Origin: Pirellulales bacterium
GTDB taxonomy: Bacteria; Planctomycetota; Planctomycetia; Pirellulales; JADZDJ01
Assembly: GCA_035656635.1 (NCBI GenBank)
Contig: DASRSD010000099.1
Location: forward strand, 2 to 64,001
Reading direction: 5' to 3'
Length of the DNA: 64,000 bases
The notes below the pieces were generated by a model that searched no databases, was not told the origin of the DNA, and saw nothing but the letters and a program-made list of their open reading frames with translations. Below, piece after piece: positions 1 through 64,000 of the stretch; positions within the stretch are counted from its first letter, which is position 1; each line of letters starts with the position of its first letter. Both the position numbers and the translations under genes were made by a program.

Positions 1-126
1 CACCCGGATGTTTTCCAGTTCCGATCACGACATTCACTGCCTGCACGATATTCTGGGCGATATTCCCACGGCAGGCTTTTTTGCCCAGGGAGAAATTGGG
101 CCCGTCGGCCAGCAGAACTTTTTGCA
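1..126 (-). CDS. hypothetical protein, 5' end only (continues past left window edge)
   Basis: ATG at 126-124 (minus) opens [42 protein letters not shown] with no stop before position 1; family not recognised. Confidence 0.3.
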
Positions 127-206
127 TGGCTTCACCGCCAGCGTGGCCCTGTTTGACGGCTAGGATAGAATGCAGAGTTGACTCTCTTTGCGGCGCGAGT
201 CTGACT

Positions 207-734
207 ATGCCGGCCACCAGCCAAATTCTGGAACAAAATTTCTTCGCTCGGCCGGCACTGGTCGTGGCTCGGGAAATGCTGGGCAAGCACCTCGTTCGCC
301 GTTGGCGAAACCGCGAGCAAGCGGTGATGATTCACGAAGTGGAAGCTTACGTTGGCCCGCACGATTTAGCCTGCCACGGCCGTTTTGGCCGCACGCCGCG
401 CACGGAGGTGATGTTTGGTCCGGCCGGGCATTGGTACGTTTACTTGTGCTACGGCATGCACTGGATGCTGAACGTAGTGACCGACGGAGAAGATTGGCCC
501 GCGGCCGTGTTGTTTCGCGGCGCGGGAGATTTCACCGGCCCGGGAAAATTGACGAAAGCGCTGCGCATCGATCGGCGGTTGAACGCACTGGCGGCCCAAG
601 AAGAAGCCGGGCTATGGCTGGAAAATCGCGGCCCCAAGGTGCGGCGTTCGCAAATTGCCCTCACGCCCCGCATCGGCGTCGATTACGCGGGCATTTGGAT
701 GCACAAGCCATACCGATTTGTGCTAAAGCCGTAG
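207..734 (+). CDS. DNA-3-methyladenine glycosylase (Mpg/AAG family)
   Basis: Internal ATG at 207 of ORF 81..734; blocks FFARPALVVAREMLGKHLV, EVEAYVGPHDLACHG, GRTPRTEVMFGPAGHWYVYLCYGMHWMLNVV match the Mpg family pattern. Confidence 0.85.
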   Translation: MPATSQILEQNFFARPALVVAREMLGKHLVRRWRNREQAVMIHEVEAYVGPHDLACHGRFGRTPRTEVMFGPAGHWYVYLCYGMHWMLNVVTDGEDWPAAVLFRGAGDFTGPGKLTKALRIDRRLNALAAQEEAGLWLENRGPKVRRSQIALTPRIGVDYAGIWMHKPYRFVLKP

Positions 735-803
735 CCAGCGGGCGCATCACAACAAGCGCGGCCCATCAGCGCAAAGTTTTTCTTTGCCATCCCTGCGCTG
801 CAA

Positions 804-2840
804 CTAATTTGCCGCGACAACACCCTGTTCCTGTGAAGGTGCGGTCAGAGATTTGAGAAACTCCACTAATTGGGCCCGCTCTTCCGGTTTGAGCATGAAG
901 AACTGCTTGGCCGAGTTGCTGGCTTCGCCCCCGTGGAAGGCAATGGCCTGCTCCAGGGTCTCCGCCCGGCCGTCGTGCAGGTAGGGGCCGGAATCGCGCA
1001 CGCCCCATAGCGGCGGAGTGCGCCACTCCTGGCGCAGTGCGCCGAAAGTTTTTTCACGGTCCGCTTTCGTCAGATGCTGCGGGCCGCCATTGGGCATATT
1101 GAATTGGGCCTGCAAGCTGGGAATGGGTTCTTCCTGTTGTTCTTCCTCCGGCGTATCGGGCACAAACACGCCGTAATTGCCGGAATCGCCCAATTCGGAC
1201 CCCATGTCATGCAACAGCAAGTCGCTGTAAATGCCGACGACGTTGCCCAATTTTTCCGCGTGGCAGTTGGCACATCCGACGGCGGCAAATTGTTTTTCGC
1301 CGACGGAGAGTATTTTGGCCTCCGCGGCGCTGGCAGGTTGATGCCGTACCGGCGCCGGCAAGTTGCCTAAGTAACTGACTAGTGCCACGCACTCCGCCTC
1401 GTCCATGTCGTGCCCCTGAGGCTTGTATTTGGGATCCGACGGCAGGCCGGCCTGGGGATGATCGGGCACATCCAACCCCAACTCGACGGCGCAGGCGGTC
1501 ATGGCAAATTCGTACAGCGATGCTTTTTGGTCTTTCCAACCGAAGCGGCCAATTTTGCCATCCTTCATTTTGGCCACGCGGCCCTGAATTTCGGGGAAGC
1601 CCTTGAATTCCTTTTTCGCCTGGTCGATCAGCACTTGATCGGGAATTTGGTCGATGAGCCCCACGCCAAACAGGGCCGTGGGATTGCGCCGCGAGCGAAT
1701 GAAGGAGAAATCGCCCACCTGCCCCTGCAAGCCTTGGGCCTGGGTCATTTGCGCCTGCATTTTGAGTTGCTGCATTTTTTGTTCGGCATCCACGCTGCTG
1801 ACCACTTTGATTTGAACGACGGGGGCAGGTGTGGTCGCTTGGTTGGCAGGCGCTAAAGCCGCGGTGTCCTGTGGGTCGGTGAAGGACGAATCATCAATTG
1901 CCATCACATTCGCATTGATACCGAACTGTCCCAGCCCCAGCATTTGCACGCGCCAGGCATCGTATTTTTCGTCCGTGGAAAAGCGATGTAACACCACGCT
2001 GCGGGCCGACAAAAAGCCGGGATGAATTTTGGCGAGTTCTGCTTTTTGGCGTTTGATTTCCGCGAGTTTTTCCTCGGGGCCAGGTTGGGCGGCAGGCTGC
2101 GCCGCGGGCGCCGCCGCTCCAGTTGGTTGGGCGGCAGGCGTGGGTACAGCGGCGGTTTGCTCGGTGGCAGGTGCAATTGCGGGAGTACTTGGAGCAGCCG
2201 GCGTGGCCGGGGAAGCAGCGACAGGCGGTGTTGCGTTGACCGCGGCCGGCTGAGCGGCATCGCTCGGCGCTGGCTGGCCGTCGCCGACGACCGTTACCTG
2301 GATATTGCCGGACGGTGGATTCGCCGTGGCGGCAGGTAGTGTATTGCTGTTTTGCGGCGCTTGATTGCGGGTGGTAAGCGTCAATGTTCCGCTACTTACT
2401 GTCACCGTGCCTGGAGTTGCCGGTTGACGGTTTTCGCCTTGGCTCAGGCTGTCGACAAAGACATTCAAAATCATGCCGGGCAACGTTTGCACGGCGGGCT
2501 GTTCCATTTGAGCGGCCTGCTGTTGCCGCACAGGATTGCTGAAGGCAGTGATGATGTCGACGTTTTTGCTCGCCGGTCCACCGCCGCCGGAGCCGCCTTG
2601 GTTATGGCAGGCCACGCAGGAGCTATCGTTAAAGACTGGTCCCAAGCCATCGCCGCCGTGAGAGCGCGGATCGTTGGGAAGCCATTCGCGCTGGAACAAC
2701 TCTTTGCCATCGGGTTTTGAAGCGCTAACCGCAACGTTATCCGGCGCCGCACCTGGCTCAGCCTGTGCGATCAATGCCAGGCCGATAACCGCCAAACCGC
2801 TCGCCGCCACCACGCAATAGAATTTAGATGTCGTGGCCAT
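804..2840 (-). CDS. DUF1111-type di-haem cytochrome c oxidoreductase, secreted, with long low-complexity linker
   Basis: 678-aa ORF; hydrophobic N-terminus; two CxxCH motifs (CVACH, CANCH); GDGLGPVFNDSSCVACHNQGG block typical of DUF1111. Confidence 0.7.
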   Translation of the reverse strand: MATTSKFYCVVAASGLAVIGLALIAQAEPGAAPDNVAVSASKPDGKELFQREWLPNDPRSHGGDGLGPVFNDSSCVACHNQGGSGGGGPASKNVDIITAFSNPVRQQQAAQMEQPAVQTLPGMILNVFVDSLSQGENRQPATPGTVTVSSGTLTLTTRNQAPQNSNTLPAATANPPSGNIQVTVVGDGQPAPSDAAQPAAVNATPPVAASPATPAAPSTPAIAPATEQTAAVPTPAAQPTGAAAPAAQPAAQPGPEEKLAEIKRQKAELAKIHPGFLSARSVVLHRFSTDEKYDAWRVQMLGLGQFGINANVMAIDDSSFTDPQDTAALAPANQATTPAPVVQIKVVSSVDAEQKMQQLKMQAQMTQAQGLQGQVGDFSFIRSRRNPTALFGVGLIDQIPDQVLIDQAKKEFKGFPEIQGRVAKMKDGKIGRFGWKDQKASLYEFAMTACAVELGLDVPDHPQAGLPSDPKYKPQGHDMDEAECVALVSYLGNLPAPVRHQPASAAEAKILSVGEKQFAAVGCANCHAEKLGNVVGIYSDLLLHDMGSELGDSGNYGVFVPDTPEEEQQEEPIPSLQAQFNMPNGGPQHLTKADREKTFGALRQEWRTPPLWGVRDSGPYLHDGRAETLEQAIAFHGGEASNSAKQFFMLKPEERAQLVEFLKSLTAPSQEQGVVAAN

Positions 2841-3084
2841 AATTCGCTTCTCCAGAAGAGCTTGGAAGCCGCGCAGAATAAAGCCTCACGATAGCACCCG
2901 CATTATAGGAAGTACCCAGCCTCCAGAGCAACAGTTTCGTTTGTAACAACCTTGTCAAATGTTCCGACGGCTGTATTCCCTCTGTAAACTTATCGGGCGT
3001 CGGCGGGTGGCAACCCGGCGATGAAACGCTGTAAATCGGGTATGATTGCAGATTGGAAGCCCCGCATTGCTATCGCCGTCCTCC

Positions 3085-3963
3085 ATGTCAATAAAATCTC
3101 AAACCGGACGCACCGAAAATCTGCCCGTCAATGGCGAAGTTCTGGCTCGGTTTGTCGGCAAAACGGCCGTCATTACCGGAGCTAGCGATCAGGGAATTGG
3201 CGGGGCCGTAGCCGAACGGCTGGCGCGGGAAGGGGCATCGGTTGTGTTGCTATCGCGCAGCGAGCCCAAGCGGCTGGTTAAGCGATTGCATCGCATGGAA
3301 CGCGGCGTGCTATTCGTGGAGTGCGATGTAACTCGCTCCCGCGACGTGCAGCGGTCGGTGGAAAAAGCCGTGGCTCAATTCGGCCAGCTCGATGTGCTGG
3401 TGAACAACGCCGGCGTGGAATGCGCACGGCCGTTTGAAAGCTTTACCGACGATCAGTGGCAGGGACTGCTGGAAGTGAATTTGCACGGGGCGATCCGGCT
3501 TTGTCGGGCCGTGCTGCCGCACATTCCTGCCAGTGGCGGCGCGATTGTCAATGTGGCTTCTGCACTGGCTTTGGGCGGCTGCCCGAGCTTCTCGATTTAC
3601 AGCGCCGGCAAGGCGGGCTTGATTGGGCTAACTCAATCGCTGGCCTGGGAATTGGCGCCCCGAAAAATTCGTGTGCTGGCGATTGCCCCGGCGCTGGTCG
3701 CCACGCCCATGACCATGAAGCACATGCAGCACTTAACGCCGGAAGTGCGAAAGCAATTGGAAGCCATACATCCGCTGGGAGTAGGCATGCCGCATGATGT
3801 GGCCGGCGCCGTGGCGTTTTTGGCTTCCGAGGACGCCGCCTGGATTACCGGCGCAACGCTGCCGCTGGGCTGGGCCCCGCATTATGCTTTGCCCGTCGCG
3901 CATTTTATGACGCCGGTGGAGGAGGCCGTACCACCCGCTTCAGCTTCCGCAAAACCGCGGTGA
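3085..3963 (+). CDS. SDR-family short-chain dehydrogenase/reductase
   Basis: TAVITGASDQGIGGAVA (TGxxxGxG), NNAG, YSAGKAG (YxxxK); ATG at 3085 preferred over TTG at 3046. Confidence 0.85.
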   Translation: MSIKSQTGRTENLPVNGEVLARFVGKTAVITGASDQGIGGAVAERLAREGASVVLLSRSEPKRLVKRLHRMERGVLFVECDVTRSRDVQRSVEKAVAQFGQLDVLVNNAGVECARPFESFTDDQWQGLLEVNLHGAIRLCRAVLPHIPASGGAIVNVASALALGGCPSFSIYSAGKAGLIGLTQSLAWELAPRKIRVLAIAPALVATPMTMKHMQHLTPEVRKQLEAIHPLGVGMPHDVAGAVAFLASEDAAWITGATLPLGWAPHYALPVAHFMTPVEEAVPPASASAKPR

Positions 3964-4050
3964 TGGGAAGATCCATCTCTAGCGGCCCGTAACCAGCGTT
4001 TTCGCAAAGAATTGGTCCGTGGGCATTTGCTGGGTAATTCGCTGACTGCG

Positions 4051-4767
4051 TCATTCGATTCGAAAAGTGCGCGGCAGAATTTGCCATTGCTCTGTGTGGC
4101 TGCCGTAGGCCAGCGTGCGCTCGGCGTACATTTGCACGACGGTCGACTTGCTCTCGCCGATTTGTGGACTGCGAATTCGAAGTCGGACGAGCACTTCGTC
4201 GCGGAGATCATCGCCGCCAATGTAAGTCGTGGAAAGGGGCTCAATTTTTGATTCTGCGCCGGCCGCCAGCAGTTGTTTGACGGGCTCCAGCTTTAAAAAT
4301 TCGTCGTATGGCTTCTTGGCGTCGGCTGATTTATCTTTCGGCTCCGTCTGTCCGCCTTGGACGACTGTGCGTTTGGCCGCCGGCAGAGTGAATTGAAAAG
4401 CGGCCAGGGGTTCGTTTTGCACAAGCAGTTCCATAAATTTTTCGGTGAAGTGCGTTGCGCGGGCTTCCAGCATATATTGCCTGCTGAGGGTGCGCACCGG
4501 GCCGGCCGCGCCAAAAAATACCGCCAAGAGCAAACCCAACAGCGCCAAGTGCCAGCCCGAAAGTTGCCGATCGGACGCGGTGATGCGCTGCATGGCGACA
4601 ATGGAAATTACGCCGGCCAGGATGGGAATGAACCACAAAATGGGTCCAATAATGGCCGCGGCCGACAGCAAGCCGAATAAAACGGCGGCCAAAGCCCAAC
4701 CGCTGATGCGGCCATACTCTATGATGTCGCGGTCCGCGGAACTTAACGGGGCGCTGGGCTGAGACAT
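4051..4767 (-). CDS. hypothetical membrane protein (two N-terminal TM hairpin segments)
   Basis: ORF 4051..4773; ATG at 4767; hydrophobic stretches WALAAVLFGLLSAAAIIGPILWFIPILAGVISIVA and LALLGLLLAVFFGAAG; last gene of the pilT operon. Confidence 0.55.
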   Translation of the reverse strand: MSQPSAPLSSADRDIIEYGRISGWALAAVLFGLLSAAAIIGPILWFIPILAGVISIVAMQRITASDRQLSGWHLALLGLLLAVFFGAAGPVRTLSRQYMLEARATHFTEKFMELLVQNEPLAAFQFTLPAAKRTVVQGGQTEPKDKSADAKKPYDEFLKLEPVKQLLAAGAESKIEPLSTTYIGGDDLRDEVLVRLRIRSPQIGESKSTVVQMYAERTLAYGSHTEQWQILPRTFRIE

Positions 4768-4776
4768 AACCAAAAG

Positions 4777-5388
4777 TTACGATCCGACGTAAATGCTCGT
4801 TGTCTTTTCAAACTCTTTCCGCCGCTGACCATATCTTAGAATGAAATCGCCGTTGGGATCAAACACGTGGGCATTGGGATCGCCCGGCGGTGGAGTGCGA
4901 GACAAAGCGCCGCCATTGCTCAACTGGTGCATGAAGGCCAGCCAATTTCGATCGGGCGCCAGCCCAAAAAACATGCGAGTTTCCGGCCGTTCTTGAAAAC
5001 CAAGGAAATTCCGCTCCAGCGGCGCCAGGTGCATGGTAAACAACATAAATTGCACCATGAGCCACCCCAGAGCGACGGCAAATACCACGCCCCCGATGAT
5101 ATCGACCATCTTTTTGAAGCGCATTCGGTGGCGCGATAGCAAATCGGTGGCCACGCGGAAAATGGTAAAGAACACGCAGAAGCAAATCCAGACGGCGATA
5201 AAATCGCAGAAGTAACCAATGCTATGCCACATTCCTTCCAGCCAATTGGCCACCGGCTCGAACAAGTTTGTGGCCAATACCGCCGCCATCAGCGCATTGC
5301 AAAACAGCAGGCCAGCGCCCCACAGGCCTTCGTTGAATACGAAAGCGACACACACGGCGAACACAACCGCAATGATTAAATTCAGCAT
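4777..5388 (-). CDS. CvpA-like integral membrane protein
   Basis: 203 aa, four hydrophobic helices, N-terminus MLNLIIAVVFAVCVAFVFNEGLWG resembles CvpA (colicin V production) family; weak assignment. Confidence 0.5.
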   Translation of the reverse strand: MLNLIIAVVFAVCVAFVFNEGLWGAGLLFCNALMAAVLATNLFEPVANWLEGMWHSIGYFCDFIAVWICFCVFFTIFRVATDLLSRHRMRFKKMVDIIGGVVFAVALGWLMVQFMLFTMHLAPLERNFLGFQERPETRMFFGLAPDRNWLAFMHQLSNGGALSRTPPPGDPNAHVFDPNGDFILRYGQRRKEFEKTTSIYVGS

Positions 5389-5421
5389 GGCAAGCTATTC
5401 ATTGAGCATCAAATTCTCAAA

Positions 5422-7239
5422 TTATCCTTTGAGCACTCGTTGCAATTCCAAAAGCGACGTGACCCCTTTGACCACTAATACCAGGCCCTCTTCCTGAAAC
5501 GTCTTCATGCCGCCGCGGCGAGCAGCCGCACGCACTAAATCGAGCTTGGGGCTTTTCATCAACACTTCGCGCACACCGTCCTCAATCACCAACAGCTCGA
5601 ACAGTCCGGTGCGTCCTTTATAACCAATGCCCTGACATTCCGGGCAAGGCTTCTTGGGATCGGCCTGCGACGGGGTGCGATATAACTGCTGCACCTTGCC
5701 GGGCGGGATGCCAAACTGCTGCAGAATTTCGGCTGGAGCGGGATAGGCTTCCTTGCAGGCATCGCACAGCTTGCGGATTAATCGCTCGCAAATGACGCCG
5801 CTGACCGCGTTCACAAAATCCTTGGGCGGCACCTTCAATAGCAACACGCGCAACAATGTCTCCGGCGCATCTTTGGAGCGCAGGCCAGTCAAAATCAGCC
5901 GATCTTCCGCGACCTGCTCGCACAGCAGCTTAGCGGTGGCGGCATCGGTTAAGGTGCGCACAACCAAAGCATTCGGGTAGGTGCGGATGATTTTTTCCAA
6001 GGCTGGCACCGGCGTTTCGCCGGCTGCGGCATTGTAGGTGGTAACCTGCAAGTTTTCGATTTCGTGCTCGCGGTTGTTGACATCTTCCACCGCGGCAAAA
6101 TCGCGCACATACCGATCACAAGCCTTCAGCGCCGCATCGAACAAATTGCTCAAGCCGCCGTTGGGCATCGAGCTAAAAATCACAAACCCCGCACTTCGGC
6201 CTAGCAATTCCTTCAACTGCTCCTGCGTTTTGGCGCGGAGGCCCAATTCTTCCAGCGAATGAACCGGGGCCTTCGTAGGATGGAATTGGGCAACCACCCG
6301 CTCGCCGTTTTCCACGCCCACACTTTGCACTTTGCAGCCATAATGAGTTTGCTTGTAATTCGCCGACAAGGTTCCCGATTGGCGCTTCGCGCGTTCGTTG
6401 GCATCCAATCCGGCCATGGTTTTCAATACGGCGACAACCATGTTGCCGGATTCACGATCGCGGGGATCGACGTTGTGCCAGACGCCGTCAATTTGAAAGC
6501 GCACCGCGACGTTGGCAGCGGTGCATTCCAGCATGATGGCGTCGCCGCGTCGGTCGAGCATGTCTGCGACCATGTCTTTGGTCAGCACGTAGCCGGGCGA
6601 GCGCCGGGCGAGCATTAAATTGGCTTCGCCATCTCGGCCGCCACCGGAAGTGGCTTTAAATTTGACCGGCGCTCCTTTTTCATGATCTTGCTGCCGTTCC
6701 GTGGCAACCTTCACGCCAAATTTTCCGGCGACTTCGGCAAATACCTGCCGCAAGTGATCGATGGTCATTACCCGTTGGTGCGATTCTACCGCCTTGTTGC
6801 GAACAACAATGTAAACGCCCACGGGAACCAAATACGTCACGGCCATCAACGGGTAAGCTACCTCGAACCACGGCAATAGCCACAGGAGCAAAAAGGTAGC
6901 GATAAACGGACCGAACATGACGCCGTTCCAAATCATGTAGCTCATGTTCAGCCGCAAGCAATCCTGGCTAACCCAGTCGGCGGTTTTCACCCACAGCAAA
7001 AACAAAATCCACACCAAGAAGAATCGCGACAAGCTGAGGTAATACCCGTGGCCGCGCCCGATATCCGGTTCTTTGCCAAATTGTGTGACCGGTGGCAGCG
7101 GATAGGTCGGCCAGCCATTGGTTTCCTCCGACTGGGCAACTCCCGGAGTACTCGGCGGCTGAGCGGGCGCGCGCGAGGGCTGCCACAACAGAATGGCCCC
7201 GGCCAGGCATACAAAAATCAGCGCTGCCCAGCGTGACAT
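5422..7239 (-). CDS. GspE/PilB-type secretion ATPase homologue, membrane-anchored, Walker A degenerate (probable pseudo-ATPase)
   Basis: C-terminal two thirds follow GspE/PilB layout incl. CDAC...CPECQGIGYKGRTGLFELL tetracysteine; Walker A position reads FSSMPNGGLSN (6145-6180); N-terminus has signal-like segment plus 3 TM helices; ATG 7239-7237 overlaps pilT stop (TGATG). Confidence 0.75.
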   Translation of the reverse strand: MSRWAALIFVCLAGAILLWQPSRAPAQPPSTPGVAQSEETNGWPTYPLPPVTQFGKEPDIGRGHGYYLSLSRFFLVWILFLLWVKTADWVSQDCLRLNMSYMIWNGVMFGPFIATFLLLWLLPWFEVAYPLMAVTYLVPVGVYIVVRNKAVESHQRVMTIDHLRQVFAEVAGKFGVKVATERQQDHEKGAPVKFKATSGGGRDGEANLMLARRSPGYVLTKDMVADMLDRRGDAIMLECTAANVAVRFQIDGVWHNVDPRDRESGNMVVAVLKTMAGLDANERAKRQSGTLSANYKQTHYGCKVQSVGVENGERVVAQFHPTKAPVHSLEELGLRAKTQEQLKELLGRSAGFVIFSSMPNGGLSNLFDAALKACDRYVRDFAAVEDVNNREHEIENLQVTTYNAAAGETPVPALEKIIRTYPNALVVRTLTDAATAKLLCEQVAEDRLILTGLRSKDAPETLLRVLLLKVPPKDFVNAVSGVICERLIRKLCDACKEAYPAPAEILQQFGIPPGKVQQLYRTPSQADPKKPCPECQGIGYKGRTGLFELLVIEDGVREVLMKSPKLDLVRAAARRGGMKTFQEEGLVLVVKGVTSLLELQRVLKG

Positions 7240-8414
7240 CAAATCATTCCCGAGGACTTGACTTCGATGCCCTTGAGGGCCATTTTCAACGCCTCCACAT
7301 TGGGCGCCACTTCCAACGCCACGGTGCGGTCGATCAATTCGCGATCGACCAATTCTTTCAGACTCATGGTGAAGTCTTGCATGCCGTCCTTGGCAGAAAT
7401 TCGAATGAGGTCCGCCAATTTTTCGTCGCGCTCTTCCAAAATTAGTTTGCGCGCCATGGCGTTGAACGTCATAATTTCGACCGTCGGCACGCGGCCCACG
7501 CCTTCCTTGATGGAAGGCAACAATTTTTGAGCCACGATGCCGCGCATGTTGAAGGCAATGGCGCTGCGCAAAGCGGTGTGCATTTCGCGGGGGAATAAGT
7601 CCAAAATACGGCTGATGGTGCTGGGGGCACTGGAGGCGTGAATGGTGCCGAACACCAAGTGCCCCGTTTCGGCTGCGTGAATAGCCGTCATAAACGTTTC
7701 CTGATCGCGCATTTCGCCCACCAGCATGACGTCGGGATCCTCACGCACGGCGTGCTTCATGCCGATCGAAAAATCCTTTACGTCGGTGCCGACTTCGCGC
7801 TGGTTGATCAGGCACTTGTCTTCCGTGAACGTGAATTCAATGGGGTCTTCCAGCGTGAGAATATGCTTGCGGTAATGATGATTGATGTAGTTCAGCATCG
7901 ACGCAATTGTCGTGCTTTTGCCAGAGCCTGTGACTCCGGCCAGCAGAACCATGCCCTGGTCGAATTTGCACAAATCTTCCATGACGGGGGGCAAGTTGAG
8001 TCCCTCGAAATCGGGAATCCAGTTGTTCACGCGGCGGGCCACCATGCCGACGTGCCCGAGCTGCTGCAGCACGTTTACGCGGAACCGCCACTTGGTGCCA
8101 TCCACATCGACCACGTGGGCAAAGTCCGAGCCGCCGGTTTCCTCAAAAATCTTTTGCCGCCGCTCATCGAACATGCCGAAGATGAGGCGGACCATTTCTT
8201 CATCTTCAATGGGGCCGCGGCTCAAAGGGCGCAGCGAACCCTTGACGCGCACATACGGGGGGCGCCCCACCTTTAAATGCAAATCGCTCCCCTCGAGTTT
8301 GACCAGGGCGCGAAACAGCTTGTCGATTTCCAACTCCTCGTGCTTGACCAAAAACCGATCGACGGGGCTCTTCGCTTTGAAGTGATGATTGTTATTGTTT
8401 TCGCCGTGAGACAT
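7239..8414 (-). CDS. pilT: type IV pilus retraction ATPase PilT
   Basis: 391 aa; GVTGSGKSTT Walker A, LVGEMRD Walker B region, GHLVFGTIHA His box; PilT-length hexameric ATPase. Confidence 0.9.
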   Translation of the reverse strand: MSHGENNNNHHFKAKSPVDRFLVKHEELEIDKLFRALVKLEGSDLHLKVGRPPYVRVKGSLRPLSRGPIEDEEMVRLIFGMFDERRQKIFEETGGSDFAHVVDVDGTKWRFRVNVLQQLGHVGMVARRVNNWIPDFEGLNLPPVMEDLCKFDQGMVLLAGVTGSGKSTTIASMLNYINHHYRKHILTLEDPIEFTFTEDKCLINQREVGTDVKDFSIGMKHAVREDPDVMLVGEMRDQETFMTAIHAAETGHLVFGTIHASSAPSTISRILDLFPREMHTALRSAIAFNMRGIVAQKLLPSIKEGVGRVPTVEIMTFNAMARKLILEERDEKLADLIRISAKDGMQDFTMSLKELVDRELIDRTVALEVAPNVEALKMALKGIEVKSSGMI

Positions 8415-8481
8415 GGCTGTGTGAATGTCGAAGGACTATTTGATGATTGTCTAAATTGCAAATTCCGGACGTTTTAATTCG

Positions 8482-9249
8482 TTATAACCGCACTGGTATT
8501 CCGCGCTGCCGCATGGCTTCTTTGGCCTGCCGGATGGTGTACTGGCCGAAGTGGAAAATGCCGGCCGCCAAAGCGGCGTCGGCGTGACCCACGAGAATTG
8601 CTTCCGCCAGATGTTCCGGATGCCCCGCTCCGCCGCTGGCCACCACGGGAATGGCAACGGCCTGGCTGACGGCAGCGGTCATTTCTAAATCATAACCATT
8701 TTGCGTGCCGTCCGCATCCATGCAGGTGAGCACAATTTCGCCAGCCCCCAGCCGCTCCACCTCCTCCGCCCAGGGGACCGCTTGTTTACCCGTCGGCACT
8801 CGGCCGCCGTTGATGTGCACTTCCCACGATTCTGACCCGTTTTTCTGGGTCCGCTTGGGGTCAATATTCACCACAATGCATTGGCTGCCAAATTTACGGG
8901 CCGCCTCACGCACAAACTCCGGATTCTTGCAGGCTGCTGAATTAATCGAGACCTTATCGCATCCGGCGTTCAACAAAGCACGAATATCATCCAACGTGCG
9001 GATTCCACCCCCCACAGTCAGCGGCATGAACACCACTTCGGCGGTGCGCTTCACCACGTCGATCATCGTGGCCCGACCCTCGTGGCTGGCCGTGATGTCG
9101 AGAAACACCAATTCATCGGCCCCCTCGGCCTCGTATCGGGCAGCCACTTCCACTGGATCGCCGGCATCGCGCAAGTGGAGGAACTTGGTGCCTTTTACCA
9201 CTCGCCCGCGGTCGACATCTAAACACGGTATGACGCGCTTGGCAAGCAT
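8482..9249 (-). CDS. hisF: imidazole glycerol phosphate synthase cyclase subunit HisF
   Basis: [20 protein letters not shown]...[11 protein letters not shown]...PLTVGGGIR...VASGGAG full-length HisF pattern. Confidence 0.95.
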
Positions 9250-9398
9250 GGATGCCGCACACAGGAGGTTAAAGACTACTGGGACTGTGCTGGAGTCAGC
9301 ACCCAGGCCCGGCTTCTACTGGCAGACCGAACTCGTCACTGTAAATACAGGCCACTCGTCGGTCAATTGCCCTATCGGTCAGGAAATCGTAAGGGAAA

Positions 9399-10913
9399 CT
9401 ATGGCACGGGTTTTCCGTCGTAGACCGGGGCGGGCTTATTCGACTGCGGCGGTAGCAACGGCAGGGGAGCCGGTATGTCCAATGTCGCCTTTGTGGTCGA
9501 CGGTCCGTTCGACGAACTTCCAGGAACTGTCGGCAAAGGCGCCGGCGGAACTGCCAAATTCTCGGACGTTGTGCCAGTGCCGTATTTCTTGAACAGCTCG
9601 GCCGCTAAGCGATCGTTGGGAGCAAGTTTCACCGCCTCGCCGAGCTCCTTGGTCGCCTGGGGGTTGAAGCCCGTCATCAAGTATTGATACGCCAACAAGA
9701 AATGCCCTTCCGGAGCGGAGGGGTTCTCTTTCACAAACTTTTCCAACGCGCGGAGATGTTCGGTGTAGCGATCTTTGTCGTTGTAGTAACTAAAGACTTC
9801 GGCCCAATCGCCAGGCGGGCCCAATGCCAATGCCACGTGCGCTTGGGCCGCGGCATCACGATACTGCCCGATTGCAAACAGAGCCAACGACATTAATTCC
9901 GGTGCTTTTGGATTCTGGGGCGATTCAACGGCCGCATGATTTGCCAACCGCAAAGCATCGCGGTACTTGCCAGCCTGAAAGGCGTCGCCCGCCTGGCCGT
10001 AAAATTCCGCGCCGGCTTGCGATGTGGTTCCGGAATCGGCATTATTCTGCGGCAACGGCGTTTCCGGCGGCAACTGATTGGCATCAACAGCATTGGGATT
10101 GCTGCCGGCATAGGCCACCGTCTCGTCGATCGGCACACCATATCCCACGGGTTGATAGTACGCGGTGTCGTAACAATAAGGCGCGCCGTAGCCATAGTAA
10201 CCAAAGCCATAAAAGCAATCGCCAAATCCGCCAAACCACCACGGGAACCAAAATGGCGCCACCACGAAGCAGTTATGGAAATGATTGAAGTTACTGAAGT
10301 GATCGAAATGGTTGAAGTTGTCGAAGTGGTTGAAGTTATTGAAGTGGTTGAAATTGCCGTCGTGGGCAAATTGACCGTTATGAAATTGATTGCCATTTAG
10401 CTGGCTAAAATGTTCGCCTTGACTCCAGTTGTGGTTGAAGGCACCGTTCAATGACGAGCTATGGGAGAAGTTGGAGAGATTGCTGTGCGAAAGGTTCGAC
10501 ATCGAGGAAAAGTTTCTCGCTGCTGCGCTGCCGCTGAAATTCGCCGAACCGGGGAAGCCGCTGTGCGACATGCCGGAAAACTCGTGCCCGGAGACTTGGT
10601 TACCGAAGTTGCTGAAGTTTCGTGCGCTGCCAGAGAAGTTTGAACCCGCGCCCATGCCGCCAAAACTTGATCCGCCTCCGAAGCTGTGCATACTCATGCC
10701 GCTACCCATACTTGTGCCGCCGCCGAACCCACCACCAAACCCGCCGCCCCCCATGTGTCCGCCTCCCATGCCTCCACCGATTGCTCCGCCTCCACCTCCG
10801 CCACCGCCTCCGCCGCCACCATGGGCAAACGCCGGATTGGAATCGGCCGGCAGCATGAGGATCGCGAATGCCGACACCAAGACTGCGAAAAAGGTTTGTT
10901 TGGTCTTCGACAT
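9399..10913 (-). CDS. secreted low-complexity (Gly / Asn-Phe-His / aromatic) protein with C-terminal TPR-like domain
   Basis: 504 aa; signal peptide MSKTKQTFFAVLVSAFAILMLPADSNPAFA; G12 run; NFNHFx repeats; FWFPWWFGGFGDCFYGFGYYGYG block; TPR-like helices (AGKYRDALRLANHAA...). Confidence 0.7.
   Translation of the reverse strand: MSKTKQTFFAVLVSAFAILMLPADSNPAFAHGGGGGGGGGGGGAIGGGMGGGHMGGGGFGGGFGGGTSMGSGMSMHSFGGGSSFGGMGAGSNFSGSARNFSNFGNQVSGHEFSGMSHSGFPGSANFSGSAAARNFSSMSNLSHSNLSNFSHSSSLNGAFNHNWSQGEHFSQLNGNQFHNGQFAHDGNFNHFNNFNHFDNFNHFDHFSNFNHFHNCFVVAPFWFPWWFGGFGDCFYGFGYYGYGAPYCYDTAYYQPVGYGVPIDETVAYAGSNPNAVDANQLPPETPLPQNNADSGTTSQAGAEFYGQAGDAFQAGKYRDALRLANHAAVESPQNPKAPELMSLALFAIGQYRDAAAQAHVALALGPPGDWAEVFSYYNDKDRYTEHLRALEKFVKENPSAPEGHFLLAYQYLMTGFNPQATKELGEAVKLAPNDRLAAELFKKYGTGTTSENLAVPPAPLPTVPGSSSNGPSTTKATLDIPAPLPLLPPQSNKPAPVYDGKPVP
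10274..10356 (-). repeat. 18-nt tandem repeat encoding hexapeptide NFNHF[N/D/H], about 4 copies
   Basis: Minus strand reads aacttcaaccacttcgac-type units: NFNHFN NFNHFD NFNHFD HFS NFNHFH. Confidence 0.8.
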
Positions 10914-11311
10914 AAGTCACCGTCCCGTAATTTAAGAGTTCGCCGCTGACGGATACACCTTCCACAACGCCGATCGACTTTTGCCGCTTTGACGTCGGTT
11001 GCATCCGGCTCTAAGCAGCAATCCGCGTGGCCCAGTAATCGCGGAGTTGGGCTCCCACTTAAAAATTATACCCGTTAAATCGCCGACAGCACGCAAAAAG
11101 TAGAAACTGCCCTGCAAACCCTGTAAACGACACCTCTTGGCCGGCTATCCACTTTCCTGCTTTGCACAATTGGATTGGAAATGATTAAAGTCCAGTGGCT
11201 TGCTTCAGGCTTCGCGGCGGCAGGATACGATGCTCGGCATGCTGCTGATGGAGGGGTTCTCCGAGGAATCCGTTGCGCGAGTCAGGCTTGAGTCTCGTTC
11301 TTCTGCGGGGC

Positions 11312-12526
11312 TCATGCCGGCCAGAAAATCGGCTTCACGATGAAGCACAACGCAATAAACATGAGCGCACTGCCGCCGGCGAGCAGCAGCGAAATCTTTT
11401 CCGAGCTGGAGGGCGTGCGGCCTTCTTCAAAAATGATGCACCGATCGAAGTTAATCGTCGGATAAGAATGAGACAGAATGTCTTTCTCTTTGGAATTCAA
11501 CGATTGAATTTGGTTGGTAACCATGCCGGGCAGTTGCGGCACGGCCAACTTCGCAATCAATTCTTGTTGGTTTGGAGTGTGCGTCGAATAAATGAGTGCC
11601 TGCACATTCGTGGCCTGATTGGCGATGCCTGGGGCGCCCGCGGCCGGATCGGCCGCGACAATCGGCACCCAGACTGCAGTCCAATCTCCTTTGGGCGCTC
11701 CTGCGTCCATTTTAGCCTGGTACGCAAAGTTGCTGCACAATTGAAAATTAGAGAGAATCAAGTTCGGATTTCCCTCGGGTCCGCGCTGAATGAGTTGCGC
11801 GAGCGATATTTTTTCCGGCTGTTGGCTGGCAGCGTCGGCCAGCTTTTTTTCTCGCAAGCCGTAGGCTAGCAGCGCCACGCCGCCTACCGCACACGCAATC
11901 ACAATGCGCAGTGTATTGCGGCTGAAGCGCGGCCGAGACAATCCGCGGCCGGACGGTTTCGAACCTGCTTTCGCAGTTGCTGGATCGCCGCCGGGGGCTC
12001 CGGTTAGCCCAGCAACGGTGGCACCGGTTTTGCGGTTATATCCGCAAGCAACGCATAACACTGCTTGAGCGGGCATCGGCTTGCCGCATTTGGGACAAGG
12101 TTGCTCCGGCTCGGATTTCAGTCCATATGCGTCGGCTTCGGTTTCGTTCCAAATGGTTTTATTGCCCGCGGACGGGGGCAGCGGCTTTGCTGTTTTCGCA
12201 GCCGGAGCGGGTTTACTTTTGCCTTTCAGAACCGGCGTATTGGCGCCTTTGACCACCATGGAAGAACTTTCGTTGGCCGCGAGGGACATGTCGTCCAATG
12301 GCGCCATGGATAAATCGTCTTCCAAGTCAGGTATTTTGGTCTGCGCCGCTTGTGGCGCTGGTTGAGGCGCCGACTTTGGTTCCGGCGACACAAACTTGGG
12401 TGATTGCTCCGGCGGCGAGGGAACTTGCACTACTTGTCCGCAGTTGGGGCATTTCGCCTTCTTGCCTGCCGCCGCGGAATCAGCCAACAGAATTTTGCCG
12501 CAGGGGCATTTGAATTTGATCTTCAT
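11312..12526 (-). CDS. hypothetical protein with two zinc-ribbon motifs and TM segments
   Basis: ATG at 12526; CPCGK...CPNCGQ and CPKCGK...CVACGYN CxxC pairs; TM helix IVIACAVGGVALLAYGL and C-terminal hydrophobic tail. Confidence 0.6.
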   Translation of the reverse strand: MKIKFKCPCGKILLADSAAAGKKAKCPNCGQVVQVPSPPEQSPKFVSPEPKSAPQPAPQAAQTKIPDLEDDLSMAPLDDMSLAANESSSMVVKGANTPVLKGKSKPAPAAKTAKPLPPSAGNKTIWNETEADAYGLKSEPEQPCPKCGKPMPAQAVLCVACGYNRKTGATVAGLTGAPGGDPATAKAGSKPSGRGLSRPRFSRNTLRIVIACAVGGVALLAYGLREKKLADAASQQPEKISLAQLIQRGPEGNPNLILSNFQLCSNFAYQAKMDAGAPKGDWTAVWVPIVAADPAAGAPGIANQATNVQALIYSTHTPNQQELIAKLAVPQLPGMVTNQIQSLNSKEKDILSHSYPTINFDRCIIFEEGRTPSSSEKISLLLAGGSALMFIALCFIVKPIFWPA

Positions 12527-12709
12527 ATTTAAGGGGGCAATCTCAGATGACTGGCGCAAAACAACTCGCCAAAGTAATCGACGGACTCAAACTTGACGGT
12601 CGTAATCTAGTTCATTATGAGCCGGCATCGAGCAGTTGGCCAGAGCGGAGTCTGGGAAACGCCCAAGCTCGATGCGAAAACGCGCAACGCCCCTTGCTGG
12701 CACTGCGGG

Positions 12710-14887
12710 TTAAGCTAAACGAACTCCGGAAAATTTTTCGACCACCACGCGGCAATCGGGAAGCGAGCCCAGAAACGTTTTTCCATACGGCTTGGTGCGC
12801 AGCCGCGGATCGAGGATCACCACCATTCCCGTGTCGGTTTTCGTCCGAATGAGCCGGCCGAAGCCTTGCTTCAATTTGAGCACGGCCTCCGGCAGTTGAT
12901 AATCGACAAACGGATTGCCCCCGGCCGAGCGGATGGCCTCCAGCCGCGCTTCCAACAGCGGACGGTCGGGCACGCTGAAGGGGAGCTTGGTGATGATGAC
13001 GTTTTGCAGCGCGTCTCCGGGCACGTCCACCCCTTGCCAGAAACTATCGGTGCCCAACAGCACGCTGCGGGGATTTTTTTTGAACTGTGCCAGCAATTGG
13101 CTGCGTGGCGCGCCGTCGGCTTGTGATAACAGCGACAAATTATGCTCGGCTAGCCAGGGCGTGAGGGCGGCGGCCGTGCGACGAAGCATTTCATAGCTGG
13201 TGAACAGCACAAACGCATGGCCATCGGTGCGGGACACGTAGCGGCGAATCATTTCCTCGCACGCCTGCTGATACGCCTGCGCATCGCTGGGATCGGGCAG
13301 GCCCTCGGGCAGAATCAATTGCACCTGTCGTTGGTAATCGAAGGGACTGCCCAAGCGAAGGCAGGCCGATTGGGTGAGGCCAATGCGGGTTTTGAAGTAA
13401 TCGAAAGCGGGATCGGGACCGCCGACATTCTTTCCAGGCTTAGTGCTCCGCGCCGCAGACTCCGCGTCGCGGCTAAACGGCTTTGATCCACTGACCGTAA
13501 GCGTGGCGCTGGTCATAATGACGCTGGGCACCACGTCGAATAGTTGTTCCCGCAGGGCGGGGCCAACATCGATGGGTGCTGCGCACAGCGCGAACCGTTT
13601 GTGGCCGCGGCGCGATTTGGTCCGCTCGATCCAATAGACGGCCTCGGGCAAATCTTGCTTGATCCAGGTTTCGATTTCGGCGGCGATGCCCCGCAAACGC
13701 TCGGCGACGGAATTGAAATCGAAGCGCTCTTTGTCATCCTTGAATTTTTCGCCGTGCTGGCGGACCAGACGCGAAAGTTTATCGAGCGCCGGGCTGAGCA
13801 AGTTGGGCACGATGTCGGGCTTGGTTACGCGGCCGTTGGCGCCGTCGTCGAGCCACTGGTCAACGTCGTGGAAGAAATCGTCGGCCCGTACTCGGCAGCG
13901 TTCTACTTCCTGCTGGGCGTCGCCCAATTTGTAATGCACCAGCAGGCCGCGATTACTGCGGTCGTTGTAAAGCTTGTTGAGCGTGTACTCAATGGCTCTG
14001 GAGGAAATGCCCAGGCCTAAATGATCGCCGGCCACGCCTTCGACGGTGTGGGCTTCGTCGAGAATGGCGACATCGTAATTGGGCAAAATACTGGCGCCCG
14101 CGCGGCGAAGAGCCAGATCGCTGAAAAATAGGGCGTGATTGACGACCAAAATTTGTGCGTGGCTGGCGCGGCGACGGGCTTGGTAATAAAAGCAATCGGC
14201 ATAGGTCGGGCAGTTGCGGCCCATGCAGTTGCCGCTGTCGCTGGTAATTTCGTCCCAGACACTGTCGATGGGGCGGAAGGAAAGATCGGCCAGCGAGCCA
14301 TCGGGAGATTGTTGCGACCAGCGGCCGAGTTCGCCCAGTTGCTCCAGTTCTTCATCGACCAGGAACAAATTCCGGGCCCGATCTTGCGCCGCGTTCAGTC
14401 GCCGCCGACTGAGATAATTGTGCCGGCCTTTCACCAGCACCGCCGTGAATTCCTGCGGCATGACGGAGCGGAGCAGAGGAATATCTTTTTGGACAAGCTG
14501 CTCCTGTAGCGCAATGGTATGCGTGGAAACCACAATGCGGCGGATGGGACGCGGTTGGCTGCCGTCCGGTGCGCTCGCTCCGCTGCGCGGACTCCGCGTC
14601 GCGGCTAAACGAGGAGAACCGGCGGTTGAATCGGCATGACGGGCATCGGGTTCTTCGTCTTCGTCATTCGTGGGCGGCGGTTCAGCGGTGACAGCGAGAA
14701 TGGCCGGTACCAAATACGCAAAGCTTTTGCCGACGCCAGTGCCGGCTTCGACCATGAGATGCCGGCGACCTTCGATCGCCGCGGCCACAGCCTGCGCCAT
14801 TTCCAATTGTTGGGGCCGCTGTTCGTAACCGGTTAGCCGCGCCGCAATGCGCCCCTGCGGACCGAGAATTTCAACAGGATCGATCAT
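12710..14887 (-). CDS. dinG: ATP-dependent DNA helicase, DinG/Rad3 family
   Basis: ATG at 14887 ([12 protein letters not shown]); [16 protein letters not shown] Walker [14 protein letters not shown] box, Cys cluster [13 protein letters not shown]-terminal [13 protein letters not shown] and KQGFGRLIR motifs. Confidence 0.85.
13445..13479 (+). repeat. REP-like element copy inside dinG (read as PFSRDAES on coding strand)
   Basis: gctccgcgccgcaGACTCCGCGTCGCGGCTAAACG; the 22-nt core is identical to 14590-14611. Confidence 0.85.
14577..14611 (+). repeat. REP-like element copy inside dinG (read as RLAATRSP on coding strand)
   Basis: gctccgctgcgcgGACTCCGCGTCGCGGCTAAACG; 32/35 identical to 13445-13479, different reading frame. 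Confidence 0.85.
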
Positions 14888-14891
14888 GTTG

Positions 14892-14975
14892 AATGACCAA
14901 TGACCAAACCTCAATGACCAAAATGCCTTGCTTCCACATTGGTCATTGGTGCTTGGTTATTGGTGATTTTGATTT
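14892..14975. repeat. two inverted arrays of heptanucleotide repeats (AATGACC)n / (CATTGGT)n
   Basis: AATGACC AATGACC AAACCTC AATGACC at 14892-14919 and CATTGGT CATTGGT GCTTGGT TATTGGT at 14937-14964; 12-bp perfect complementarity 14896-14907 / 14939-14950. Confidence 0.85.
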
Positions 14976-15837
14976 AGCGCGGTTTGGGTGCGATGGTGCC
15001 GGTTTCGGGACTGCTGGCCGTGGCGTACAGCTTTTTGGGAATACGCCCCGCCAGGTATGCTAAACGGCCGGCGGTGCAGGCCGCTTGCATGGCCTGGGCC
15101 ATGGCCAGTGGATTTTTTGCGTGGGCGATGCCCGTGTTTAGCAGCACGCCATCCACGCCCAGCTCCATGGCAATGGCCACGTCGCTGGCGGTACCCACAC
15201 CGGCATCGACAATGACCGGATAGTTAGGATTGCCATCCTTCAAATATTCCAAGCAGATGCGAATGTTGTTGGGATTCAAAATGCCTTGGCCGGAACCGAT
15301 GGGGCTGCCGGCCGGCATGACGCTGGTGGCGCCGGCTTCTTTGAGCCGCCGAGCGGTCATAGGATCGTCGGTGGTGTAGCAGAGCACTCGGAAGCCTTCG
15401 GCAACCAACCGCTCCGTGGCTTGCAGCGTGGCGATGGGATCGGGCAGCAACGTTTTGGTATCGCCCAGCACTTCCAGCTTGACCCAATCGGCGCCGGGGT
15501 TTTCCAGGCCGAGCAAAATTTCGCGACCCAGTCGGGCAACTCGGACCGCATCGTCGGCTGTGAAGCAGCCGGCCGTGTTGGGAAGCAAAATGTAGCGCTG
15601 GGTGTCGATGTGATCCAGCAGGTTGTGCCCTTGGGCATCGATCAATCGCTCGCGGCGCACGGCCACGGTAATGCAATCGGTTCCGGAAGCGGCCAGCGAA
15701 TGCGCCATTAATTCGTAATTGGCATATTTGCCGGTGCCAACAATCAGCCGGCTGCGGAGCGTGTGGCGGCCAAGCTGGAACGAATCAGCGGAAGAATCTT
15801 CGGCAGGCGCGGCAGATTTTTGGACGGTAGTGTGCAT
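14974..15837 (-). CDS. thiG: thiazole synthase ThiG
   Basis: [14 protein letters not shown]..., [37 protein letters not shown] full ThiG pattern; ATG at 15837 preferred over TTG at 15891. Confidence 0.93.
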
Positions 15838-15925
15838 CGCAATGCAAGCAGCAGGGGTGATTGAGAATGGAGGCGGCAATTGCCTACCCAAAATCCTACA
15901 TCCTCCATTATGAATTCAACATCCC

Positions 15926-16132
15926 CTAGCCGCCGCCGACCAAAGTGACGACCTCCAGGCGGTCTCCCTCGGCCAGCCTATGCTGAGCGTGTTGAGCGCG
16001 CGGCACCAACTCCAAATTGATTTCGACAGCCACGTGCCGAGCTGCCACTTCTAGCTGGGACAGCAATTGCGCCAGCGTGGTTCCCTCGGGAACCGTGCGA
16101 GTTTGGCCATTCACAAAAATCTGCATTGCCAT
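15926..16132 (-). CDS. thiS: sulfur-carrier protein ThiS
   Basis: M(AM)[21 protein letters not shown]...[13 protein letters not shown]-terminal GG, directly upstream of thiG. Confidence 0.9.
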
Positions 16133-16259
16133 TCCGCGGACAAGAACTTTGTGGCAGATCAATTCAAAGCGTTTCGATGCTGCAAATTTTATCGTCCCAG
16201 CGATAAATTGGCTACCAGCCCTGTGTACACGGACACCCAAGGCACTGGGCGGGTTAACA

Positions 16260-16287
16260 AAGGCCCCCCATGCATTACGGGGGCCTT
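16260..16287 (-). terminator. candidate intrinsic terminator at end of gene 16275..16799
   Basis: 9-bp stem AAGGCCCCC / GGGGGCCTT with 10-nt loop; on minus strand followed by a weak T-rich tract (ttgtt); stop codon lies in the loop. Confidence 0.45.
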
Positions 16288-16799
16288 ACCGCGGCTGTGC
16301 GCAGAGAGATTTTTTGCAGCAACACAAACCGCGTTTGCTGCACCCAGCCCGTAGCAGTGGTCGAGCGGCCAATGTTCCACTGCACGCCATAAGCGGCCAG
16401 CGTGCCGCTGTTGAGCTCCAAAATGTAAACGAGCGCTAAGCCAGGCTGAAATTGCGACGGCCCACGCTTTAACTCGGCCAGTCCAGTCACCATCAAAAAT
16501 TTTGGACTTTTGCTGGGGTCAAGCTGCAAATCAGTCATGACGTTGGTTTCAAACACCGTCGAAAACTGGTAGCTGAACACGTTCATGGCGGCGCCTTTCA
16601 GCACACCGGTCAACTGATCGAGAAAATACACGCCTTCTACCGTGTTATCTAATAGCCCCGTGGCCAGTTGAAAGCCATCTTGCCCACTAGTGGCTACCGC
16701 GTGCAGCGGTTGCGCGGGCATGAACACCGTCAGCAAAAAGCCGACTAGTACCCCGAGCAAAATCCATCCCCAGCGTTGGCGATTAACAGCGGTCGACAT
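16275..16799 (-). CDS. hypothetical membrane-anchored/secreted protein
   Basis: ATG at 16799 ([26 protein letters not shown]); single N-terminal TM; no family recognised. Confidence 0.55.
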
Positions 16800-17052
16800 A
16801 ACACACTCCGTGGTGCGATGCCCGGCTTGCGAACTCAGGCCGGGCATCTGACTGCAATGATAGCCCCTTGCCGAATTTGCCGCCATACAGATGACCGGCC
16901 AATTTTCTCCGGATTTTGTACGGTCCGCTAGCATCCGGCGGCGCATCTGGTACAAACTTTGACGAGGGATGCCGACGCCCATTGTCGATGCTGGGCCCGA
17001 TTGGGACGGCTTCACTTTCCGGTCAAACTGCGAACATCACGGAGCAAACATT

Positions 17053-18249
17053 ATGGCCACCAACGGTGCGCTGAATCGCAAATTGCGAATGGCGTTAATC
17101 GGCGGCGGGCAAGGGGCCTTCATCGGTCGCGTGCATGCCACGGCGGCGGTGCTCGATAACCGAGCGGTGCTGGTGGCCGGCGCGCTTTCCAGCGATTTGC
17201 AGCGTGCCAAAGCATCGGCGGCTGATTACGACATTCCCGCCGATCGGGCTTATGGTTCCTACCAGGAACTCATCGACAAAGAAAAATCGCTCCCTGCCGA
17301 TCAGCGAATTGATTTTGTTTCCATCGCCACGCCCAACCATACGCATTTTGAAATTGCCCGGGCGGCTGCGGAGGCGGGCTTCAATGTCATTTGTGACAAA
17401 CCGTTGACATTGGATTTGGCGCAGGCCGAGCAGTTGGCCGACGTAGTGGATCGCACCGGCGTGGTGTTTGCCGTCACGCATAATTACACCGGCTATCCAC
17501 TGGTGCGGCAGGCGCGGCAAATGATTTTGGGGGGCGAGCTAGGCGAAATCAACGCGATTCGTTCGTTCTACTTACAAGGCTGGCTGCGGACGCGGCTGGA
17601 ATTGCAAAACCAAAAGCAGGCTACATGGCGGTCCGATCCCAAAAAAAGCGGCGCCGCCGGCTGCTGGGGTGATATTGGCACGCACGCCTTCAACTTGGCG
17701 CGTTACACCACCGGTCTAATGCCGGAAAAAATTAGCGGCCACTTAAAAGTGTTTGAGCCCGGCCGGACGTTGGACGATTACGGCACGGTGGTGGTGCGGT
17801 TTGAAAACGGCGCGCTGGGAACGGTGACCGCGTCGCAGATCAGCCACGGCCGAGAAAACGATTTGTGGATTGAAATCGACGGCACCAAGGGCTCGCTGGA
17901 ATGGCGTCAGGAGGAGCCCAATAAAATGTGGCTCAAGCGCAACGGCCAGCCACACGCTTTGTACACGCGCGATCCAAACGCTCCCTTCATGAACGAGGCC
18001 GGCAAGGCCGCTTGCCGCTTGCCGAGCGGACATCCGGAGGCATTTTTTGAAGCGTTTGCCAACATTTACCGCGCAGCTTACGACAGCATGATTCTACGCG
18101 CGGCCGGCCAAAAATTTCCCACGGTTGATACGATTTATCCCAACGTGAACGACGGCGTGGAGGGCATGTACTTCATTCAGCAGAGCGTTGCCTCGACCAA
18201 AGAAAACGGCGCCTGGTTGCCGCTGCGGCACAAACGAGCGCGCAAATAG
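17053..18249 (+). CDS. Gfo/Idh/MocA-family NAD(P)-dependent oxidoreductase
   Basis: ATG at 17053; LRMALIGGGQGAFIGRVH Rossmann N-terminus, VSIATPNHTHFE, ICDKPL motifs. Confidence 0.85.
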   Translation: MATNGALNRKLRMALIGGGQGAFIGRVHATAAVLDNRAVLVAGALSSDLQRAKASAADYDIPADRAYGSYQELIDKEKSLPADQRIDFVSIATPNHTHFEIARAAAEAGFNVICDKPLTLDLAQAEQLADVVDRTGVVFAVTHNYTGYPLVRQARQMILGGELGEINAIRSFYLQGWLRTRLELQNQKQATWRSDPKKSGAAGCWGDIGTHAFNLARYTTGLMPEKISGHLKVFEPGRTLDDYGTVVVRFENGALGTVTASQISHGRENDLWIEIDGTKGSLEWRQEEPNKMWLKRNGQPHALYTRDPNAPFMNEAGKAACRLPSGHPEAFFEAFANIYRAAYDSMILRAAGQKFPTVDTIYPNVNDGVEGMYFIQQSVASTKENGAWLPLRHKRARK

Positions 18250-18285
18250 CCGCCCACCGTTGCAATTCAAATAGACAGCAAACGG

Positions 18286-18732
18286 TCAGACTGCCGGTAG
18301 AATGACGCCCTGGTGCCAAAAGCGTTTCAGTTCGCGCACCACGTCCAAAAACTTGGCCAGATTCACCGGCTTCACCAAATAGCTTTCGACTTGCAACAGT
18401 TGCGTGTGGGCCATGTCGGCTTCATCGGTCGAGCCGGTCAGCACCACCACGGGAATCTCAAGGAGTTCTTCGTCTGCGCGAATCTCGGACAGCACTTCGC
18501 GGCCGTTTTTTTTCGGGAGCTCTAAATCGAGCAAAATTAAATCGGGCCGCGGGGCGCGGGCAAAAATGCCGCGCCGCTGCAAGTAATCCATGGCTTCTGC
18601 GCCATCGACTACCAGCGTGCAACGGTGTTTGAAATTGGCCTTCTCCAAGGCACGAATGGCGAAGTGGGCATCCATGCGATTATCTTCCACCAGCAGCACT
18701 TCCATCGGTCGTCCAACCGTATCGTTTCGCAT
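18286..18732 (-). CDS. single-domain response regulator (CheY-like receiver)
   Basis: VLLVEDNRMD, LILLDLELPKKNG (phospho-acceptor Asp), PVVVLTGS, KP motifs; no output domain. Confidence 0.85.
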   Translation of the reverse strand: MRNDTVGRPMEVLLVEDNRMDAHFAIRALEKANFKHRCTLVVDGAEAMDYLQRRGIFARAPRPDLILLDLELPKKNGREVLSEIRADEELLEIPVVVLTGSTDEADMAHTQLLQVESYLVKPVNLAKFLDVVRELKRFWHQGVILPAV

Positions 18733-18922
18733 AGCTACCTCTAAGGACCCCTGAACGCGTCAACCACACCCCCTCCATCGCTTCCAATTATTTTACTCTG
18801 CGGCCACAATGGTTGGTACAAATTCGCAAAAGATTTTTCGCCCACCGCGAGTAGGAATTTCCTTACACAAAACAAATTTTTCCGGGCGCTGGAACGTCAG
18901 CTCCCGCCTAGGAGATACTTTT

Positions 18923-21019
18923 ATGTTCAATAACTCTGCGCGATTCCCCGTGCTTACGCCTGTTCTAATCGCTCTCGGCACGATATTTTCTCAGGCCGGC
19001 GTCACCGCCTGGGCCCAATCGCCGCGAAATAACGATGCACAAAAATCATTGCCGCCGGCAGGAATTGAAGTGCCAGTTGCGGAACGGGCCGACTTGGAAC
19101 GCGGCTTGTTGAACCTGCAGGCGGCGTTAATGGATCTGGCCGCCAGTAAAGACCATCACGTGCAGTCCTTGTTCCCCGATGTTCAAATTTACGAGCGAGC
19201 TGTCGCCAGCGCCCTGGCCAATCATGAATTTTTCGACGCCAGCGACCTGGGCAAAGCCAAGGAATTGCTGCAAGCCGGCCTGGCCCGCGCGGAGCAACTG
19301 CAAAAAGGGGAATCGCCCTGGACCAGGGCCACGGGTTTGGTCGTGCGCGGTTACATTTCAAAAATCGACGGCTCCGTGCAGCCGTATGGCTTGGTGGTGC
19401 CGATTTCGTGCCGGCCCGAAAGCGCTCATAAATTTCGCATGGACATCTGGCTGCACGGCCGCAACGAAAAGCTGAGCGAAGTCAACTTTCTGGACGAACG
19501 CAGCAAAAAGTCCGGCGAGTTCACGCCGCAAGATACCATCGTGCTGCATCCCTACGGCCGGTATTGCAATGCCTTCAAATTCGCGGGAGAAATCGACGTG
19601 CTGGAGGCCATTGAAGCGGTCAAACAACAGTATCGTATTGACGAAGATCGCATTGCCATGCGCGGGTTTTCGATGGGCGGGGCCGGCTGCTGGCACCTGG
19701 CCGTGCACTATGCTGATCATTGGGTGGCCGCCGCGCCCGGCGCCGGCTTCGCCGAGACCGAACAGTATTTGAAAATGTCGGATGCTACTCTCGACGCACT
19801 GCCGGATTGGCAGCGCAAATTGTTTTTCTGGTACGACTGCCTGCCGTACGCGGCCAATTTGTATCAGTGCCCCACGATTGCCTACAACGGCGAGGACGAT
19901 CCGCAAAAACAGTCCGCCGACGTGATGGAAAAGGCGCTGCAGGAGGAAGGTATTGCATTGCGGCGCGTCATCGGCCCGCACACCAAGCACGCTTACGAGC
20001 CCGGCGCTAAAAAAATTGTGGCTGCCGCCGTCGATAACCTGGCGGAAATTGGCCGCGAACGGGTGCCGACCGAAATTCACTTCGTCACCTACACGCTCCG
20101 CTATAACCGCATGGATTGGGTCCAAGTAGAAGGCCTGGCAGAACATTGGGCCGAGTCCACCGTGAACGCCGTGCTTTCGACCACTGAAGAAGACGAATCG
20201 CTCCTGTCGCTCGAAACCAAAAACATTACCGACCTGGCGTTGTCGTTTGCGTCGGGGTTGGCACCGTTCGACCTGGCCAAACCAGTGAAAATCGAAATCG
20301 ACGATGACAAGCTCGATGGGCCGCGCGTGTTTTCCGACCACTCCTGGGAATGCAAACTGCACAAAAACCAGCAAGGAGCGTGGGTCGTGGGTCCGCGAGA
20401 AATGGACCCGCACGATTTATTCAAGCGTCCCGGCCTGCAAGGGCCGATCGACGATGCGTTTATGGATTCTTTCCTGATTGTGCGGCCCACGGGCAAAAGC
20501 TCCCGCAGCACGGTCAGCCGCTGGGCCCAAGCCGAAATGGATCGCGCCATCATGCAGTGGCGCAGCCAATTCCGCGGCGAGGCCCGAGTGAAAGACGACA
20601 CGGCCGTGACGGATGAGGATATTGCCTCGAGCAATTTGATTTTGTGGGGCGACGAGCAAAGCAATGCGGTGATCAAGCGCATTAACGACAAGCTGCCGAT
20701 CCATTGGCAAAACGACAATGTGGTGGCCGATCAAAAGAAATATTCAGCGACCGAACGCGTGCCGGTGTTGATTTATCCCAATCCGTTGAATCCCCAGCGC
20801 TATGTGGTGCTGAACAGCGGGTTCACTTTTCGCGAGGCGGATTATTCCAGCAACGCCAAGCAAGTGCCGCGCCTGCCCGATTGGGCCATCATCGACATCC
20901 GTACCCCGCCCGACGCCACGCAGCCGGGGAAAATCGAAGCGGCGGGATTTTTTGGCGAGCGGTGGGAATTAAATCCGACCGCCGCCAAGCCCAACCGCAA
21001 CAAAACCGCGATGAATTGA
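18923..21019 (+). CDS. secreted alpha/beta-hydrolase (prolyl-oligopeptidase/esterase-like)
   Basis: ATG at 18923 preceded by GGAG; signal peptide; nucleophile elbow GFSMGGAG; 698 aa. Confidence 0.7.
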   Translation: MFNNSARFPVLTPVLIALGTIFSQAGVTAWAQSPRNNDAQKSLPPAGIEVPVAERADLERGLLNLQAALMDLAASKDHHVQSLFPDVQIYERAVASALANHEFFDASDLGKAKELLQAGLARAEQLQKGESPWTRATGLVVRGYISKIDGSVQPYGLVVPISCRPESAHKFRMDIWLHGRNEKLSEVNFLDERSKKSGEFTPQDTIVLHPYGRYCNAFKFAGEIDVLEAIEAVKQQYRIDEDRIAMRGFSMGGAGCWHLAVHYADHWVAAAPGAGFAETEQYLKMSDATLDALPDWQRKLFFWYDCLPYAANLYQCPTIAYNGEDDPQKQSADVMEKALQEEGIALRRVIGPHTKHAYEPGAKKIVAAAVDNLAEIGRERVPTEIHFVTYTLRYNRMDWVQVEGLAEHWAESTVNAVLSTTEEDESLLSLETKNITDLALSFASGLAPFDLAKPVKIEIDDDKLDGPRVFSDHSWECKLHKNQQGAWVVGPREMDPHDLFKRPGLQGPIDDAFMDSFLIVRPTGKSSRSTVSRWAQAEMDRAIMQWRSQFRGEARVKDDTAVTDEDIASSNLILWGDEQSNAVIKRINDKLPIHWQNDNVVADQKKYSATERVPVLIYPNPLNPQRYVVLNSGFTFREADYSSNAKQVPRLPDWAIIDIRTPPDATQPGKIEAAGFFGERWELNPTAAKPNRNKTAMN

Positions 21020-21151
21020 TAGGGTATCCAATTTGGAACCGATTCGGACATGTTTCAGGCACTGCTCGATAAGCTTAAGCCGTTCTCACCCCTGCCATTG
21101 GCAGACCTGGATCAAACCTGCTCTTGAATTTGCCAGACGGTCGACCACGGT

Positions 21152-21167
21152 GTATACAATGGTATAA
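21152..21167 (+). promoter_or_regulatory. candidate operator (GTATA-N6-GTATA direct repeat) upstream of the antitoxin gene
   Basis: gtatacaatggtataa, its 3' end 28 nt upstream of the antitoxin ATG; AbrB-type antitoxins usually autoregulate. Confidence 0.25.
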
Positions 21168-21195
21168 CAACTCTTTAGAGACTTTCGGTGCCGCG

Positions 21196-21423
21196 ATGAT
21201 TAAAAAATTGAGTAAACATGGTAACAGCCTGGCCCTGGTGATTGATCGGTCGATTTTGGAATTGCTGGGGATCGACGAGCGCACTTCGTTGGAAGTTTCC
21301 ACCGATGGACAGTCGCTGCTGGTAGCACCGTTGCGAGACAAAAAGCGGCGTCAACAGTTTGAGCAAGCGCTGACCGCCAGCAATAAGCGGTACGGCAAAG
21401 CGCTCAAGCGGTTGGCGGAGTGA
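21196..21423 (+). CDS. AbrB/SpoVT-fold antitoxin (Phd-equivalent partner of Doc)
   Basis: MIKKLSKHGNSLALVIDRSILELLGI swapped-hairpin AbrB/MazE motif; stop overlaps downstream GTG (GTGA). Confidence 0.8.
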   Translation: MIKKLSKHGNSLALVIDRSILELLGIDERTSLEVSTDGQSLLVAPLRDKKRRQQFEQALTASNKRYGKALKRLAE

Positions 21424-21815
21424 ACTTAAAACCGCTATTTTTGACGCTGGACGAAGTCGTGGCCATTCACAGCGACCAAATTCAACGCTACGGCGGTTCG
21501 GCTGGTGTACGCGATTGGAATTTACTGCGCTCGGCCCTAGCCATGCCCGCCGCAAGTTTTGGCGGACAGTATTTGCAGGCAGATTTGTGCGAGATGGCGG
21601 CCGCATATTTGTTTCATCTGGTGAAAAATCATGCGTTTGTCGACGGCAACAAGCGCGTCGGCGCCGTGGCTGCGGATATTTTTTTAGCATTCAATGGCTT
21701 GCATCTTATTGCCGATCAGGACGATTACACTGATTTGGTGATTGCTGTCGCTAGCGGCAAAACATCTAAATCCGCAGTGGCGGAATTCTACCGGAAGAAT
21801 GCTAAGACAGCTTAA
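21420..21815 (+). CDS. doc: Doc toxin (Fic domain, death-on-curing family)
   Basis: Fic motif HAFVDGNKRVG; N-terminal LTLDEVVAIHSDQIQRYGG typical of Doc; 131 aa. Confidence 0.88.
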   Translation: MNLKPLFLTLDEVVAIHSDQIQRYGGSAGVRDWNLLRSALAMPAASFGGQYLQADLCEMAAAYLFHLVKNHAFVDGNKRVGAVAADIFLAFNGLHLIADQDDYTDLVIAVASGKTSKSAVAEFYRKNAKTA

Positions 21816-21964
21816 CATGCGCTATGCAACCACGGTTGTCGCTTGGTTGACCTTGTTGACGCTCAGCAGGGCATTTGTTAATTTTCACGGGCGGTTTTCG
21901 CACGATTTTTTTCGGGGGAGTGAGGGCGACGGCGCGCAATTGAAAAACTGAAAGTAGAACAATC

Positions 21965-23071
21965 ATGGCACACGATGTTACGTTAATCATGGGTGATGGC
22001 ACCGGGCCGGAACTGGCCGAAGCGGCCCGCAAGTGCATCGACGCCACGGGCGTCAAAATCAATTGGGACGTGCAAGAAGCGGGCGTCGACGTGATGGCCC
22101 GCACCGGCACGCCGCTGCCGGAAGCCACGATGGAAAGCGTCAAGCGGACCAAGTGTGCGCTGAAGGCCCCCATCACCACGCCGGTGGGCACGGGCTTTCG
22201 TAGCATCAACGTGTATTTGCGGCAGGCGCTGGGCTTATACGCCTGCGTGCGGCCCTGCAAGCAATACAAAGGCGTGCGCAGTTTTTTCGAAAGCGTGCCA
22301 GTCGATTTGGTCATTGTCCGCGAAAACACCGAAGACCTGTATGCCGGCGTCGAATTTGAAAAAGGCAAGTCGGAAACCGCCGATCTGATTAAGTTCATCA
22401 ACGAAAAATCGACCGGCAACAAAATTAAAACCGGACCGCAAGAAACGGGCGTTTCCATCAAGCCGATCAGCATTTCCGGCACCGAGCGAATTGTGAAGTA
22501 TGCGTTTGAATACGCCCGCAAGTATGGCCGCAAGAAGGTGACCAGCGTTCACAAAGCCAACATCATGAAGTACAGCGACGGGCTGTGGCTGGAGGTGTCG
22601 CGGCAGGTAGCGGCCAAGTATCCGGACATCGAATTTGAAGACCGGATTGTCGACAACATGTGCATGCAGTTGGTGCAAAAGCCGGAATTGTACGACGTGC
22701 TGGTGCTGCCGAACTTATACGGCGACGTGCTCAGCGATTTGTGCGCCGGGCTGGTCGGCGGTTTGGGCGTGGCGCCAGGAGCGAACATCGGCCCGGATGG
22801 CGCTGTGTTCGAAGCCACGCATGGCAGCGCGCCCAAGTACAAAGGCAAAAACAAAGTGAATCCGACGGCCGTGATTCTGTCGGGCATGCTGATGCTGGAA
22901 CACTTGGGCGAAATCGATGCCGGCAAGCGCCTGGAAAAAGCCGTGGCCGACGTCATCGTCGAAGGCAAAAGCGTCACGTACGACTTGAAGCCGAACCGGG
23001 ATGATCCTACCGCCGTGGGCACGCGCGAAATGGCGGATGCGATTGTGGCGAAATTAAAAGCTGGCCGATAG
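21965..23071 (+). CDS. icd: isocitrate dehydrogenase (isocitrate/isopropylmalate dehydrogenase family, NAD-IDH-like)
   Basis: [57 protein letters not shown]. Confidence 0.75.
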
Positions 23072-23109
23072 CCAAGCAATTCGGCGTTGGCCGTGACAAT
23101 TTGAATGAG

Positions 23110-24522
23110 TCACTTCGAAGACGAAGCGGCGGGGGTTTTCGCACCCTCGTTAGCATGCGCCGTGGACGAGTCTGCCTTTTTGTCATCTCCCGCTGCGCCT
23201 TTTCCTTGTGTTTTCTCTAAATAAAATTGGCGAGCGCGTTCCCATTCTTCGACGCTGCGGGACTGCGGCATCTGATGAATTAGTAAGAGCGCCGCTGCTG
23301 CCACAACCCAACCGATAGCCACTACCACCCAAAACCATTTGGGACGACTGCGGAGCCAATCGCCCAGGTTTTTTGGTTCGGCTTCAATTTCGGAAACTGC
23401 TTCGTCAGCTGCAGGAAAAAACTGCGATGAATTTTTCTTGGCGGGCCAGCGTGTTTTATCTACCGGAGGCAACAGTTCCGCTTCAGGAATTTCTTGTTCC
23501 CACTCCGTTTTTACTTCTGGCGAAGCATCCTCCAGGATTGGAGCCGCGCTCGACCAATCGCTGGTCGCTGTATTGTCGATTATCTCTTCTGGGGAAGCGG
23601 CGGTGGCACGTGGCTCGTCAACCTGATCTTCGTGAAACGCGTCTTCGGCCAAGGCGTCAGCAATGATTTGATCTTCAAACGAATTGGAATCTGCAGCCGA
23701 AGCGGGCAAGTTCGGCTCGATTTCCGGAGTTGGAACTGCTGCCAACGGAACCTCGGGCGAGGGCTTTGCTATGACCGAGGGTGCCGACTCAGCGGGAATT
23801 GGTTGCGACGGCGGTATCAACTCAACGGCAGAGACTGGCGGCGCGGCGCGGGGTGGTTCCGCAGGCGAGACAACGGGCGCTTGCAGCGCAACGGACTCCA
23901 GCGTTTCGGGCACAACTTCCATCGGCGGCTTGAGCGTTACCGTGGCCAATGCTTTCGCCACCGGCGCTGCAGAAGTTTTGGCTGGAGCAGGCACGGCAGT
24001 AAATGGCGCCGCATCCAGCGATGTGGGCGTAGAAGCCGGCGTGGGAACGGATGGCTTGGGAGCGATCGGTGTGGGGGCCTTGGCAAATGGTACGACCGGC
24101 GCGGCAGGTTGAGGTGAAACGGCGGCCGCAGGCTTGGGGGCCATCGGTTTTTGAACAATCGGCTTGGCAACGCTTGGCCGTGGAGCTGCTGGTATGGGCG
24201 ATGTGGGGACAGGCACAGCGGTCTTGGGCGGCACAGGCTTGAGGGCAACCGGCGCAGGAGCAACTGGAGCTTTGGGCGCTGCGGGAAATGCCGCAGGGAG
24301 CACTGGAACTTTCGGCGCTCCTGGAACAGGTGGTTTGGCTGCGGGTGCTGCAGGAGGCACCGGAGGAACTGGAATTTTAGGTGGGATTGCCCCTGGCAAT
24401 TTAGGGGCGGCGGGCGCGGGTGTTTTGGGCGGCGCTTTTCCAGGAGCGGGCCCAAAAGCTCCCAGTGGAGCATTCTTGTCTGGATTTTTTCGCAGAAATG
24501 CCATGCGGTTCACGTGCCCCAT
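23110..24522 (-). CDS. Pro/Ala-rich disordered protein with a single C-proximal TM helix
   Basis: 470 aa; about 300 aa of PxxP/AP repeats, acidic middle, TM WFWVVVAIGWVVAAAALLLI. Confidence 0.55.
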   Translation of the reverse strand: MGHVNRMAFLRKNPDKNAPLGAFGPAPGKAPPKTPAPAAPKLPGAIPPKIPVPPVPPAAPAAKPPVPGAPKVPVLPAAFPAAPKAPVAPAPVALKPVPPKTAVPVPTSPIPAAPRPSVAKPIVQKPMAPKPAAAVSPQPAAPVVPFAKAPTPIAPKPSVPTPASTPTSLDAAPFTAVPAPAKTSAAPVAKALATVTLKPPMEVVPETLESVALQAPVVSPAEPPRAAPPVSAVELIPPSQPIPAESAPSVIAKPSPEVPLAAVPTPEIEPNLPASAADSNSFEDQIIADALAEDAFHEDQVDEPRATAASPEEIIDNTATSDWSSAAPILEDASPEVKTEWEQEIPEAELLPPVDKTRWPAKKNSSQFFPAADEAVSEIEAEPKNLGDWLRSRPKWFWVVVAIGWVVAAAALLLIHQMPQSRSVEEWERARQFYLEKTQGKGAAGDDKKADSSTAHANEGAKTPAASSSK

Positions 24523-24714
24523 TTTGGATCGGCATCCCCCGTGCCAACCGATAGATCACACCTTTAGCTAAATTTAGCTGCGCCAATGGCTAATGCAAGC
24601 ATTTGGCCCACCCTTGGCCGATCGGTAATTGCCCTCGGGAAGCCAGCGGTGAGCCGTTAAAATTCGAATCCTAATGGTGGTTTTCCGATCTTCCATTTTC
24701 CGGGACACTTTGCC

Positions 24715-25782
24715 TTGCTAAGTGCGGCCTATTTTCGCGAATTAGTCAGTGGCCAGCGGCAGGGACCGGCCGCCCACATGCTACGCGGCCTGCTGCGGTT
24801 GGCGGAGCTTCCATATGCCTGGGCAGTGAAACGGCGAAATTGGGCCTTCGATTTGGGCCAAAAGGAACGTCTAGGGGTAGGCATTCCGGTAATCAGCGTG
24901 GGGAACCTGACGCTGGGGGGCACGGGCAAAACGCCTTTTGTGGAATGGCTAACGCGGTGGTTTATGCACCGCGGTGTAAACATTGCACTGGTCAGCCGCG
25001 GATACAAAGCGGCCCAAGGCGCGCCAAACGACGAGGCCCAGGAATTGGCGCAAAAACTGCCTGGCGTGCCGCACTTGCAAAATGCAGATCGTGTGGCGGC
25101 GGCGCGCTTGGCCGTGCAAAAATTTCAGGCCGAGCTAGTCATTTTGGACGATGGCTTCCAGCATAGACGCCTGGAACGCAATTTGGATGTAGTGCTGCTT
25201 GATGCGCTGGAGCCGTTCGGCTTTGGCCATCTGTTTCCGCGGGGCATGTTGCGCGAACCACTTTCCAGCTTGGGCCGTGCTCAGGTGGCGGTGCTGACGC
25301 GCGCTGACATGGTGAACGATGCGGAGCGGGCGCGCATTCGTAGCGTGGTGTTACATTATGCGCCGCACATTGCTTGGGCCGAGTGCCGGCACGCCCCGCA
25401 CAGTTTGCTGTTGTCAGATGGTCAGCAAGAGCCGTTGGAGGCGATTCGTAATCGGCGGGTCGTCGCTTTTTGCGGGCTGGGAAATCCGGCCGGTTTTCGG
25501 CACACGCTGGCCGAGTGCGGCTGCAATGTGGTCGCCTGGCGAGAGTTTCCCGACCATTTTGTTTACAATCAGAACAGCATCCAAGAATTGTCGCTGTGGG
25601 CGGCCTCGCATGATGTCGAGGCTGTCCTGTGCACGCATAAAGACTTGGTCAAGCTTGCCGTAAATGATTTGGGAAATCGGCCGTTGCGGGCCGTACTGGT
25701 GGGGTTGGAGTTTTTGCGTGGGCAGGAAGAATTAGAAACGAATTTGGAAACACTGCTGACTCTGTGTCCGAACGTAAAATGA
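24715..25782 (+). CDS. lpxK: tetraacyldisaccharide 4'-kinase LpxK
   Basis: VISVGNLTLGGTGKTPFVEWL P-loop, SRGYK, ILDDGFQH; TTG start at 24715 (alternative ATG 24778). Confidence 0.88.
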   Translation: MLSAAYFRELVSGQRQGPAAHMLRGLLRLAELPYAWAVKRRNWAFDLGQKERLGVGIPVISVGNLTLGGTGKTPFVEWLTRWFMHRGVNIALVSRGYKAAQGAPNDEAQELAQKLPGVPHLQNADRVAAARLAVQKFQAELVILDDGFQHRRLERNLDVVLLDALEPFGFGHLFPRGMLREPLSSLGRAQVAVLTRADMVNDAERARIRSVVLHYAPHIAWAECRHAPHSLLLSDGQQEPLEAIRNRRVVAFCGLGNPAGFRHTLAECGCNVVAWREFPDHFVYNQNSIQELSLWAASHDVEAVLCTHKDLVKLAVNDLGNRPLRAVLVGLEFLRGQEELETNLETLLTLCPNVK

Positions 25783-26555
25783 CGAATCCTGCGGCAATCT
25801 CCAGCGCCAGCCCAGCGTCCGGTTGGTCCACGGTTCTGGTCGCCGGCAAACGATGCGACGTGTTTCAGCCCGCCACGCTTCATCCGGATGGGTATGCGAT
25901 AATTTATTTACACGGCGTGCACCAAAATCGGCTGGTTGACCAACCGGTGTTTACCGCCGAGTTCGCCAGGCATGGCTTGCGTGTGATCGCTCCGCTAACG
26001 GGTCGCAGTTGGTGGGCGGACCGAATCTGTCCGGATTTTGACGCGCATGTTACTGCCTATCGGCATGTCATCGACAACATTGTGCCCTACGTAGCCCAGC
26101 AGTGGCAGGTAGCTCCCACGCAATTTGCTTTGCTGGGCACCAGCATGGGCGGCCAGGGAGCGCTGCGGTTGGCGTTCAAGCAGCCGTCCACCTTTCCGGT
26201 AACAGTGGCGATTTCCCCGGCCATCGATTATCAAATTCGATGGAAAGAAGGAGACCAGGCGCTAGCGCTAATGTATCCCGATCAGGAATCGATACGGCAA
26301 GATACGGCCACGTTGCACGTGCATCCGCTGAATTGGCCGCGCCATTTGTGGTTTTGCTGTGATCCGGCCGACCACCGCTGGTACGAAAGCGCCGAGCGCT
26401 TGCACTCCAAGCTGGTGGCCCTGGGCATTCCGCACGATTACGATTTGGAAACGACCGGCGGCGGGCACAGATTCCCATACTACAACCTTATGGCGCCGAC
26501 GGCGATGCAGTTTATCGTGGATCGATTGGAACGGGAACGATTGCGAGTTGTGTAA
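25779..26555 (+). CDS. esterase-family alpha/beta hydrolase
   Basis: ATG at 25779 overlaps lpxK stop (ATGA); GTSMGGQGALRLA nucleophile elbow; putative-esterase-like layout. Confidence 0.7.
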   Translation: MTNPAAISSASPASGWSTVLVAGKRCDVFQPATLHPDGYAIIYLHGVHQNRLVDQPVFTAEFARHGLRVIAPLTGRSWWADRICPDFDAHVTAYRHVIDNIVPYVAQQWQVAPTQFALLGTSMGGQGALRLAFKQPSTFPVTVAISPAIDYQIRWKEGDQALALMYPDQESIRQDTATLHVHPLNWPRHLWFCCDPADHRWYESAERLHSKLVALGIPHDYDLETTGGGHRFPYYNLMAPTAMQFIVDRLERERLRVV

Positions 26556-26612
26556 CGGACTCCGAGCCGGCGAGAACGTGCTGTAGTTTTTCATTCGGGG
26601 GATATTTCTACG

Positions 26613-27410
26613 ATGCGTCTTTGCTGGCTGACGGATATTCATTTGAACTTTTTGACCGGCAGCGAAACCGATCATTTTTTATCCGCAGTACGGGCCACGG
26701 AGGCCGACGCCATCTTGCTCACCGGCGATATCGGGGAAGCCCGCAGCGTGGCGCCGTTGCTTACGCGGCTGGACGAAGCCTGGCAGAGACCTTTTTATTT
26801 TGTGCTGGGCAATCACGATTTTTATGGCGGATCGATCGCCGGCGTACGGAAGGAAGTTACGGCACTGGCGCGAAGCCGGCCTCGTTTAGTGTATTTAACT
26901 GCCGCCGGAGTCGTACATTTAACCGACCATGTCGGTTTGGTTGGCGACGACGGTTGGGCCGATGCTCGCCTGGGGAACTATGTGCAATCGCTGGTCATGA
27001 TGAATGATTATCGGTTGATTGCTGAATTGGCCCCGTTAACGAAGGAGTTTCGCTGGCCGAAGTTGAAAGAATTGGGCGACCAGGCGGCCGAGCACATTCG
27101 CCGGGTACTGCCGCCGGCGCTGGCGAAATATCGAGAAGTCATTTTGGCCACGCACCTGCCGCCGCTCCGCGACGCCTGCTGGCACGAAGGGCAAATTTCC
27201 GATGACGAATGGCTGCCGCATTTCACGTGTAAAGCACTGGGGGACGCCATTTTAGAAATTATGCGTGCCACCCCGCAGCGCAAGCTCACGGTATATTGTG
27301 GTCATACCCACAGCTCAGGAATTTGCACGCCGCTGCCGAATGTGACAATCCATACCGGCAGCGCACAATACGGACTGCCTAGCGTGCAGCAAGTGATCGA
27401 AATGGAATAG
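26613..27410 (+). CDS. metallophosphoesterase
   Basis: WLTDIHLN, LLTGDIGE, VLGNHDFYG, CGHTH metal-binding motifs. Confidence 0.8.
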   Translation: MRLCWLTDIHLNFLTGSETDHFLSAVRATEADAILLTGDIGEARSVAPLLTRLDEAWQRPFYFVLGNHDFYGGSIAGVRKEVTALARSRPRLVYLTAAGVVHLTDHVGLVGDDGWADARLGNYVQSLVMMNDYRLIAELAPLTKEFRWPKLKELGDQAAEHIRRVLPPALAKYREVILATHLPPLRDACWHEGQISDDEWLPHFTCKALGDAILEIMRATPQRKLTVYCGHTHSSGICTPLPNVTIHTGSAQYGLPSVQQVIEME

Positions 27411-27459
27411 AATCTTCGTCCGCGGATTGCAAATCATTTACCGCTGCGTTTTTCTCGAC

Positions 27460-28467
27460 ATGGCCGATTTTCTGCCCACTGCCCCGCTGGCCAATCTTCA
27501 ATTACGGGCGGAATTGTTGGCCCGGACTCGGCAGTTTTTTGCCGCACGTGGATTCTGGGAAGTGGAAACGCCGATCTTGTCCGCCGATGTAACCGTCGAC
27601 CGGCATCTCGATCCGCTGTCGACGGTGTTGGCTGACGATCCGCGAACCCCCAGCGCGGGCCGACGCCTGTGGCTGCAAACTTCGCCGGAATTCGGCATGA
27701 AGCGCCTGCTAGCTGCCGGCGCGATGGCCATTTATCAAATTACTCGCGCCTTTCGCAATAGCGAAATCGGACGCTTACACAATCCGGAATTTACCATCGT
27801 GGAATGGTACCGTGTGGGAGACAACATGGCGGCCGGCATGACGCTTTTGGACGATTTATGCCAAATCTTACTCGGCACGCCGCCAGCGGAACGGCTGAGT
27901 TATGCAGCGGCATTTCAACAGCACGTCGGAATCAATCCGCATGTGACCAGCACGGCCGAATTGGCGGCAGCGGCAAAACGATGCGGCGTTCAGGTTCCGG
28001 CAGGTTTGGGCACTGATCAGGACGCTTGGCGGAATGTATTGCTGGCCGAATGCGTGGAATCGCACTTGGGCCGAGAGCGGCCGACAATTTTATATGATTA
28101 TCCGGCCAGTCAAGCGGCGCTGGCGAAAGTTCGCATGGACGAATCGCTGCCGGAAAATCCAAGCAACTTTTCTGTTACCCAAGTGGCGGAGCGGTTTGAA
28201 TTATATGTGCGAGGCATTGAGCTCGCCAACGGTTACCACGAATTGCTTGATGCTATGGAATTGCGCCGCCGCAATGCCGCGGCCAATGCTGCCCGTGTGG
28301 CACTGGGAAAGCCCGCGCTGCCGGAAGAAAATCGCTTGCTGTCAGCGATGGATTCCGGACTGCCAGCGTGTACCGGCGTGGCACTGGGCTTCGATCGTTT
28401 GGTGATGCTGGCGGCTGGCGCGAAATCGTTGGCCGAAGTACTGACCTTTCCCATCGATCGTGCATAA
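27460..28467 (+). CDS. epmA: EF-P (R)-beta-lysine ligase EpmA (GenX/PoxA, class II LysRS paralogue)
   Basis: ATG at 27460; LRAELLARTRQFFAARGFWEVETPIL, LQTSPEFGMKRLLAAG, FRNSEIGRLHNPEFTIVEWY, ELANGYHEL, GVALGFDRL. Confidence 0.85.
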   Translation: MADFLPTAPLANLQLRAELLARTRQFFAARGFWEVETPILSADVTVDRHLDPLSTVLADDPRTPSAGRRLWLQTSPEFGMKRLLAAGAMAIYQITRAFRNSEIGRLHNPEFTIVEWYRVGDNMAAGMTLLDDLCQILLGTPPAERLSYAAAFQQHVGINPHVTSTAELAAAAKRCGVQVPAGLGTDQDAWRNVLLAECVESHLGRERPTILYDYPASQAALAKVRMDESLPENPSNFSVTQVAERFELYVRGIELANGYHELLDAMELRRRNAAANAARVALGKPALPEENRLLSAMDSGLPACTGVALGFDRLVMLAAGAKSLAEVLTFPIDRA

Positions 28468-28702
28468 ATCGACTGCCGCCGACGCAGCGCGCGGCAACCG
28501 CGGAACCTATGGCCGGTTATCGGGCTATAAGGCAGGAATGGAGAAACGGGGTTGGTGCGGAATTTTCGTTGCCCAAATGTCCGTTGATCGCAATTTTCCC
28601 CACCGGCGAACTTCGCATGGCGTCGGCGGCGGCTACACGTAATAATCAAAAGGGTCGATTGCCGGTCCGAGATTTTTGCCTCAATTACCAACGGAGTGCC
28701 CT

Positions 28703-30442
28703 ATGTCGTTCCGATTCGCCCTTGCTCGTTCGGGTTGCTGGACTGCTGCCTTCCTGGGCGTGACCTTGTTTTGCGTGTGTGTGGCCCGGGCTGAAAATGA
28801 AGGCCAGGATGAATTGGATAAGGCCAGTGATAAAAAGCTGGCCGCCGACAGCGTGGAAGATTTGGGCCAGGTCATTGATTTGTGCGAAAGCGCTTTGAAA
28901 AAGGGACTCGACGCCGGCAATTCGCAATTCGCCAACAATTTGCTGACGGGCACGTTGCTGGAGCGAGCCAACGTGTTGTTGAAAAACATTGTGCAGCAAA
29001 AGCCGGCGGGCTGGCAGCAATTGCGTATTCTGGCCCTGGCCGATTTAGGCAAGGCGCTGAAAATCAGCCCACAAATGGCGCCTGCCCAATTGATGATCGC
29101 CAGGTTACAGCAACTTCCGGGAGGCGATCGCGCGGCGGCGCAAAAGGCAGCTGAAGCCGCGCTCGATTTATCCAAGGATAAGCAGGAAGATCGCGTGGCC
29201 GCCTTGGTGCTCTTGGCCGACCTGACCGACGAGCCGGAGAAAAAGCTCGATTACTACGCTCAGGCTCTCAAAATTGCCCCCAACAATCAGGAAGCGTTAC
29301 GGCGGCGCGGAATGTTCCTGCTTACTTCCGGAAAAATGCAGGAAGCAGCCGCTGATTTAGACGCTGCCGCCAAGGCCGATCCGGAAGACCCCGTGCTGCA
29401 AGAAGTGCGCGGTCTGGCGTGGTTCGCGCTCAAGAATAATGACGAAGCCATCGCAGCGTTCAGCGATGAAATTAAATTGCGGCCCGAATCCGGATTGCCT
29501 TATTTGCATCGGGCACAAGTTTACGCGGTCGCCAAAAAAACAAAGGAAGCGCTGAACGACATCGATCAAGCCCTGAAGCTGGAGCCCGATAAAATTCAGC
29601 AAGTCGCCCAAGCGCTGCTGTTGAAATCGCAAATTCATCAGGAAGCCGATGACCGCAAGGCCGCACGCGCCGATTTGGACGAAGCCCTTAAAGACGTGCC
29701 AGGCTGGGCACCGGCGCTGGAAGCTCGGGCCGTGTTGTCCGCGGCGGAGGAAGATTACGGCCAAGCGATTCGCGATTCGCAAGAGCTGCTGAAGGCATCT
29801 CCACGCAATGCGCAGTTGCTGGACCAATTGGGCATGTTGTACCAGGCCAATAAGCAGCCACGCAAGGCAATTGCCACGTACAGCGACGTATTAACCGCCA
29901 ATCCTGAAAGTATGTCGGCATTGATCGGCCGAGCCGATGCTTACCTGAACCTTGGCAAACATACTGACGCCGTGGCCGATTACGAAGCAGCATTGAAGAT
30001 CAAGCCCGACGATTTGGGCGTGCTGAACAATTTAGCTTGGGTGTTGGCCACGTCGCCGGACGATAAGGTGCGCAATAGCAAGCGATCTATCGAATTGAGC
30101 ACACAGGCCGCCAAGCAAAGCGATTACAAACAGGCCTACATTCTCAGCACGCTGGCGGCAGGTTATGCAGAGTCGGGCGATTTCGACACGGCCAAGCAAT
30201 GGTCGCAAAAAGCGGTCGATTTGGGAAGCGACAAGCCCGATGTCAATGTCCAACTCAAAAAGGAGTTAAGCAGCTACGAAAACAAAAAGCCGTGGCGCGA
30301 AAAGCAAGTGATTGAAGAAAAAGACGATTCCCGCAGCGCCTCGCAACCGGATGCCAAATCGTCCGCTAAAAAACTGCCGGGTCCGCCCCCGGTTGGTGGC
30401 GACAATTCCGCAGCCAATGAAGCGCCGACAAAAAAAGAGTAA
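28703..30442 (+). CDS. secreted TPR-repeat protein
   Basis: ATG at 28703; signal peptide; at least 8 TPR-like units (e.g. AYLNLGKHTDAVADYEAALKIKPDD). Confidence 0.75.
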   Translation: MSFRFALARSGCWTAAFLGVTLFCVCVARAENEGQDELDKASDKKLAADSVEDLGQVIDLCESALKKGLDAGNSQFANNLLTGTLLERANVLLKNIVQQKPAGWQQLRILALADLGKALKISPQMAPAQLMIARLQQLPGGDRAAAQKAAEAALDLSKDKQEDRVAALVLLADLTDEPEKKLDYYAQALKIAPNNQEALRRRGMFLLTSGKMQEAAADLDAAAKADPEDPVLQEVRGLAWFALKNNDEAIAAFSDEIKLRPESGLPYLHRAQVYAVAKKTKEALNDIDQALKLEPDKIQQVAQALLLKSQIHQEADDRKAARADLDEALKDVPGWAPALEARAVLSAAEEDYGQAIRDSQELLKASPRNAQLLDQLGMLYQANKQPRKAIATYSDVLTANPESMSALIGRADAYLNLGKHTDAVADYEAALKIKPDDLGVLNNLAWVLATSPDDKVRNSKRSIELSTQAAKQSDYKQAYILSTLAAGYAESGDFDTAKQWSQKAVDLGSDKPDVNVQLKKELSSYENKKPWREKQVIEEKDDSRSASQPDAKSSAKKLPGPPPVGGDNSAANEAPTKKE

Positions 30443-30480
30443 CGCTCATTGATCCCGCCTTAGAGGCCCTGCAGGCGTAT

Positions 30481-32265
30481 TCAGGCCGTGGCGGTTTGAG
30501 CGGTGTATTGGTCGGTCCAAGCCCGCAAATCGTCGGCGCCTTTACGATGGCAAAAATCGCCAAAGGTTTCCTCCGGCTGTCGATCGTGCTTGAAATAAAC
30601 AAAAAGCGGCACCAAGGTCGGTACGACTTCTTCGGCCGAAACTAAATCTTTGTAGATGAAATTCATCCGATCGCCCAACAATCGCCCGCCGACAAACACG
30701 GTGTATTTACCTACCGTCTTGCCGACCAACCCGATGTCGCAATTGTAGGGTCGGGCGCAGCCATTGGGGCAACCGGTCATGCGAAGGGTGAAGTTTTCTT
30801 TCGCCAGGCCGAGCTTGGAAAGTTCGACTTCCAATAAGTCAATCATTCCAGGCAGGGCCCGTTCGCTTTCCGTAACGGCTAGGCCGCAGGTGGGATACGC
30901 CACGCAGGCCATCGACCATCGCCGCACGTTGGAAATTTCTTCCGACAGCGGCACGTGATGTCGCCGTAGAATTTCCTCCAACTGCCCGCGCACTTCCGGC
31001 GCCAAATCGCAAAACAAAATGCTTTGGTGTGCAGTCAGCCGAAAGCTGGGCCGCAACGTGTCGCACACTTCTCGCAGTGCGGTTTTCAGTTGTATGTTTT
31101 CGTCGTCTTTGATGCGGCCGTTTTCGATGTTCAAGCCGTAAAACATCCGGCCGTCACCCTGCTCGTGCCAGCCCATGTGATCGTTGAAGCCCCACACATC
31201 TTCCGGATCCAGCGGCTTGAGTTTGTGTCCGTAATACTCCTCGACCTTGGCTTGGAACCAGTCTAGGCCTTGATTGGCGAGTAAGTATTTTAAGCGGGCC
31301 ACTTTGCGGTCAACGCGATTGCCATAGTCGCGCTGGACTTTCACAATCGCGGTGCACACGTCGATGACCTCGTGCGGCTCGACAAAGGCCATCCGCTTAG
31401 CAATGGCGGGAAAAGTTTTGGTGGCACTGGGGGTGCAACCCATGCTGCCGCCCACCAACACGTTGTAACCCACGATTTTCCAATCGTGGCAAATGGCCAT
31501 TAAGCCCACGTCGTTGGCGTATAAATCGACGCAGTTATCGCCGGGCAAACCTACGGCGAACTTGAATTTGCGCGGCAAATACGTGGGGCCATAAATCGGC
31601 TCCACTTCAGTCTGGCCATTGCCGGAATGTGCGCCGGCGTGATGATGGCCGTTTGTTTCGCTGCCTCCCAAATATTGTTCTTCACCCGTGGCTGTATCGC
31701 GCAGCCAAATTTCGTGATAGGCGCGTGTCTTGGGCGTGAACTGTTCCACCAATCGGTCGGCCAGCGCTTGCAATTCGGCATGCACCGGGTCGCTGTAATG
31801 TGGCGCCGGGCAGCACATGACGTTGCGCTTTACGTCGCCGCAAGCGGCCAACGTGGAAAGTTTGATTTGATTAATCCGTTGAATGGTTTCATGCAGGTTG
31901 CGTTTGGGAACGCCGTGCAGTTGTAATCCTTGCCGACTGGTAATGCGCAAAGTGCCATTGCCCAACTCATCGCATAAAGCCAATTCACCCAGTAATTGAT
32001 CGGCCGTCAATCTGCCACCCGGCACCGCCGAGCGGACCATAAAAATATATTGCCGCAGGCTTTTGCCCCCCTCCTGCTTCACCCGGTGTTCGCGGTCGTC
32101 TTGCTGGTACGTGCCGTGAAATTTGAGCAGAGCCGAATTGTCCTTGTTGAATTTATCGCTGGGCTCGGCCAGTTCCTGGGCAATCGTGCCGCGCAGATAG
32201 TGGCTGTTCAGCTTGACGCTTTCGGCTGCAGAAAGCTTTTCGGAAATCGGGGTGTGTTCGGCCAT
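30481..32265 (-). CDS. assimilatory sulfite reductase (ferredoxin/NADPH hemoprotein type, Sir/CysI family)
   Basis: KLNSHYLRGTIAQEL, LLKFHGTYQQDDRE, two nitrite/sulfite reductase repeats, siroheme/4Fe-4S Cys motif TGCPNGCARP. Confidence 0.85.
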   Translation of the reverse strand: MAEHTPISEKLSAAESVKLNSHYLRGTIAQELAEPSDKFNKDNSALLKFHGTYQQDDREHRVKQEGGKSLRQYIFMVRSAVPGGRLTADQLLGELALCDELGNGTLRITSRQGLQLHGVPKRNLHETIQRINQIKLSTLAACGDVKRNVMCCPAPHYSDPVHAELQALADRLVEQFTPKTRAYHEIWLRDTATGEEQYLGGSETNGHHHAGAHSGNGQTEVEPIYGPTYLPRKFKFAVGLPGDNCVDLYANDVGLMAICHDWKIVGYNVLVGGSMGCTPSATKTFPAIAKRMAFVEPHEVIDVCTAIVKVQRDYGNRVDRKVARLKYLLANQGLDWFQAKVEEYYGHKLKPLDPEDVWGFNDHMGWHEQGDGRMFYGLNIENGRIKDDENIQLKTALREVCDTLRPSFRLTAHQSILFCDLAPEVRGQLEEILRRHHVPLSEEISNVRRWSMACVAYPTCGLAVTESERALPGMIDLLEVELSKLGLAKENFTLRMTGCPNGCARPYNCDIGLVGKTVGKYTVFVGGRLLGDRMNFIYKDLVSAEEVVPTLVPLFVYFKHDRQPEETFGDFCHRKGADDLRAWTDQYTAQTATA

Positions 32266-32515
32266 GGAGGCGAAAGATGGTTAAAAAGTGCGGACTGGAG
32301 AAATTGTACTTTGCAGCCGGCTGTCCGAATATAAATCAATTGTTATTTTAAGCGACGGATAAGTTGCCGGACGGCAGCAAAAGTGCGAGTACTTTTACAC
32401 GTATCGGCGAATGTTTAGTAAGATTATGACAATTATTACCATTTAGCACTTTCGGTCAAGCGATGATAACCTTACTTCCACCCAACCGCGAGAGCAAATC
32501 GACGTAAATCATCCC

Positions 32516-33037
32516 ATGAATCAGGCATCGGAAACCTCAGTTTCTGCGCCCATTGATCCGGCCGCCTGGCGGCACCCGGCGGTCATTTTGGCCACAGGTT
32601 TATGGATGGGCCGAATGCCTGTCGCACCCGGAACGTTTGGCACGTTGTTGGGATTGCCGTTGGCGTGGGGAATTAGTTGGATTTCCAGCGCGGCCCTGCA
32701 AAGTGTGGTTGTGGTTGTCACTTGCATTTTAGGCATTCCCATTTGCACTGCCGCGGCGCGGCGATTGGGTGGACTGAAAGACCCACAGCAAATTGTGCTG
32801 GATGAAATTGCCGCGGTGCCAATTACATTCTTTCTTGTTGCGCATGACACTTTGTCGCGGCCGTTGATTCTGTTAGCCGGCTTCATTCTGTTTCGCGTGT
32901 TCGACATCACCAAACCCCCGCCCGTCCGACAGTTGGAAAGCTTGCCAACCGGTCTGGGCATCATGGCCGACGACTGGGCCGCCGGGGTCTACTCCTGCTT
33001 AGCACTACACGCCATACTTTGGGCTGGCTGGCTGTAA
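32516..33037 (+). CDS. pgpA: phosphatidylglycerophosphatase A
   Basis: APGTFGTLLGLPLAW, VLDEIAAVP, FRVFDITKPPP, MADDWAAGVYS PgpA motifs. Confidence 0.85.
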   Translation: MNQASETSVSAPIDPAAWRHPAVILATGLWMGRMPVAPGTFGTLLGLPLAWGISWISSAALQSVVVVVTCILGIPICTAAARRLGGLKDPQQIVLDEIAAVPITFFLVAHDTLSRPLILLAGFILFRVFDITKPPPVRQLESLPTGLGIMADDWAAGVYSCLALHAILWAGWL

Positions 33038-33073
33038 GTCGTATTTCACCGCAGAGACGCGGAGACACAGAGG

Positions 33074-33952
33074 ATGACGGCTAAACTGCTCGATGGCAAA
33101 GCGCTGGCCGCGAAATTGCAGATCAACCTGCAAGCCCAGGTGGCACAGTTCCAAGCGCAATCGGGCATCACGCCCTGCTTAGCCGCAGTGTTGGTTGGCG
33201 AAAATCAGGCCAGCGAAGTTTACGTGCGCAACAAGCGACAAGCTTGCGAGCGCGTGGGCATGGCCAGCCAATTGCATCGTCTGCCGGCCAGTGCTTCGCA
33301 ACAAGAATTGTTGAGCTTGGTCGACCGGTTGAATGCTGCGCCGGCTAACGAACCGGTCCACGGCATTCTGGTGCAATTGCCATTGCCCAAACAAATCGAT
33401 GAGAAAGCGATTCTGGACGCCGTCCATCCGCTCAAAGATGTCGACGCATTTCACCCGGAAAACGTGGGATTGCTTGTACAAGGCCGGCCGCGATTTTTGC
33501 CCTGCACCCCACACGGCATTCAAAAGCTGTTGATGCACAACAGCGTAGAAACCGCGGGCCAACATGTCGTCGTGCTGGGCCGAAGCGAGATTGTCGGCAA
33601 ACCCATTTCGCTCATGCTAGTGCAGCGCGGGCCTGGGGCCGATGCTACGGTCACTATGTGCCACAGCCGCACACAAAATTTGGCAAAAATCACGCGCCAG
33701 GCCGATATTTTGATCGCCGCCATTGGCCAACCGCGGTTTGTGAAGGCGGAAATGATTCGGCCGGGGGCTGTGGTCATCGACGTGGGGGTTAACCGCGTGG
33801 AGGGCAAACTGTGCGGTGACGTGGATTTTGACGCCGTGCGTGAAGTGGCAGGAGCCATCACGCCCGTTCCAGGTGGCGTGGGCCCGCTAACGATTGCCAT
33901 GCTGCTGGAAAACACGCTGAAAGCGGCGCGACTGCAGGCGTCGGCAAATTGA
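33074..33952 (+). CDS. folD: bifunctional methylenetetrahydrofolate dehydrogenase/cyclohydrolase FolD
   Basis: LAAVLVGENQASEVYVRNK, GILVQLPLP, VVLGRSEIVGKP, TPVPGGVGPLTIAMLL. Confidence 0.95.
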   Translation: MTAKLLDGKALAAKLQINLQAQVAQFQAQSGITPCLAAVLVGENQASEVYVRNKRQACERVGMASQLHRLPASASQQELLSLVDRLNAAPANEPVHGILVQLPLPKQIDEKAILDAVHPLKDVDAFHPENVGLLVQGRPRFLPCTPHGIQKLLMHNSVETAGQHVVVLGRSEIVGKPISLMLVQRGPGADATVTMCHSRTQNLAKITRQADILIAAIGQPRFVKAEMIRPGAVVIDVGVNRVEGKLCGDVDFDAVREVAGAITPVPGGVGPLTIAMLLENTLKAARLQASAN

Positions 33953-34006
33953 ACTACTCGTTCGTGCCGTGGCTGCGCCGTTCAATGCCACCGATTCGTA
34001 AGCACA

Positions 34007-34822
34007 TTATCGGCTTGTCGAACGTTGGCGTAACGCTTCATAAAACAATACTGCGGCAGTGGCCGAAACATTCAGGCTGTCGACCGCGCCCCGCATCGGA
34101 AGGCGAATAGCAGTCATGTCGTCGCCGGTTGCAGAATTATTGCGCCACGTGTCAGATAATCCTTCCGCTTCGCTCCCCAGCACCAAGGCACATGAGTCGG
34201 TGAAATTGCAGGCGGCGTAATCAACCGCGGCATCGACCCGGGCTGCGAAAATTTTTAATTTTTGCGCTCGTAGCCAAGCTATGGTTTCGTCGCTGCTAGC
34301 CGCCAGTACGGGAAGCGTAAAAATGGCGCCCAAACTGGCGCGGATGGCATTGGGGTTGTAAAGATCCACGTCGGCCTCGGCGACAATCACAGCGGAAATA
34401 CCTGCGCCGTCGGCACTGCGCAACACCGCTCCCAAATTGCCCGGCTTTTCTACACCTTCCAGAACCGCCACTAGCGGATTGCGCGGCAAACTTAGCTCGG
34501 CCAAACTGCGCTGGGGAATTTCGGCCACGGCCAGCACTCCCTCGGCTCGGCTGCCGTATGCCAAGACAGAAAATACTGCGGACGAAACTTCGAATTGAGG
34601 AGCGTTTGCGTTTTCCAAGCGCCGCAGAAGCTGTTCGCACTCCGAACCCGTGCACTCCTCGCGGCAAATGTACAGTTCTTGCAATGTGAATCGGCCATCA
34701 AGGGCACGGCCGATTTCACGCACACCGTTAATCATAAAGCGACCTTGCTGGACCCGCTGACGCGGATTGCGTAGCTTGGCAGCGGCTTTTACGCGCGGAT
34801 TGGCAGTGCTCGTGATTTTCAT
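34007..34822 (-). CDS. TrmH/SpoU-family RNA 2'-O-methyltransferase
   Basis: ATG at 34822; NPRVKAAAKL, LEGVEKPGNLGAVLRSADGAG, LVLGSEAEGL, IPMRGAVDSLNVSATAAVLFYE. Confidence 0.85.
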   Translation of the reverse strand: MKITSTANPRVKAAAKLRNPRQRVQQGRFMINGVREIGRALDGRFTLQELYICREECTGSECEQLLRRLENANAPQFEVSSAVFSVLAYGSRAEGVLAVAEIPQRSLAELSLPRNPLVAVLEGVEKPGNLGAVLRSADGAGISAVIVAEADVDLYNPNAIRASLGAIFTLPVLAASSDETIAWLRAQKLKIFAARVDAAVDYAACNFTDSCALVLGSEAEGLSDTWRNNSATGDDMTAIRLPMRGAVDSLNVSATAAVLFYEALRQRSTSR

Positions 34823-34841
34823 GCGGGTTACCGTGCGCAAC

Positions 34842-34867
34842 AAAAAAGGATGCCCAGGGGGCATCCT
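34842..34867 (-). terminator. rho-independent terminator downstream of rpmA
   Basis: Minus strand: AGGATGCCC-cct-GGGCATCCT (9-bp perfect stem) followed by TTTTTT. Confidence 0.85.
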
Positions 34868-34934
34868 TTGATGATACTTTAATTTGCTAAGCTGCAAGCG
34901 GATGGGTGACGAACAAGTAGCCTGTTCTGGGAAC

Positions 34935-35183
34935 TTAATTCGCTTCCACCACGTTGACGCGGCGGCCGTCGCGGTCGAATTTCACCACGCCGGGAACCAG
35001 GGCGAACAAGGTGAAATCTTTACCTTGGCCGACGCCTTTGCCGGGGTGAAATGTATTGCCCACCTGACGAATAATAATGTTGCCCGCAATGACCGATTCG
35101 CCGGCATAGCGTTTGACACCGCGGCGTTGGCCGGCGGAATCACGCCCATTGCGGCTGGAGCCTTGACCCTTCTTATGTGCCAT
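34935..35183 (-). CDS. rpmA: 50S ribosomal protein L27
   Basis: [48 protein letters not shown]; ATG at 35183. Confidence 0.97.
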
Positions 35184-35254
35184 GAAAATGAGTGGTGTTG
35201 GGAGGATGGCACCGGGCCAGCGGCTCGACGCCAAATTCAGGTAAACCTTGAAAG

Positions 35255-36178
35255 TTACCGGAAAACCCACTCGTGGTCAACCTGTCCGGGCGTACCGAAG
35301 TAGATATCTTCCTTATCCGGTTCGTGTTCATCGCCGGGACGCCAGAAGTTCAGCTTCAGTGTTTTTTGATAGTAGTGCCGGCCGGTTCCGGGGGGATCGC
35401 CCAGTTTGTAGGCTCCCTGCTGGTCTTCAAATCGGTAGGCGTTGGAAAGGCCCTGCACGTAAATGTTGAAGAAATCGATGCGCGGATCAACATATTCCCA
35501 GGTGGCCACGCCCCAGACGCTGTGATCGTCGTCAGCGGTGCTCAGGGGAATGGGCTGCTTGCCCATTTGCACGGTGTCTAACAGTTTGCGATGCGAATCA
35601 TCGCGCTGCTCAATTGCTTCCTCAGCCAAAGGCAACACCCGATCGAGATATGCTTTTTTAAACTGCGGGCTTTCCAACACAAACTGCGGATGGAAATAAA
35701 CGGGTTGGGTGCTGGGCTGATTCGCTGCCAGGCTTTGATTCTTTCCCTCTTTCGCTTCGGCTTCCAAATGCTGGCCCAAGTTTTTCACACGGTACACCAT
35801 GTACCACACCATGCGGCGATCCATATGGCCATCGGCCAGTGGCATATCGACATTGATTATTCGCAGCGGCTTAAAGCTGAATTCCAAATACCACACGCCA
35901 TGGCGGAACGGAATATCTTTGGTTAGCGCTTGCAGGGTGGTGCTGGCGCTTTGCGTTTCCGGTTTCCAATCGAGCTGCTGACCGGCCGATTGAATTTCGA
36001 CAATGTCATGGGTGGTAACGGTATCTTGCGGATTGGGCTGGGCCGCAATAGTGGTTTCCACGCCCGGGCCGAGTTTGCGATACCCTTTGGGCGGATCGGA
36101 AGCGAAGGCCTGCAGCGCGCCGGCCAGCGCCCAAAGGAACGTGGCGACAGAAACGCTGGAAATTACTCGATTGAGCAT
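35255..36178 (-). CDS. hypothetical secreted protein
   Basis: 307 aa; signal peptide [26 protein letters not shown]; no family recognised. Confidence 0.6.
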
Positions 36179-36304
36179 AATTGCGGTAGCCGTCCGATGG
36201 ATAAGAAATGCCCGGAAAATTGACCTATTCCAGTATAATTACCGGTTTTACGTGTGGTCAAATCAGCGCTTTTTGGCGCGAAAACTAGGAAATTCAAGAG
36301 GCCC

Positions 36305-36595
36305 TTAGGGATTCGATTGATCTAAGGCTTTCTGCCAAGCCTGCATGTACTTGTCGTTAAGCTCCTTTATCTGCTGATTCAGCGGCGCGAATTTTTTGTT
36401 GATTTCGAGCATTTTTTGTGGGTCACCGCCATCCGCTTCAACCGCGGCCTGATACTGGGCGTCACGTTGATCTCGCAGTTTCAAATAATCTGCCAATACT
36501 TGGTCTGCAACATTTCTTAGCTCCAAAAGCTTCTCGCTCGGCACAGTTGGGCGATTCCATGAGTTCAACAATATTGCAACGCCCGCCGCAACCAA
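36305..36595 (-). CDS. small hypothetical coiled-coil protein (N-terminus probably longer, see findings)
   Basis: ORF-track TTG start at 36595; frame stays open upstream and encodes RRHLWWISATLILVAAGVAILL. Confidence 0.45.
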   Translation of the reverse strand: MVAAGVAILLNSWNRPTVPSEKLLELRNVADQVLADYLKLRDQRDAQYQAAVEADGGDPQKMLEINKKFAPLNQQIKELNDKYMQAWQKALDQSNP

Positions 36596-36645
36596 AATGA
36601 GTGTTGCAGAAATCCACCACAGATGACGTCGAACTTGCAGTGCCC

Positions 36646-37554
36646 TTAACGCCGGCGGTGTTGTTGATATCGCCGGCTGGCGTCGGCGAGGAATTGGCGT
36701 TCTTCGGCCGTCAGGCTGCTTTCGCCCGTCTGGCTGATTTTTTCCAGCAATTGATCAACGCGCTGTTGAACGCGGCCGGTCGTGAGGTAATCGTCGGGTG
36801 GTTCTTCCACTTCGTCCGGCTCGCTGTGGACGCGCAATTTAGGACCGCTGCCTGGCAGACGGATCGAGGGGACAGACCAACCCCGCGGCCAGAGCCGGAA
36901 CAAATTCCAACCGGTACGATAGTACACGAATCCGAACGCCGCTCCTCCCAAATGCGCGGTGTGAGCGGTTAAATCGCTTTGATCAAACGAACCTAAGAAA
37001 TCGAGCGCGATGAACACGATGACCAACATGAACGCCGGCACTGGCAGCACTCCCCAAATGTAAAGCATTCGACGTGGAAAGTGGCAGGCGAAAATGACAG
37101 CCACGCCCATAATACCTCCCGATGCACCCTCCACGGGAGATTTGCCCTTGGTTGCCGCGGCAATCACCACGTACACCAACCCAGCCAGAATCACCAGGCT
37201 GATGTAAAGTTTTAAAAACTCGCGCTTACCATAAATGCGTTCCACGTCGCCACCGAAAACATACAAAGCGATCATGTTGAATAGAATGTGCGTAAATCCG
37301 GAGGAATCATGCACAAATCCGTAGCTCAGTAGCTGCCAGAACTTCCACGGATGCTGAAATAAATTCGGCTCTAGCGCCAGGTGCTGTTCGATCCACGTCG
37401 ATCCACCGCGCATTTGACCCTGGGTGAAGATTTCGACCAAATACACGGCCACGTTGATCGCAATCAGCGTAGTTACAGCCGACCAATGAGCCGCCGCGGG
37501 CAGCCGCAAGCCGGGGCGATCTTCACGGTAGTAATCGCGGTCGTAAAGGCCCAT
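36646..37554 (-). CDS. rhomboid-family intramembrane serine protease
   Basis: GASGGIMGV (GxSG), HLGGAAFG catalytic His helix, 6 TM; C-terminal soluble tail. Confidence 0.85.
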   Translation of the reverse strand: MGLYDRDYYREDRPGLRLPAAAHWSAVTTLIAINVAVYLVEIFTQGQMRGGSTWIEQHLALEPNLFQHPWKFWQLLSYGFVHDSSGFTHILFNMIALYVFGGDVERIYGKREFLKLYISLVILAGLVYVVIAAATKGKSPVEGASGGIMGVAVIFACHFPRRMLYIWGVLPVPAFMLVIVFIALDFLGSFDQSDLTAHTAHLGGAAFGFVYYRTGWNLFRLWPRGWSVPSIRLPGSGPKLRVHSEPDEVEEPPDDYLTTGRVQQRVDQLLEKISQTGESSLTAEERQFLADASRRYQQHRRR

Positions 37555-37911
37555 GGAAGGATGCGGTATGTGTGAGGGGATAGAGAGCAGGCCAGAGCGG
37601 GTAATCCGGCGTAGTAATAGAAACAGAAATCAGGCCCATAAACAGCGGACGGCACGTATAGTATCGCTCAAAGATTGTACGTGGCAATGTCTCTGGTAGT
37701 GCGGCAGTAATAAAAAGCCGGCAATTTGCGGGACAAGCAGGACGTTAGTAGTGCATGCTTTGGACCGGAAATGCTCTGCCCTGAAATTCGCTGGGAGTCT
37801 ACAATTTCTGTAGCGGGAGGGAATTGCTCAGGTGCGATTGACGACAACGCGATCCATCGAACGATTTTTATCCTCTGACTGCGGTCAGGAAGCCGCGTCC
37901 ACGAGATTTTC

Positions 37912-38988
37912 ATGGATGAACAGGAGCCGGAAATGATGACCCACTTCACCTCAAATTTTGCGGCCGAGCCCGCCGCCTGCGATAATTTGCAATCGATTTT
38001 GATTAAGCGACCACAATCTCCTCGCCGCCTGATTTTAACCCTTAGCTGTTTGTCGTTCGCGGCCGTTGGCGCATTAGTGATGCTAGCCGGCTGCAACAGT
38101 AATCCGTCATTGGAAGGTTCCAATTCACCGCCTAAATTGAGCATGGCAGCCGACCAGGAAAGCGGCGATTCGGGCACATCGAGCAATTTGTCCGCCCCCA
38201 CGGTGATAAAATTCGAAGATCCGTCGGCCAAAAACAGCACCAACGGCGATGACGACGAAGCTCAATTTGAAGCGCTCATCAAAGAGTTGCGGCAAACCTT
38301 TCGAGAAGCCGATGCTGGAAAGCAAGTCGATTTCGGTCCCGTGGCCGCCAAAGTCTGCGCTCGCGTGGAAACGCATATCAACGGAGATAATTTGGATTTG
38401 GCATCGCAGGTGGCACACGAATTTGTCGCGCATGGCGCCAACGATGCCGCCCGACTGGTGTTCAATAGCCTGCACAAAATTGCGGAGAATATTGCGCCAG
38501 GCATGTTTCAGCAGTTTGCACAAGAAATCAGCACTGCCGGGCTACGGCAGTTAGATTCCTTAGGGACCAAGCCGGAGATCTCTGGACAGCTGGTAGGCGG
38601 CGGGAAGTTCGATTGGAACCAATATCGAGGTAAGGTGGTGCTGCTCGACTTCTGGGCCACATGGTGTCCAAATTGCATTGCGGAAATGCCCGAGCTGCAA
38701 AAAATTTACACAAAGTACCGCGACCAGGGCGTGGAAGTGGTTGGCCTCAGCTTGGACAACAATCGGAAAGACGTAACCGACTTTTTGGAGCACAAAACGC
38801 TGCCGTGGCCTATTTTGTTCGACGGCGAACCAACCCTTGGACAATGGGATAATCCGTATGCTAAGCAATTTGGCGTTATGGCAATTCCGGTTACCATGTT
38901 GGTCGATCGGACGGGGAAAATTATTTCGATTTACACGCCAGTCGACGAGCTACCGCAGATGTTGGACAAACTGCTGGCCCAACATTAA
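37912..38988 (+). CDS. TlpA/redoxin-like thiol:disulfide oxidoreductase lipoprotein
   Basis: lipobox-like LAGC; VLLDFWATWCPNCIAEMPEL (WCxxC); exact start uncertain. Confidence 0.75.
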   Translation: MDEQEPEMMTHFTSNFAAEPAACDNLQSILIKRPQSPRRLILTLSCLSFAAVGALVMLAGCNSNPSLEGSNSPPKLSMAADQESGDSGTSSNLSAPTVIKFEDPSAKNSTNGDDDEAQFEALIKELRQTFREADAGKQVDFGPVAAKVCARVETHINGDNLDLASQVAHEFVAHGANDAARLVFNSLHKIAENIAPGMFQQFAQEISTAGLRQLDSLGTKPEISGQLVGGGKFDWNQYRGKVVLLDFWATWCPNCIAEMPELQKIYTKYRDQGVEVVGLSLDNNRKDVTDFLEHKTLPWPILFDGEPTLGQWDNPYAKQFGVMAIPVTMLVDRTGKIISIYTPVDELPQMLDKLLAQH

Positions 38989-39115
38989 ACGTCCATAGGG
39001 TCGAAGCGGCACCGCAATGTACACGCCGCGTTCTGGAACTGAGGCACAGCATCATGGCAACGGACAACAGCAGCCCGGCCGATCGCTCAGGAATGACAAT
39101 GCCCAAACCGCACGC

Positions 39116-42100
39116 TTAGCGTTTGTCGTTGTATGACTTTAGCGCCGGGCGACTCGTGATGTTGCCGCCAGGCGGCTGATTCAAGTACGTGAACAAGTTG
39201 GCGATATCATCCAACGTGAGCGTATTCAGCAAACCCTCGGGCATGACAGAAATTTTGCACGGCAAGACTTGATCAATATCGCCGGCAGCAATGGTGGCTT
39301 TCTGACCGTTGGATTGCAACACCACCAACGAGCCATCGGCCTGCTTCGCCGCCAAGCCGGTAATACTGCGGCCGTCTGTCGTGAGTACTGTTTTGCTTGC
39401 GTACTGATCGGAAATTACCAGCGATGGGAATAAAATCGATTCGAGAATTTCTTTCTTTTGGAAACGGCGGCTGACGGTGGTGAGATCCGGCCCTACGCCA
39501 TCGCCACGATCGCCAAAGCGGTGGCAGTTGATGCACTGCGATTTGGCAAACACTTTGGCGCCCAATTCGACATTGCCGTGCGCGCCTTCGGTGCCGGTCA
39601 GGAACGTGTACAGCTCTTCGTAGGTCCATTTGTTTTCGGCAGATTCAACCGGTAGCTTGGCTTCCGGCTCGTTGGGATATGTTTCGGCAAACCATTTCTG
39701 CCAGGCGGCCAGCGCCGTCTCGGCCTTGTCTTCTGGTGTACTCAGCTGTGTGCCGGTCCAACGTTCCAGCACCTTCACCGCATTTAAGCCGCCGTTTTCG
39801 CCTAATTTCAAGCCCCGCAAAATCACTTGCCGATACGGCTCTGGGTTATCAGGAGTTTGTTCGATGTGCGCCAGAGTAATTAGCACTTGCTGAGCGAATG
39901 CTCCTTCCACCACCGGCAACGATTGCACCAGCAGCGGCCAGTTTTCGGCGCTTGGAGTTTGCGTGATGGCCATGGCAATTTGACCGCGCCGCTCGGGGAA
40001 CTTGTCGAATGTCTCGTGCAAGTAAGTGCTGGCCTGCGGATCGTGCGAACGGCCCAGCACTGCCACAATTCCAATACCCAATTTATGGGCTGCGTCTCCA
40101 TCCATGACCGCAATTTGTTTATCGAGGGCAATAATTTGAGCGATGGTTTCTGGTGGCACGTCTTCAGGCAATTTCGCCAACAATGCCAATGCGGAAGCAG
40201 GCCATTTGGCGCCGTCGGCCAATACCAGGGCCCGTTCTTCCGGTGTGAAGTCGACGAAAAAATCGCGGGAAACGCTATCGATGTAACCATCGAAGCTATG
40301 TCCGCCTGAGAGCGCGCGAGCGCTTTCATAATACTTCAGCAGTTCCAGCTTTTGCCCTGTGCTCCAGCCGTGTAAGAACCTGGCGTACAACGCCACTTGC
40401 AATTTGTCGGCCGAGGGGCTGTCGGCAGCCAGTTGTTCCAGCATCCGCTGAGCGGCTGATTTACCTTGCAAAAACACGACCAACCGCACTAGTTCGCGGT
40501 TCAATTGAGCGTTGCGGGTGGGATACTCCTTAGCGATTTTCTCCGACAGCTCCGGCACATCCGATGGCTGCAGATTGCCCCGGGCCAGTGATAATTGCAT
40601 GACTCGCAGTATGTCGAGAAAATCGGGATCATTGACGAACCCGTCCATAACGGTTTCGCAGCGACGTAAAATGGCCAAGCAATTATCGTGAGTGGGATCC
40701 ATCACCAACATGGCCCGCGCGCCTTGCACGAACGTGCGGGTTTTATCGGTACTGAGAATCGCCGCACGATATTCATCTGTGGGCAAGGTTTCCAGCAGCC
40801 GAGTGGCAGCATAGGCAATGTAACGGTGGGTGCTGCTCAACAGCGGAGCTAGTTCTTCATACTTCGGCTTTTGTCCAGCCCGAACCATCGATTCACATGC
40901 CACTCGTTGCACCACCGGATCGCGATCGCGCAGCAATTGCGCCAGCTTGACGGCTGTATCGGCATCGGGATGCAAACCCATCAAGCTGGCTACTTTGGCG
41001 CGAATTGCGGCATCCGGGTCGCTTGCCAAGCGAGACAGCTGCGCCCCGGTAGGAAACGGGCCGAATAAATGCATGAGATCCAACGCCCGGCAGCGGTCTA
41101 AACTGGCCCCCAACGGATTCTCGGCAAGGGTATTGAGTTGCTCGTCCCACGTTTTGCCTAACTGCTGCTTAAGCAGGGCGATTTTTTGTCGGGCGAAGGC
41201 GCTATTCAGTTGCGGCTGATGCAAGGCTTGATCTATGCCCTGGCCTAAAGCTACCGCATCAGCCGGCACCTTGCCGCGCCAAACAATGCGGTACACGCCT
41301 CCTTCCGTGCCGCGGCCGCCGGTGCAGAAATACAGCCCGCCATCAGGGCCCACATCCAAGCCTGTAACATTCAGCGGCTTGCCGGCGGCGAAGGTTTCCA
41401 TTTCGGTTTGATACGTGCCATCTTTGGATTTCGGGTAAATCGCCAAAATTCGCCCGCGTGACCAATCTCCTATAAACAACGCATCATGATAACGCCGCGG
41501 GAACATCACGTGATTGTAAACTACTACGCCAGTCGGCGATCCGCGCCCCGTATCGGTCATCGTGGGCAGGCTATCAAAGTTGTAATCGGGCCACACGCTC
41601 CATCCGCTGCGCGAGCCGAACTCGCCGCCGGGAGTTACGTGCAAGCTCCGAGTGGGACGATACCAGGGAAGGCCCTCGTCCCATTCCATGTCTGAATCGG
41701 CCGTGAACAATTCGCCGGCGCGATTAAATGCCAAGCTGTAGCAATTGCGAAATCCGCCGGCAAACAATTCGGCAAAGCTGCCGTTAACATCGGTGCGTAC
41801 TACCGTGCCCCCCGGCGCCTTAATGCCGGCAGCATAACCATGCGGATCTTCGTATTTAGGAGTTATTAAATCGCCTTCGTAATAATCGTGCAGCGGGCTG
41901 GTCGATGCCGGCTGCTTGTCAACTTGAGTGTGGTTGCCAAGGATAACATACAGCAGACCGTCCGGCCCAAGCGTGACGCCATGCGGCCCATGCTCAACCG
42001 AATCGCCCGTGAACTTCAGCAGCGTGTCGCACTTGGCAGCGTGGCGGTCGCCATCGGTATCAGTAAGCCGATAAAGCCCTAACCCATCGGGGCCTTTCCC

Positions 42101-43030
42101 CACGGCGAACACTTGCCCGTTCAGCGCCAAAATTCCTTGGCAATTGGTAACTTGATCAGAAAAGACTTCCGGCTTGTCGAACTTGCCTTCGTGGTTAGGA
42201 TCGCGGAATAAGAGAATTCCGGAACCTTCCTTGGAGGCTAAGATTTCGCCGAACTCGTCGAAGGCCAGGGTTAAGAGCGAGCCGGTATCTTCGGGCGCTA
42301 AAACCGTTTCTACGCGAAACTCGGGCAACGTTTCAAAACGACCGGCAGGAGCGCCCCCCGCCATTTGTACATCGTCCAACCACGGTACCGCGGTTCCCAA
42401 GGGTCCTACCACGCGGGCCGGAAGCCATTGGGTATCGTTGTAGGAATGCTTGGACCATTGTGGAAATTCCTGCAAGCTGGTGCGCCAGGTATCGTCAGTG
42501 TTATAAGCCACATAAGTGCCGCCGACATCTTTGACCAACACACGCGCCACCAAGCCGGCGCTGCCCTCAGCTTTTACCGTGGCTTTTACGGCAACCGTAT
42601 TCCGGCCAGCGGAAAGATATTTGGTAATATCGTGCGACTTCATTACTCGCCAATTGTCTCCCTCTCCTGCCGGACGACCGTTTACATACAGTTCGTAGGC
42701 ATTGTCGCAGGAAATTTGCACCTCGCCGCTTTCGGGCTGACCCAACGGAAACGACTTGCGAAAGTAGCATACGCCGGGCGGAATTTTTTTCTCGACGGTT
42801 TGCGCCGGCGACCAAATCCATTTCATCTCTTGTTGCTGTTTATCTGGCTTTAAGTCAGTTTTGGCATTAGGGTTGGCGTCGACTTTGGGATCGGCTTTGC
42901 TTTGTGCGCCAGCTGGCTGCGCGGCCTGAATGAGCAGCAGGCCTATACCCAATGCCAAAGCCAGAAGAATGCCTTCAGACAACATTCGGAGTCTGTTTAC
43001 AAAGTTCTTCGGTGCATTAGCTAATTGCAT
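39116..43030 (-). CDS. giant membrane-bound-dehydrogenase-domain / HEAT-repeat / c-type haem-binding protein (PVC-type)
   Basis: ATG at 43030 then signal/TM; beta-propeller-like segment, long HEAT-like helical region, C-terminal CINCHRFGDRGDGVGPDL cytochrome c motif. Confidence 0.7.
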   Translation of the reverse strand: MQLANAPKNFVNRLRMLSEGILLALALGIGLLLIQAAQPAGAQSKADPKVDANPNAKTDLKPDKQQQEMKWIWSPAQTVEKKIPPGVCYFRKSFPLGQPESGEVQISCDNAYELYVNGRPAGEGDNWRVMKSHDITKYLSAGRNTVAVKATVKAEGSAGLVARVLVKDVGGTYVAYNTDDTWRTSLQEFPQWSKHSYNDTQWLPARVVGPLGTAVPWLDDVQMAGGAPAGRFETLPEFRVETVLAPEDTGSLLTLAFDEFGEILASKEGSGILLFRDPNHEGKFDKPEVFSDQVTNCQGILALNGQVFAVGKGPDGLGLYRLTDTDGDRHAAKCDTLLKFTGDSVEHGPHGVTLGPDGLLYVILGNHTQVDKQPASTSPLHDYYEGDLITPKYEDPHGYAAGIKAPGGTVVRTDVNGSFAELFAGGFRNCYSLAFNRAGELFTADSDMEWDEGLPWYRPTRSLHVTPGGEFGSRSGWSVWPDYNFDSLPTMTDTGRGSPTGVVVYNHVMFPRRYHDALFIGDWSRGRILAIYPKSKDGTYQTEMETFAAGKPLNVTGLDVGPDGGLYFCTGGRGTEGGVYRIVWRGKVPADAVALGQGIDQALHQPQLNSAFARQKIALLKQQLGKTWDEQLNTLAENPLGASLDRCRALDLMHLFGPFPTGAQLSRLASDPDAAIRAKVASLMGLHPDADTAVKLAQLLRDRDPVVQRVACESMVRAGQKPKYEELAPLLSSTHRYIAYAATRLLETLPTDEYRAAILSTDKTRTFVQGARAMLVMDPTHDNCLAILRRCETVMDGFVNDPDFLDILRVMQLSLARGNLQPSDVPELSEKIAKEYPTRNAQLNRELVRLVVFLQGKSAAQRMLEQLAADSPSADKLQVALYARFLHGWSTGQKLELLKYYESARALSGGHSFDGYIDSVSRDFFVDFTPEERALVLADGAKWPASALALLAKLPEDVPPETIAQIIALDKQIAVMDGDAAHKLGIGIVAVLGRSHDPQASTYLHETFDKFPERRGQIAMAITQTPSAENWPLLVQSLPVVEGAFAQQVLITLAHIEQTPDNPEPYRQVILRGLKLGENGGLNAVKVLERWTGTQLSTPEDKAETALAAWQKWFAETYPNEPEAKLPVESAENKWTYEELYTFLTGTEGAHGNVELGAKVFAKSQCINCHRFGDRGDGVGPDLTTVSRRFQKKEILESILFPSLVISDQYASKTVLTTDGRSITGLAAKQADGSLVVLQSNGQKATIAAGDIDQVLPCKISVMPEGLLNTLTLDDIANLFTYLNQPPGGNITSRPALKSYNDKR

Positions 43031-43370
43031 AACAATTCCCCGTCCGCCTAAATGGAGAGATTCAATAGCTTTGCGAAATGATGACGATGTTCGTGCAGAA
43101 TCCCCGTCGGGAATGAACTTGCGTGGGGAAACGCACCGCGCTTTCTGTTGGGCTGCACTGCTGCCACCCAAGCGGCGGAACATTAACGGGTTTTGGCAGC
43201 CCAAGCAACACGGATTCTGCCGCTAGCACACCGCCCAGTAGTCTGCTTGACCGCCTCCCAAGCCACGGTTTAGCATGCGGTTAAGCACTGGACGTAAAAT
43301 TGGCTTCGGTGCATAGTGGGCGGTTTATGTGGCCCTAGCTGGCATTGCCCAATCTGGAAGAGAACAACCC

Positions 43371-45329
43371 ATGACGGAACGAAGTTGGCTCGCCGCATTG
43401 CTAACAGTTGCCGGATGCGTATTCATTTGCGGCGATTTTAGTCCGCTGGCATATTCCGCCACGACCGGCGATAGTTCCGCTGCGGCCGCCAAGCCAGACG
43501 CTGCTTCTAATCCCCCGGCCACTCTGGCCGAATTGGATAAATCGGTAGAGTGGGTCGACAAGCCGGTCTACGATTCTTTGAAGCTATTGGCCGACGATTT
43601 GGTCCAACACCCCCCGCTCGTCAGCGCGGCTGAAGCGCTCAAGCTGAAAAACGACAGCCCGCAGAACAACGAAAAAATCATCAGCGCATTGGGCCGCTTG
43701 CCCGCCGGCGGCGAAAAGCCCGACGATCACGCCCGCATCATGCGGTACTTAATTGGCGACATCAACAGCGCCAATCCCGTCATGGAAGACACTATTTATG
43801 AAGCAACCGTACTGGCGCAGAGCAAGTTCGGCCTGATGATCTACAACTGGAAAATGCAGCCCAATTATTGCGATGCCGATACCACCGTTCGCTGGCAGCA
43901 AAGCAAAGACCATTTAATCGACAAAGTAACCATGCGGCGCGATTGCTTTTGGTCCGACGGCAAGCCGATCACCGCGCACGACATTGCCTTTTCGTTCCAC
44001 GCCATCATGAACGAAAAAATTCCCGTTCCCGCTATGCGTACCGACACTAGCAAGCTGCGCGACGTCGTCGCCTACGACGATTACACCGTCGTCTATTTCC
44101 ACAAGCAAGCGCTGGCCACGGGTGACGGGTACTTGAACTTCGGGATTATTCCCGAGCACATTTTTAAGCTGCTGTACGACAAGCTCAACCGTGGCATGAC
44201 GTTCGACGAGTTGCTACAGACCCCCGAATATCAACAGACGGAGCTGCATCCTGTTTCCGGCAATGCCTATGTCATGACCAACCGCATTCGCAACCAGGAA
44301 ATTGTCTTTAAGCGCCGCGACGATTGGTACCTGCAAAACGGCAGGCAGGTGCGGCAAAAACCATTCTTCGAGGAAATTCGCTTTGCCATTAAGGAAGATC
44401 CCAACACCGCGCTCTTGGATTTGAAGCGCGGCACCCTGGACGATTACGAAATTCAGCAGGCGCAATGGGCCAATCAAACCAATGATGCCGAGTTCTACCG
44501 CAAAAACACGAAAGCCTACGGCAGCGAATGGACCTATTTTTTCTTCGGTTGGAATAACGATTCCGATTCGGCCCCGTTCTTCCGCGACCGCCGTGTCCGC
44601 GAAGCCATGTCGTACGCCTTTGATTATCGCGAATTAATCGACAAAACTTTGTACGGCCTATGCCAGCAATGCACTGGCATTACCAATCCGGAAGCCTGGT
44701 ACGCGCCGAAAACGCCGCTGAAGCCGTACGTGCAGGATCTCGACAAAGCGGAAAAACTGCTCGACGAAGCTGGTTGGGTCGACAGTGACGGCGACGGCAT
44801 CCGCGACAAAATGGTCAACGGCCAACGCGTCAAATTCGAATTCAGCATGACCGTGAAAAACGATCCGGAACGGATCAAAATATGCGAAATCATGCAATTC
44901 AACCTGCAGCAACTGGGCATCACCTGCAACATCAAGCCCATGGAAGGCACACGCTTGTTCGAAAAGCTGTTGAAGCGCGAATTCGAAGCGGAATTCAGCG
45001 GCTGGGGCACCGGGACCGATCCGGCCGAAGACGAAAACGTTTGGGCCTCCACTGAAATACCCGACGAGGGCCGCAATTATTTGGCGTACAGAAATCTCGA
45101 GGTCGATAAACTGTTCCAACAGGGAATCGAGGAATTCGAACCCGCCAAACGCGCGGAAATTTACGCCAAAATTGACGAGTTGATTTATCACGATCAGCCA
45201 TGCACGTTTCTTTACTGGCGCAGCGCCTTCTACGGCTTTAACAAGCAATTGCGCGGGTACAAGTTCAGCCCGCGCGGACCGTACGATTACTCTCCTGGGT
45301 TCAGCAGCATTTGGATGACTGCCCAATAG
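43371..45329 (+). CDS. ABC transporter substrate-binding protein, peptide/nickel family 5 (OppA/DppA-like)
   Basis: ATG at 43371, signal peptide with Cys; family-5 SBP length and blocks; first gene of ABC operon. Confidence 0.8.
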   Translation: MTERSWLAALLTVAGCVFICGDFSPLAYSATTGDSSAAAAKPDAASNPPATLAELDKSVEWVDKPVYDSLKLLADDLVQHPPLVSAAEALKLKNDSPQNNEKIISALGRLPAGGEKPDDHARIMRYLIGDINSANPVMEDTIYEATVLAQSKFGLMIYNWKMQPNYCDADTTVRWQQSKDHLIDKVTMRRDCFWSDGKPITAHDIAFSFHAIMNEKIPVPAMRTDTSKLRDVVAYDDYTVVYFHKQALATGDGYLNFGIIPEHIFKLLYDKLNRGMTFDELLQTPEYQQTELHPVSGNAYVMTNRIRNQEIVFKRRDDWYLQNGRQVRQKPFFEEIRFAIKEDPNTALLDLKRGTLDDYEIQQAQWANQTNDAEFYRKNTKAYGSEWTYFFFGWNNDSDSAPFFRDRRVREAMSYAFDYRELIDKTLYGLCQQCTGITNPEAWYAPKTPLKPYVQDLDKAEKLLDEAGWVDSDGDGIRDKMVNGQRVKFEFSMTVKNDPERIKICEIMQFNLQQLGITCNIKPMEGTRLFEKLLKREFEAEFSGWGTGTDPAEDENVWASTEIPDEGRNYLAYRNLEVDKLFQQGIEEFEPAKRAEIYAKIDELIYHDQPCTFLYWRSAFYGFNKQLRGYKFSPRGPYDYSPGFSSIWMTAQ

Positions 45330-45374
45330 TTCGTTTTCCTGTGCGATTCCTTGTTCATCCGGCGTTAACCGTTC

Positions 45375-46367
45375 ATGTGGAATTATTTGGTCCGGCGACT
45401 GATTTTGGGAATTTTCACCCTCTGGGCGGTCACGTTTTTGGTGTACATGCTCATTCGCTGGATGCCGGGCGATCCGCTCTTGGCCCGCATGGAACAAATG
45501 TCGGCCGGGAAAAAAATTCGCGCCGAAGACCGGGAGCAGATGAAGAAAATCTATGGGCTCGATAAGCCTGCCGCTGTCGCCTACTTCGCCTGGCTGGGCA
45601 ATGTGCTGCAATTGAATTTGGGAAATAGCTTTTCGCGCTATCAGCCGGTCACGCAAGTCATTGGCGAACGGATTGGCCCCACGCTGCTCCTCTCTGGCAC
45701 GTCGCTGCTGCTGGGGTATTTGCTGGCCGTGCCAATGGGCTTGTATGCCACGGCTCGCGGCGGCAAGCTCGACGAGCGCGCACTCAGCGTCAGTTTATAC
45801 ATGCTGTACTCGCTTCCAGCATTTGTGGCGGCGTTGTATTTGCAGATGATTTTTGCTGTTAAGCTGCAAGGCACGTGGCTGGAATTGCCGCTGGACGGCA
45901 TGACCGGCGGAGGTTTTGATGGTTTTTCCATGTGGGGAAAAGCCTGGGATTTATTTCAGCACGCCTTGCTTCCCACAATTTGCATGACCTACGGCACGCT
46001 AGCCTACGACACGCGCTTCATTCAGGCCAACATGCAGGAAGTGCTCCGGCAAGATTACATTCGCACCGCGCGCGCCAAAGGCGTGTCGCGCACCAGGGTT
46101 ATCGTGCATCATGCCTTCCGCAACACGCTGATTCCGTTCGTCACCATGCTAGGACTGGAGTTACCTTTAGTGCTAAGTGGGGCAATCATCCTGGAGCAAA
46201 TTTTCACCTGGCCGGGCATGGGTCGGCTGTTTTTCGAAGCCATCCGCGAATACGACTATCCCACGATCATGGGCCTAGTGTTGTTGTTTTCTGTCCTGAC
46301 ATTGCTGGGGCAACTGTTGGCCGACATTTTATACGCCGTGGTCGATCCGCGCGTAACCTATTCATAA
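45375..46367 (+). CDS. ABC peptide transporter permease (OppB/DppB-like)
   Basis: MWNYLVRRLILGIFTLWAVTFLVY N-terminus; EAA-loop region DYIRTARAKGVSRTRVIVHHAFRN. Confidence 0.88.
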   Translation: MWNYLVRRLILGIFTLWAVTFLVYMLIRWMPGDPLLARMEQMSAGKKIRAEDREQMKKIYGLDKPAAVAYFAWLGNVLQLNLGNSFSRYQPVTQVIGERIGPTLLLSGTSLLLGYLLAVPMGLYATARGGKLDERALSVSLYMLYSLPAFVAALYLQMIFAVKLQGTWLELPLDGMTGGGFDGFSMWGKAWDLFQHALLPTICMTYGTLAYDTRFIQANMQEVLRQDYIRTARAKGVSRTRVIVHHAFRNTLIPFVTMLGLELPLVLSGAIILEQIFTWPGMGRLFFEAIREYDYPTIMGLVLLFSVLTLLGQLLADILYAVVDPRVTYS

Positions 46368-46474
46368 TCCAAAACAAATTCAAACTGCCTATACACGCAG
46401 GCGCGCCGTGGAAAGAACGAAGCCGAATCTTTTCCTGTCTTTCTCTGTGTCTGCGCTTCTCTGCAGTTAAAAAT

Positions 46475-47593
46475 ATGTCCACCGTTCCCACCGTTCCGCC
46501 GCTCGTCGATGAAAACATGCAGGCCGTACCGGCCAAATCGCGCGGTTTTTGGGGCGAAGCATGGCGGCGCTTTCGACGGCGAAAACTGGCGATGGCGGCG
46601 TTGGTGTTTGTCGGCTTTTTGTCGCTGGTTGGAATTTTTGCACCGGCCATTGTCGGCACCAAGCCGCTCATTTGTAAATACAAAGGCAAAATCTATTTTC
46701 CCGCGCTCGGATATTTGAACAGCGATTGGGAAGATCAAGCGCTGGCGATTAAAGAAATGCGCTTGATGTACGCCACGAATTTGAAAAAGAAAGACCCCGA
46801 CAGTTGGGCGATTTGGCCGCTTATTTATCAGGACCCATTCCGCCGTGTCCGCGACGACGAATGGGACAACCGCCCCGGCAATCCCTCAGGTGCCGACGGC
46901 ATCCCCAACCGATTCAATTTATTTGGGACCACCGACAATGGCTACGACGTGTTCGCCATCATGGTGCACGGCACCCGCACCGCAATGCTGGTCGGTTTTG
47001 TGTCGATGGGCATTGCGGCACTCATCGGCATTGTGTTGGGTTCGCTGGCCGGATATTTTCGGGGTCCGATCGACTCCGCCATTAGCCGGCTGATTGAAGT
47101 GGTGTTGTGCATTCCCACGCTGGTGTTGATTTTGGCTTTGGTCAGTCTGCTGGAAAAGCCAACCATTTGGGACACCATGGCGATCATCGGCTGCACGCAG
47201 TGGACTAGCATCGCCCGGTTGGCAAGGGCCGAATTTTTGAAGCTGCGCGAAAGTGAATTTGTGATGTCTGCCCGGGCACTGGGTGTGCGTCCGGGGCGTA
47301 TTATTTTCCGTCACGTCCTGCCCAACGCGCTTGCACCAGTGCTCGTGCCCATTACATTCGGCATTGCCGGAGCAATCTTGATTGAAAGCGCGCTAAGTTA
47401 TCTGGGTTTTGGCCCGCCGCCGCCCAATCCCGATTGGGGCGATTTGCTGTCGCAAGGACGTGCCAACATGCAAATGTGGTGGCTGATTTTGTTCCCTGGT
47501 CTAGCTATTTTCTTTACCGTGCTAGCTTACAACCTGATTGGCGAAGGCCTGCAAGAAGCGACCGATCCCCGCCTGCGCGAAGCAGGAAAATAA
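46475..47593 (+). CDS. ABC peptide transporter permease (OppC/DppC-like)
   Basis: In-frame ATG at 46475 of ORF 45932..47593; FWGEAWRRFRRRKLAMAALVF; EFVMSARALGVRPGRIIFRHVLPN. Confidence 0.85.
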   Translation: MSTVPTVPPLVDENMQAVPAKSRGFWGEAWRRFRRRKLAMAALVFVGFLSLVGIFAPAIVGTKPLICKYKGKIYFPALGYLNSDWEDQALAIKEMRLMYATNLKKKDPDSWAIWPLIYQDPFRRVRDDEWDNRPGNPSGADGIPNRFNLFGTTDNGYDVFAIMVHGTRTAMLVGFVSMGIAALIGIVLGSLAGYFRGPIDSAISRLIEVVLCIPTLVLILALVSLLEKPTIWDTMAIIGCTQWTSIARLARAEFLKLRESEFVMSARALGVRPGRIIFRHVLPNALAPVLVPITFGIAGAILIESALSYLGFGPPPPNPDWGDLLSQGRANMQMWWLILFPGLAIFFTVLAYNLIGEGLQEATDPRLREAGK

Positions 47594-47599
47594 ACAATC

Positions 47600-48673
47600 A
47601 TGCGATCCTCTGCGTCCCTTGTGGTAAATCAAACCTTTACTATGCCTCCTCTGGTGCAAATCGAAAACCTCCGCACGTGGTTTTACACCGACGAGGGCGT
47701 GGTCCGCGCGGTGGACGATGTTTCGTTAACCATTCCCCGCGGCAAAACTTTGGGCGTGGTGGGCGAAAGCGGTTGTGGCAAAAGCGTTACGGCCCTGTCC
47801 ATCATGCGGCTGGTATCATCGCCGGGTCACATTGCCGGCGGGCGAATTGTTTTGCACGACAATGGTCAACCGCTGGTGCTGTCTGAATTAACCGACCGGG
47901 AAATGCGGCGCATTCGCGGCGGAAAAATCTCCATGATTTTTCAAGAGCCCATGACGTCGCTCAATCCAGTGTTCACCATCGGTGCACAAATTGCCGAGGC
48001 CGTGCGGCTGCATCAAAAAGCCAGCGCCGCCGAAGCGCGCCGCCGCGCAATCGACATGCTCCGCAAAGTCGATATTCCCGCGCCGGAAAAGCGGGTCGAT
48101 GAATACCCGCACCAGTTTTCCGGCGGTATGCGGCAACGGGCGATGATTGCCATGGCCCTCTCGTGTAATCCACAACTGTTGATTGCCGACGAGCCAACCA
48201 CCGCCCTGGACGTCACGATTCAAGCCCAAATTCTCGATCTGTTGCGCTCCTTGCAGCGAGAATTTGGTATGTCGATTTTGATGATCACGCATGATCTGGG
48301 CATTGTGGCCGAAATGGCGGACGACGTGGCGGTGATGTATGCCTCCAAGGTTGTGGAATACGCTCCTGTGCAGGAGCTGTTTGCTCATCCACTGCATCCG
48401 TACACCGTGGGACTATTCCAATCGCGGCCCGAAGCTGGCAAGACAAACTCCCCTACTATTCCACGCAATGGACAACGATTGCGAACCATTCCCGGCATGG
48501 TGCCTAGCCCATTGTATTTTCCCAGTGGTTGCAAATTTCATCCACGTTGCCCGTTCAATGATGGCCAGCGTTGTACGGCAGAAGAGCCCGAACTCCGCGA
48601 AATTACTCCGGGCCACTTTGCCCGCTGCCACTTTGCGGGTCAGTTGGATTTTTCCAAAGGAGGCTGGAAATAA
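47600..48673 (+). CDS. ABC peptide transporter ATP-binding protein (OppD/DppD-like)
   Basis: GESGCGKS Walker A, FSGGMRQR signature, [12 protein letters not shown] Walker B; alternative start 47642. Confidence 0.9.
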
Positions 48674-48675
48674 TC

Positions 48676-49782
48676 GTGGCGGGTCCCTTGCTACAAGTCG
48701 AAAACCTGCAGCAGCACTTTCCAGTGCGCAAAGGAGTATTGCGAACGGTGGCAGGGTATGTCCGGGCGGTCGACGGAATCTCGTTTGAAATTGCCGAGGG
48801 AGAAACGCTGGGACTGGTGGGCGAAAGCGGCTGCGGAAAAACCACGGCCGGCCGAACATTGCTGAAATTGCTGAAGCCCACCAACGGGCGTATCCACTTT
48901 GCCGGCCGCGACATTACCCGGTTGCACGGGGCCGGTTTGCGCAGCCTTCGGCGCGACATGCAAATTGTGTTTCAAGATCCGTACGGCTCGCTCAATCCGC
49001 GCATGACAGTCCGTAGCATTGTCGAAGAAGGCTTGGTCGTGCACGGCCTGGGGAATCGGCGGCAACGGCTGAACCGAGTAATTGAATCACTAGAAGAAAC
49101 GGGGCTCGATCGCCGCTACCTGAACCGGTATCCCCACGAGTTTTCCGGGGGGCAGCGGCAGCGGATTAGCATTGCCCGGGCGTTGGCCTTGAAGCCGCGG
49201 TTTGTGGTGTTGGACGAACCGATTTCAGCGCTCGATGTTTCGATTCAATCGCAGATTATCAATCTGCTGGTGCAGTTACGTGAAGAGTTAAAGCTGACGT
49301 ACTTATTCATTTCGCACGATTTGTCGGTGGTGGAATACATCAGCGACCGAGTAGCGGTAATGTACTTGGGCGAAATTGTGGAGTTGGCCGGCAGCTACGA
49401 ACTGTATCGGAATCCGTTGCATCCCTATACTCACTCGCTGCTGTCCAGTATCCCGTCGATGGATCCCGGACGCCGGCGGAAACGAATTTTACTGCAGGGA
49501 GACGTGCCCAGTCCGATCAATCCGCCGTCAGGCTGCCGGTTTCATCCTCGATGTCCCTTGGCCATGGACGTATGCCGCACGACTCCGCCGCGGGAGCTGA
49601 AGTTGGCAACTGCCGCCGTCGCTGAACCGAATTCATCCAGGGCAACAAATGGTTTGGATCACGTGCACCTGGTGCGCTGCCATGCCGTGGAACAGGAACT
49701 GGAGCGGGGCCAAACGGATACAGCTCAAATCAGCCGAACGATTCGTGAACAAATGGCTAACAAGCAACCGGCGACAAATTGA
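48676..49782 (+). CDS. ABC peptide transporter ATP-binding protein (OppF/DppF-like)
   Basis: GTG at 48676, 3 nt after oppD-like stop; [28 protein letters not shown]; Cys-containing oligopeptide C-terminal domain. Confidence 0.88.
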
Positions 49783-49797
49783 ATTACACCCGGTCAA

Positions 49798-50679
49798 TTA
49801 GCGATCATCACTGGGCATGTGCCATGTTCGTTTGGGCAGTGCGATTTTTCGAGAAAACTGTGCCGCGGATGCCTTGGGTGGGGAATCGGCGGCCAGCAGT
49901 TGATCGACCATCGCCTGAGTATCGGTCGCCACGGCAGATAGTCGTAGATTCCAAAGCGAGTGATATACTCCTGTCGAATCGAACAAGTATCCCGGAAAAC
50001 ATATCAAAATGGCGCCGGCGATGCTGTTGTTCAAATCGGTATTTGGCGTAACGCCGCGCAAATGTGCATCGAACGTGGCGCGAAGCGAAGTCGCAATCAA
50101 ATGCCAAGCTCGTGCCCGCACTTGTGGTTGATGGGAACGATCAAAATCTCGGGAAAATTCCTCTGTTCGAGCAGCATCGTGGGCAAATGATGCCGCATGG
50201 ATTAGCGAACCCAAACTACCCAACAGCAAATCGGTCCATCGTTCGGTCAGACGGCGCAAATGGTTTAGGCCGCCTCCATTTTCCGCGTTTTGCGGATTAT
50301 ATGAGATCAGGTTGAGCACGCGGTTCGAAGCTTCCAAATGTCCTGCCATCACGCTGGCCGCCACCGGTTGCGCTTCGCTGCTGCCCGCAACATAATCCAT
50401 CGCTGTCAAGATGCTCGACCACACGCGCGTAAGCATTTCGCTGACGAGAATTTCTGCACACACCGCTTGCAAATTACGGACACCGACAGTTTCTTCCGTA
50501 CAGCTCGCCGACGGCGGTTGCACTTCACGCAGTGTTCGGTTCCAGCGGTCTAACCGGCATTTGGAGACGGTCCAGTATTGAGCTAGCGCAGCAGTGGGAA
50601 CTTGCCGTACGCTACCAATTAGTACGGGCCCTTGTGAGGCAACAAACACGGCTAGGTCGATCAGCTCGCGGGCGTGCAT
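49798..50679 (-). CDS. hypothetical all-helical protein
   Basis: ATG at 50679 (MHARELIDLAVF...); no family recognised; convergent with ABC operon. Confidence 0.5.
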   Translation of the reverse strand: MHARELIDLAVFVASQGPVLIGSVRQVPTAALAQYWTVSKCRLDRWNRTLREVQPPSASCTEETVGVRNLQAVCAEILVSEMLTRVWSSILTAMDYVAGSSEAQPVAASVMAGHLEASNRVLNLISYNPQNAENGGGLNHLRRLTERWTDLLLGSLGSLIHAASFAHDAARTEEFSRDFDRSHQPQVRARAWHLIATSLRATFDAHLRGVTPNTDLNNSIAGAILICFPGYLFDSTGVYHSLWNLRLSAVATDTQAMVDQLLAADSPPKASAAQFSRKIALPKRTWHMPSDDR

Positions 50680-51017
50680 GCAATGGAAAGCATTTTGGAG
50701 ATTGAAGTTGGAACGGCAAGAGCTTTCCTTCTCTGCGGGCGATGGAAAAGAGCCCGAGGGGACAAGAGCTCTTAACCACCGCCGCAAGAGAAGTGGATCG
50801 GGGGGGATCCATAAGGAGGTGATGGGTCCCTAATGCACGTGTAGTGCCAAATGGCCCGGAACGCATCTAAGGGGGAATGCGATCGCGCCGAAACACCGCT
50901 TCTGCAAGAGTTTATCACTCGGCGTGGCCAAGATTCCGCGAAGACCTCGGCGTAAAGTTGTTGCCGCAGTCCACCATTCATGGGGCCGCGGCGTTGTCGC
51001 CAAGCAACATTGGATTG

Positions 51018-51980
51018 TTACTTGGACGGAATCGGCAGCGGCGCCGGGCCAATTACCGTGTCGTCAGGGCCTCGACCCGGCCCCACTTCTTGATCGGCGT
51101 TGGTGTAGATGTTGTCACCGCTTGGCAGAGTGGGCGTGGTTAAATAGCCCGTGTGTAAATCGTCGAACAACACATTTTGCCCGCTGCCGCCGTGATTGGG
51201 GCTGTTCGTTCCGTTCATTCCAGGCCGGTCGCCAAATACGCCAACATTCGGCCGCTCCTGCTTGCGCTGCAGCTTATATTTGCCGTCTTGCATATAACCC
51301 ACCGGGCCGCCGTAACTGCCGCTCAATTGGGGCAGCATTTGAGACAAAAGCGCGGCATCCATTGCTTCCACTTGTTCGACCGTCGGCACGCGGAATTTGG
51401 AGCTATCCGCATCGGAAGAAGAAGGGCAAATCAGCGTCCGGGCCGATTGCGGCAAATAACCCTCCAACTTCGGCGCCCACATGCCCACGGCGTTCACCTG
51501 GTCGCCGGGTCGCACGGCCGGATAATAACCGCCGTTGCGATTGCTAAAATCGGCGGCGGCATAGCCTATGTCTTTCAAATTCTTTTCGCAGGCCAGAACT
51601 TGCGAGTGCGCTTGGCTTTGATAAATCTGCGGCACGAAGAAAATCGCCACCGAAGCGGCAATCGCGCCGGCCACGCCTAGTTCCAGCCATGTCCACCGCC
51701 GCGAAATCCTGGGCGACGTGCCGCCAGCCGGCGGCGATAACGCCGCCGGCATGATTTCCGTGCGCGAATACACAAAATCACAGCAGCGCGCGGCCAAGCC
51801 CACAGGTGGCTCGTGATCCAAACGGCCTTCCGCTAGCGGGGCCAAGCTTCCTCGCAGCAATTCCAATTCCCGCCGGGCAACTTCATCCTGCGCTAGGTGC
51901 TGTTCCACCAGCGCTCGCTCCTCGGGCTCAATGGCGCCCACTAGGTAGCCCAGCAAATGCTCGCGGATGGAATTGCTCAT
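51018..51980 (-). CDS. anti-sigma factor with DUF1559/pseudopilin-like extracytoplasmic domain
   Basis: N-terminus HLLGYLVGAIEPEERALVEQHLAQDEVARRELELL (anti-sigma N-domain style), one TM, then ACEKNLKDIGYAAADFSNRNGGYYP and C-terminal HGGSGQNVLFDDLHTGYL resembling DUF1559 signatures; starts 6 nt after the sigma gene stop. Confidence 0.65.
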   Translation of the reverse strand: MSNSIREHLLGYLVGAIEPEERALVEQHLAQDEVARRELELLRGSLAPLAEGRLDHEPPVGLAARCCDFVYSRTEIMPAALSPPAGGTSPRISRRWTWLELGVAGAIAASVAIFFVPQIYQSQAHSQVLACEKNLKDIGYAAADFSNRNGGYYPAVRPGDQVNAVGMWAPKLEGYLPQSARTLICPSSSDADSSKFRVPTVEQVEAMDAALLSQMLPQLSGSYGGPVGYMQDGKYKLQRKQERPNVGVFGDRPGMNGTNSPNHGGSGQNVLFDDLHTGYLTTPTLPSGDNIYTNADQEVGPGRGPDDTVIGPAPLPIPSK

Positions 51981-51986
51981 GATCGC

Positions 51987-52640
51987 TTACTCATCATCGC
52001 TCGGATGTTTGTTCGTCCACGCTTCGTTCAATTTCAAAATGGCCGCATGCATCCGGCTTTTCACGGTGCCGACGGGAATATCCAGCACCTCGGCGGCCTC
52101 GCGATACTTCATTCCTTGGTAATACACCAATAACACGGCTTCGCGCAACGCTTCGGGCAACTCGGCAATGGCTTGTTGCACCCATTGGCGGCGCTCATCT
52201 GTTTCTAAGTTATCGACTGCCAGCGGCTCTTTGCTGGTGAGCAAATCGAGCAGCGAACCGACATCGTCTTGCGTATCGTGGTGATGACCGCGGCGATCCA
52301 AGCTGACCATTTTGTGCCGCCGGTTGCGACGCTGGGCATCAATCGCCTGGTTGGTGGCGATGGTGTACAGCCACGGACGCACTTTGCGTCCCTCTTCAAA
52401 CTGGTCGGCCTTCAAATACAACTGCAGGAACGTCGCTTGGAACACGTCTTCTGCCATCGTGGCATCGCTCAGATAGCGACGCAAATAGCTGTAAAGTTCG
52501 CGTTCGTAGCGTTGCACCAGCAACTCAAAAGCCCGACGACCCCCACGCAACCGATGCTCCATTAACAGCTCTTCGTCGGTTTTCCGAGCCAAAGCTTCGG
52601 GAGTGTCGGTTTGCGATTGTATGTCGATGGCACTACTCAT
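51987..52640 (-). CDS. ECF-type RNA polymerase sigma-70 factor
   Basis: ATG at 52640; region 2 FELLVQRYERELYSYLRRYL...DVFQATFLQLY...RPWLYTIATNQAIDAQRR; region 4 LPEALREAVLLVYYQGMKYREAAEVLDIPVGTVKSRMH. Confidence 0.9.
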   Translation of the reverse strand: MSSAIDIQSQTDTPEALARKTDEELLMEHRLRGGRRAFELLVQRYERELYSYLRRYLSDATMAEDVFQATFLQLYLKADQFEEGRKVRPWLYTIATNQAIDAQRRNRRHKMVSLDRRGHHHDTQDDVGSLLDLLTSKEPLAVDNLETDERRQWVQQAIAELPEALREAVLLVYYQGMKYREAAEVLDIPVGTVKSRMHAAILKLNEAWTNKHPSDDE

Positions 52641-52730
52641 CTTTATACGCCCCGGCTGGGAAGCGGTTCGCGGTGGGGGCCCATTGCCGGGGCAAAGTTT
52701 CGCCCAAATTCCCCCTGGCAAAGCACGAGC

Positions 52731-52759
52731 ATTATACATGGCATTTTTCCTTCTGTCCG
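52731..52759 (-). promoter_or_regulatory. candidate sigma-70-type promoter for the ECF sigma operon
   Basis: Minus strand CGGACA-N17-TATAAT, about 90 nt upstream of ATG 52640. Confidence 0.3.
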
Positions 52760-53368
52760 ACTCATTGCCGGCGAGCGCACACGATGAGAAGAATGAAGGA
52801 AAATGACTGCGCGTCGCAGGGGTCGAACGGGTTCGCACCCTACATTCGCAAGTGCCGTGCCTGCCAACCATTTGCAACCATTCACCGCAGATATCGGCGG
52901 CAGGCTGCAAAACCCTCTCGCCACAAACCCTTAGCGAACAGGCGCTTTCGTCACCATATTGGAACATAGCCCATTTCGGGCGACCGCGAACAACCGGCGG
53001 GCAAATCGCTGGAAACCCGCTTTTTCTCGGCTCATGCCGAAACGGCAGTCTCGAATTGAGACGCCCTTGGCAATTGCGGCCATTCGCACGGACGAAAGTT
53101 GCCGCCGGCTTTTGTCCCCGATTATTATTTTCCGGACAGAACTGGAATGTTTTGTCGCAGGCTCGCTGCTGCCGGCAGGGAAAATTCGCGGATTTGCCAA
53201 GTGTTGTGCGTGACATAATCAGGCCAGTTTGCGTCGCAAAAGATGTATTGTTGGTGAATTGTTGCTCGTCAGGTCAGTGATCGGTGGTCGGTAAAAATTA
53301 GCCCCGGCTCTGCCGGGGGGCCGCAGCGGAAAACGGTCGCATCATCCCGCCGCATGGCACAAATTTTA

Positions 53369-53392
53369 AAAGCCGCGACCGTCTGTCGCGCT
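53369..53392 (+). repeat. 24-nt hairpin element AAAGCCGCGACCG-NNN-GTCGCGCT, copy 1
   Basis: aaagccgcgaccgtctgtcgcgct; matches 56620-56643 except the 3 loop positions. Confidence 0.7.
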
Positions 53393-53751
53393 TGCCCATG
53401 GGAACCCGTCGCACTGGCCCATGGGCGGCTGCCGACGAGTAATACCAGTGATACATCAGGTTTACCAGTGTTACGGTACAGACGTACACTATAGCAGAAC
53501 AGTGGCCCAAAAGTTAGCCAAAAAATTTTCCGGCTGCGAATTTTTTTACCCCAGAGGACGCAGGGGAACACAGAGGCAGTGAAGGCTTAATATGGGACTT
53601 CAAACCGTATTTAAGAGCTGCGCGCGTCAGCAAGCGGCTAGGACAGCAGCGACAATTGCTACAACTGCTATGGGACATTTCGCCAAACTACGCCAGAATG
53701 GTTGCGTTTCGAGTTCATCGTTTATATACAAGTGTATAGGAGACATCGACC

Positions 53752-53935
53752 GTGAGCGATAATTCGAAAATCGAATGGACCGACGCCATCGTGGAACCCC
53801 GTGCGCGGCTGCGTAAAAATCAGCCCCGGCTGCACGCATTGTTATGCTGCCACCTTCGCCGAGCGTTTCCGCGGCGTGCCAGGGCATCCGTATGAGGGCG
53901 GGGAGAATGTTTTACTTCACCCACAGGTGGGAATG
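53752..53935 (+). pseudogene. DUF5131 (phage Gp37/Gp68-like) gene fragment, frameshifted and 3'-truncated
   Basis: GTG 53752 gives VSDNSKIEWTDA; after 1 extra nt the next frame gives WNPVRGCVKISPGCTHCYAATFAERFRGVPGHPYEGG; only about 60 codons remain. Confidence 0.6.
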
Positions 53936-53940
53936 CTTAC

Positions 53941-53985
53941 TTCAAATCCACCGTCCAGTAGGCGTTGTCGACGAAGGTTTTTCGG
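53941..53985 (-). pseudogene. relic copy of the 3' end of the HNH endonuclease gene
   Basis: about 41/45 identical to 55718-55762; minus strand still reads KTFVDNAYWTVDLK-stop versus KTFVDSAYWTVDLK-stop in the intact gene. Confidence 0.8.
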
Positions 53986-54036
53986 AGGCAGGTTGCATGC
54001 CGCGGGGCCCGGTGGGTGAGCCGCGGGGCCGTGGAG

Positions 54037-54080
54037 ATTAAAACAGCGGCACCCCTGCGTGGCCGCAGAGGCTAAGCGGG
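54037..54080 (+). repeat. REP copy 1 (stem variant CTGCG/CGCAG)
   Basis: attaaaacagcggcacccCTGCGtggcCGCAGaggctaagcggg. Confidence 0.85.
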
Positions 54081-54135
54081 ATCGGCAGGGCGCGGCGGCG
54101 AAGGGGTGAATGGCTGCTGCGCGAACTAAGCCGGA

Positions 54136-54603
54136 TTACGCCACTGTGAAATCCCAGCCGGAAAGAACCAGGCTGGGCAGCAATTCGGGATTGTGGCTGA
54201 CGAGCTTGATTTCGATCGACCGCGGGCCGGCGGGAATTTTCAATTCCGCTTCGTAGGTGGCGCACCACTGCGTTTCGTCTTCGAACGGCTCCTCGGCCTG
54301 GTCGCGAGGAATGTAATCGTCGTCCACAAAGACCAACTCCTCAACCAGCTTGGCGGGCACCCAATCGGCGTGCGATTGCACATCGTCCTGATCGGTCGGG
54401 TTGTTGGGGTCGCCTATCCGCACGAAAATTTCCGCTTCGTCGAACGGGCCGTAAGAATTGGAATGCGTAATGCGGACCGTGGTGGGCCCGGCGGCGGTGG
54501 GCTGTTCCGGAATGGTGATGCCCTGTATTTCGGATTCGGCCGGCAGCTCCCAAAAGTTGGGCGAATCAGAAACCATTTTGTGCGTGGCGGCATTGGGGCT
54601 CAT
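54136..54603 (-). CDS. hypothetical acidic protein (passenger between REP copies)
   Basis: ATG at 54603 (MSPNAATHKMVSDSPNFWELP...); 155 aa; no family recognised. Confidence 0.5.
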   Translation of the reverse strand: MSPNAATHKMVSDSPNFWELPAESEIQGITIPEQPTAAGPTTVRITHSNSYGPFDEAEIFVRIGDPNNPTDQDDVQSHADWVPAKLVEELVFVDDDYIPRDQAEEPFEDETQWCATYEAELKIPAGPRSIEIKLVSHNPELLPSLVLSGWDFTVA

Positions 54604-54728
54604 ACGCGGTCCTCGCTGGTCAGTAAATGAGATGAGAATTTGAGACAGGACGCGAAGGCGAACGCCGGCTGTTATCGCGCGCGGCGAAGCCAGATGCAAG
54701 TGTTGTGGGACCGGGGAAATTAAAACAG

Positions 54729-54770
54729 ATTAAAACGGCAGGACCCCGCGTGGCCGCGGGGGCTAAGCGA
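54729..54770 (+). repeat. REP copy 2
   Basis: attaaaacggcaggaCCCCGCGtggcCGCGGGGgctaagcga; left end ATTAAAACAG duplicated at 54719-54728. Confidence 0.85.
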
Positions 54771-54922
54771 ATGAGTGGCGGGGGCTAAGCGGGTTCGGGG
54801 CAAAGCGGTATGATATGGGCCGCGAGGGCCAAGCGGGAGGATGGAGTGGCGAGGGGCAAAAAAATGAGGCGGTTGGAAATTCATGGTTAGCCCGGTCGGC
54901 CACGACCGGTGGAGCATTCGCA

Positions 54923-55630
54923 ATGTCGCGACCGGTAATTGGTTACCATTCGATTTTCGGCGCGTATGGATTTTGGCTTCCGAATGATCCCCGCGGGTCA
55001 TGGTCAGAGGTTGTGAAAGCCGAGCACTTGAAACCCTTTGGGGAACCGATTCATCCTGGCACGCGACACTCGGTTGCAAATCGAAAACACGATTCAGCCC
55101 TGCGGCTTGCGGCGAAACAACATCTGCTGCGGAAGAATGTCACATTCCGCGACGACCAAATTGAATGTCTGGCTGGCGGTTTTGGTGAATTGATCCGGCA
55201 AATAAAACTCGTCGTGTTTGCATTGGCGATCATGCCGGACCATGTGCACTTGGTTTATCCTCGACCCGAATGCGATGCGGAGGAATTTGTGGGCATGCTG
55301 AAGCGCGCGGGATCCAGGGCGCTGCGGAAAGCGGGGCTGCATCCGTTTGGCAAGGTCGATGATACCCGCGCGAAAGGTGAAAGCAGAACCGCTTGCGTGG
55401 ACGCGGGTGAAGCGGACGAAGAAATATCCCGCGTGGACGCGGGGGCTAAGCGGGAGAGGCGGTTGCCCACACCATGGGCCGAGAAAGCCTGGCACGTTTA
55501 TTTACACGACAAGCAGGAAATACGGCACAGGATTGGATACGTAGTGCAGAATCCCATCCAAGCGGGCAGGCCCGCGCAGCATTGGGATTTCGTGACGGCG
55601 TTTCACGATACGCCGCGTGGTTGCGGGTAA
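54923..55630 (+). CDS. REP-associated tyrosine transposase (RAYT; IS200-like Y1 HUH family)
   Basis: ATG at 54923 after GGAG; HUH motif MPDHVHLV; C-terminal catalytic-Tyr helix RIGYVVQNPIQAG; flanked by REPs. Confidence 0.8.
   Translation: MSRPVIGYHSIFGAYGFWLPNDPRGSWSEVVKAEHLKPFGEPIHPGTRHSVANRKHDSALRLAAKQHLLRKNVTFRDDQIECLAGGFGELIRQIKLVVFALAIMPDHVHLVYPRPECDAEEFVGMLKRAGSRALRKAGLHPFGKVDDTRAKGESRTACVDAGEADEEISRVDAGAKRERRLPTPWAEKAWHVYLHDKQEIRHRIGYVVQNPIQAGRPAQHWDFVTAFHDTPRGCG
55389..55454 (+). repeat. two REP copies inside the RAYT ORF
   Basis: ccgcttGCGTGGACGCgggtgaagcgg (55389-55415) and cCCGCGTGGACGCGGgggctaagcggg (55428-55454), translated ACVDAGEAD and SRVDAGAKR. Confidence 0.85.
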
Positions 55631-55632
55631 GG

Positions 55633-55715
55633 AAATAACCCCGCGTGGCCGCATGCGATTAATTCCCCGCGTGGCCGCGGGGGCTAAGCGGGATGACAGG
55701 TTGCGGGGGCTAAGC
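55633..55715 (+). repeat. REP copies 5 and 6 plus a half copy abutting the HNH stop codon
   Basis: aaataaCCCCGCGtggcCGCatgcg / attaattCCCCGCGtggcCGCGGGGgctaagcgg / gcgggggctaagc. Confidence 0.85.
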
Positions 55716-56347
55716 TATTTCAAATCGACGGTCCAGTAGGCGCTGTCGACGAAGGTTTTCCAGCTTTCGTACTTGGGGTTATCGAGCTTCACGGACAATA
55801 GCGGGCTGCGCTTCGGCTTAATTGGCGGGCGGACCAATTTCATGTGCGCTTCGTGCGGCGTGCGGCCCCCTTTGCGCACGTTGCAGTTGACGCAGGCGCA
55901 CACCACGTTTTCCCAACTGGTTTCGCCGCCGCGGCTGCGGGGCATGATGTGATCTAAGCTCAATTCGCTGGTTGGGAACACTTTGCCGCAATATTGGCAA
56001 TGGTTGCCGTCGCGGGCAAACAGATTGCGGCGGTTGAAGCGCAGCGTTTGCCGCGGCACTTTATCGTAAGAGAGCAGCCGGATGACGCGCGGGGCTTGCA
56101 GCTCGAAATTGACAGCGCGAATCCAATCTTCGTGCTGCTGCTTGCAGGCGGCCCGCATGGTGCTGATTTCCAACCAGGTTTCGAAGTTGTAGTTGGCGTA
56201 TTGGCCTTCTTCGAAATGAATGACTTCGGCCAGCTCGCGGAACAACAGTCCCAAGGCCCGGCGGACGTTGATGACGTGCACCGCCATGTAAAACCGGTTG
56301 AGCACCAACACGCTGGAACTAAGCCCGCCTTGAGCAAATGCCGTCAT
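55715..56347 (-). CDS. HNH endonuclease
   Basis: HCQYCGK...LSLDHIMPRSRGGETSWENVVCACVNCNVRKG (HNH with CxxC pairs); 210 aa. Confidence 0.88.
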   Translation of the reverse strand: MTAFAQGGLSSSVLVLNRFYMAVHVINVRRALGLLFRELAEVIHFEEGQYANYNFETWLEISTMRAACKQQHEDWIRAVNFELQAPRVIRLLSYDKVPRQTLRFNRRNLFARDGNHCQYCGKVFPTSELSLDHIMPRSRGGETSWENVVCACVNCNVRKGGRTPHEAHMKLVRPPIKPKRSPLLSVKLDNPKYESWKTFVDSAYWTVDLK

Positions 56348-56560
56348 GCAAAAGCCTCCGCCGCTTGATCAATCAACAAAATCTTCCAAGCAAGGTCGGC
56401 TTTGACCGGTCAGTACGGGCCCAAAACGCTTTTTGCGGCAAGCCGTACACGGTCTAATTTACAGCCAACCCGCCATTGAATTTGCGTCGCTATTTATTGT
56501 AACTGGCGAGGGTGTAACAAACCAGTCTTGTTTGGGGTGCCCGAAGCGAGTATGGAGAAA

Positions 56561-56602
56561 GCGGTAGGCGGTAGGCGGCGGGCAGTAGGCAGCAGGCAGT
56601 GG
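56561..56602 (+). repeat. heptanucleotide tandem array, 6 units GC(G/A)G(T/C)(A/G)G
   Basis: GCGGTAG GCGGTAG GCGGCGG GCAGTAG GCAGCAG GCAGTGG. Confidence 0.85.
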
Positions 56603-56619
56603 GGAAAGTGGATGGTTAT

Positions 56620-56643
56620 AAAGCCGCGACCGGTGGTCGCGCT
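56620..56643 (+). repeat. 24-nt hairpin element, copy 2
   Basis: aaagccGCGACCggtGGTCGCgct; 6-bp stem. Confidence 0.7.
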
Positions 56644-57050
56644 ACGGGCGAAGCCAGCCATGGCCACAGCAAGCATTGGCAAATTGCTTGGTAAAAATCG
56701 AATTCTAATTGGTTCGTCACCAGCAGATTGCAGGGATGATAGCGGATTGCTGGATCGCGCCGGCTGCATGGTTTCATGACCGGCGGCGCCGGAGGCGGGT
56801 TCGCGCTGCGGTGCATTTGTTCACATCCGTGACGCACTTCCATTGCACTTACAACACGCCGGGTGCAGACATGCGGGGCAGGTTGTGTCAATAGGTTTTC
56901 AAATTATTTTGGAATCATCTTTTCGCGTGCAAAAAAATTTGGGAGTTTCCCTTGCGGCGCGCAACGAAGCGGCAGTAGGATTGAAGTTAATAAGAATACA
57001 CGTCGAAATGGAAATGACGGCTACCTTTTTTCAATCGTGGGGTGCGTGCG

Positions 57051-57359
57051 ATGATTCAGCATATGTGTGATCTGTGCAAGCGTTTGATCGACACGGAGCA
57101 GGATGTGCGCTACGTGGTCAAAATGGAAGTGTACGCTGCGTTGGATCCGGCACTGGACGAAACCGACGATGACCGCGATGGCTTGCAGGAAGTTCAGGAA
57201 ATGCTGCAACGCATGGAGGAAACCGGCACCGAAGGCGTGGCCGAGGAAGAAGTGTATCAGCAGATGCGCTTCGATTTGTGCCCGGAATGCCGCAAGAAGT
57301 TTTTGAAGCAGCCGCTGGGTCGCGAAGCGATCAAGCACTTTGATTTCAGTCAGAACTAA
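57051..57359 (+). CDS. small acidic zinc-ribbon-like protein
   Basis: MIQHMCDLCKRLI...FDLCPECRKKF (two CxxC pairs), acidic centre; ATG at 57051. Confidence 0.55.
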   Translation: MIQHMCDLCKRLIDTEQDVRYVVKMEVYAALDPALDETDDDRDGLQEVQEMLQRMEETGTEGVAEEEVYQQMRFDLCPECRKKFLKQPLGREAIKHFDFSQN

Positions 57360-57396
57360 CTGGGATTCCAGCCAGTACTAACTGGGATTCAGCCAG
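57355..57396 (+). repeat. 21/20-nt tandem direct repeat spanning the stop codon
   Basis: ACTAACTGGGATTCCAGCCAG t ACTAACTGGGATTC-AGCCAG. Confidence 0.85.
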
Positions 57397-57599
57397 AAGT
57401 GATTTTTTTGAAACTGCTGGCGCTAAGCAGTTGGCGGTAGGCGGCCGCCGGCTGGCTCGGTTGAAGCGCTGCGAATGAATTGGTCCACGGCTGTGGCTGT
57501 TGGGCATCTCTAGGCAATTGGCATGCGCGAGGCGCCGCTGCTTGTGAGCGCCGGGGCGTGCCGCTAAAATTGCGACTTGCGCGGCGGTGATTTTTTCAC

Positions 57600-57634
57600 G
57601 CTCCGCTTGCGCATCGCGGCTAAACCGCAAGCGG
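57600..57634 (+). repeat. third copy of the dinG-type element, as a 9-bp hairpin
   Basis: gctCCGCTTGCGcatcgcggctaaacCGCAAGCGG; shares GCTCCGC and TCGCGGCTAAAC with the 13445 and 14577 copies. Confidence 0.7.
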
Positions 57635-57696
57635 ATAGATGCCAACGTGTCGAATCGTCTCTTGATTCTCGACCCTCAACCCTGAGCCCTGCTTTC

Positions 57697-58773
57697 ATGT
57701 CCACTCTGAAATTGGCCGTAATTCCCGGCGACGGCACCGGGCCGGAAGTGACCGCCGAAGCCCTCAAAGTGCTGAACGCCGTGGCCCCGCTGGAAAATTT
57801 TAAGTACGAAACCACGCCTTTCGATTGGGGCTGCGAGCGATATTTGAAAACCAAGGAAACGCTGCCGGCCGGCGGCGCCGACGAGCTGCGAAAATTCAAC
57901 GCCGTGTTTTTGGGCGCCGTGGGCCATCCCGACGTGGCGCCGGGCATTATCGAAAAAGGGCTGCTGTTGGCGCTGCGATTCGAGCTGGATCAGTATATTA
58001 ACTTGCGGCCGGTGCAATTGTTCCCCGGCGTGGAAACTCCGCTGGCGGGCAAGGGACCGAAGGACATCGATTTTGTCGTCGTCCGCGAGAACACGGAAGA
58101 TTTGTATTGCGGCGTGGGGGGATTTCTCAAAAAAAACACGCCCGACGAAGTGGCCACGCAAGCCGCCGTGTATACCCGCAAGGGTTGCGAGCGCTGCATT
58201 CGCTGGGCGTTTGAGTACACCCGCAAGCGGAATAATCCCAAGGGAAAAATGCTGACGCTGGTAGCCAAAACCAACGTGCTGACCTTCGGGCACGATTTAT
58301 GGTGGCGGGCCTTTCAGGCCGTGGCGAAAGATTACCCCGACGTGAAGGCCGATTACAACCACGTGGATGCCTGCTGCATGTGGATGGTGAAATCGCCGGA
58401 ATATTACGACGTAATTGTCACCACGAACATGTTCGGCGACATCATCACGGATTTGGGGGCGATGATTCAGGGCGGCCTGGGCGTGGCGGCCGGCGGGAAT
58501 ATCAATCCCGATCCGGGCGGCGTGAGCATGTACGAGCCGATGGGAGGCAGCGCGCCCAAGTACACCGGGCAGAACGTCATCAACCCCATCGCCGCCGTGG
58601 GCGCGATGAGCATGCTTTTGGAACATTCAGGCCAACCGAAAGCCGCGGCCCGGGTGATGAAGGCCATCAAGCAAGTGACGGGCACGAAAATGAAAAGCCA
58701 GGCCGCCGGCAAAATGGGCTACAGCACCACGCAGGTCGGCGACTTGGTGTGCGAGGCGATGGTGAAGGGGTAG
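57697..58773 (+). CDS. isocitrate/isopropylmalate dehydrogenase family enzyme (3-isopropylmalate or tartrate dehydrogenase-like)
   Basis: ATG at 57697; [61 protein letters not shown]. Confidence 0.75.
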   Translation: MSTLKLAVIPGDGTGPEVTAEALKVLNAVAPLENFKYETTPFDWGCERYLKTKETLPAGGADELRKFNAVFLGAVGHPDVAPGIIEKGLLLALRFELDQYINLRPVQLFPGVETPLAGKGPKDIDFVVVRENTEDLYCGVGGFLKKNTPDEVATQAAVYTRKGCERCIRWAFEYTRKRNNPKGKMLTLVAKTNVLTFGHDLWWRAFQAVAKDYPDVKADYNHVDACCMWMVKSPEYYDVIVTTNMFGDIITDLGAMIQGGLGVAAGGNINPDPGGVSMYEPMGGSAPKYTGQNVINPIAAVGAMSMLLEHSGQPKAAARVMKAIKQVTGTKMKSQAAGKMGYSTTQVGDLVCEAMVKG

Positions 58774-58786
58774 CTAAGCTAATTGA

Positions 58787-59002
58787 TCAAATCACTTCCA
58801 CCAAGTACGTCGTTATCCAGATGTCAAGTTGTTGGAAGCGTTCTTTCAGCCGCTCTTTGAAATTGACGAAGAATTGGCGGTTTTCGCCAAATTGCTCTTC
58901 CAATTCCAATAGCGTATCGGCAAATAATTCGCCTGGCACTGGCTGGCCACTATTGAACTTGGTGGGCAGCAGTAGTTCGAAACGCCGGGATTGCTTCTGC
59001 AT
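58787..59002 (-). CDS. small hypothetical protein (downstream member of overlapping pair)
   Basis: 71 aa, MQKQSRRFELLLPTKFNSGQPVPGELF...FKERLKERFQQLDIWITTYLVEVI. Confidence 0.45.
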   Translation of the reverse strand: MQKQSRRFELLLPTKFNSGQPVPGELFADTLLELEEQFGENRQFFVNFKERLKERFQQLDIWITTYLVEVI

Positions 59003-59180
59003 ACGTTGCTGGTCCCTCAGCGGTAAAGCGGATGCCTTCTGACGCGAGAGCGGTCAATGCGGTTTCGATGACGAGCAGCTCGCCGGAAGCATAAGTCGTG
59101 AATGAGAACCGTCCTGCCAAATAGCCCAACGCTTGGCGCTTAGATTCACGATCCGGAAATCGAATGCGAATAAGTTTCAT
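58950..59180 (-). CDS. small hypothetical protein (upstream member of overlapping pair)
   Basis: 76 aa, MKLIRIRFPDRESKRQALGYLAGRFSFTTYASGELLVIETALTALASEGIRF. Confidence 0.45.
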   Translation of the reverse strand: MKLIRIRFPDRESKRQALGYLAGRFSFTTYASGELLVIETALTALASEGIRFTAEGPATYAEAIPAFRTTAAHQVQ

Positions 59181-59223
59181 ACCGGAATTCTAACCCATTA
59201 TAGGGCGGTTGGCAACGAAATGT

Positions 59224-60447
59224 TTATCCCGGCGGGTTGGGAAGCGCGAGGCTCGGGGTGCTGCTGACCGATTGCAAATCGCGGTAGGCTTTTAGCAGAC
59301 CGTAGGTTTCCTGAAATTCAGGACGCTGGGTGAGGACTTTATACTTGGCGTCGGTGGCCACGGCCTTGTAACGCTTCACGGCGGCTTCAACCACATCAGG
59401 CTGCGGCGAGCTGTTGGCGGTGTTCAGCTCCGGCGGCAGGGCCAAGTAACTTTGCCAGCGGCTGTCGACGCGGCTGTTCAATCGCTGCGAAGCATTCAGT
59501 AACCGGCCGCGAATATCGGCCAGGTCGGAAGGCAACGTGTTCATCGCCAGCGCTGGCGGACCGGCCGCGGGAACCATGCCGGCCATTTGTGGCATGGCGG
59601 TGACTGGCTGAGCGGGCATGGGTTGCCCAGGAACCGGTTGACCAGGCGCGCCGGCAGGAACCGCGCCAACGGGCATGGCCGCTACCGCAGCCGGTGGCGC
59701 GTTGGCGTAAGCGGCAATCGTGGCCAGCAGATTGGCGGCCGATAGCGGCAACGTCGGCGCTTGTCCCGGCGGAGCATCGGGCCACAAGATGCCGGTGCCA
59801 CGGTAGTAAGCGGCGGTGGCGGCATTATCCATGGAAATGACGGAGCCATCCAGCGCCGCTCCGGCGAACAATCCGCGACTGCGAGAGTAAGAATATACTT
59901 CGGCTTTGAGTTGCACGTCGGTGGCAGCCGAAGCATCGCGACCCACCGGTCCGGCGGCGGCCGAGGCCGTGACCCCCATCGTGAACTTGCCGTTGAGCAA
60001 GCCCTGCACACTCTGTCGAGTTTTGAAAACCAGAATGACATCGGTCGATTGCACGCCGGCCTGCCAGCCGATGCTCCCGCCGGCAATGGTAATGAAGCTG
60101 GGCGCTCGCCAGGCGCCTTGATCGTTGCGCATGACCAGCACACCCCGGCCGTAGCGGGCGCCAATAATAAATCCACCTTTGATCAGCCCCGGCGCGATGG
60201 CAATCGCCTGGGCATCATGCAGCAGCGCGCGGGGGATGGCTCGGGCCGGCGCCGCCATAATTTCGTTCAGTACTTGCGTGGCCGCTTCGATGGTGGCTGT
60301 TTCCGGAGTTTTCGGCGCCGCAATGACCGATTGCATCTGCGGGGCCGGCTGCGCGTATTGCCCGTAAACGGCCGATGGCGTGCCAGCGACGGCCAACCAC
60401 AGGGCCAGCACCGGCATCGAAAAACATGCAGCAAGTGAAAATTTCAT
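59224..60447 (-). CDS. secreted SYLF (DUF500/Ysc84-like) lipid-binding domain protein with Pro/Ala-rich linker
   Basis: ATG at 60447 with signal peptide; GGFIIGARYGRGVL...GGSIGWQAGVQSTDVILVF...GVTASAAAGPVGRDA...YSYSRSRGLFAG. Confidence 0.7.
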   Translation of the reverse strand: MKFSLAACFSMPVLALWLAVAGTPSAVYGQYAQPAPQMQSVIAAPKTPETATIEAATQVLNEIMAAPARAIPRALLHDAQAIAIAPGLIKGGFIIGARYGRGVLVMRNDQGAWRAPSFITIAGGSIGWQAGVQSTDVILVFKTRQSVQGLLNGKFTMGVTASAAAGPVGRDASAATDVQLKAEVYSYSRSRGLFAGAALDGSVISMDNAATAAYYRGTGILWPDAPPGQAPTLPLSAANLLATIAAYANAPPAAVAAMPVGAVPAGAPGQPVPGQPMPAQPVTAMPQMAGMVPAAGPPALAMNTLPSDLADIRGRLLNASQRLNSRVDSRWQSYLALPPELNTANSSPQPDVVEAAVKRYKAVATDAKYKVLTQRPEFQETYGLLKAYRDLQSVSSTPSLALPNPPG

Positions 60448-60650
60448 GGCGTCCGTACCTCGCGGGAATGATCCCTGGAAATGCTCAACCGTGGGGCAAG
60501 TGTACCGCCCTGTGGGTTTCCGCCACAACGCCGATTTGCAGCCGTGGGGTTCTTGCAAGATAATAAGGCCCGATTTCTTCAATCCCCTACGCCCGCGAGC
60601 GCAGCTGCAGGGTAATGGGGCAACGGTGAAATATCGAAAGCAGGTGCAGC

Positions 60651-61190
60651 ATGGCCAGCCAACCAACCGACTTGGGCGCGGTGTTCGACGAACACATGCG
60701 CTACGAGTTTGTCGATCTCGATGTGGAGGCCACCATGCGCACAATGACGGCCCAGCCGCACTTGACCCATGTGCCCACGCTCACCGGCGGCCGCAATTGG
60801 GAAGAAGTGCGAAATTATTATCGCGATCATTTCGTGGGGCATTGGCCGGCAGATACCAAAATGATTCCCATTTCGCGCACCGTGGGAACCGATCAAATCG
60901 TCGACGAGTTCGTCGTGTGCTTCACGCACGATATTCCCATGGACACCATGCTGCCGGGCGTGCCGCCCACGGGCAAATACGTGGAGCTAGCGCACGTGGC
61001 CATTGTGAAGTTCGCTGGCGGCAAAGTCGCCCACGAGCACATTTATTGGGACCAGGCGTCGCTGCTGGTGCAGGTGGGTTTGTTGGATCCGAGCAAACTG
61101 CCGGTGACCGGCGCGGAACAGGCGAAAAAAATTCTCGATCACACCCGGCCGATGAACGCGCTTCTGGAACGCAAGGCGGAGCAATCGTGA
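60651..61190 (+). CDS. SnoaL-like / NTF2-fold family protein
   Basis: 179 aa; YYRDHFVGHWPADTKMIPISRTVGTDQIVDEFV...VAIVKFAGGKVAHEHIYWDQASLL pattern. Confidence 0.55.
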   Translation: MASQPTDLGAVFDEHMRYEFVDLDVEATMRTMTAQPHLTHVPTLTGGRNWEEVRNYYRDHFVGHWPADTKMIPISRTVGTDQIVDEFVVCFTHDIPMDTMLPGVPPTGKYVELAHVAIVKFAGGKVAHEHIYWDQASLLVQVGLLDPSKLPVTGAEQAKKILDHTRPMNALLERKAEQS

Positions 61191-61340
61191 TGAAAGTAAT
61201 TTGACGTCACTGCACGTTAGCTGGCTATGTGACTGGTGATCGAGACATTCAGAGTATTGTCGGTCTGCTGGATTGGCGCGACGGGCGGGCGAACGCACAG
61301 CATCGGCTGCGCAATTTCTTACCACTTCGGAGGCATGGTC

Positions 61341-61889
61341 ATGGAACATGAAAAGCTGCATCTGACGCCGATCGAAAAGCCGCGTGGATTGCTGGTGAGG
61401 CTGGCGTATTGGCTGAGCAAACGGCAATACGGCAAAGTGCTGACACCGATGAAAGTGGTTTATGCGCGCAAGCCGGGACTCATTCACATTGTCCGGCAGA
61501 TTCTGAAGGTACAAAAAAGTTTGACGCTGGAGCCGGCCGTTCAATACCTGGTTTCAGTACAGGTGTCGCGAATGAACGGTTGCCGATTCTGTGAGGATAT
61601 TGGTTTGGCGCACGCCATTCAGCAACGGATCGGCAAAGACCGGTTCGCGGCGCTCGAAGATTACCGCACCAGCCCCAGCTTTACTGAGCGGGAGCGAGCG
61701 GCGCTGGCGTTTGCCGAAGAAGCGACACGAAACCACGCCGTGAGCGAAGAAACGTGGGCCGCGGTGAAAAAGCACTTCACCGACACGCAAATTGTGGAGC
61801 TCGTGTGGCTGAACGCAACCGAAAATTACTTCAATCTGACCGCCGCCGTGCTGGGAATCGGGTCGGACGAGTTGGCTGGAAAGCTGTGA
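61341..61889 (+). CDS. carboxymuconolactone decarboxylase (AhpD-like) family protein
   Basis: VSRMNGCRFCEDIGLAHA (CxxC), FTERERAALAFAEEAT, ELVWLNATENYFN. Confidence 0.75.
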   Translation: MEHEKLHLTPIEKPRGLLVRLAYWLSKRQYGKVLTPMKVVYARKPGLIHIVRQILKVQKSLTLEPAVQYLVSVQVSRMNGCRFCEDIGLAHAIQQRIGKDRFAALEDYRTSPSFTERERAALAFAEEATRNHAVSEETWAAVKKHFTDTQIVELVWLNATENYFNLTAAVLGIGSDELAGKL

Positions 61890-61939
61890 GTGGCGATTTA
61901 CAATGAAGAGCCAGATGGCGGTAATGTAGAGGAGCACAA

Positions 61940-63355
61940 ATGAAAATGCATTTACGGCTTTTACTTGTCTCGATACTTTTGCTTGTGGTCTGCCCTTCTG
62001 CTTCGGCAGACGAATACGGCGATTCCATACAAACATTTCTCAGCAAAGCTTTTGAAAGCAAGGATGCTGGCCTGGTCGTCGGAATTGTGGATGAACATGG
62101 CAGCAGAATTTACAGCGCCGGTAAATTGGATAACGGAACTGACAAAGACGTCGATGGCGATACCGTATTCGAAATCGGCTCGGCCACTAAAACTTTCACC
62201 GCGCTGCTGTTGGAAGATCTGGTGGAGCGCGGGGAAATGAAGCTGGACGATCCGGTGTCGAAGTATCTGCCCGAGTCGGTCACAATGCCGACCCATGGCG
62301 GCAAAGAAATTACGCTGTTGAATCTGGCGGCGCAGGATTCGGGACTGCCGTTTAACCCCGGCAATTTCACAGGCGCTAATTCCGCCGAAAGATTTTCCAG
62401 CTATACCGTGCCAAAAATGTACGAGTTTCTGTCGGGCTATCAACTAACCGAAACTCCTGGCGAAAAATTCCAATACTCCAATCTCGGCATGGGATTATTG
62501 GGGCATGCGATGGAGCGGAAGACCGGCCGGGATTTCGAGTCGCTTGTCGTCGAGCGAATTTGCCGACCGCTACGCATGGAGAGCACATGCGTCACGTTGA
62601 CTGCGGCATTAAAAGCGCGGCTGGCAACTGGGCACGACGAATCTGGCAAACCCTGTCCCAATTGGGAAATGCCGGCCATTGCCGGCGCCGGGGCTCTGCG
62701 TTCCACGGCCAACGATTTGCTGAAATATGCCGCAGCGGAAGTTGGCTTGGCCGATTCCGCACTCACTCCGCTGATGCAAAAAACGCACGTCCTTCAACAC
62801 CACGACGCCCAAGTCCGCGACGACGTTCCGGGCCATTCGGCGCTCCCCTGGTTCGACGAAGGTGTTTATAACCCGCCCGGTTCGGAGTTGTTTGGCCACC
62901 CGGGCGGCACGGGGGGATACAACAGCTTTATCGGCCTCGATCTCAAGCAGCGCGTGGGCGTCGTGGTGCTGACCAATCAAACGAAAGTGCATTCTTCGAT
63001 GTTGGGTTGGCGAATTCTCCAGCATGCGCACTTCGATGGAATTGATCCGGAAAAAATGATGGCCCTGCGAGAAAAGATCGGCGTGGGAGCCAAGCTTGAC
63101 CTCGACAAAGAGTCGCACGAACTAAAAATCATCGGTGCCATTCCAAACTCGCCCGCCGACGTCGCCGGGTTATCCACCGGCGGACTAACTGTACGTTCGA
63201 TCGACGGCGTTAACCCCACGGGAAAATCGCTGCTGCAATGCATGGCGCTCATCAAGGGGCCCGAAGGTGCGATCATCCGCTTCAAGCTTGTCGATCAAGA
63301 CGGAAACGTGAAAACGGTCGAAATCGCGCGAAAAAAATACCTCATCGATGGCTGA
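61940..63355 (+). CDS. secreted serine hydrolase (class C beta-lactamase/PBP-like) with C-terminal PDZ domain
   Basis: GAGGAG then ATG; signal peptide; FEIGSATKTF (SxxK), YSN; C-terminal GAIPNSPADVAGLSTGGLTVRSIDG PDZ-like. Confidence 0.8.
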   Translation: MKMHLRLLLVSILLLVVCPSASADEYGDSIQTFLSKAFESKDAGLVVGIVDEHGSRIYSAGKLDNGTDKDVDGDTVFEIGSATKTFTALLLEDLVERGEMKLDDPVSKYLPESVTMPTHGGKEITLLNLAAQDSGLPFNPGNFTGANSAERFSSYTVPKMYEFLSGYQLTETPGEKFQYSNLGMGLLGHAMERKTGRDFESLVVERICRPLRMESTCVTLTAALKARLATGHDESGKPCPNWEMPAIAGAGALRSTANDLLKYAAAEVGLADSALTPLMQKTHVLQHHDAQVRDDVPGHSALPWFDEGVYNPPGSELFGHPGGTGGYNSFIGLDLKQRVGVVVLTNQTKVHSSMLGWRILQHAHFDGIDPEKMMALREKIGVGAKLDLDKESHELKIIGAIPNSPADVAGLSTGGLTVRSIDGVNPTGKSLLQCMALIKGPEGAIIRFKLVDQDGNVKTVEIARKKYLIDG

Positions 63356-63429
63356 TAAAGTCCATCACGGCAAATCGTGCCGCTTGACATCGCCGGCATT
63401 TCTGCCCACGATTTGAGGAAGCAAACCAT

Positions 63430-63477
63430 GGGGATGGGGTCCCCCGCAACCGCCTTCATTGGCTGATGACTCCTACC
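63430..63477 (+). promoter_or_regulatory. fluoride riboswitch aptamer (crcB motif)
   Basis: GGGGAUGGGGUCCCCC-GCAACCGCC-UUCAUU-GGCUGAUGACUCCUACC: P1 GGGG/CCCC, AACCGCC, P3 GCC/GGC, 3' GACUCC pairs with loop GGGGUC; lies upstream of crcB. Confidence 0.85.
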
Positions 63478-63520
63478 GAAACGCAAGCTGCGCGGTGGGA
63501 GACTTTTTGCACAACCAAAA

Positions 63521-63548
63521 GCTCTGCCGCTGGGCAGGGCTTTTTTTG
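63521..63548 (+). terminator. rho-independent terminator (riboswitch expression platform; also ends the upstream hydrolase transcript)
   Basis: GCTCTGCC-gctg-GGCAGGGC (8 bp, one G-U) followed by TTTTTTT. Confidence 0.85.
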
Positions 63549-63617
63549 TTCGTGGATGGCATCCTCAAAAATAGCGCCGCTCAACGCCGGCGGCTCGATG
63601 CACAGCGGATGAGTAAT

Positions 63618-64000
63618 ATGCTCAAATGGATTTTTATTGCCGCCGGCGGAGCGTTGGGCTCCGTGTTACGCTATGCCGTGCAAGGTTGGTTTCGAGAAGC
63701 CTTTGGCGCGCGGTTTCCCTGGGGAACGTTTGTTGTCAACATCACCGGTTGCTTGCTGATTGGGCTGCTGGCCGGTTTGTTCGCTGGCCCGCGAATCATC
63801 CGCGATGAATACAAAATCGGCCTGATGATTGGCGTGCTGGGCGGCTACACCACATTTTCCAGTTTCGGTTTGGAAACGTTCAACCTGGCCCACGAGGGAG
63901 AGTTTCGCTTGGCGCTGGTGAACATGGCGCTCAGTTGCGCAGTCGGCTTCGTGGCCGTATGGATTGGCTACCGGCTGGCGGAACGTTGGTTTGGAGTGTG
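63618..64000 (+). CDS. crcB: fluoride ion channel CrcB (3' end beyond window)
   Basis: MLKWIFIAAGGALGSVLRYAV...FPWGTFVVNITGCLLIG...GVLGGYTTFSSF; open to the window edge, hence absent from the ORF track. Confidence 0.9.
   Translation, partial: MLKWIFIAAGGALGSVLRYAVQGWFREAFGARFPWGTFVVNITGCLLIGLLAGLFAGPRIIRDEYKIGLMIGVLGGYTTFSSFGLETFNLAHEGEFRLALVNMALSCAVGFVAVWIGYRLAERWFGV

Follow-up and report, generated by a model that had tools for sequence, protein, structure and literature searches.

The locus occupies positions 4051-8414 of the window, by which we mean the whole 64-kb stretch of DNA that was analysed, and comprises four minus-strand genes encoding PilT, a putative pseudo-ATPase, a CvpA-family protein and Orf4 (Table 1). 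The coordinates bear out the layout described in an initial sequence-only reading, namely four packed genes joined by a 1-nt overlap and by gaps of 33 nt and 9 nt. At the overlap (...ATGATT TGATG TCA...), the A of the pilT stop codon TGA is also the A of the pseudo-ATPase start codon ATG (7239-7237), an arrangement that would allow translational coupling. The 33-nt gap (5389-5421) separates the pseudo-ATPase gene from the CvpA-family gene, and the 9-nt gap (4768-4776) separates the latter from orf4. Additionally, hisF (TIGR00735, 383 bits vs a cutoff of 294.6) shares the strand of pilT and lies 67 nt away from it; hisF and the pilT block are probably transcribed together, and we claim no functional link.

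Table 1. Genes and features of the pilT/pseudo-ATPase locus (window coordinates).
Feature	Position	Strand	Description	Evidence
pilT	7239..8414	-	PilT/PilU-family hexameric ATPase, 391 aa, catalytic motifs all intact	TIGR01420, PDB phmmer
TGATG junction	7237..7241	-	pilT stop / pseudo-ATPase start, 1-nt overlap	direct sequence reading
pseudo-ATPase gene	5422..7239	-	membrane-anchored PilB/GspE-derived pseudo-ATPase, 605 aa from ATG	PF00437, AlphaFold2, Foldseek
signal-peptide-like helix	7183..7239	-	hydrophobic helix, aa 1-19	hydropathy, AlphaFold2
three TM helices	6790..7032	-	aa 70-96, 101-121, 125-150	hydropathy, AlphaFold2
degenerate Walker A	6148..6174	-	SSMPNGGLS, aa 356-364	alignment to PilF
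Walker B equivalent	5944..5970	-	ALVVRTLTD, aa 424-432	alignment to PilF
His-box equivalent	5860..5898	-	LILTGLRSKDAPE, His -> Arg454	alignment to PilF
tetracysteine (Zn) motif	5635..5766	-	C492/C495 ... C532/C535, kept	alignment to PilF, family conservation
CvpA-family gene	4777..5388	-	CvpA-family (Colicin_V) 4-TM inner-membrane protein, ~80-aa C-terminal tail	PF02674, hydropathy
orf4	4051..4767 (from ATG)	-	membrane protein, candidate DUF4190-type TM hairpin + third TM helix + putative C-terminal NTF2-like domain	orthologues, AlphaFold2
hisF	8482..9249	-	upstream neighbour	TIGR00735

The first gene product had been read as a canonical PilT with the Walker A sequence GVTGSGKST, and both its score and its motifs agree with this assignment. 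It reaches 391.7 bits against TIGR01420 (curated cutoff 319.1), and a phmmer search of the PDB matches it to Aquifex PilT (2ewv, 8e-82). The Walker A motif, the Asp box (LTLEDPIEF), the Walker B motif with its Glu (DVMLVGEMRD) and the His box (GHLVFGTIHAS) all align intact to 2ewv. Moreover, the catalytic motifs are kept in 69 orthologues, and PilT identity is 71-89% across 80 loci. Collectively, judged by its motifs, the window PilT is a fully competent hexameric ATPase.

The second protein retains the core of a PilB/GspE-type ATPase. Its residues 220-602 match PF00437 (T2SSE, 1e-43), and its scores fall below the equivalog cutoffs for both GspE (TIGR02533, 169.2 bits vs 630.25) and PilB (TIGR02538, 162.5 bits vs 675.65). 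The AlphaFold2 model has a pLDDT of 83, and its top Foldseek matches are PilF, PilB and EpsE (E 1e-33 to 1e-35, TM up to 0.89). The GspE/PilB fold markers noticed at the outset in this 605-aa protein, the C-terminal tetracysteine and GRTGLFELL, are supported by the PF00437 match and by the alignment to PilF; each of the four Cys (C492, C495, C532, C535) occurs in 170-171 of the 172 family sequences. Because the tetracysteine is retained, the pseudo-ATPase is best placed as a paralogue from the PilB/GspE extension-ATPase clade.

In contrast to this conserved scaffold, the residues for ATP binding and hydrolysis are gone. The alignment to PilF (5oiu) confirms the loss of the Walker A Lys that had been proposed from SSMPNGGLS: GPTGSGKS of PilF corresponds to SMPNGGLS, with Leu363 in place of Lys. 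Across the 172 sequences, window copy included, this position holds L142, V17, Q3, M3, F3, I2 and Y2, and Lys in none. An intact P-loop elsewhere in the protein was likewise not found, and the canonical GxxGxGK[ST] occurs nowhere in any of the 171 full-length relatives. The Walker B equivalent, also as first read, is ALVVRTLTD against IIMVGEIRD of PilF, where Gly is replaced by Arg428 (R428 in 147/172) and the catalytic Glu by Thr429 in the window protein. In the family, position 429 is D99, E28, N15 and T13, so that the catalytic Glu is retained in only 28 of the 172 sequences. Similarly, the His box ATLHTNDA of PilF becomes TGLRSKDA (family position R106, H35), and the equivalents of the Arg fingers are T290 and K303, at positions that are both variable across the family. 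McCallum et al. (PMC5424180) list the residues of both Walker motifs, together with the catalytic Glu and the two Arg fingers, as completely conserved in PilT-like ATPases. On these substitutions, we consider the second protein to be catalytically dead.

Another reading of the same residues is that the protein still binds or hydrolyses nucleotide at a non-canonical site, for example with Arg428 serving for the Walker A Lys and Asp/Glu429 as the base. The strongly conserved P-loop backbone (G362 in 172/172, P359 in 165/172) would fit such an enzyme, as would the Asp-box Glu (153/172), the Asp or Glu at 429 (127/172) and the conservation of R428. However, the complete absence of the Lys, the unconserved Arg fingers, a His-box His in only 35 sequences and the Thr at 429 of the window protein all count against it, and no PilT-like ATPase is known to work without these residues (PMC5424180). 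We therefore regard a non-canonical enzyme as very improbable.

The N-terminus of the pseudo-ATPase differs from the usual arrangement. The soluble cytosolic N1D/MshEN domain (PF05157) is absent; in its place stand three TM helices, preceded by a signal-like segment, and a conserved linker, and these N-terminal 215 residues have no Pfam match. The sequence-only reading had described the same signal-like segment and three TM helices, which hydropathy and AlphaFold2 support (model helices 4-18, 70-96, 101-121 and 125-150). In the family consensus, the signal-like helix is followed by a conserved AxA-Q site and then by a Pro-rich stretch that is disordered and contains a conserved WP motif; residues 21-66 of the window protein have low AlphaFold2 confidence. 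Within the TM domain, W83 (170/172), D93 (171/172), W104 (168/172) and N148 (168/172), the last as part of an R147-N148 pair, are near-invariant. A profile search found the membrane domain only fused to the pseudo-ATPase, among the full-length sequences in the best 150 of 804 representative matches. The concern that the TM region might belong to a separate ORF can be set aside, since the TM and ATPase-like regions form one continuous ORF and the relatives are equal in length and architecture. Taken together, hydropathy and the AlphaFold2 model show the pseudo-ATPase to be membrane-anchored.

For the third gene product, the match to PF02674 (7e-11, 42.7 bits vs a gathering cutoff of 29.3) and four hydrophobic segments corroborate the CvpA-like 4-TM protein originally suggested. 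The DUF4190-like assignment of orf4 stood only through its relatives: orthologues (47-52% identity, plus syntenic loci) carry PF13828 (DUF4190), whereas the window copy has no Pfam match even at E<=10. Residues 100-238 of Orf4 are modelled with a pLDDT of about 90, and the best Foldseek matches of its C-terminal domain are all NTF2-like, though weak (E only about 1e-2). To our knowledge, no molecular function is established for CvpA (PF02674) or DUF4190 (PF13828), and neither family has been linked to PilT-like ATPases.

Relatives of the pseudo-ATPase occur in at least 565 species-level genomes, and all named family members are Pirellulales-type; cultured carriers include Botrimarina colliarenosi and Thermostilla marina. 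A family profile built from divergent members gives at least 409 bits within its own clade and 197 bits for the next group, canonical GspE/PilB, and by these scores the family is a discrete clade. From the alignment, the motif loss is a family trait and not decay. Hardly any variation is seen at P359 and G362 of the degenerate P-loop, at R428, at the four Cys or at the TM-domain residues, and the pseudo-ATPase is therefore under purifying selection for a non-catalytic role. Database labels for the protein include 'ATPase, T2SS/T4P/T4SS family', 'TadA' and 'hypothetical', of which the first two are misleading for a non-hydrolysing protein. We found no published description of the PilT/pseudo-ATPase module in the literature.

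We also considered whether the second gene could be a decaying pseudogene or an annotation artefact, such as two fused ORFs, for which the loss of catalytic motifs is the only argument. This candidate was ruled out by the uninterrupted 605-codon ORF, the many species-level genomes with relatives and their uniform architecture; dozens of invariant residues and the confident AlphaFold2 model leave it practically no probability.

The four-gene block is conserved across the order Pirellulales, the synteny having proved strong when relatives in 80 species-level genomes were compared as the sequence-only reading had suggested. The gene immediately upstream of the pseudo-ATPase is pilT in 71/71 loci, and the one immediately downstream is cvpA in 76/78; the orf4 family occurs in 59 of 73 loci and was undetected in the other 14. 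In at least one divergent member, neither cvpA nor orf4 is adjacent. Because hisF is nearly as syntenic as the module genes (upstream in 53/59 loci), conserved order alone is no proof of shared function. The four genes might then be neighbours only by history or operon layout, with PilT serving a pilus encoded elsewhere and three unrelated membrane proteins beside it, and the surely unrelated hisF is a precedent for this. Against it stand the invariable adjacency of PilT, the T[GA]ATG-type 1-nt overlap of the pilT stop with the next start, which is available in 47/75 related loci, and the fact that PilT and the pseudo-ATPase are paralogues of one motor family. A mirror-tree comparison, made with hisF as its one control gene and with saturated distances, adds a weak argument against it: the matrices for PilT, the pseudo-ATPase and CvpA share variation that the hisF control does not account for (partial r of 0.52, with a permutation p of 0.001, and of 0.61), compared with a control partial r of 0.08 for hisF vs the pseudo-ATPase given PilT. 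We thus consider a purely positional association improbable.

The surroundings of the locus are not those of a pilus or secretion system. Domain searches of roughly the 40 largest ORFs in the window gave no match to T2SSF/PilC, secretin, PilM/N/O or N_methyl, and no prepilin motif of the G[FM]TL[IV]E type was found in the six frames of the window. These domain and motif searches agree with the initial observation that the window holds no pilin, PilC-platform or secretin gene. In the 80 genomes, T4P and T2SS genes are not among the conserved neighbours, and hisF apart no other gene is; this agrees with the earlier view that the locus is something other than a standard pilus or T2SS one. With the PADLOC anti-phage defence models, PilT gave only trivial P-loop matches and the other three proteins gave none. 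The regulatory or membrane-remodelling role suggested in the sequence-only reading is a hypothesis for what the module may do.

One such role would be that of a membrane-fixed decoy. The dead paralogue may regulate an ordinary type IVa pilus encoded elsewhere, either by occupying the PilC site instead of PilB or by sequestering and releasing PilT, and thereby set the balance of extension and retraction. Descent from the extension-ATPase clade, shown by the tetracysteine, accords with this reading, as do the canonical PilT, which resembles a normal T4aP retraction motor, and the probable co-expression suggested by the overlap and adjacency. In contrast, the locus never lies beside pilB, pilC or pilM-Q in the 80 genomes, and a highly conserved membrane domain with two extra membrane proteins exceeds the needs of a decoy. 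We regard decoy regulation as a serious but somewhat unlikely explanation.

We tentatively prefer a different reading, which we consider quite possible though short of probable, in which the dead ring serves PilT as its dock or adaptor at the membrane, within a conserved Pirellulales inner-membrane module. The dead protein would still form the family-typical N2D-CTD ring, and its N-terminal helices would hold this ring on the cytoplasmic face of the inner membrane, with 18 TM helices per hexamer. As a fixed dock in putative contact with PilT, the ring could pass the ATP-driven conformational cycle of PilT to the membrane. There is a precedent for two PilT-family rings working in series, in that PilT links PilU with the machine (bioRxiv 10.1101/2025.10.30.685630). 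Accessory membrane and periplasmic roles may fall to the CvpA-like and DUF4190/NTF2-like proteins, and the substrate might be type IV pilins or pseudopilins of a machine encoded elsewhere, or other membrane cargo.

A bolder and rather unlikely variant is a pilus-independent PilT machine, in which the PilT hexamer acts through the membrane-embedded dead-PilB ring, together with the CvpA-like and putative NTF2-domain partners, to move or remodel an inner-membrane or periplasmic target. Such a machine might, for example, extract and recycle very abundant pilin-like proteins, or it might perform a step in fibre-mediated macromolecule uptake, a planctomycete process whose players are still unknown (PMC12673574, PMC5394234). 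If true, this would be the first T2SSE-family pseudo-enzyme to serve as the transmembrane stator or platform of an active paralogue.

Few known molecular motors are as strong as the PilT-like ATPases, and how they dock and couple to the membrane platform is still debated. The present family appears to be a natural case in which a dead copy of the extension ATPase is fixed in the membrane and its synthesis is tied to that of the retraction ATPase. If the dead ring docks PilT, the pair would be a simple system, of two proteins, in which to study how a motor is coupled to the membrane and how a pseudo-enzyme acts as a scaffold. It would also be a candidate factor in the envelope biology of Planctomycetota, which is poorly understood.

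Compared with PilB/GspE/PilF (PF00437; T. thermophilus PilF 5oiu/5it5, G. metallireducens PilB 5tsh and V. cholerae EpsE 1p9w), the pseudo-ATPase shares the N2D + CTD fold, the tetracysteine Zn site, the Asp-box Glu and about 25% identity. In contrast, it lacks their Walker A Lys, Walker B Gly, catalytic Glu, Arg fingers and His-box His, and it carries a membrane domain in place of the cytosolic N1D/MshEN. The locus also resembles the PilT-PilU tandem motors, in that adjacent genes encode a pair of paralogous PilT-family proteins. In PilT-PilU, one motor reportedly needs the other for access to the machine (PMC6821130, PMC6762196), and the two rings are proposed to act in series (bioRxiv 10.1101/2025.10.30.685630). 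However, PilU is soluble, active and of the PilT clade, whereas the pseudo-ATPase falls in the PilB/GspE clade and is dead and membrane-embedded.

In the archaellum motor, FlaH is a non-hydrolysing P-loop ring that lies between the membrane platform and FlaI, the active ATPase of the T2SSE family. By analogy, an inert ring acting as a coupler is the logic that we propose for the pseudo-ATPase; FlaH, in contrast, is RecA/KaiC-like and not of the T2SSE family, has kept ATP binding and lacks TM helices. The GspE-GspL complex (4pht) is among the structure matches of the pseudo-ATPase. GspL, PilM/PilN, BfpC and TcpR, which anchor T2SSE-family hexamers at the inner membrane, are bitopic, actin-like and of no relation to the ATPase. 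Unlike these tethers, the anchor proposed here would be a dead copy of the ATPase itself.

An active PilT is co-encoded here with a dead, membrane-anchored paralogue of the PilB type. The two are co-conserved across an order, usually together with two more membrane proteins, and the module sits apart from any pilus locus. The TGA of pilT and the ATG of the pseudo-ATPase gene share one base (ATT TGATG TCA), an overlap that would allow translational coupling. hisF precedes pilT at a spacing of 67 nt (8415-8481) with no terminator-like site found between them, and a convergent SDR gene bounds the block. A scan for promoters and terminators inside the block gave nothing above shuffle expectation, and the PADLOC models placed its genes in no defence system.

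Genes of the module and the neighbouring hisF
Feature	Coordinates	Strand	Basis or remark
pilT (gene 1)	7239-8414	-	ORF calling
pseudo-ATPase gene (gene 2), 605 codons	5422-7239	-	ORF calling
gene 3, 203 codons	4777-5388	-	33-nt gap before gene
gene 4 (orf4), 238 codons	4051-4767	-	9-nt gap before gene
hisF	8482-9249	- (same strand as pilT)	TIGR00735, 383 bits; bona fide

The window genes around the block are housekeeping genes. Elsewhere in the 64 kb, a sigma-70/ECF-type protein (51987-53216) carries regions 2 and 4 at aa 233-396 behind an N-terminal extension of ~230 aa without a Pfam match. Two isocitrate/isopropylmalate dehydrogenase-family paralogues are present (21965-23071 and 57577-58773), and a 1362-aa protein (39116-43204) has DUF7133 and HEAT repeats together with a GH2 sugar-binding-like segment, and a cytochrome c domain at its C-terminus.

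The first gene had been read as a canonical PilT, and the profile and structural comparisons agree. Its product scores 391.7 bits against TIGR01420 (cutoff 319.1) and can be aligned end to end with the PilT structures of Aquifex, Pseudomonas, Thermus and Geobacter, with Walker A, the Asp box, Walker B plus Glu, and the His box all intact. Additionally, the orthologues at 80 related loci are 71-89% identical. Gene 1 encodes an ordinary, competent PilT.

For gene 2, the sequence-only reading had proposed a GspE/PilB homologue with motif loss, and profile searches and alignment bear this out: residues 220-602 match PF00437 at 1e-43, and the Walker A Lys and the catalytic Glu are lost. The protein reaches about one quarter of the trusted cutoffs of the GspE and PilB equivalog models. 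Its AlphaFold2 model, with 66 relatives as input, has a mean pLDDT of 83, and the nearest solved folds are PilF, PilB and EpsE (Foldseek E 1e-33 to 1e-35; target TM up to 0.89). In the pairwise alignment with PilF, which is numbered +1 because the TTG-start form was aligned, Walker A changes from GPTGSGKS in PilF to SMPNGGLS, Walker B from IIMVGEIRD to ALVVRTLTD, and the His box from ATLHTNDA to TGLRSKDA. Similarly, the Arg-finger motifs PQDGR and DLRLS are replaced by RQSGT and GCKVQ. According to McCallum et al. (PMC5424180), PilT-like ATPases show complete conservation of the residues of Walker A and Walker B, of the catalytic Glu, of two Arg fingers and of the Glu in the Asp box. The pseudo-ATPase retains this last Glu and the tetracysteine and nothing more; it therefore descends from the extension-ATPase clade, and canonical ATP binding or hydrolysis should not be expected. 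A motif search found the canonical GxxGxGK[ST] nowhere in the relatives, which rules out an intact P-loop at another site. We regard a non-canonical enzyme as highly improbable.

The N-terminal 215 residues of the pseudo-ATPase differ from the usual cytosolic domain. Residues 1-19 form a hydrophobic signal-like helix. A conserved AxA-Q site comes next, and then a Pro-rich stretch that is disordered and contains a conserved WP motif; after these come three long TM helices (aa 70-96, 101-121 and 125-150) and a conserved juxtamembrane linker that ends the region. Hydropathy and AlphaFold2 thus recover all four helices of the signal-like segment and three-TM arrangement initially read in place of a cytosolic domain. 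By TM topology, the ATPase-like part is cytoplasmic with or without cleavage of the signal. Pfam gave nothing meaningful for these 215 residues at E<=10. A profile of the membrane domain only, searched against 1.84 billion representatives, returned 804 matches, of which 483 reach E<=1e-10. In the best 150 of the 804, every full-length sequence is ~570-760 aa long with the domain near the N-terminus, and this uniformity suggests that, within this set, the membrane domain occurs only with the pseudo-ATPase.

A word-indexed search yielded 610 relatives of the pseudo-ATPase at E<=1e-10, and a scan in which each GTDB species was represented by a single genome found at least 565 loci encoding them. 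Judged by source names, the named sources are all Pirellulales-type (Pirellulales, Thermoguttaceae, Lacipirellulaceae, Botrimarina and Thermostilla); the database names of the protein are ATPase, TadA or hypothetical. Conservation was counted over 172 full-length sequences, namely 171 relatives and the window copy. The Walker A Lys position is occupied by Leu in 142, Val in 17 and other non-Lys residues in 13, and by Lys in 0/172. G362 is present in 172/172, P359 in 165/172 and R428 in 147/172, while each of the four Cys is found in 170-171/172 and the membrane-domain residues W83, D93, W104 and N148 are kept in 168-171/172. Catalysis was lost anciently and the loss is fixed, while purifying selection maintains the protein for a non-catalytic role. 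A pseudogene or split ORF is ruled out by the number of encoding loci together with this residue conservation. Moreover, a profile built from the most divergent pseudo-ATPases gives at least 409 bits within its own clade and drops to 197 bits for the protein ranked next, which is a canonical MshEN+T2SSE ATPase; the clade is therefore discrete. Two family members have unusual architectures. P0017 (773 aa) has PF01789 (PsbP) recorded besides PF00437, explained either by a fusion at the N-terminus or by a wrongly called start that joins an upstream gene to it. P0213, a divergent protein of 688 aa (32% identical) from the related locus L084 (region 8001-11185), has a long acidic insert in its periplasmic N-terminal segment.

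Gene 3 clears the Pfam threshold for Colicin_V/CvpA, and its product shows four hydrophobic segments, in line with the CvpA-like 4-TM protein first suggested. The DUF4190-like label given to orf4 holds for its orthologues, which bear PF13828 (DUF4190), and not for the window copy, which has no meaningful Pfam match at E<=10; its exact database match bears the name 'hypothetical protein VFE46_09080 [Pirellulales bacterium]'. The AlphaFold2 model of orf4 shows a TM hairpin, then a third helix extending out of the membrane, then an alpha-plus-beta domain. The best PDB matches of the C-terminal domain (aa ~100-238, pLDDT ~90) are all NTF2-like, weakly (E ~1e-2), and include the PBP5 N-terminal domain, RsgI9 NTF2 and the CaMKII hub, which are membrane-proximal or oligomerising domains.

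Gene order is maintained across related genomes. Among loci with sufficient flanking sequence, PilT lies immediately upstream of the pseudo-ATPase in 71/71 and CvpA immediately downstream in 76/78; the orf4 family is found in 59/73. hisF is upstream in 53/59, and its adjacency to pilT is nearly as conserved as the module. All-against-all clustering of flanking ORFs gave no further conserved neighbours. In 47/75 species the next gene has an in-frame start that overlaps the pilT stop. A mirror-tree comparison over 55 species gave r = 0.62 between the distances of PilT and those of the pseudo-ATPase, with a partial r given hisF of 0.52 (permutation p = 0.001). The partial r is 0.61 for pseudo-ATPase and CvpA, and 0.08 for hisF and pseudo-ATPase given PilT. 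This covariation is supportive but weak backing for a functional link. Weighing it beside the persistence of hisF next to pilT, we consider it improbable that the module genes lack such a link. At L084, hisF and pilT are upstream of the pseudo-ATPase, cvpA and orf4 are absent, and the ~1.1 kb downstream holds no convincing ORF and no cvpA-like or orf4-like gene; the module core is therefore the pair of PilT and the pseudo-ATPase. The module has a DinG/YoaA-type helicase gene a few kb upstream (12710-14914), and one is also present at 3072-5096 of the distantly related locus L083, a hint that synteny in the region may extend somewhat further.

Among the roughly 40 largest ORFs of the 64-kb window there was no secretin, PilC/T2SSF or PilM/N/O gene, and a motif search of all six frames gave no prepilin, as the sequence-only reading had stated for pilin, PilC-platform and secretin genes. 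A dead paralogue acting as decoy or regulator of a conventional T4aP would fit its PilB-type ancestry and has no pilus genes beside it; we judge this role rather unlikely. The reading that we tentatively prefer, at a little short of an even chance, is that the dead paralogue is a dock or adaptor for PilT; a small share of the probability is assigned to none of the readings considered. It would keep the ring-forming N2D-CTD core, would be held at the membrane by its N-terminal helices, and might either dock PilT or couple the PilT ATP cycle to membrane components.

In the literature we found no account of a PilB/GspE from Planctomycetota that is degenerate or TM-anchored, and no curated family in Pfam or NCBIfam covering the pseudo-ATPase; NCBIfam has no models for genes 2-4. 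The pseudo-ATPase stands outside the functional GspE/PilB family, since several defining features that we tested are absent. The protein is a pseudo-enzyme offshoot of GspE/PilB that has a new membrane domain and is fixed in its partnership with PilT. In the archaellum, the non-hydrolysing ring FlaH lies between the motor FlaI and the platform, and the proposed dead ring may be likened to it. Within the PilT family, PilT-PilU provides a precedent for ring-on-ring cooperation (bioRxiv 10.1101/2025.10.30.685630).

Follow-up and report, generated by a model that had tools for sequence, protein, structure and literature searches.

Two Copies of a Dispersed, RAYT-Associated Repeat within a Planctomycete dinG Gene

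Results

The dinG Gene Carries One DNA Repeat in Two Reading Frames

The window, by which we mean the whole 64,000-nt stretch of DNA that was analyzed, encodes a DinG/XPD-family helicase on the minus strand and a RAYT transposase on the plus strand, together with several short repeats (Table 1). The helicase is identical to protein P0001 from a Pirellulales metagenome-assembled genome (MAG; JGI metagenome 3300036855, contig Ga0376680_0000097). It contains the Pfam domains DEAD and Helicase_C_2 and matches the structure of E. coli DinG (PDB 6FWR) with E=5e-48.

Within this gene, the 22-mer GACTCCGCGTCGCGGCTAAACG (+ strand) is found at 13458-13479 and again at 14590-14611. These are its only exact matches in the 64-kb window; no further match was found there even when three mismatches were allowed, and none of 100 shuffles contained one. 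When the flanks are included, 13445-13479 and 14577-14611 agree at 32 of 35 positions. The two copies, denoted A (lower coordinates) and B, are direct repeats in the same orientation. They are spaced by 1132 nt, which leaves a remainder of 1 on division by three, and copy A is accordingly one nucleotide out of phase with copy B. The coding strand of copy B is CGTTTAGCCGCGACGCGGAGTCCGCGCAGCGGAGCGAGCGCACCG, which encodes 15 residues (aa 93-107); it lies ~38 aa beyond the Walker A motif. Copy A encodes 14 residues (aa 470-483), of which 12 (aa 470-481) are assigned to the unit at 13441..13480, and is located between the blocks SATLTVSG and FDYFK. The repeat-encoded peptides RLAATRSP and PFSRDAES are thus two phases of the same DNA. 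A preliminary description of the locus had reported the pair of identical 22-mers, the extent of the flanked match, the frame offset, and the positions after Walker A and after SATLTVSG, all of which were confirmed. Its conclusion that the duplication exists at the level of DNA and not of protein also holds, given the different frames; the repeat belongs to a dispersed DNA family found at 120 or more loci (see below).

Table 1. Positions of the genes and repeat units in the window
Feature	Position	Strand	Details
DinG/XPD-family helicase gene, host of both copies	12710..14887	-	725 aa, P0001, start MIDPVE
REP family-1 unit, copy A, linker 2 between SATL and FDYFK	13441..13480	-	nhmmer E=3.5e-11
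REP family-1 unit, copy B, linker 1 past Walker A	14567..14611	-	nhmmer 14574-14612, E=6e-13
Family-2 REP CCCTGCGTGGCCGCAGAGGCTAAGCGGG, left edge of RAYT island	54049..54092	+	
Family-2 REP CCCCGCGTGGCCGCGGGGGCTAAGCG, upstream of RAYT gene	54740..54783	+	hairpin CCCCGCG-GCCA-CGCGGGG, -10.3 kcal/mol, z = -2.1
RAYT gene (Y1/HUH, IS200-like transposase)	54923..55630	+	Pfam Y1_Tnp 25.1 bits versus cutoff 23
Family-2 REP, downstream of RAYT gene	55661..55704	+	
Third, degenerate family-1 copy, short-left-arm variant ACGCTCCGCTTGCGCATCGCGGCTAAAC	57597..57625	+	nhmmer E=4.4e-4

The Repeat Belongs to a Dispersed Family

The duplicated DinG segments belong to a dispersed family of REP-type repeats, here termed family 1. 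Its consensus, read tag first, is CGTTTAGCCGCGACGCGGAGTCYTCGGAGCGGAGCGCG (~38 nt). When one genome per prokaryotic species was searched for exact matches, the 18-nt core, CCGCGTCGCGGCTAAACG, was located at no fewer than 120 genome loci, compared with ~17 chance matches estimated from the size of the collection under the assumption of equal base frequencies. Of the 120 core loci listed, 109 carry Planctomycetota labels, namely Gemmataceae, Zavarzinella, Limnoglobus, Isosphaera, Planctomycetaceae, Pirellulales, and Lacipirellula. Among MAGs that are labeled as several planctomycete families and orders, the core hardly varies. In aligned copies, conservation extends ~20 nt leftward of the core and ends directly after ..CTAAACG. 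The left arm GCGCTCCGC... is common to 114 of the 134 usable copies, and variant left arms, including a short form, were also seen. Viral contigs contributed a single match to the repeat.

The profile HMM of the family comprises 114 members, all from genomes other than that of the window. Over 36 nt, the window copies and those of other genomes have identities of 94-97%, and a single mismatch separates copy A from the Isosphaera variant GCTCCGCTCCGCAGACTCCGCG. The repeat can be abundant within a genome, with copies on at least 13 contigs of MAG LejiaF_58_20 and on at least 11 of Isosphaera PR.3.33. For the source organism, the window gives a figure of three copies per 64 kb. The third copy, which is degenerate, is intergenic, upstream of the part of ORF 57577-58773 that is conserved. 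Both intact copies of the 64 kb reside in one gene, an arrangement with a probability of ~3% under random placement, and this counts against an explanation by REP insertion.

It is extremely improbable that the two segments resemble each other through a compositional coincidence of GC-rich, low-complexity stretches, or as a repeat at the protein level. Both copies do lie in low-complexity regions, and palindromes of the form CCGCG..CGCGG are not enriched in the window (7 found versus 4.8 expected). Against coincidence stand the absence of the 22-mer from the 100 shuffles, HMM E-values of 1e-11 to 1e-13, and the recurrence of the same 36-nt string in more than 100 foreign loci. The differing reading frames of copies A and B rule out a protein-level repeat. 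A CRISPR repeat was rejected as there is no array, and an intron or intein was rejected because the segments are too short. A scan of 12-16 kb against Rfam at E<=1 gave only a chance miRNA match and nothing at the copies.

Inverted pairs of units, ~50-70 nt apart, are frequent among family-1 copies. Such an inverted dimer forms a perfect 41-bp hairpin (-65 kcal/mol, z = -16). The unit contains an 11-nt palindrome, CCGCGTCGCGG, but a single consensus unit shows no better folding than its shuffled counterparts (z = +1.4 and +0.9). The same calculation for the window copies gave z = -2.7 for copy A and z = 0 for copy B. Lacking a hairpin better than those of shuffled sequences, a lone family-1 unit is not typical of classical REPs and may not be mobile by itself. 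With regard to genomic placement, an ORF that spans the copy with at least 50 aa on each side is missing for 74 of 136 copies, and many copies abut the stop codon of a neighboring gene. The TAG within the family-1 tag, CG[CT]TTAGCC, often is a stop codon.

Family 1 Is Associated with RAYT Genes

The RAYT gene of the window encodes a protein with the HUH motif PDHVHLV and the tyrosine motif IGYVVQNP. Its ORF spans 54815-55630, and the start given in Table 1 is the likely one as judged by comparison with homologues. There are 2806 of these homologues, for which the JGI name is 'REP element-mobilizing transposase RayT'. Four copies of a hairpin REP that we term family 2, CCCCGCG-TGGC-CGCGGGG-GCTAAGCGGG, flank the gene. 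Further family-2 units lie in-frame within the gene itself (55396-55466), where they constitute an insert relative to 197-aa homologues, and in the clade to which the window's RAYT belongs, the RAYT gene contains at least one in-frame family-2 unit.

The preliminary description had likened the dinG repeats to the local CCGCG-TGGC-CGCGG..GCTAAGCG REPs. The likeness is real, as tag and core are common to both, but the units around the RAYT gene are not the same family as those in dinG. The tag and the CCGCG..CGCGG core relate families 1 and 2, which are sister families. That the window's own RAYT is flanked by family 2 and not by family 1 was counted against an explanation of the dinG segments by REP insertion.

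Family 1 was found next to RAYT genes at other loci. One RAYT gene (locus L073, ~2448-3035), whose product is 39% identical to that of the window, is bracketed by family-1 units at 2300-2340, 2385-2425, and 3040-3078. In a second case (L032), an inverted family-1 pair abuts the 3' end of the RAYT gene, and the TAG of its GTTTAGCC is the RAYT stop codon. Three further RAYT homologues have flanking REPs with different stems and the tag CG[CT]TTAGCC, a tag therefore common to family 1, the family-2 REPs of the window, and the REPs of these three homologues. The units flanking the RAYT genes, together with the common tag, identify the dinG-type element as a RAYT-associated REP/REPIN family. The earlier designation of the segments as REP-type is borne out by dispersal and the link to RAYT, with the qualification that a single unit has no convincing hairpin by itself.

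The Copies Lie in Two Variable Linkers of DinG

Alignment of 29 orthologues shows that each site is a linker of variable length flanked by invariant helicase blocks. The window ORF stays open and is colinear with the 28 other sequences on either side of each insert, and the match to 6FWR covers both sides of linker 1. The length of linker 1 ranges from 15 to 60 aa across orthologues; it is ~50 aa in P0001 versus ~5 aa in E. coli DinG. Linker 2 is 31 aa long in P0001 versus 5-8 aa in 78 of 104 orthologues. AlphaFold2, run with the 29-sequence alignment, modeled aa 71-113 and 463-491, which correspond to the two linkers, as coil with pLDDT <50. Both insert sites are predicted by this model to lie in disordered loops.

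The repeat-encoded DinG peptides are lineage-specific. Among the best 120 orthologues, LAATR or SRDAE is present only in P0001, and none of the other 119 carries the repeat-encoded peptides. No family-1 copy was found in the 75 kb around dinG of the five closest relatives. The best candidate for a decayed copy in a relative's dinG, which lies at site 2 of P0006 and has the orientation of the window copies, was not significant (E=1.7). Among the metagenome matches listed, which are DinG orthologues of at most 60% identity, the REP core was likewise absent from their 0.9 Mb.

Relative to the nearest orthologue (L121, 81% identity), the window gains 14 codons at site 1, and this excess coincides with the REP unit. 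By eye, this excess appears as a 45-nt block that follows the shared sequence GGTTCTCCY. A MAFFT alignment of the DNA spreads a 42-nt excess over three gaps, with no single 45-nt gap; the exact boundaries of the insert are therefore ambiguous, and we claim none. Relatives have unrelated inserts at site 2, which leaves this site without an empty comparator. These inserts are runs of the heptamers (GGGTTCA)n or (GCAGAAR)n, and at site 1 the orthologues P0006 and P0007 contain a CCCTCTCC..GGAGAGGG palindrome. The proposal that the segments are insertions is upheld by their lineage specificity and by the variable length of the linkers, but it is qualified by the ambiguous boundaries and by the want of a clean empty site at site 2.

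An assembly artifact, in which a metagenomic contig was misjoined or collapsed at the repeat copies, is hardly credible. The source is indeed a metagenome-assembled contig, and short repeats can seed chimeras. Nevertheless, the ORF is continuous and colinear with its orthologues on both sides of both copies, and ThiS and ThiG adjoin dinG as they do in two relatives (L121 and L206). A repeat of 22-40 nt is shorter than assembly k-mers and reads, which we also counted against an artifact.

Another possibility is a single insertion followed by local copying, with the second unit generated by a short-range hop, template switching, or intragenic duplication or conversion. We consider this unlikely. 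In its favor, the two pristine copies share one gene and one orientation at a spacing of 1132 nt, and the 22-nt core is identical between them. In addition, uvrA and uvrB are published cases of two insertions in a single ORF (Di Nocera, De Gregorio and Rocco, 2013, BMC Genomics 14:522; PMC3733652). However, the core is nearly invariant throughout the family, and its identity is consequently uninformative on recency. The left arms of copies A and B disagree at 3 of 13 positions, and each arm lies a single mismatch away from a family variant of its own (..CCGCAGACT and ..CCGCGGACT). Moreover, an identity of 22 nt is short for recombinational conversion, a consideration that we set against local copying. 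The dinG gene probably acquired its copies in two separate insertion events.

It also seems very unlikely that the copies act as functional cis-elements, or form an exapted linker, and were retained for the sake of dinG, whether by binding RAYT or another protein, by structuring the mRNA, or by tuning the helicase. Both copies are close to the family consensus although the linker sequence around them has diverged strongly, the fold of copy A is more stable than that of shuffled sequence (z = -2.7), and intragenic REPs are enriched in repair genes (PMC3733652); these observations would suit a function. On the other hand, the copies are absent from all 119 other orthologues among the best 120, and their different frames yield no common peptide. 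Being direct repeats, they are unable to pair with one another, and they correspond to no Rfam family. The same loops of relatives hold unrelated repeats, which fits tolerance and not a specific need. The DinG inserts are more plausibly neutral passengers than functional parts of the protein or the mRNA.

Only Two Frames of the Unit Are Open in the Tag-First Orientation

When the unit is read tag first, frame 1 is open (12 residues), frame 2 reads V-stop, and frame 3 is open (FSRDAESSERSA). The TAG of the TTAG tag closes one frame in this orientation, which means that the two frames seen in DinG are the only tolerable ones. In the opposite orientation, the open frames give a 12-residue peptide and ALRSEDSASRLN. 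At ~38 nt the unit is not a multiple of three, and a bare insertion would shift the frame; this was counted against an explanation by REP insertion. The net gain at site 1, relative to the nearest orthologue, is 14 codons.

The Repeat Occurs inside Other Genes

Among 19 long ORFs that span a family-1 copy, Pfam domains were found on both sides of the copy only in the UvrA-like and CopA-like ORFs. Pfam and PDB comparisons confirmed true in-gene copies in these two foreign gene families. In two Pirellulales species, a CopA-like P-type ATPase has a clean insert of 10 codons, PFSRDAAAER, relative to PDB 3rfu. A UvrA paralogue (L091) contains an inverted REP dimer, RDAESSKRS..SLRSEDSASRLN, inside the gene; the stretch that holds the dimer is 15 residues longer than in its paralogue, with 11 of these in one gap. 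The remaining spanning ORFs were less convincing. All are stop-to-stop ORFs, most of which are spurious in these GC-rich genomes, and twelve of the 19 have no Pfam domain. In four others (L118, L112, L088, and L104), the copy precedes the first domain and probably also the true start. The spanning ORF of L105 is ambiguous.

A broader reading would be that an old RAYT-REPIN partnership extends across the phylum and has been repeatedly "exonized" into disordered loops of DNA-acting ATPases (DinG and the UvrA paralogue) and into RAYT itself, with the ~38-nt unit almost unchanged among MAGs assigned to several planctomycete families and orders. This would hint at a targeting bias, or at a functional link to the machinery of single-strand-DNA repair, beyond tolerance alone. 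We regard this extended reading as quite improbable.

Discussion

We think it very likely that the two DinG segments are solo units of a RAYT-associated, REP/REPIN-type repeat that entered two disordered linkers and persist because these loops tolerate extra residues. The unit can be written as CGTTTAGCC-GCGACGCGGAGTCYTCGGAGCGGAGCGCG, and its inverted pairs form a long hairpin. Units of this kind are probably mobilized on single-stranded DNA by RAYT, a Y1/HUH transposase; RAYT is the putative mobilizing enzyme, with putative binding and cleavage at the tag. Individual units would then have landed in loop-coding DNA of the DinG-family helicase gene. There the insertion would have kept the frame, with the unit read in one of the two frames that avoid the TAG of the TTAG tag, and disordered linkers of variable length could have accommodated the added residues. 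The preliminary description had suggested that REP-type elements colonize the helicase gene as tolerated inserts, and the repeat family, its link to RAYT, and the predicted disorder of the loops all support that suggestion. Tolerated selfish DNA is the best-supported reading of the locus, in which the decorated DinG would still be expressed and active.

On this reading, the locus provides a clear example of selfish repeat DNA becoming part of a protein, in a case where both of the available stop-free frames are used. The DinG loops are predicted to be disordered, and in related lineages the same loops have absorbed other repeat families. The analysis also defines a REP/REPIN family with a TTAG-type tag and a RAYT that is widespread in Planctomycetota; we found no description of it, and the family-1 sequence strings were not found in the literature searched. 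Such insertions would explain odd low-complexity stretches in planctomycete protein predictions, for example those of 35 and 11 residues, and could help annotators to distinguish spurious ORFs from genes that are truly decorated. DinG joins the published list of repair genes that carry REPs, and the reason for this bias is left unexplained by the DinG case.

In REPIN-RAYT systems, or REPtrons, inverted doublets reportedly form long hairpins. A REPtron consists of a single-copy Y1/HUH transposase gene flanked by repeats, and solo units occur alongside doublets. Classical REPtrons are those of Gammaproteobacteria, and their repeat sequences are specific to a species or genus. Family 1 resembles these systems in its inverted doublets, its flanked RAYT genes, and its solo units. 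It differs in that its core is almost invariant across planctomycete families and orders, and a further difference from classical REPtrons is the presence of sister REPs in-frame inside the RAYT gene. Among other palindromic elements that enter genes, we know of no RAYT association for RPE-1 of Rickettsia.

The closest parallel is the study of intragenic REPs of the GTAG and CGTC super-families by Di Nocera et al. (PMC3733652). There, RAYT-linked short repeats are mostly extragenic and located near the 3' ends of genes, where the tag supplies TAG stops. A minority lie within ORFs as in-frame decorations of 7-30 aa, with enrichment in replication and repair genes (uvrA, uvrB, recB, dnaE2, and helicases). 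Two REPs were found in one ORF for uvrA and uvrB, and recB orthologues carried different REPs at one and the same site. The DinG case is alike in all of these respects: a RAYT-linked, mostly extragenic family, an in-frame minority, a repair gene, and two units per ORF. DinG is not named in the main text of that paper, and neither the TTAG-tagged family 1 nor its spread in Planctomycetota was found in it. The only planctomycete families found there are GTAG-20 and GTAG-21 of Rhodopirellula baltica, which encode other peptides. The tag of family 1 is TTAG within CG[CT]TTAGCC in place of GTAG, and the single family-1 unit of ~38 nt is without a convincing stem-loop of its own, unlike the published REPs.

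An event of this kind has therefore already been published (PMC3733652), and the Rickettsia palindromic elements are an older precedent. These elements (Ogata et al., 2000, cited in the same paper) are selfish palindromic DNA that lies in-frame within functional protein genes, at sites that the protein fold can accommodate. RPE-1 is a complete palindrome of 100-150 bp in obligate intracellular alphaproteobacteria, whereas the DinG inserts are half-units of 36-45 nt.

Repeat DNA in the DinG linkers

Relatives carry DinG orthologues with other repeat DNA in both linkers that hold the dinG-type (family-1) REP copies in the window. At site 1, after Walker A, their genes contain a CCCTCACCCAACCCTCTCC..GGAGAGGG palindrome, translated as PLTQPSP..GEG. 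Site 2, between SATL and FDYFK, is occupied by heptamer runs, either (GGGTTCA)n, giving the peptide GFRVQ, or (GCAGAAR)n, giving QKAEGRK. Since the linkers of relatives are filled with other repeats, both loops serve as recurrent landing pads.

The dinG gene of the window terminates ..GTT CGT TTA GCT TAA (12710–12725). This end contains the REP-tag 8-mer CGTTTAGC in the frame that yields RLAATRSP in a DinG repeat copy, followed by the stop codon. The 8-mer could be the leftover of a third REP unit or could have arisen by chance; no more REP similarity was found downstream of it at the dinG 3′ end. Elsewhere in the window there is a degenerate third copy of the dinG-type REP. The intergenic DNA near that copy also holds short tandem repeats of the GGCGGTA/GGCAGTA type (56559–56604 and 57411–57456).

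Features with REP units or other repeat DNA (L, loci from other genomes)
Feature	Location	Strand	Remarks
Third dinG-type REP copy, degenerate	window 57597–57625		upstream of ORF 57577–58773
Family-2 REP units, in-frame within RAYT ORF 54923–55630	window 55396–55466	+	peptide ACVDAGEA...SRVDAGAKRE
DinG orthologues, other repeat DNA in both linkers	L205:571–2814; L206:9093–11387; L204:7691–9826
CopA-like P-type ATPase with REP insert	L049:3836–5890; L064:4449–5471	−; +	two Pirellulales species
Open frame, two UvrA-like halves	L091:3–6689	−	2229 aa

The RAYT gene and its island

The RAYT gene itself contains units of the sister REP family (family 2), in the loop between LHPF and RLPTPWAE. Its closest homologues (P0122–P0126) each have at least one such unit in the same loop, with the peptide (S/P)RV[DA]AGAKR. 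Most RAYT homologues are ∼197 aa long, and the insert is absent from this loop in all six homologues of that length in the alignment.

A 44-nt direct repeat (53938–53981 and 55716–55759; 91% identity, differences mostly synonymous) brackets a 1.78-kb island comprising an unknown ORF (54136–54699, minus strand), RAYT, and four REPs. The repeat is a second copy of the final 14 codons and stop of an HNH endonuclease gene (55715–56347, minus strand). The island looks to have inserted at the 3′ end of this gene, bringing its own copy of that end. Separately, a similar gene end in L041 is directly adjoined by a family-1 REP.

REP units in other genomes

Full planctomycete-type REP units, including the left arm, occur in L058, L080, L096, and L115, from MAGs labelled "uncultured Alcaligenaceae", which could reflect mis-binning or transfer. 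In the CopA-like ATPase, comparison with PDB 3rfu reveals a clean insert of 10 codons (PFSRDAAAER) directly after DKTGTLTEGKPKLISIE. Further along, residues ∼455–510 align poorly, so there may be frameshifts in the gene or the assembly. The second half of the UvrA-like frame contains an inverted REP dimer (RDAESSKRS..SLRSEDSASRLN) in a stretch 15 residues longer than its counterpart in the first half, which parallels the published REP-decorated uvrA genes.

Follow-up and report, generated by a model that had tools for sequence, protein, structure and literature searches.

A DUF1559-type pseudopilin as the probable membrane anchor and sensor of a planctomycete anti-sigma factor

Pairs of an ECF sigma factor and its anti-sigma factor are a well-known regulatory design, and the anti-sigma factors carry many types of sensor domain. 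AlgU, RpoE and SigW are each under the control of a single-pass class I anti-sigma factor, and with RseA and RsiW release takes place by regulated intramembrane proteolysis. The promoter consensus of sigmaW is TGAAAC-N16-CGTA. Control of MucA is also proteolytic, and in this system a truncated pilin, PilA108, acts through AlgW and MucA on AlgU, a chain that ends in an ECF sigma factor (PMC3684759). PilA signals to PilS in P. aeruginosa (Kilmury and Burrows 2016, as cited in PMC7196804 and PMC6058289), and PilA(CIP) signals to the first TM helix (TM1) of PleC in Caulobacter (PMC7196804). In these three cases the alpha1-N/TM helix or the C-terminus of a pilin informs transcription control, as we propose below for another protein. 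However, the pilin there is a protein in its own right whose target is a kinase or a protease, whereas the pilin-like module described here is covalently part of the anti-sigma factor.

DUF1559 proteins are the largest paralogous family in Planctomycetes, with 68 copies in Planctopirus limnophila, two of which are essential (PMC10632474). The planctomycete architectures reported are N_methyl with SBP_bac_10, a Sec signal with SBP_bac_10, and SBP_bac_10 alone, and no fusion to an anti-sigma domain is among them (PMC8567305). In the literature searched, which excluded Jogler 2012 and Wiegand 2020, the family analysed here is described nowhere, and the terms 'DUF1559' and 'anti-sigma' co-occur in no paper. 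The paper that reclassified the ECF sigma factors likewise has no pilin or DUF1559 term in its main text.

The locus lies in a 64-kb window, the whole stretch of DNA that was analysed (Table 1). A preliminary description of this DNA had reported two ORFs, a sigma gene and its partner; both were recovered at the same coordinates, on the minus strand, with all the peptides quoted. The TAA of the sigma gene and the ATG of the anti-sigma gene are separated by 6 nt (gcgatc). An Rfam scan of positions 50700-53600 gave no match, and HMMs of the ectodomain and of the N-domain detected no paralog elsewhere in the window. The order of the genes, sigma then anti-sigma, and the single-pass N-in/C-out topology are those of SigW/RsiW (Bacillus subtilis), RpoE/RseA (E. 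coli) and AlgU/MucA (P. aeruginosa). The window operon differs from all three by a sigma54-like element upstream, while its GAAC...CGTA promoter motif resembles the sigmaW consensus. The zinc motif present in RsiW is missing from the window anti-sigma factor and, whereas RseA, MucA and RsiW have ectodomains of their own types, the TM helix and ectodomain of the window protein appear to be derived from a pilin of the DUF1559 type.

Table 1. Positions of the gene pair, of the protein segments and of the promoter motifs in the window.
Feature	Positions	Strand	Basis
ECF (group 4) sigma factor gene, 217 aa	51987..52640	minus	Pfam, TIGR02937, PDB relatives
Anti-sigma gene, 320 aa, single-pass membrane protein	51018-51980	minus	ORF and profiles
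Class I anti-sigma domain, cytoplasmic, zinc-free, residues 1-75	51756..51980	minus	NF052375, PRK13920, zf-HC2, Foldseek
Disordered linker of low conservation, residues 76-95, with the basic cluster RISRR at its end	51696..51755	minus	pLDDT, identity
TM helix, equivalent of pilin alpha1-N, residues 96-118	51627..51695	minus	in-register alignments, hydropathy
alpha1-C, periplasmic helix continuation, residues 119-154, DUF1559 'C-NNLKxIGxA..Y..FP' block	51519..51626	minus	hhalign, Pfam
alpha/beta head, residues 155-255, with C185-P-S motif	51216..51518	minus	conservation, hhalign, pLDDT
H-X10-D(G) beta-hairpin NHGGSGQNVLFDDLHTGYL, residues 256-282, counterpart of DUF1559 H-X9-DG	51135..51215	minus	hhalign, conservation
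C-terminal tail, residues 283-320 and stop, family-specific	51018..51134	minus	alignment A1
Putative ECF-type promoter, CGAAC-N16-CGTA, with 5 nt between its end and the sigma ATG	52646..52670	minus	motif in 72/78 upstream regions
Promoter-like element of the sigma54 -24/-12 type, GGCACGgcacTTGC, 221 nt upstream of the sigma ATG	52848..52861	minus	motif in 62/78 upstream regions

The first gene had been called an ECF sigma factor, and this was borne out by profile scores: its product matched Sigma70_r2 (6.4e-19, 68 bits) and Sigma70_r4_2 (5.7e-18, 64.7 bits) in Pfam, and reached 111.7 bits against TIGR02937 in NCBIfam, where the cutoff is 42.9. Sigma2 and sigma4 are the only domains present, which is the composition of ECF group 4. 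No named ECF subgroup is given, because no equivalog-level model attained its cutoff. Among solved structures it comes closest to AlgU, RpoE and SigW (about 1e-21).

The N-terminal part of the second protein had been described as anti-sigma-like, with dissimilarity to anti-sigma factors put forward as the finding that would speak against it. NF052375 ('antisigma') matched the full protein at E 5.6e-15 and residues 1-95 alone at E 2.7e-10, both under its curated 100-bit cutoff; PRK13920 matched residues 1-95 alone at E 1.3e-8, and zf-HC2 of Pfam matched residues 5-30 weakly (E 0.0017). With residues 1-95 alone, anti-sigma models were the only ones matched, and all 71 members of the family matched NF052375. 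The idea that NF052375 models the pilin-like helix was rejected, as it is residues 9-79 that score and the model is not matched by canonical DUF1559 proteins. An AF2 model of the full-length protein, built on the family alignment A1 (pLDDT 90.2), has four helices in this domain (residues 4-14, 19-31, 33-50 and 62-74). When this model was compared to the PDB with Foldseek, the N-domain was matched to RsiW (5wuq, prob 1.00, TMt 0.64) and RslA (3hug, TMt 0.73, rmsd 2.1 Å), then to RskA, MucA and ChrR. The protein therefore has, by sequence and by structure, the N-terminal domain of about four helices that defines class I anti-sigma factors (ASDIs).

The HxxxCxxC zinc motif, said to be lacking in the protein, is indeed absent from it and from its family. 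The corresponding site of the window protein reads H28xxxD32xxA35; in the family, 52/71 members have D at position 32 and 56/71 have L at position 35. The window protein is thus not a ZAS, as defined by Hx3Cx2C. Since ~44% of ASDIs are without the zinc motif (PMC7406223), this is compatible with ASDI membership. Binding and inhibition of the cognate sigma factor are putative functions of the N-domain. In the linker that follows, residues 76-84 have a pLDDT below 50 and the mean pairwise identity (0.26) is the lowest among segments; in the alignment with an unprocessed Geobacter prepilin, its RISRR cluster falls on the basic leader.

Hydropathy gave one hydrophobic segment, residues 98-119 (Kyte-Doolittle ~2.0), meaning a single TM helix as first described, and its topology is N-in/C-out because the flanking basic residues are on its N-terminal side. 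Residues 96-154 match the canonical DUF1559 alpha1 column for column (hhalign 98.7%, E 1.7e-16, columns 1-60 to 1-60), so that the similarity first noticed between the TM-proximal segment and the C-NNLK block holds in exact register. Single canonical DUF1559 proteins were matched by the family at 96-97% probability, also in register, and the alpha1 of both is collinear over 59-60 positions with no indels. Against the PDB, the matches of the family profile were all pilins or GspG, in identical register (prepilin E 3e-4). W96, E100 and P117 are the equivalents of pilin F1, E5 and P22, and the alpha1 residues common to the family and canonical DUF1559 are E/D5, P22, R28, C36-x-NNL, N39, G44 and Y50. 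The residue at +5 is acidic in 71/71 members of A1 and 72/73 of A2, an alignment of the TM segment and ectodomain; Pro22 is kept in 70/71 and 72/73 respectively, Trp occupies +1 in 55/71, and C131 of the C-NNLK block is invariant. Residues 98-148 form one unbroken helix in the AF2 model. Canonical DUF1559 proteins have a leader and a Gly(-1) site, where the window family has a cytoplasmic anti-sigma domain of ~95 aa instead. Because position 1 of the family aligns with mature pilin residue 1, and because Gly(-1) has been lost, we agree with the earlier proposal that a pilin helix was recruited as the TM anchor.

The rest of the ectodomain is only weakly similar to DUF1559. It was confidently modelled in the head (pLDDT above 90), and no structural match for the ectodomain was found in the PDB with Foldseek. 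C185 is present in 70/71 members and P186 in 66/71; the CPS region aligns with its canonical counterpart at hhalign P 0.004, collinear with the other blocks, and C131 and C185 are likely disulfide partners. The hairpin is the most conserved segment of the protein (mean identity 0.52; H263 in 71/71, D274 in 63/71, G275 in 50/71), with strands 268-272 and 277-280 modelled on either side of the turn. Aligned with the canonical HX9DG block after removal of the N-terminal block, it gave a hhalign P of 9.5e-5, at a probability of 58.7% or less. The end motif of the window protein had been described as H-x9-DG with the DG lost. This was half right: the Gly is replaced by Leu (L275) but the Asp is kept (D274), ten residues after H263. 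The DG pair is retained by 50/71 members, and the H-X10-DG spacing of the family is the canonical one plus one residue. In the tail, N294, G302, D307 and V309 are nearly invariant and have no counterpart in canonical DUF1559, whose consensus ends otherwise (...FxxExIDxxxxxxLxTRxGGE). The head is also shorter, ~165 aa after the block compared to ~240 aa in canonical DUF1559.

The profile search recommended at the outset, in which a lack of DUF1559 matches was to count as refutation, had a mixed outcome: it went against the single window sequence and not against its family. The window protein, full length or residues 111-320, did not match Pfam PF07596 (gathering score 23.3 bits) at E<=10, and its C-terminal 210 aa matched no Pfam or NCBIfam profile at E<=10. 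The family, however, did: PF07596 was matched by 38/71 members at E<=0.01 (best E 5e-8), and the nine matches inspected singly all reached 26-34 bits, above the gathering score, within profile positions 3-65 of 268 only. TIGR04294 (H-X9-DG) was matched at E<=0.01 by 5/71 members, the window protein not being one of the matching proteins. As the window protein itself matches no DUF1559 profile, the case for DUF1559 rests on the family. In a search of a 5.8-billion-protein database with the A2 profile, no canonical DUF1559 was among the best 120 matches listed; this search was saturated by family members and is therefore uninformative about deep homology. The window family shares with canonical DUF1559 / SBP_bac_10 proteins the alpha1, the CPS motif, the H-X9-DG-type beta-hairpin and the periplasmic location, the C-NNLK, CPS and H-X9-DG blocks being homologous and in canonical order. 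It differs from them by its H-X10-DG spacing, its distinct C-terminal tail and its strict pairing with an ECF sigma factor. Beyond the three motif blocks, the alignments hint weakly that the head may be homologous to DUF1559.

Clustered at 50% identity, the family comes to ~1,220 representatives, every one of them from Planctomycetia. Its members are annotated 'hypothetical protein' or, for some homologs in JGI annotations, 'prepilin-type processing-associated H-X9-DG protein', so that a large conserved family restricted to Planctomycetia has been without proper annotation so far. A sigma gene lies directly upstream on the same strand, at a few nt, in 80/80 loci from different species, which is the adjoining and co-conserved arrangement of ASDIs. 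No neighbour other than the pair itself is universal in the flanks of related loci; the partly conserved ones have no Pfam domain, or DUF6786, or are ABC transporter genes, and no protease gene is linked to the pair in these flanks. The ~800 kb of flanks contain only 5 canonical DUF1559 genes, and no T2SS, T4P or DUF1559 gene is consistently linked to the pair. A 293-aa ORF downstream of the pair in the window gave a good structure model, yet has no Pfam, PDB-sequence or Foldseek match.

We consider it very probable that this anti-sigma factor is a fusion, in an ECF module, of a class I anti-sigma domain with a DUF1559-type pseudopilin serving as anchor and sensor. The zinc-free domain of residues 1-75 would have replaced the short leader of the pseudopilin, its alpha1-N becoming an uncleaved N-in/C-out membrane anchor, and alpha1-C with the compacted DUF1559 head (residues 119-320) a periplasmic sensor. 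The fusion would show that a prepilin leader can give way to a regulatory domain, because both protein types share the N-in/C-out topology. What is unusual is that the whole extracytoplasmic half, membrane anchor included, would derive from a pilin-like protein. In the resting state the N-domain would sequester the sigma factor at the membrane, and a periplasmic cue acting on the DUF1559-like head would lead to its release. The likeliest route would be regulated proteolysis of the anti-sigma factor, as with RseA, MucA and RsiW, whose sigma factors are the closest characterised ones. The topology, and the likeness of the sigma factor to RpoE, AlgU and SigW, are consistent with such RIP-type control.

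Other explanations of the same data were weighed. The likeness to DUF1559 might be convergent or due to chance, the ectodomain being an unrelated sensor and any TM plus amphipathic helix aligning with a pilin alpha1 anyway. The failure of the window protein alone to match DUF1559, the weak similarity of the tail end and the empty PDB search would fit this. Yet the 60-column match keeps an identical register and shares non-hydrophobic residues (E/D5, P22, R28, C36, N39, G44, Y50), and at least 9 members score above the Pfam gathering score. Moreover, three blocks are collinear, paired Cys motifs and HX9DG included, and the hairpin alignment scored 33.3, whereas none of 40 column shuffles exceeded 20.0 and the reversed alignment reached 9.5. 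The DUF1559-like character first attributed to the ectodomain is thus beyond chance at the family level, and we find convergence or coincidence next to impossible to believe. The protein could also be no anti-sigma factor at all, and simply a DUF1559 pseudopilin with a long cytoplasmic leader cut by prepilin peptidase, a target or co-transcribed cargo of the sigma factor. It has the alpha1 and the head for it, Gly is found at -1 in 9/71 members, and the JGI label points the same way. Against it, -1 is Arg in the window protein and 43/71 members, and the G|F junction is kept in none of the 71, which ruled out a cleavable prepilin site; with Gly(-1) also lost, the N-domain is expected to remain on the protein. 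No family member matches TIGR02532, the prepilin N-methylation model that canonical DUF1559 proteins do match, so that the family does not qualify as N_methyl prepilins. The supposed leader, 79-147 aa long in the family (median 93), is a conserved and confidently folded four-helix domain that models and structures identify as anti-sigma, and the sigma gene accompanies it in 80/80 loci. This explanation is therefore very improbable.

A third explanation keeps the fusion and changes the cue: mimicking a pilin through the features it has retained (aromatic +1, acidic +5, Pro22, alpha1-C), the TM helix of the anti-sigma factor would form pairs with canonical DUF1559 pseudopilins within the membrane, or bind to a T2SS/T4P-like assembly platform. 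The acidic +5 and Pro22 have been kept although the cleavage site decayed and nearby positions drifted, 59 alpha1 positions are collinear with canonical DUF1559 without indels, and the PilA-PleC TM1 (PMC7196804) and PilA-PilS cases are precedents for a pilin TM helix as an intramembrane signal. On the other hand, constraints on the helix or its insertion, passed down from the ancestor, could by themselves account for the retention of +5 and P22, and the membrane segment of the family is now Ala/Gly-rich, unlike that of canonical pilins. The lack of consistent linkage to T2SS, T4P or DUF1559 genes also argues against it, as does the finding that, in a metagenomic sample of 55 canonical DUF1559 genes, the upstream regions show no enrichment of either the ECF motif or the sigma54-like element (see below). 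We hold such pairing or docking to be unlikely. It is just as doubtful that release is driven neither by a soluble ligand in the periplasm nor by a classical cascade of proteases, the sigma factor reporting instead the pseudopilin pool or the activity of an assembly machine. That pseudopilins, as they are extracted, crowded or depleted in the membrane, directly control sigma release, with the anti-sigma factor as a covalent pilin-sensor, is again a tentative idea of low probability. If it were true, the cell would measure the state of its DUF1559 pseudopilin system through the anti-sigma factor; and if the retained pilin hallmarks were functional, this would be the first pilin module built into the antagonist of a transcription factor.

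Under the reading we prefer, with the fused DUF1559-type head as periplasmic sensor, the free sigma factor would transcribe its own operon from the YGAAC-N16-CGTA promoter abutting the start codon, a positive feedback, together with a further regulon. The motif [CT]GAAC-N15-18-CGT[AC] keeps a fixed spacing to the start codon in the 72/78 upstream regions that have it, whereas shuffles averaged 2.7 and never exceeded 6. It is a putative autoregulatory promoter whose mRNA would be leaderless or near-leaderless. Further upstream, GG[CT]A[CT][GA]-N4-T[TG]GC occurs in 62/78 regions, mostly at -175 to -250 (mean of 0.6 in shuffles, 0 for the reverse complement). This sigma54-like element may function as a promoter, and could add a second, activator-dependent input. 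An autoregulated promoter would provide a read-out for what the DUF1559 head binds or senses, and with it a first genetic handle on the DUF1559 family. A tighter version of the ECF motif has a single instance in the window, at the promoter of the sigma operon.

The ECF identity that the preliminary description gave to the sigma factor is borne out by Pfam (Sigma70_r2, 6e-19; Sigma70_r4_2, 6e-18) and by the ECF superfamily model TIGR02937 (111.7 bits, for a cutoff of 42.9), while no equivalog-level model attained its cutoff. Its nearest sequences among solved structures are AlgU, RpoE and SigW (~1e-21). A 409-aa ORF (51987-53216) is an artefact, being an in-frame extension of the sigma ORF. The 320-aa anti-sigma gene follows after a 6-nt gap (TAA-gcgatc-ATG), and all peptides quoted earlier were found in the window.

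Positions and strands of the features in the window
Feature	Positions	Strand	Basis or remark
293-aa conserved hypothetical (NCBI VFE46_09275)	49798-50679	minus	downstream of anti-sigma gene
320-aa anti-sigma gene	51018-51980	minus	ORF, downstream of sigma gene
ECF sigma gene, 217 aa	51987-52640	minus	Pfam, TIGR02937
ECF-type promoter, putative	52670-52646	minus	CGAACCGCTTCCCAGCCGGGGCGTA-taaag-ATG, window copy
sigma54-type -24/-12 element, putative (GGCAYR-N4-TTGC)	52861-52848	minus	motif search
IS200-like Y1 transposase	54815-55630	plus	PF01797, E 2e-5
HNH endonuclease	55715-56347	minus	HNH_5, E 2e-17

Relatives of the anti-sigma were sought in one genome per GTDB species and found in 353 genomes, of which the best 80 loci were analysed. 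These are all full-length matches from Pirellulales, Pirellulaceae, Thermoguttaceae or Planctomycetia MAGs. In 80/80, the gene immediately before the anti-sigma gene, in the same orientation, is a sigma ortholog (phmmer E 1e-42 to 1e-113), six seeming exceptions being artefacts of stop-to-stop ORF coordinates; no other universally linked gene was found among the family loci examined. When 1.84 billion representatives were searched exhaustively with HMMER, 1,220 matched at E<=1e-30; 13,781 reached E<=1e-10, and 186,385 passed E<=1e-3. The best 150 of the 1,220 are all end-to-end, 310-400 aa long. The public entry identical to the window protein is 'hypothetical protein VFE46_09280 [Pirellulales bacterium]', from a MAG contig, and the family is likewise annotated 'hypothetical protein'.

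The N-domain had been described as anti-sigma-like, and both profiles and structure agree. The whole protein matches NF052375 'antisigma' of NCBIfam (E 5.6e-15, 56 bits for a cutoff of 100) and PRK13920 'putative anti-sigmaE' (E 5.6e-8). Residues 1-95 alone match only these two models (2.7e-10 and 1.3e-8), neither of which matches canonical DUF1559 proteins, i.e. the SBP_bac_10 pseudopilin-like proteins. In the AlphaFold2 model, built from 71 homologs (mean pLDDT 90.2), helices 4-14, 19-31, 33-50 and 62-74 precede a disordered linker. In a Foldseek comparison with the PDB, the highest-ranked structures are anti-sigma domains: RsiW (5wuq, probability 1.00, TMt 0.64), RslA (3hug, TMt 0.73, rmsd 2.1 A) and, after them, RskA, MucA and ChrR. 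Their E-values, 0.08-8, are weak, which is normal for so short a domain (~70 residues). Pfam places zf-HC2 on residues 5-30 (E 0.0017). The Hx3Cx2C zinc motif, reported as missing from the window protein, is absent from the family too, which is compatible with a class I anti-sigma domain since ~44% of that class is without it (PMC7406223).

As proposed, only one segment is hydrophobic, at residues 98-119 (Kyte-Doolittle ~2.0). It is preceded on the N-terminal side by RISRR, a basic cluster that indicates an N-in/C-out topology, which is that of prepilins and of single-pass anti-sigma factors. Residues 98-148 are modelled as one continuous 51-residue helix, like pilin alpha1. At residues 103-112 (window about 51645-51674), the canonical pilin VVIAIIGILIALLL is now an Ala/Gly-rich VAAGI..AAA, a composition that might promote packing of helices or cleavage within the membrane.

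The suggested DUF1559 likeness failed on the window sequence, whose last 210 residues have no Pfam or NCBIfam match, but stood at family level: PF07596 matches 38/71 homologs at E<=0.01 (best E 5e-8), and the nine matches inspected individually are all above the gathering score, though confined to profile positions 3-65 of 268. A canonical DUF1559 profile was made of 51 sequences, from metagenome loci (L081-L160) and three canonical genes flanking family loci. Aligned to it by hhalign, the 73-member alignment of TM segment plus ectodomain gave 98.7% probability and E 1.7e-16, columns 1-60 falling on columns 1-60 with zero indels, so that the likeness claimed for the C-NNLKQIGLA-NY..FP block holds in the same register. 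Pilin position 1 is W/F in the family and F in canonical proteins, position 5 is D/E (72/73) for E (51/51), and both have P22 (72/73 and 51/51), R28, C36 (73/73 in the family), N39, L40, G44, A46, L47 and Y50. A profile search of PDB sequences with the alpha1 region retrieved only type IV pilins and GspG, all in this register; with the linker included, an unprocessed Geobacter prepilin was found at E 3e-4, its basic leader KLRNKKG|F aligning with the family ...SRRR|W.

Further along the head, a second hhalign, with the first ~59 columns cut from both profiles, left two matches, both those that the motif reading predicts, in collinear order: the CPS...Y..G region (P 0.004) and the H-X9-DG region, where GQNVLFEDGHVxFL of the family pairs with canonical GxNxxLADGSVRFI (P 9.5e-5, probability 58.7%). 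The real score was 33.3, against a maximum of 20.0 for 40 column shuffles and 9.5 for the reversed alignment. The H-X9-DG likeness is upheld for the family, if weakly, with a spacing of X10; as for the DG said to be lost, only its Gly is missing from the window copy (D274-L275), and 50/71 members keep both. In the model this segment folds into a beta-hairpin whose strands are 268-272 and 277-280 and whose turn is formed by D-G. C131 and C185, each kept in 70/71 members, correspond to the canonical 'QC.NNLK' and 'CPS' cysteines, which makes a disulfide between them likely. Compared to canonical DUF1559, the family head is shorter and its last ~38 residues are family-specific, so that homology over the whole head is probable, with no more than moderate support. 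This tail (residues 283-320, window 51018-51134), where N294, G302, D307 and V309 are nearly invariant, has no counterpart in canonical proteins, which end ...FLSE.ID....L.TR.GGE; it may be a family-specific signal or proteolysis site. Mean pairwise identity is 0.52 in the HX10DG hairpin, 0.44 in the TM helix, 0.43 in the anti-sigma domain, 0.41 in the alpha1-C block, 0.36 in the tail, 0.33 in the head and 0.26 in the linker.

The G|F prepilin peptidase site is kept in none of 71 members, position -1 being Arg in 43 and Gly in 9; the N-methylation model TIGR02532 matches 0/71, whereas canonical DUF1559 proteins do match. Judged by sequence, the site is gone from the family. The cytoplasmic part is 79-147 aa long (median 93). 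A domain swap is the simplest account, with an anti-sigma domain in place of the DUF1559 pseudopilin leader and alpha1-N turned into a permanent anchor; the recruitment of the pilin helix, already suggested, agrees with the exact alpha1 register and the lost site. The conservation of acidic +5 and Pro22 exceeds what an anchor demands. As the main alternative, which we consider unlikely, the retained pilin features might let the anti-sigma sense the membrane pseudopilin pool or assembly machine; its precedents are PilA-PilS and PilA-PleC, in which the TM helix of a pilin acts as a signal in trans (PMC7196804, PMC6058289). The data establish what the domains are, how the protein sits in the membrane, the pairing of the two genes and the presence of the promoter motifs. 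In the mechanism proposed on top of this, the N-domain would sequester sigma at the membrane, the DUF1559-like head would perceive a periplasmic cue leading to sigma release, most likely by regulated proteolysis, and the freed sigma would amplify its own operon. RseA and RsiW offer the analogy for this route. MucA is a further precedent (PMC3684759). A planctomycete proteome study reported SBP_bac_10 architectures only with N_methyl or Sec signals (PMC8567305), and the paper that reclassified the ECF sigma factors uses no pilin or DUF1559 term in its main text. DUF1559 is seldom mentioned in the literature searched, where no paper joined 'DUF1559' with 'anti-sigma'; an earlier mention may exist.

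Upstream of sigma, [CT]GAAC-N15-18-CGT[AC] is present in 72/78 regions (shuffle mean 2.7), and its tight form has one instance only in the 64-kb window. The position of this putative promoter, abutting the sigma gene, implies autoregulation. Only 3-9 nt separate its -10 (CGTA) from the start codon, which leaves no space for a Shine-Dalgarno sequence, and the mRNA is probably leaderless or almost so. About 200 nt upstream, GG[CT]A[CT][GA]-N4-T[TG]GC occurs in 62/78 regions (shuffle mean 0.6, reverse complement 0). Nothing is conserved among the 78 regions in the ~170 nt between the two elements, Rfam found no match in window 50700-53600, and neither element shows enrichment in front of 55 canonical DUF1559 genes. 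The sigma54-type element of the window is followed by a terminator-like hairpin (52819-52807, minus). A strong one (53302-53318, minus; 7 G-C pairs then a T-run) closes the upstream transcription unit, which leaves a non-coding regulatory region of ~660 nt.

The VFE46_09275 protein, with at least 456 clusters and an all-helical model (pLDDT 88), has no Pfam, PDB-sequence or Foldseek match; its homologs adjoin the pair in only 22/70 loci, chiefly of the closest relatives. The Y1 transposase and HNH endonuclease, ~2-4 kb upstream of the operon, are possibly mobile-element remnants. Finally, one family locus (L035) carries a second, divergently oriented ECF sigma/anti-sigma pair ~1 kb downstream (L035:7859-9181 and L035:9203-9892, both minus), whose 441-aa anti-sigma shares the N-domain of the family (E 4e-6) and has a different, non-pilin C-terminal part.

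Follow-up and report, generated by a model that had tools for sequence, protein, structure and literature searches.

A displaced HNH gene end beside a REP/RAYT locus in a Pirellulales bacterium, a likely relic of local rearrangement

The stretch of DNA analysed here, called the window throughout, comprises 64,000 nt of the Pirellulales bacterium contig DASRSD010000099.1 (GCA_035656635.1; positions 2 to 64,001, forward strand). Its sole HNH endonuclease gene (55715..56347, minus strand) encodes a protein of 210 aa and is highly conserved in Pirellulales, and the genes on its 5' side (57051-57359 and Iso_dh, 57577-58773) are syntenic in relatives. The 3' end of this gene occurs twice, as a direct repeat which without the stop codons covers 53938-53981 and 55716-55759 (40/44 identical, spacing 1778) and with them 53937-53981 and 55715-55759 (40/45 identical). 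Both copies are in frame on the minus strand and read KTFVD[N/S]AYWTVDLK-stop. The right copy (55715..55759, minus strand; KTFVDSAYWTVDLK-TAG) is the functional end of the HNH gene, and the left copy (53937..53981, minus strand; 45 nt, KTFVDNAYWTVDLK-TAA), a putative stranded relic, has no gene body attached. The copies differ at five positions (left/right), namely AAC/AGC, which exchanges N for S, the silent changes ACG/ACC, GTG/GTC and AAG/AAA, and TAA/TAG in the stop codon; N at the N/S position is a natural allele that occurs in P0002, P0012 and P0035. An earlier note on this DNA had described the direct repeat, which is real, with coordinates that were 3-4 nt off and an offset of 1777 that is out of register by 1, and had rightly recognised synonymous changes but counted two where there are three. 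The repeat has abrupt edges, an inner one at codon K197 and an outer one at the stop codon. Beyond the outer edge the flanks of the two copies show no significant likeness, and an extension of the repeat past the stop codon into the REP (ACAGGT...GGG) was rejected as not significant. A degenerate pattern of 41 nt matched the two copies and nothing else on either strand of the 64 kb, with 0 matches expected from 100 shuffles. The two-copy structure is no assembly artefact, since an independent Logan contig of 1959 bp which spans both copies is 100% identical to positions 53804-55762 of the window, and an NCBI MAG contig carries the acidic protein, a RAYT of the same 90% cluster and the HNH protein under the consecutive accession numbers HZZ28185-28187.

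Two genes and several clusters of REPs lie between the copies. REP cluster c (53982..54092, plus strand) opens with the spacer GGAGGCAGGTTGC, of the kind found after a full REP in a doublet, and continues with two half-REPs (GCCGCGGGGCC) and a degenerate full REP (54049-54080). The acidic gene (54136..54603, minus strand) encodes 155 aa with 29 D+E and 8 K+R and has a conserved domain of unknown function which occurs stand-alone or C-terminal to ankyrin proteins. REP cluster b (54716..54840, plus strand) consists of a full REP (54743-54771) followed by partial REPs. A conserved hairpin, GTTAGCC-CGGTCGGCCACGACCGG (54888..54912, plus strand), which is also present in the loci L084, L085 and L086, is located just upstream of the start of the gene for a RAYT-like Y1 (HUH) transposase (54923..55630, plus strand; 235 aa). 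The RAYT occurs as a single copy in the window and scores 25.1 bits against Pfam Y1_Tnp (cut-off 23) and 46 bits against NCBIfam REP_Tyr_transpos, under its cut-off of 80. Its HVH motif and catalytic Tyr are intact (alignment A2 shows no variation at H107-V108-H109 or Y206), and it contains an in-frame, REP-derived insert at about 55390-55460. REP cluster a (55636..55715, plus strand) ends in the motif GGGGGCTAAGC, which shares 1 nt with the HNH stop codon. The REP hairpins are GC-rich, with a stem of 7-8 bp and a loop of 4 nt, and are followed by a conserved tail motif; all are in one orientation, and the clusters flank the RAYT on both sides at the same positions in L084, L085 and L086. In REP/RAYT systems the same REPs form a REPIN population of many copies spread over the genome. 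No REPs were found in the remaining 62 kb of the window, nor in about 0.9 Mb of HNH-anchored loci without the RAYT clade; at the loci covered, the REPs of this planctomycete clade occur only around the RAYT gene and within its reading frame. Both junctions of the repeat fall at REP-unit borders, as GGGGGCTAAGC abuts the right stop codon and next to the left copy comes GGCAGGTTGC, a sequence that at 55694-55704 stands after a full REP. Just 3 instances of the 8-mer CAGGTTGC exist in the window. Base composition and GC skew give no sign of foreign DNA.

On the other side of the left copy, the sequence after its stop codon (53909..53936, minus strand; GCATTCCCACCTGTGGGTGAAGTAAAAC) does not resemble the REP next to the right copy. 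It bears a weak likeness to the post-stop sequence of the HNH loci L032 and L033, which at a P of about 0.03 is suggestive only and, tying for best match with the L032 probe and not with the L033 probe, is marginal. The N-terminal fragment of a DUF5131 pseudogene (53752..53926, plus strand; about 58 of about 243 residues, one frameshift near 53785) ends 10-30 nt before the left copy. A search with this fragment returned mostly short fragments, probably owing to the choice of candidates, and a close full-length relative was not among the matches. DUF5131-TcmP flanks the nearest homologue of the RAYT (L085), with no HNH tail between them. Apart from the tail and the DUF5131 piece, no further TcmP, HNH or RAYT fragments were found in 52600-54150. 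The hairpin AAAGCCGCGACCG-N3-GTCGCGCT, which normally lies in the HNH 5' region (at 56620), recurs once beyond the left copy, at 53369.

Comparison with relatives places this arrangement in a variable setting. Even the closest lineages lose homology to one another at the HNH stop codon, which points to a REP-rich and unstable region. HNH identity is 90.8% between the window and L087 and 92.7% between L082 and L083, and within each pair the downstream genes are wholly different, so that the flank downstream of the stop codon has been replaced repeatedly. A search of 135 ORFs from the HNH downstream flanks of about 70 lineages against Pfam returned ordinary genes (ECF sigma factors, PGM, aminotransferases and similar), and no recombinase was present among the recurrent families (best 25 families listed). 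If an ECF sigma factor were an ancestral neighbour, it would tie the left copy to the original position; this candidate was rejected, the window sigma factor not being orthologous to those found downstream of HNH elsewhere. An alignment of the HNH 3' ends of relatives, proposed in the earlier note as a check, identified N/S as a natural allele. At the sites where the copies differ, the right copy agrees with the HNH bodies nearest to the window, at 3/4 sites for L087 and at 3/4 plus the stop codon for L082; the tails of separate HNH lineages differ by 2-6/45, a range that includes the 5/45 between the left and right copies. The wobble positions of the tail differ freely among lineages, so that there is no conserved DNA core. 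Near-tandem partial duplicates of the HNH gene end are found in 4/75 loci (L025, L029, L035 and L017), oftener than at control ORF ends (2/504; Fisher p = 0.003), so the HNH gene end appears to be prone to duplication, and the unit borders of these duplicates lie at CGAC microhomology. No locus with two HNH genes was seen among the more than 90 examined, and comparison with L087, L176 and others gave no signal of a mosaic or of a recombination breakpoint in HNH or its 5' flank.

The RAYT lies beside HNH in the window, L083, L084 and L086 and is absent in the nearest HNH relatives, L087 and L082, and in L175 and L176. Together with its REPs it is collinear with HNH in L084 and L086 (74% at the nucleotide level over about 1.5 kb) and likewise, up to the limit of the contig, in L083; L084 and L086 both contain the DNA past the far side of the RAYT, and no second HNH tail was found there. 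The distance from REP to HNH stop codon varies from 0 to 25 nt among the RAYT-bearing lineages, which argues against a precise insertion point. In the RAYT-less L176, HNH is directly followed by a homologue of the acidic gene, a native neighbour there, which begins 196 nt past the HNH stop codon. It is 78% identical to the 5' region and start of the acidic gene (54595..54702, minus strand), where the segment that differs by presence or absence of the RAYT has its left edge; this segment spans about 54703-55714 and is bounded by REPs, not tails. Sister lineages thus differ in the presence of the RAYT at one locus, and its distribution would fit either inheritance with losses or repeated gains. 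A metagenome scan with the RAYT protein gave relatives of at most 47% identity among the matches listed, and no HNH gene was found near the RAYT in 80 more distant RAYT loci, again among the matches listed. Since RAYT and REPs stand beside HNH in L083, L084 and L086, the acidic gene does so in L176 and DUF5131-TcmP is found at the RAYT of L085, the DNA between and beside the copies is resident and not an inserted cassette.

Because the genes between the copies are long-standing neighbours of HNH, the left copy is most likely what a local rearrangement left behind in an unstable stretch rich in repeats, and not the trace of a mobile insertion. The proposal of the earlier note that it derives from a once-functional allele is supported, in that it is a genuine HNH-end relic whose differences fit divergence under coding constraint. 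All five differences keep frame, stop codon and protein, being silent or the natural N/S allele (P 0.005-0.015 for five random changes), which mildly favours evolution of the left copy as a working gene end. By a hand calculation, the probability of this pattern is about 0.07 if the copy was made in situ and decayed neutrally while the live gene end took up silent changes only.

The best reading, to which we give a probability of roughly 0.4, is that recombination with the HNH region of a related strain stranded the resident gene end; we infer both the origin of the left copy from a different allele and the recombination route from sequence comparison. It is proposed that the REP-rich, rearrangement-prone stretch which starts exactly at the HNH stop codon was the setting for a single recombination with DNA of a related strain carrying the normal order REP, acidic gene, REP, RAYT, REP, HNH. 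The exchange would have been homologous at the HNH side, or farther toward its 5' side, and on the other side the incoming DNA would have been joined illegitimately, from a REP-unit boundary to codon K197 of the resident HNH gene. The incoming tail together with the gene body would form a working HNH gene, and the last 45 nt of the resident gene would be left behind with their own downstream flank and the decayed DUF5131 gene, as the stranded, non-functional end of an HNH allele. A site-specific recombinase would not be required, and the RAYT may or may not have taken part in the event. Several features are consistent with such an exchange: the distance between the copies lies within the range of tails from separate lineages, the left copy has its own post-stop sequence and not the REP of the right copy, the intervening DNA is what relatives carry downstream of HNH, homology breaks at the stop codon and the junctions fall at REP-unit borders. 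Against it, neither a donor or recipient lineage nor a site with DUF5131 directly beside an intact HNH gene was found among more than 90 loci, and DUF5131-TcmP in L085 suggests that DUF5131 was already linked to the RAYT, so that a purely local event would be simpler, or else an earlier deletion in the recipient would be needed. The silent-change argument also reaches only about P = 0.07 against an in-situ copy, and an HNH mosaic signal is absent.

A serious rival, although a somewhat unlikely one, is a rearrangement in situ after which the left copy drifted neutrally. Either a 1.78-kb unit (tail, REP, RAYT, REP, acidic gene, REP) would have been duplicated in tandem and its second unit then lost with the 3' part of DUF5131 and TcmP, or replication would have switched templates at REP hairpins and so placed a copy of 45 nt from the nearby gene end in a deletion junction. 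Neither route would need foreign DNA, since DUF5131, RAYT, acidic gene and HNH are all linked to one another in relatives; the template is just 1.8 kb off and in direct orientation, both junctions are REP-unit borders, near-tandem HNH-end duplicates occur in four other loci, and the silent-only pattern is still possible at about 0.07. However, a dead copy under neutral drift should have gathered most of the differences, with replaced amino acids or a lost stop codon among them, neither of which is seen, and the left copy continues into its own sequence where the REP of the right copy would be expected; the tandem route moreover takes two events, with one deletion end exactly at the stop codon. 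The coding-like divergence, which indicates a once-working gene end, would also suit the remnant of a second full-length HNH paralogue that arose, for instance, by a Campbell-type single crossover with an HNH-bearing circle or by a segmental duplication and then lost its body, and the hairpin at 53369 is a second piece of the HNH locus on that side. This origin is improbable, given that no two-HNH locus is known among the more than 90 examined, that 52600-54150 holds no other HNH fragments and that hairpin and tail stand on the left in an order which a simple second unit would not give. That the left copy arose by chance or from a chimeric assembly can be regarded as refuted: metagenome contigs can be chimeric where sequence is conserved, but no chance matches are expected, frame, stop codon and natural allele are kept, and the independent Logan assembly is identical over both copies.

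The earlier note had read everything between the copies as one insertion into the HNH 3' end, supplying a replacement gene end, with the copies as the attL/attR of a site-specific integrative element. The order of old end, intervening DNA and working end is compatible with a replaced gene end, and the patchy occurrence of the RAYT beside HNH among close relatives, the hypervariable flank past the stop codon and the recurrence of gene-end duplicates in other lineages would also suit a mobile REP/RAYT cassette or an element with an unknown recombinase. The case for a single inserted element is nevertheless weakened by the RAYT and REPs resident beside HNH in L084 and L086 (and L083), with no second tail in the first two, by the acidic gene, which is resident beside HNH even in a lineage that lacks the RAYT, and by a presence/absence segment that ends in REPs and not in tails; the variable REP-to-stop spacing, the freely varying wobble positions and the distant RAYT loci without HNH speak against it as well. 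The note was correct that no integrase is present: gene calls and Pfam families for 44136-64199 (-10/+8 kb) contain none, the Y1 transposase is the only candidate enzyme, and none recurs downstream of HNH in the roughly 70 lineages. No tRNA, tmRNA or Rfam element was found as a target, and its suggested empty site, DUF5131 adjoining HNH, did not turn up in 80 genome loci, 13 loci from exact protein look-up or 80 distant RAYT loci. To our knowledge Y1/HUH enzymes of the IS200/IS605 type neither duplicate their target nor carry gene ends, which also counts against a cassette. Integration of this kind is improbable. Less probable still is a scenario in which a REP/RAYT unit, or some process that needs no integrase, preferentially docks and inserts at the conserved HNH 3' end and carries or regenerates the gene end; its scars would be the patchy RAYT, the hypervariable flank and the recurrent partial duplicates.

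If recombination with a related strain did strand the resident gene end, the repeat is an ordinary footprint of flank replacement beside a conserved gene, and it cautions against reading an integrative element from direct repeats of a gene end alone. If the RAYT had made such junctions, this would be the first link of REP/RAYT activity with gene-end duplication.

The locus can be compared with several known systems. In IS200/IS605-type transposition the element inserts beside a short specific target without target duplication; in the window a 45-nt duplication is present, and the REP-to-stop spacing ranges from 0 to 25 nt. Like integrative elements at gene or tRNA 3' ends, the window has direct repeats made of the end of the target gene, one functional and restoring the gene and one displaced, which differ as alleles would. 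Unlike them, it has no integrase, typical cargo, junctions that recur in relatives or empty site, and the intervening DNA is resident. REP/RAYT systems (REP-associated tyrosine transposases) have been described in detail (PMC3116915, PMC5581495), and RAYTs are single-copy, REP-flanked and mostly vertically inherited (PMC5581495). The window shares with them a single Y1/HUH gene with intact HUH and Tyr motifs, REP palindromes on both sides and a RAYT that is collinear with its neighbour gene in three other lineages and may be inherited with it. It departs from them in the RAYT score (46 versus 80 bits for the NCBIfam cut-off), in REPs that are found only beside the RAYT (64 kb window; about 0.9 Mb of related loci) and in one orientation instead of inverted REPIN doublets, and in the REP-derived insert within the reading frame; we know of no RAYT for which gene-end duplication is a feature. 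REP-associated rearrangements and microhomology-mediated tandem duplication are known processes, which the locus resembles in its REP-unit-border junctions and in the CGAC microhomology borders of the duplicates in other lineages, and from which it differs in that its copies are 1.78 kb apart with two genes between them. In homology-facilitated illegitimate recombination a variable flank is replaced by an exchange anchored in a conserved gene. The locus has the same conserved anchor (HNH and its syntenic 5' side), the same abrupt loss of homology at the gene end and one putative illegitimate joint; it differs in that the route is one we infer and that the joint would lie inside the anchor gene itself, leaving a 45-nt relic.

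The window matches JGI metagenome contig Ga0376680_0000097 (3300036855) and shares its numbering; the names of its closest proteins and genomes point to a Pirellulales planctomycete. The 3' end of the HNH gene (55715-56347, minus strand) is present twice in the window. A repeat search identifies 53938-53981 and 55716-55759 as direct repeats with 40 of 44 positions identical at a spacing of 1778. Including the stop codons, the left copy (53937-53981, minus strand) and the right copy (55715-55759), which is the end of the working gene, agree at 40 of 45 positions, and a degenerate 41-mer matches these two sites only, against a chance expectation of 0. The direct repeat described in an earlier note is thus real and its description was accurate, with coordinates that were off by 3-4 nt and an implied offset off by 1 nt. 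An assembly chimera is ruled out because an independent Logan assembly of 1959 bp is 100% identical to window positions 53804-55762. On the minus strand the left copy reads KTFVDNAYWTVDLK-TAA and the right copy KTFVDSAYWTVDLK-TAG. The five differing sites comprise one N/S exchange, of which N is a natural allele seen in several homologues, three silent third-position changes and the TAA/TAG stop codons. The similarity is sharply limited by the K197 codon of HNH and the stop codon, and the outer flanks of the two copies have no significant likeness.

The HNH protein (210 aa) has more than 6000 homologues and is 75-96% identical across Pirellulales with an almost invariant C-terminal tail, and on the 5' side of its gene the synteny with a 102-aa gene and an Iso_dh gene is kept in relatives. 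Between the two copies lie REP cluster c (53982-54092), an acidic 155-aa gene (54136-54603, minus strand), REP cluster b (54716-54840), the RAYT gene (54923-55630, plus strand) and REP cluster a (55636-55715). The acidic ORF represents a genuine, conserved domain with 88 clusters at 50% identity, from a family without a name; it occurs either stand-alone or at the C-terminal end of ankyrin-repeat proteins, which are 250-620 aa long. Next to the left copy, on its outer side, the N-terminal part of a DUF5131 gene with one frameshift runs from 53752 to about 53926 on the plus strand; of the 243 positions in the family profile it matches approximately the first 58. Many DUF5131 ORFs on long contigs are only 51-107 aa long and comprise the N-terminus alone (proteins P0252, P0255, P0268, P0272, P0355 and P0361), and the related locus L094 holds a split DUF5131 pseudogene (6001-6689); decayed DUF5131 genes seem to be common, and the search may favour short sequences. 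The stretch of about 1.1 kb between this fragment and the start of an ECF sigma gene (51987-52640, minus strand) contains no convincing gene and no Rfam match (52641-53751) and is probably decayed sequence, a gene-free length that is unusual for a compact genome. Outside the block, this stretch harbours a REP-variant hairpin (TTAGCCCCGG...CCGGGG, 53297-53322); similar hairpins are found 50-110 nt past the HNH stop in two loci without RAYT (L175, about 1520-1550; L176, about 2040-2070), and these may be what is left of REP/RAYT units since lost. Overlapping the window's hairpin is an 18/19-nt match between non-coding 53291-53309 and 53813-53831, which encodes KISPGC in the DUF5131 fragment (GTAAAAAT[T/C]AGCCCCGGCT). 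A further 24-nt hairpin, AAAGCCGCGACCG-N3-GTCGCGCT, has only two copies in the 64 kb, one left of the stranded tail (53369-53392) and one in the HNH 5' region (56620-56643); the latter is shared with L087 and L176 at 96% conservation.

The RAYT gene encodes a transposase of the Y1/HUH type in which both the HVH and the Tyr motif are intact. In its REPs, a GC stem of 7-8 bp closes a loop of 4 nt and is followed by the tail GCTAAGC; all of them share one orientation, and in the window as in each related locus they are found around RAYT only. Each of the four lineages in this RAYT clade has an insert that derives from a REP, keeps the reading frame, varies in length and lies between the HUH motif and the Tyr motif (window 55390-55460; L084 1504-1553; L085 1902-1990; L086 1268-1311); relatives of roughly 197 aa lack it. 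The same four lineages share a conserved hairpin (GCTTAGCC-CGGTCGGCCACGACCGG; GTTAGCC in the window) immediately before the RAYT start codon, at 54888-54912 in the window, about 1033-1055 in L084, about 1405-1430 in L085 and about 735-760 in L086. The REP tail motif is present in it as the reverse complement, and the hairpin may be an end element or a regulatory one. Both junctions of the block are borders of REP units. At the right junction, GGGGGCTAAGC shares 1 nt with the right stop codon, and at the left junction the tail copy is followed by GGCAGGTTGC and half-REPs, GGCAGGTTGC being a spacer found elsewhere behind a full REP. Two of the three occurrences of CAGGTTGC in the window are at these positions.

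Comparison of related loci, the decisive evidence, shows that the block is put together from resident neighbours and is not a cassette. In L083, L084 and L086, RAYT and REPs are convergent to the same HNH gene as in the window; L084 and L086 are collinear with it at about 74% nucleotide identity over 1.25-1.5 kb, and L083, a short contig, agrees up to its end. The far side of RAYT holds a PNPOx gene in L084 and an unrelated ORF in L086, and neither locus has a second HNH tail. RAYT is absent from L176, whose HNH gene is 88% identical at the nucleotide level and is followed, 196 nt past the stop, by a homologue of the 5' region and start codon of the acidic gene (78% against window 54595-54702); the true RAYT presence/absence difference is therefore about 54703-55714 with REPs at its bounds, and the acidic gene is native to the HNH neighbourhood. 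L085, which lacks HNH, encodes the closest RAYT homologue (71% aa) in the order 39-residue gene end, TcmP, five REPs, RAYT, REP and unrelated gene. TcmP is a three-Cys-motif partner protein (145-1002; TIGR04474, E = 4e-59), and the 39-residue end (2-121), which has no family match, is in our reading probably a DUF5131 C-terminus, an order that makes L085 a second lineage in which DUF5131 and this RAYT clade are linked. The DUF5131-TcmP pair may be a module that settles beside REPs. In the HNH tree, RAYT is present in the window, L083, L084 and L086 and missing from the sisters L087 and L082 as well as from L175 and L176. L087, the nearest HNH relative with long flanks (90.8% nucleotide identity in HNH), has the same 5'-side genes, and its HNH gene is followed by DUF1854, ABC transporter and cyanophycin synthetase genes; in L082 a small ORF and a toxin-antitoxin-like PIN-domain gene follow. 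In every such comparison homology ends at the HNH stop codon. None of 80 more distant RAYT loci has HNH, DUF5131, TcmP or the acidic gene nearby, and about 70 other lineages have ordinary genes and no recurrent recombinase downstream of HNH. The region has been repeatedly rearranged in the same clade that has REPs and RAYT at this site.

The best reading, with a probability of about 0.4, is that the left copy is a resident gene end stranded by recombination with a relative's native region. The window's lineage would have acquired REP, acidic gene, REP, RAYT, REP and HNH through homologous exchange on the HNH side and an illegitimate joint on the other, where a REP border would have been joined to the resident gene at K197, leaving its end stranded. 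This would account for the coding-like divergence of the copies and the separate flank past the left stop, as well as for the resident intervening genes and the repeated flank replacement among relatives. Five random substitutions that keep frame and stop and change at most one residue have P = 0.005-0.015, and for a copy made in situ about four fifths of the differences would be expected on the dead copy (P about 0.07, hand calculation); the coding-like pattern is suggestive and not decisive against in-situ copying. The copies are 5/45 apart, as much as tails of separate lineages are (2-6/45). At the differing sites the right copy mostly agrees with the nearest HNH bodies (L087, L082) and the left copy is nearest to L086 (42/43) and L002 (42/45), weak affinities that rest on few sites. 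Past its stop, the left copy has 28 nt of its own that differ from the REP next to the right copy; they have weak similarity to the post-stop sequence of L032 and L033 (P about 0.03) and are the joint best match in the window for the L032 probe, not for the L033 probe.

The main rival, a local event, is somewhat less probable than that reading: either a 1.78-kb unit would have been tandemly duplicated and a deletion would then have reached into DUF5131/TcmP, or the template would have been switched at REP hairpins, so that a deletion junction received a copy of the tail. In its favour are the linkage of DUF5131 and RAYT in L085 and the partial near-tandem duplication of the same gene end directly past the stop in L025 (6610-6700, several nested copies), L029 and L035 (both 6610-6645) and L017 (6631-6645); counted at an alignment score of at least 13, such duplicates occur in 4 of 75 loci against 2 of 504 control ORF ends (Fisher p = 0.003). 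Three begin at the same Ala203 codon, the unit borders are at CGAC microhomology, and L022 and L004 have shorter repeats just past the HNH stop; across all six loci the duplicates measure 9-27 nt. A decayed second HNH paralogue is unlikely, as none is seen in any relative. The earlier note took the repeats to bracket a site-specific integrative element like attL and attR; this interpretation is supported in part: its relic of the HNH gene end stands, while the integrative element without an integrase is not supported, given that the block consists of resident neighbours and no second tail occurs in L084 or L086. The element falls short on several of the tests that define its kind and is an improbable explanation; docking of the RAYT/REP unit at the HNH gene end is slightly less probable again. 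The left copy is a genuine relic of an HNH end, most likely produced by recombination in a REP-rich, unstable flank, and does not speak for an integrative element that works without an integrase.

The gene-end duplicate resembles the attL/attR sites of integrative elements in topology only. Published RAYTs are single-copy, flanked by REPs and largely vertically inherited, a picture with which the RAYT and REPs of the window agree (PMC5581495, PMC3116915). They differ from these systems in that none of the REPs forms inverted doublets, that the REPs are clustered at the RAYT gene only and that the RAYT ORF itself contains a REP-derived insert.
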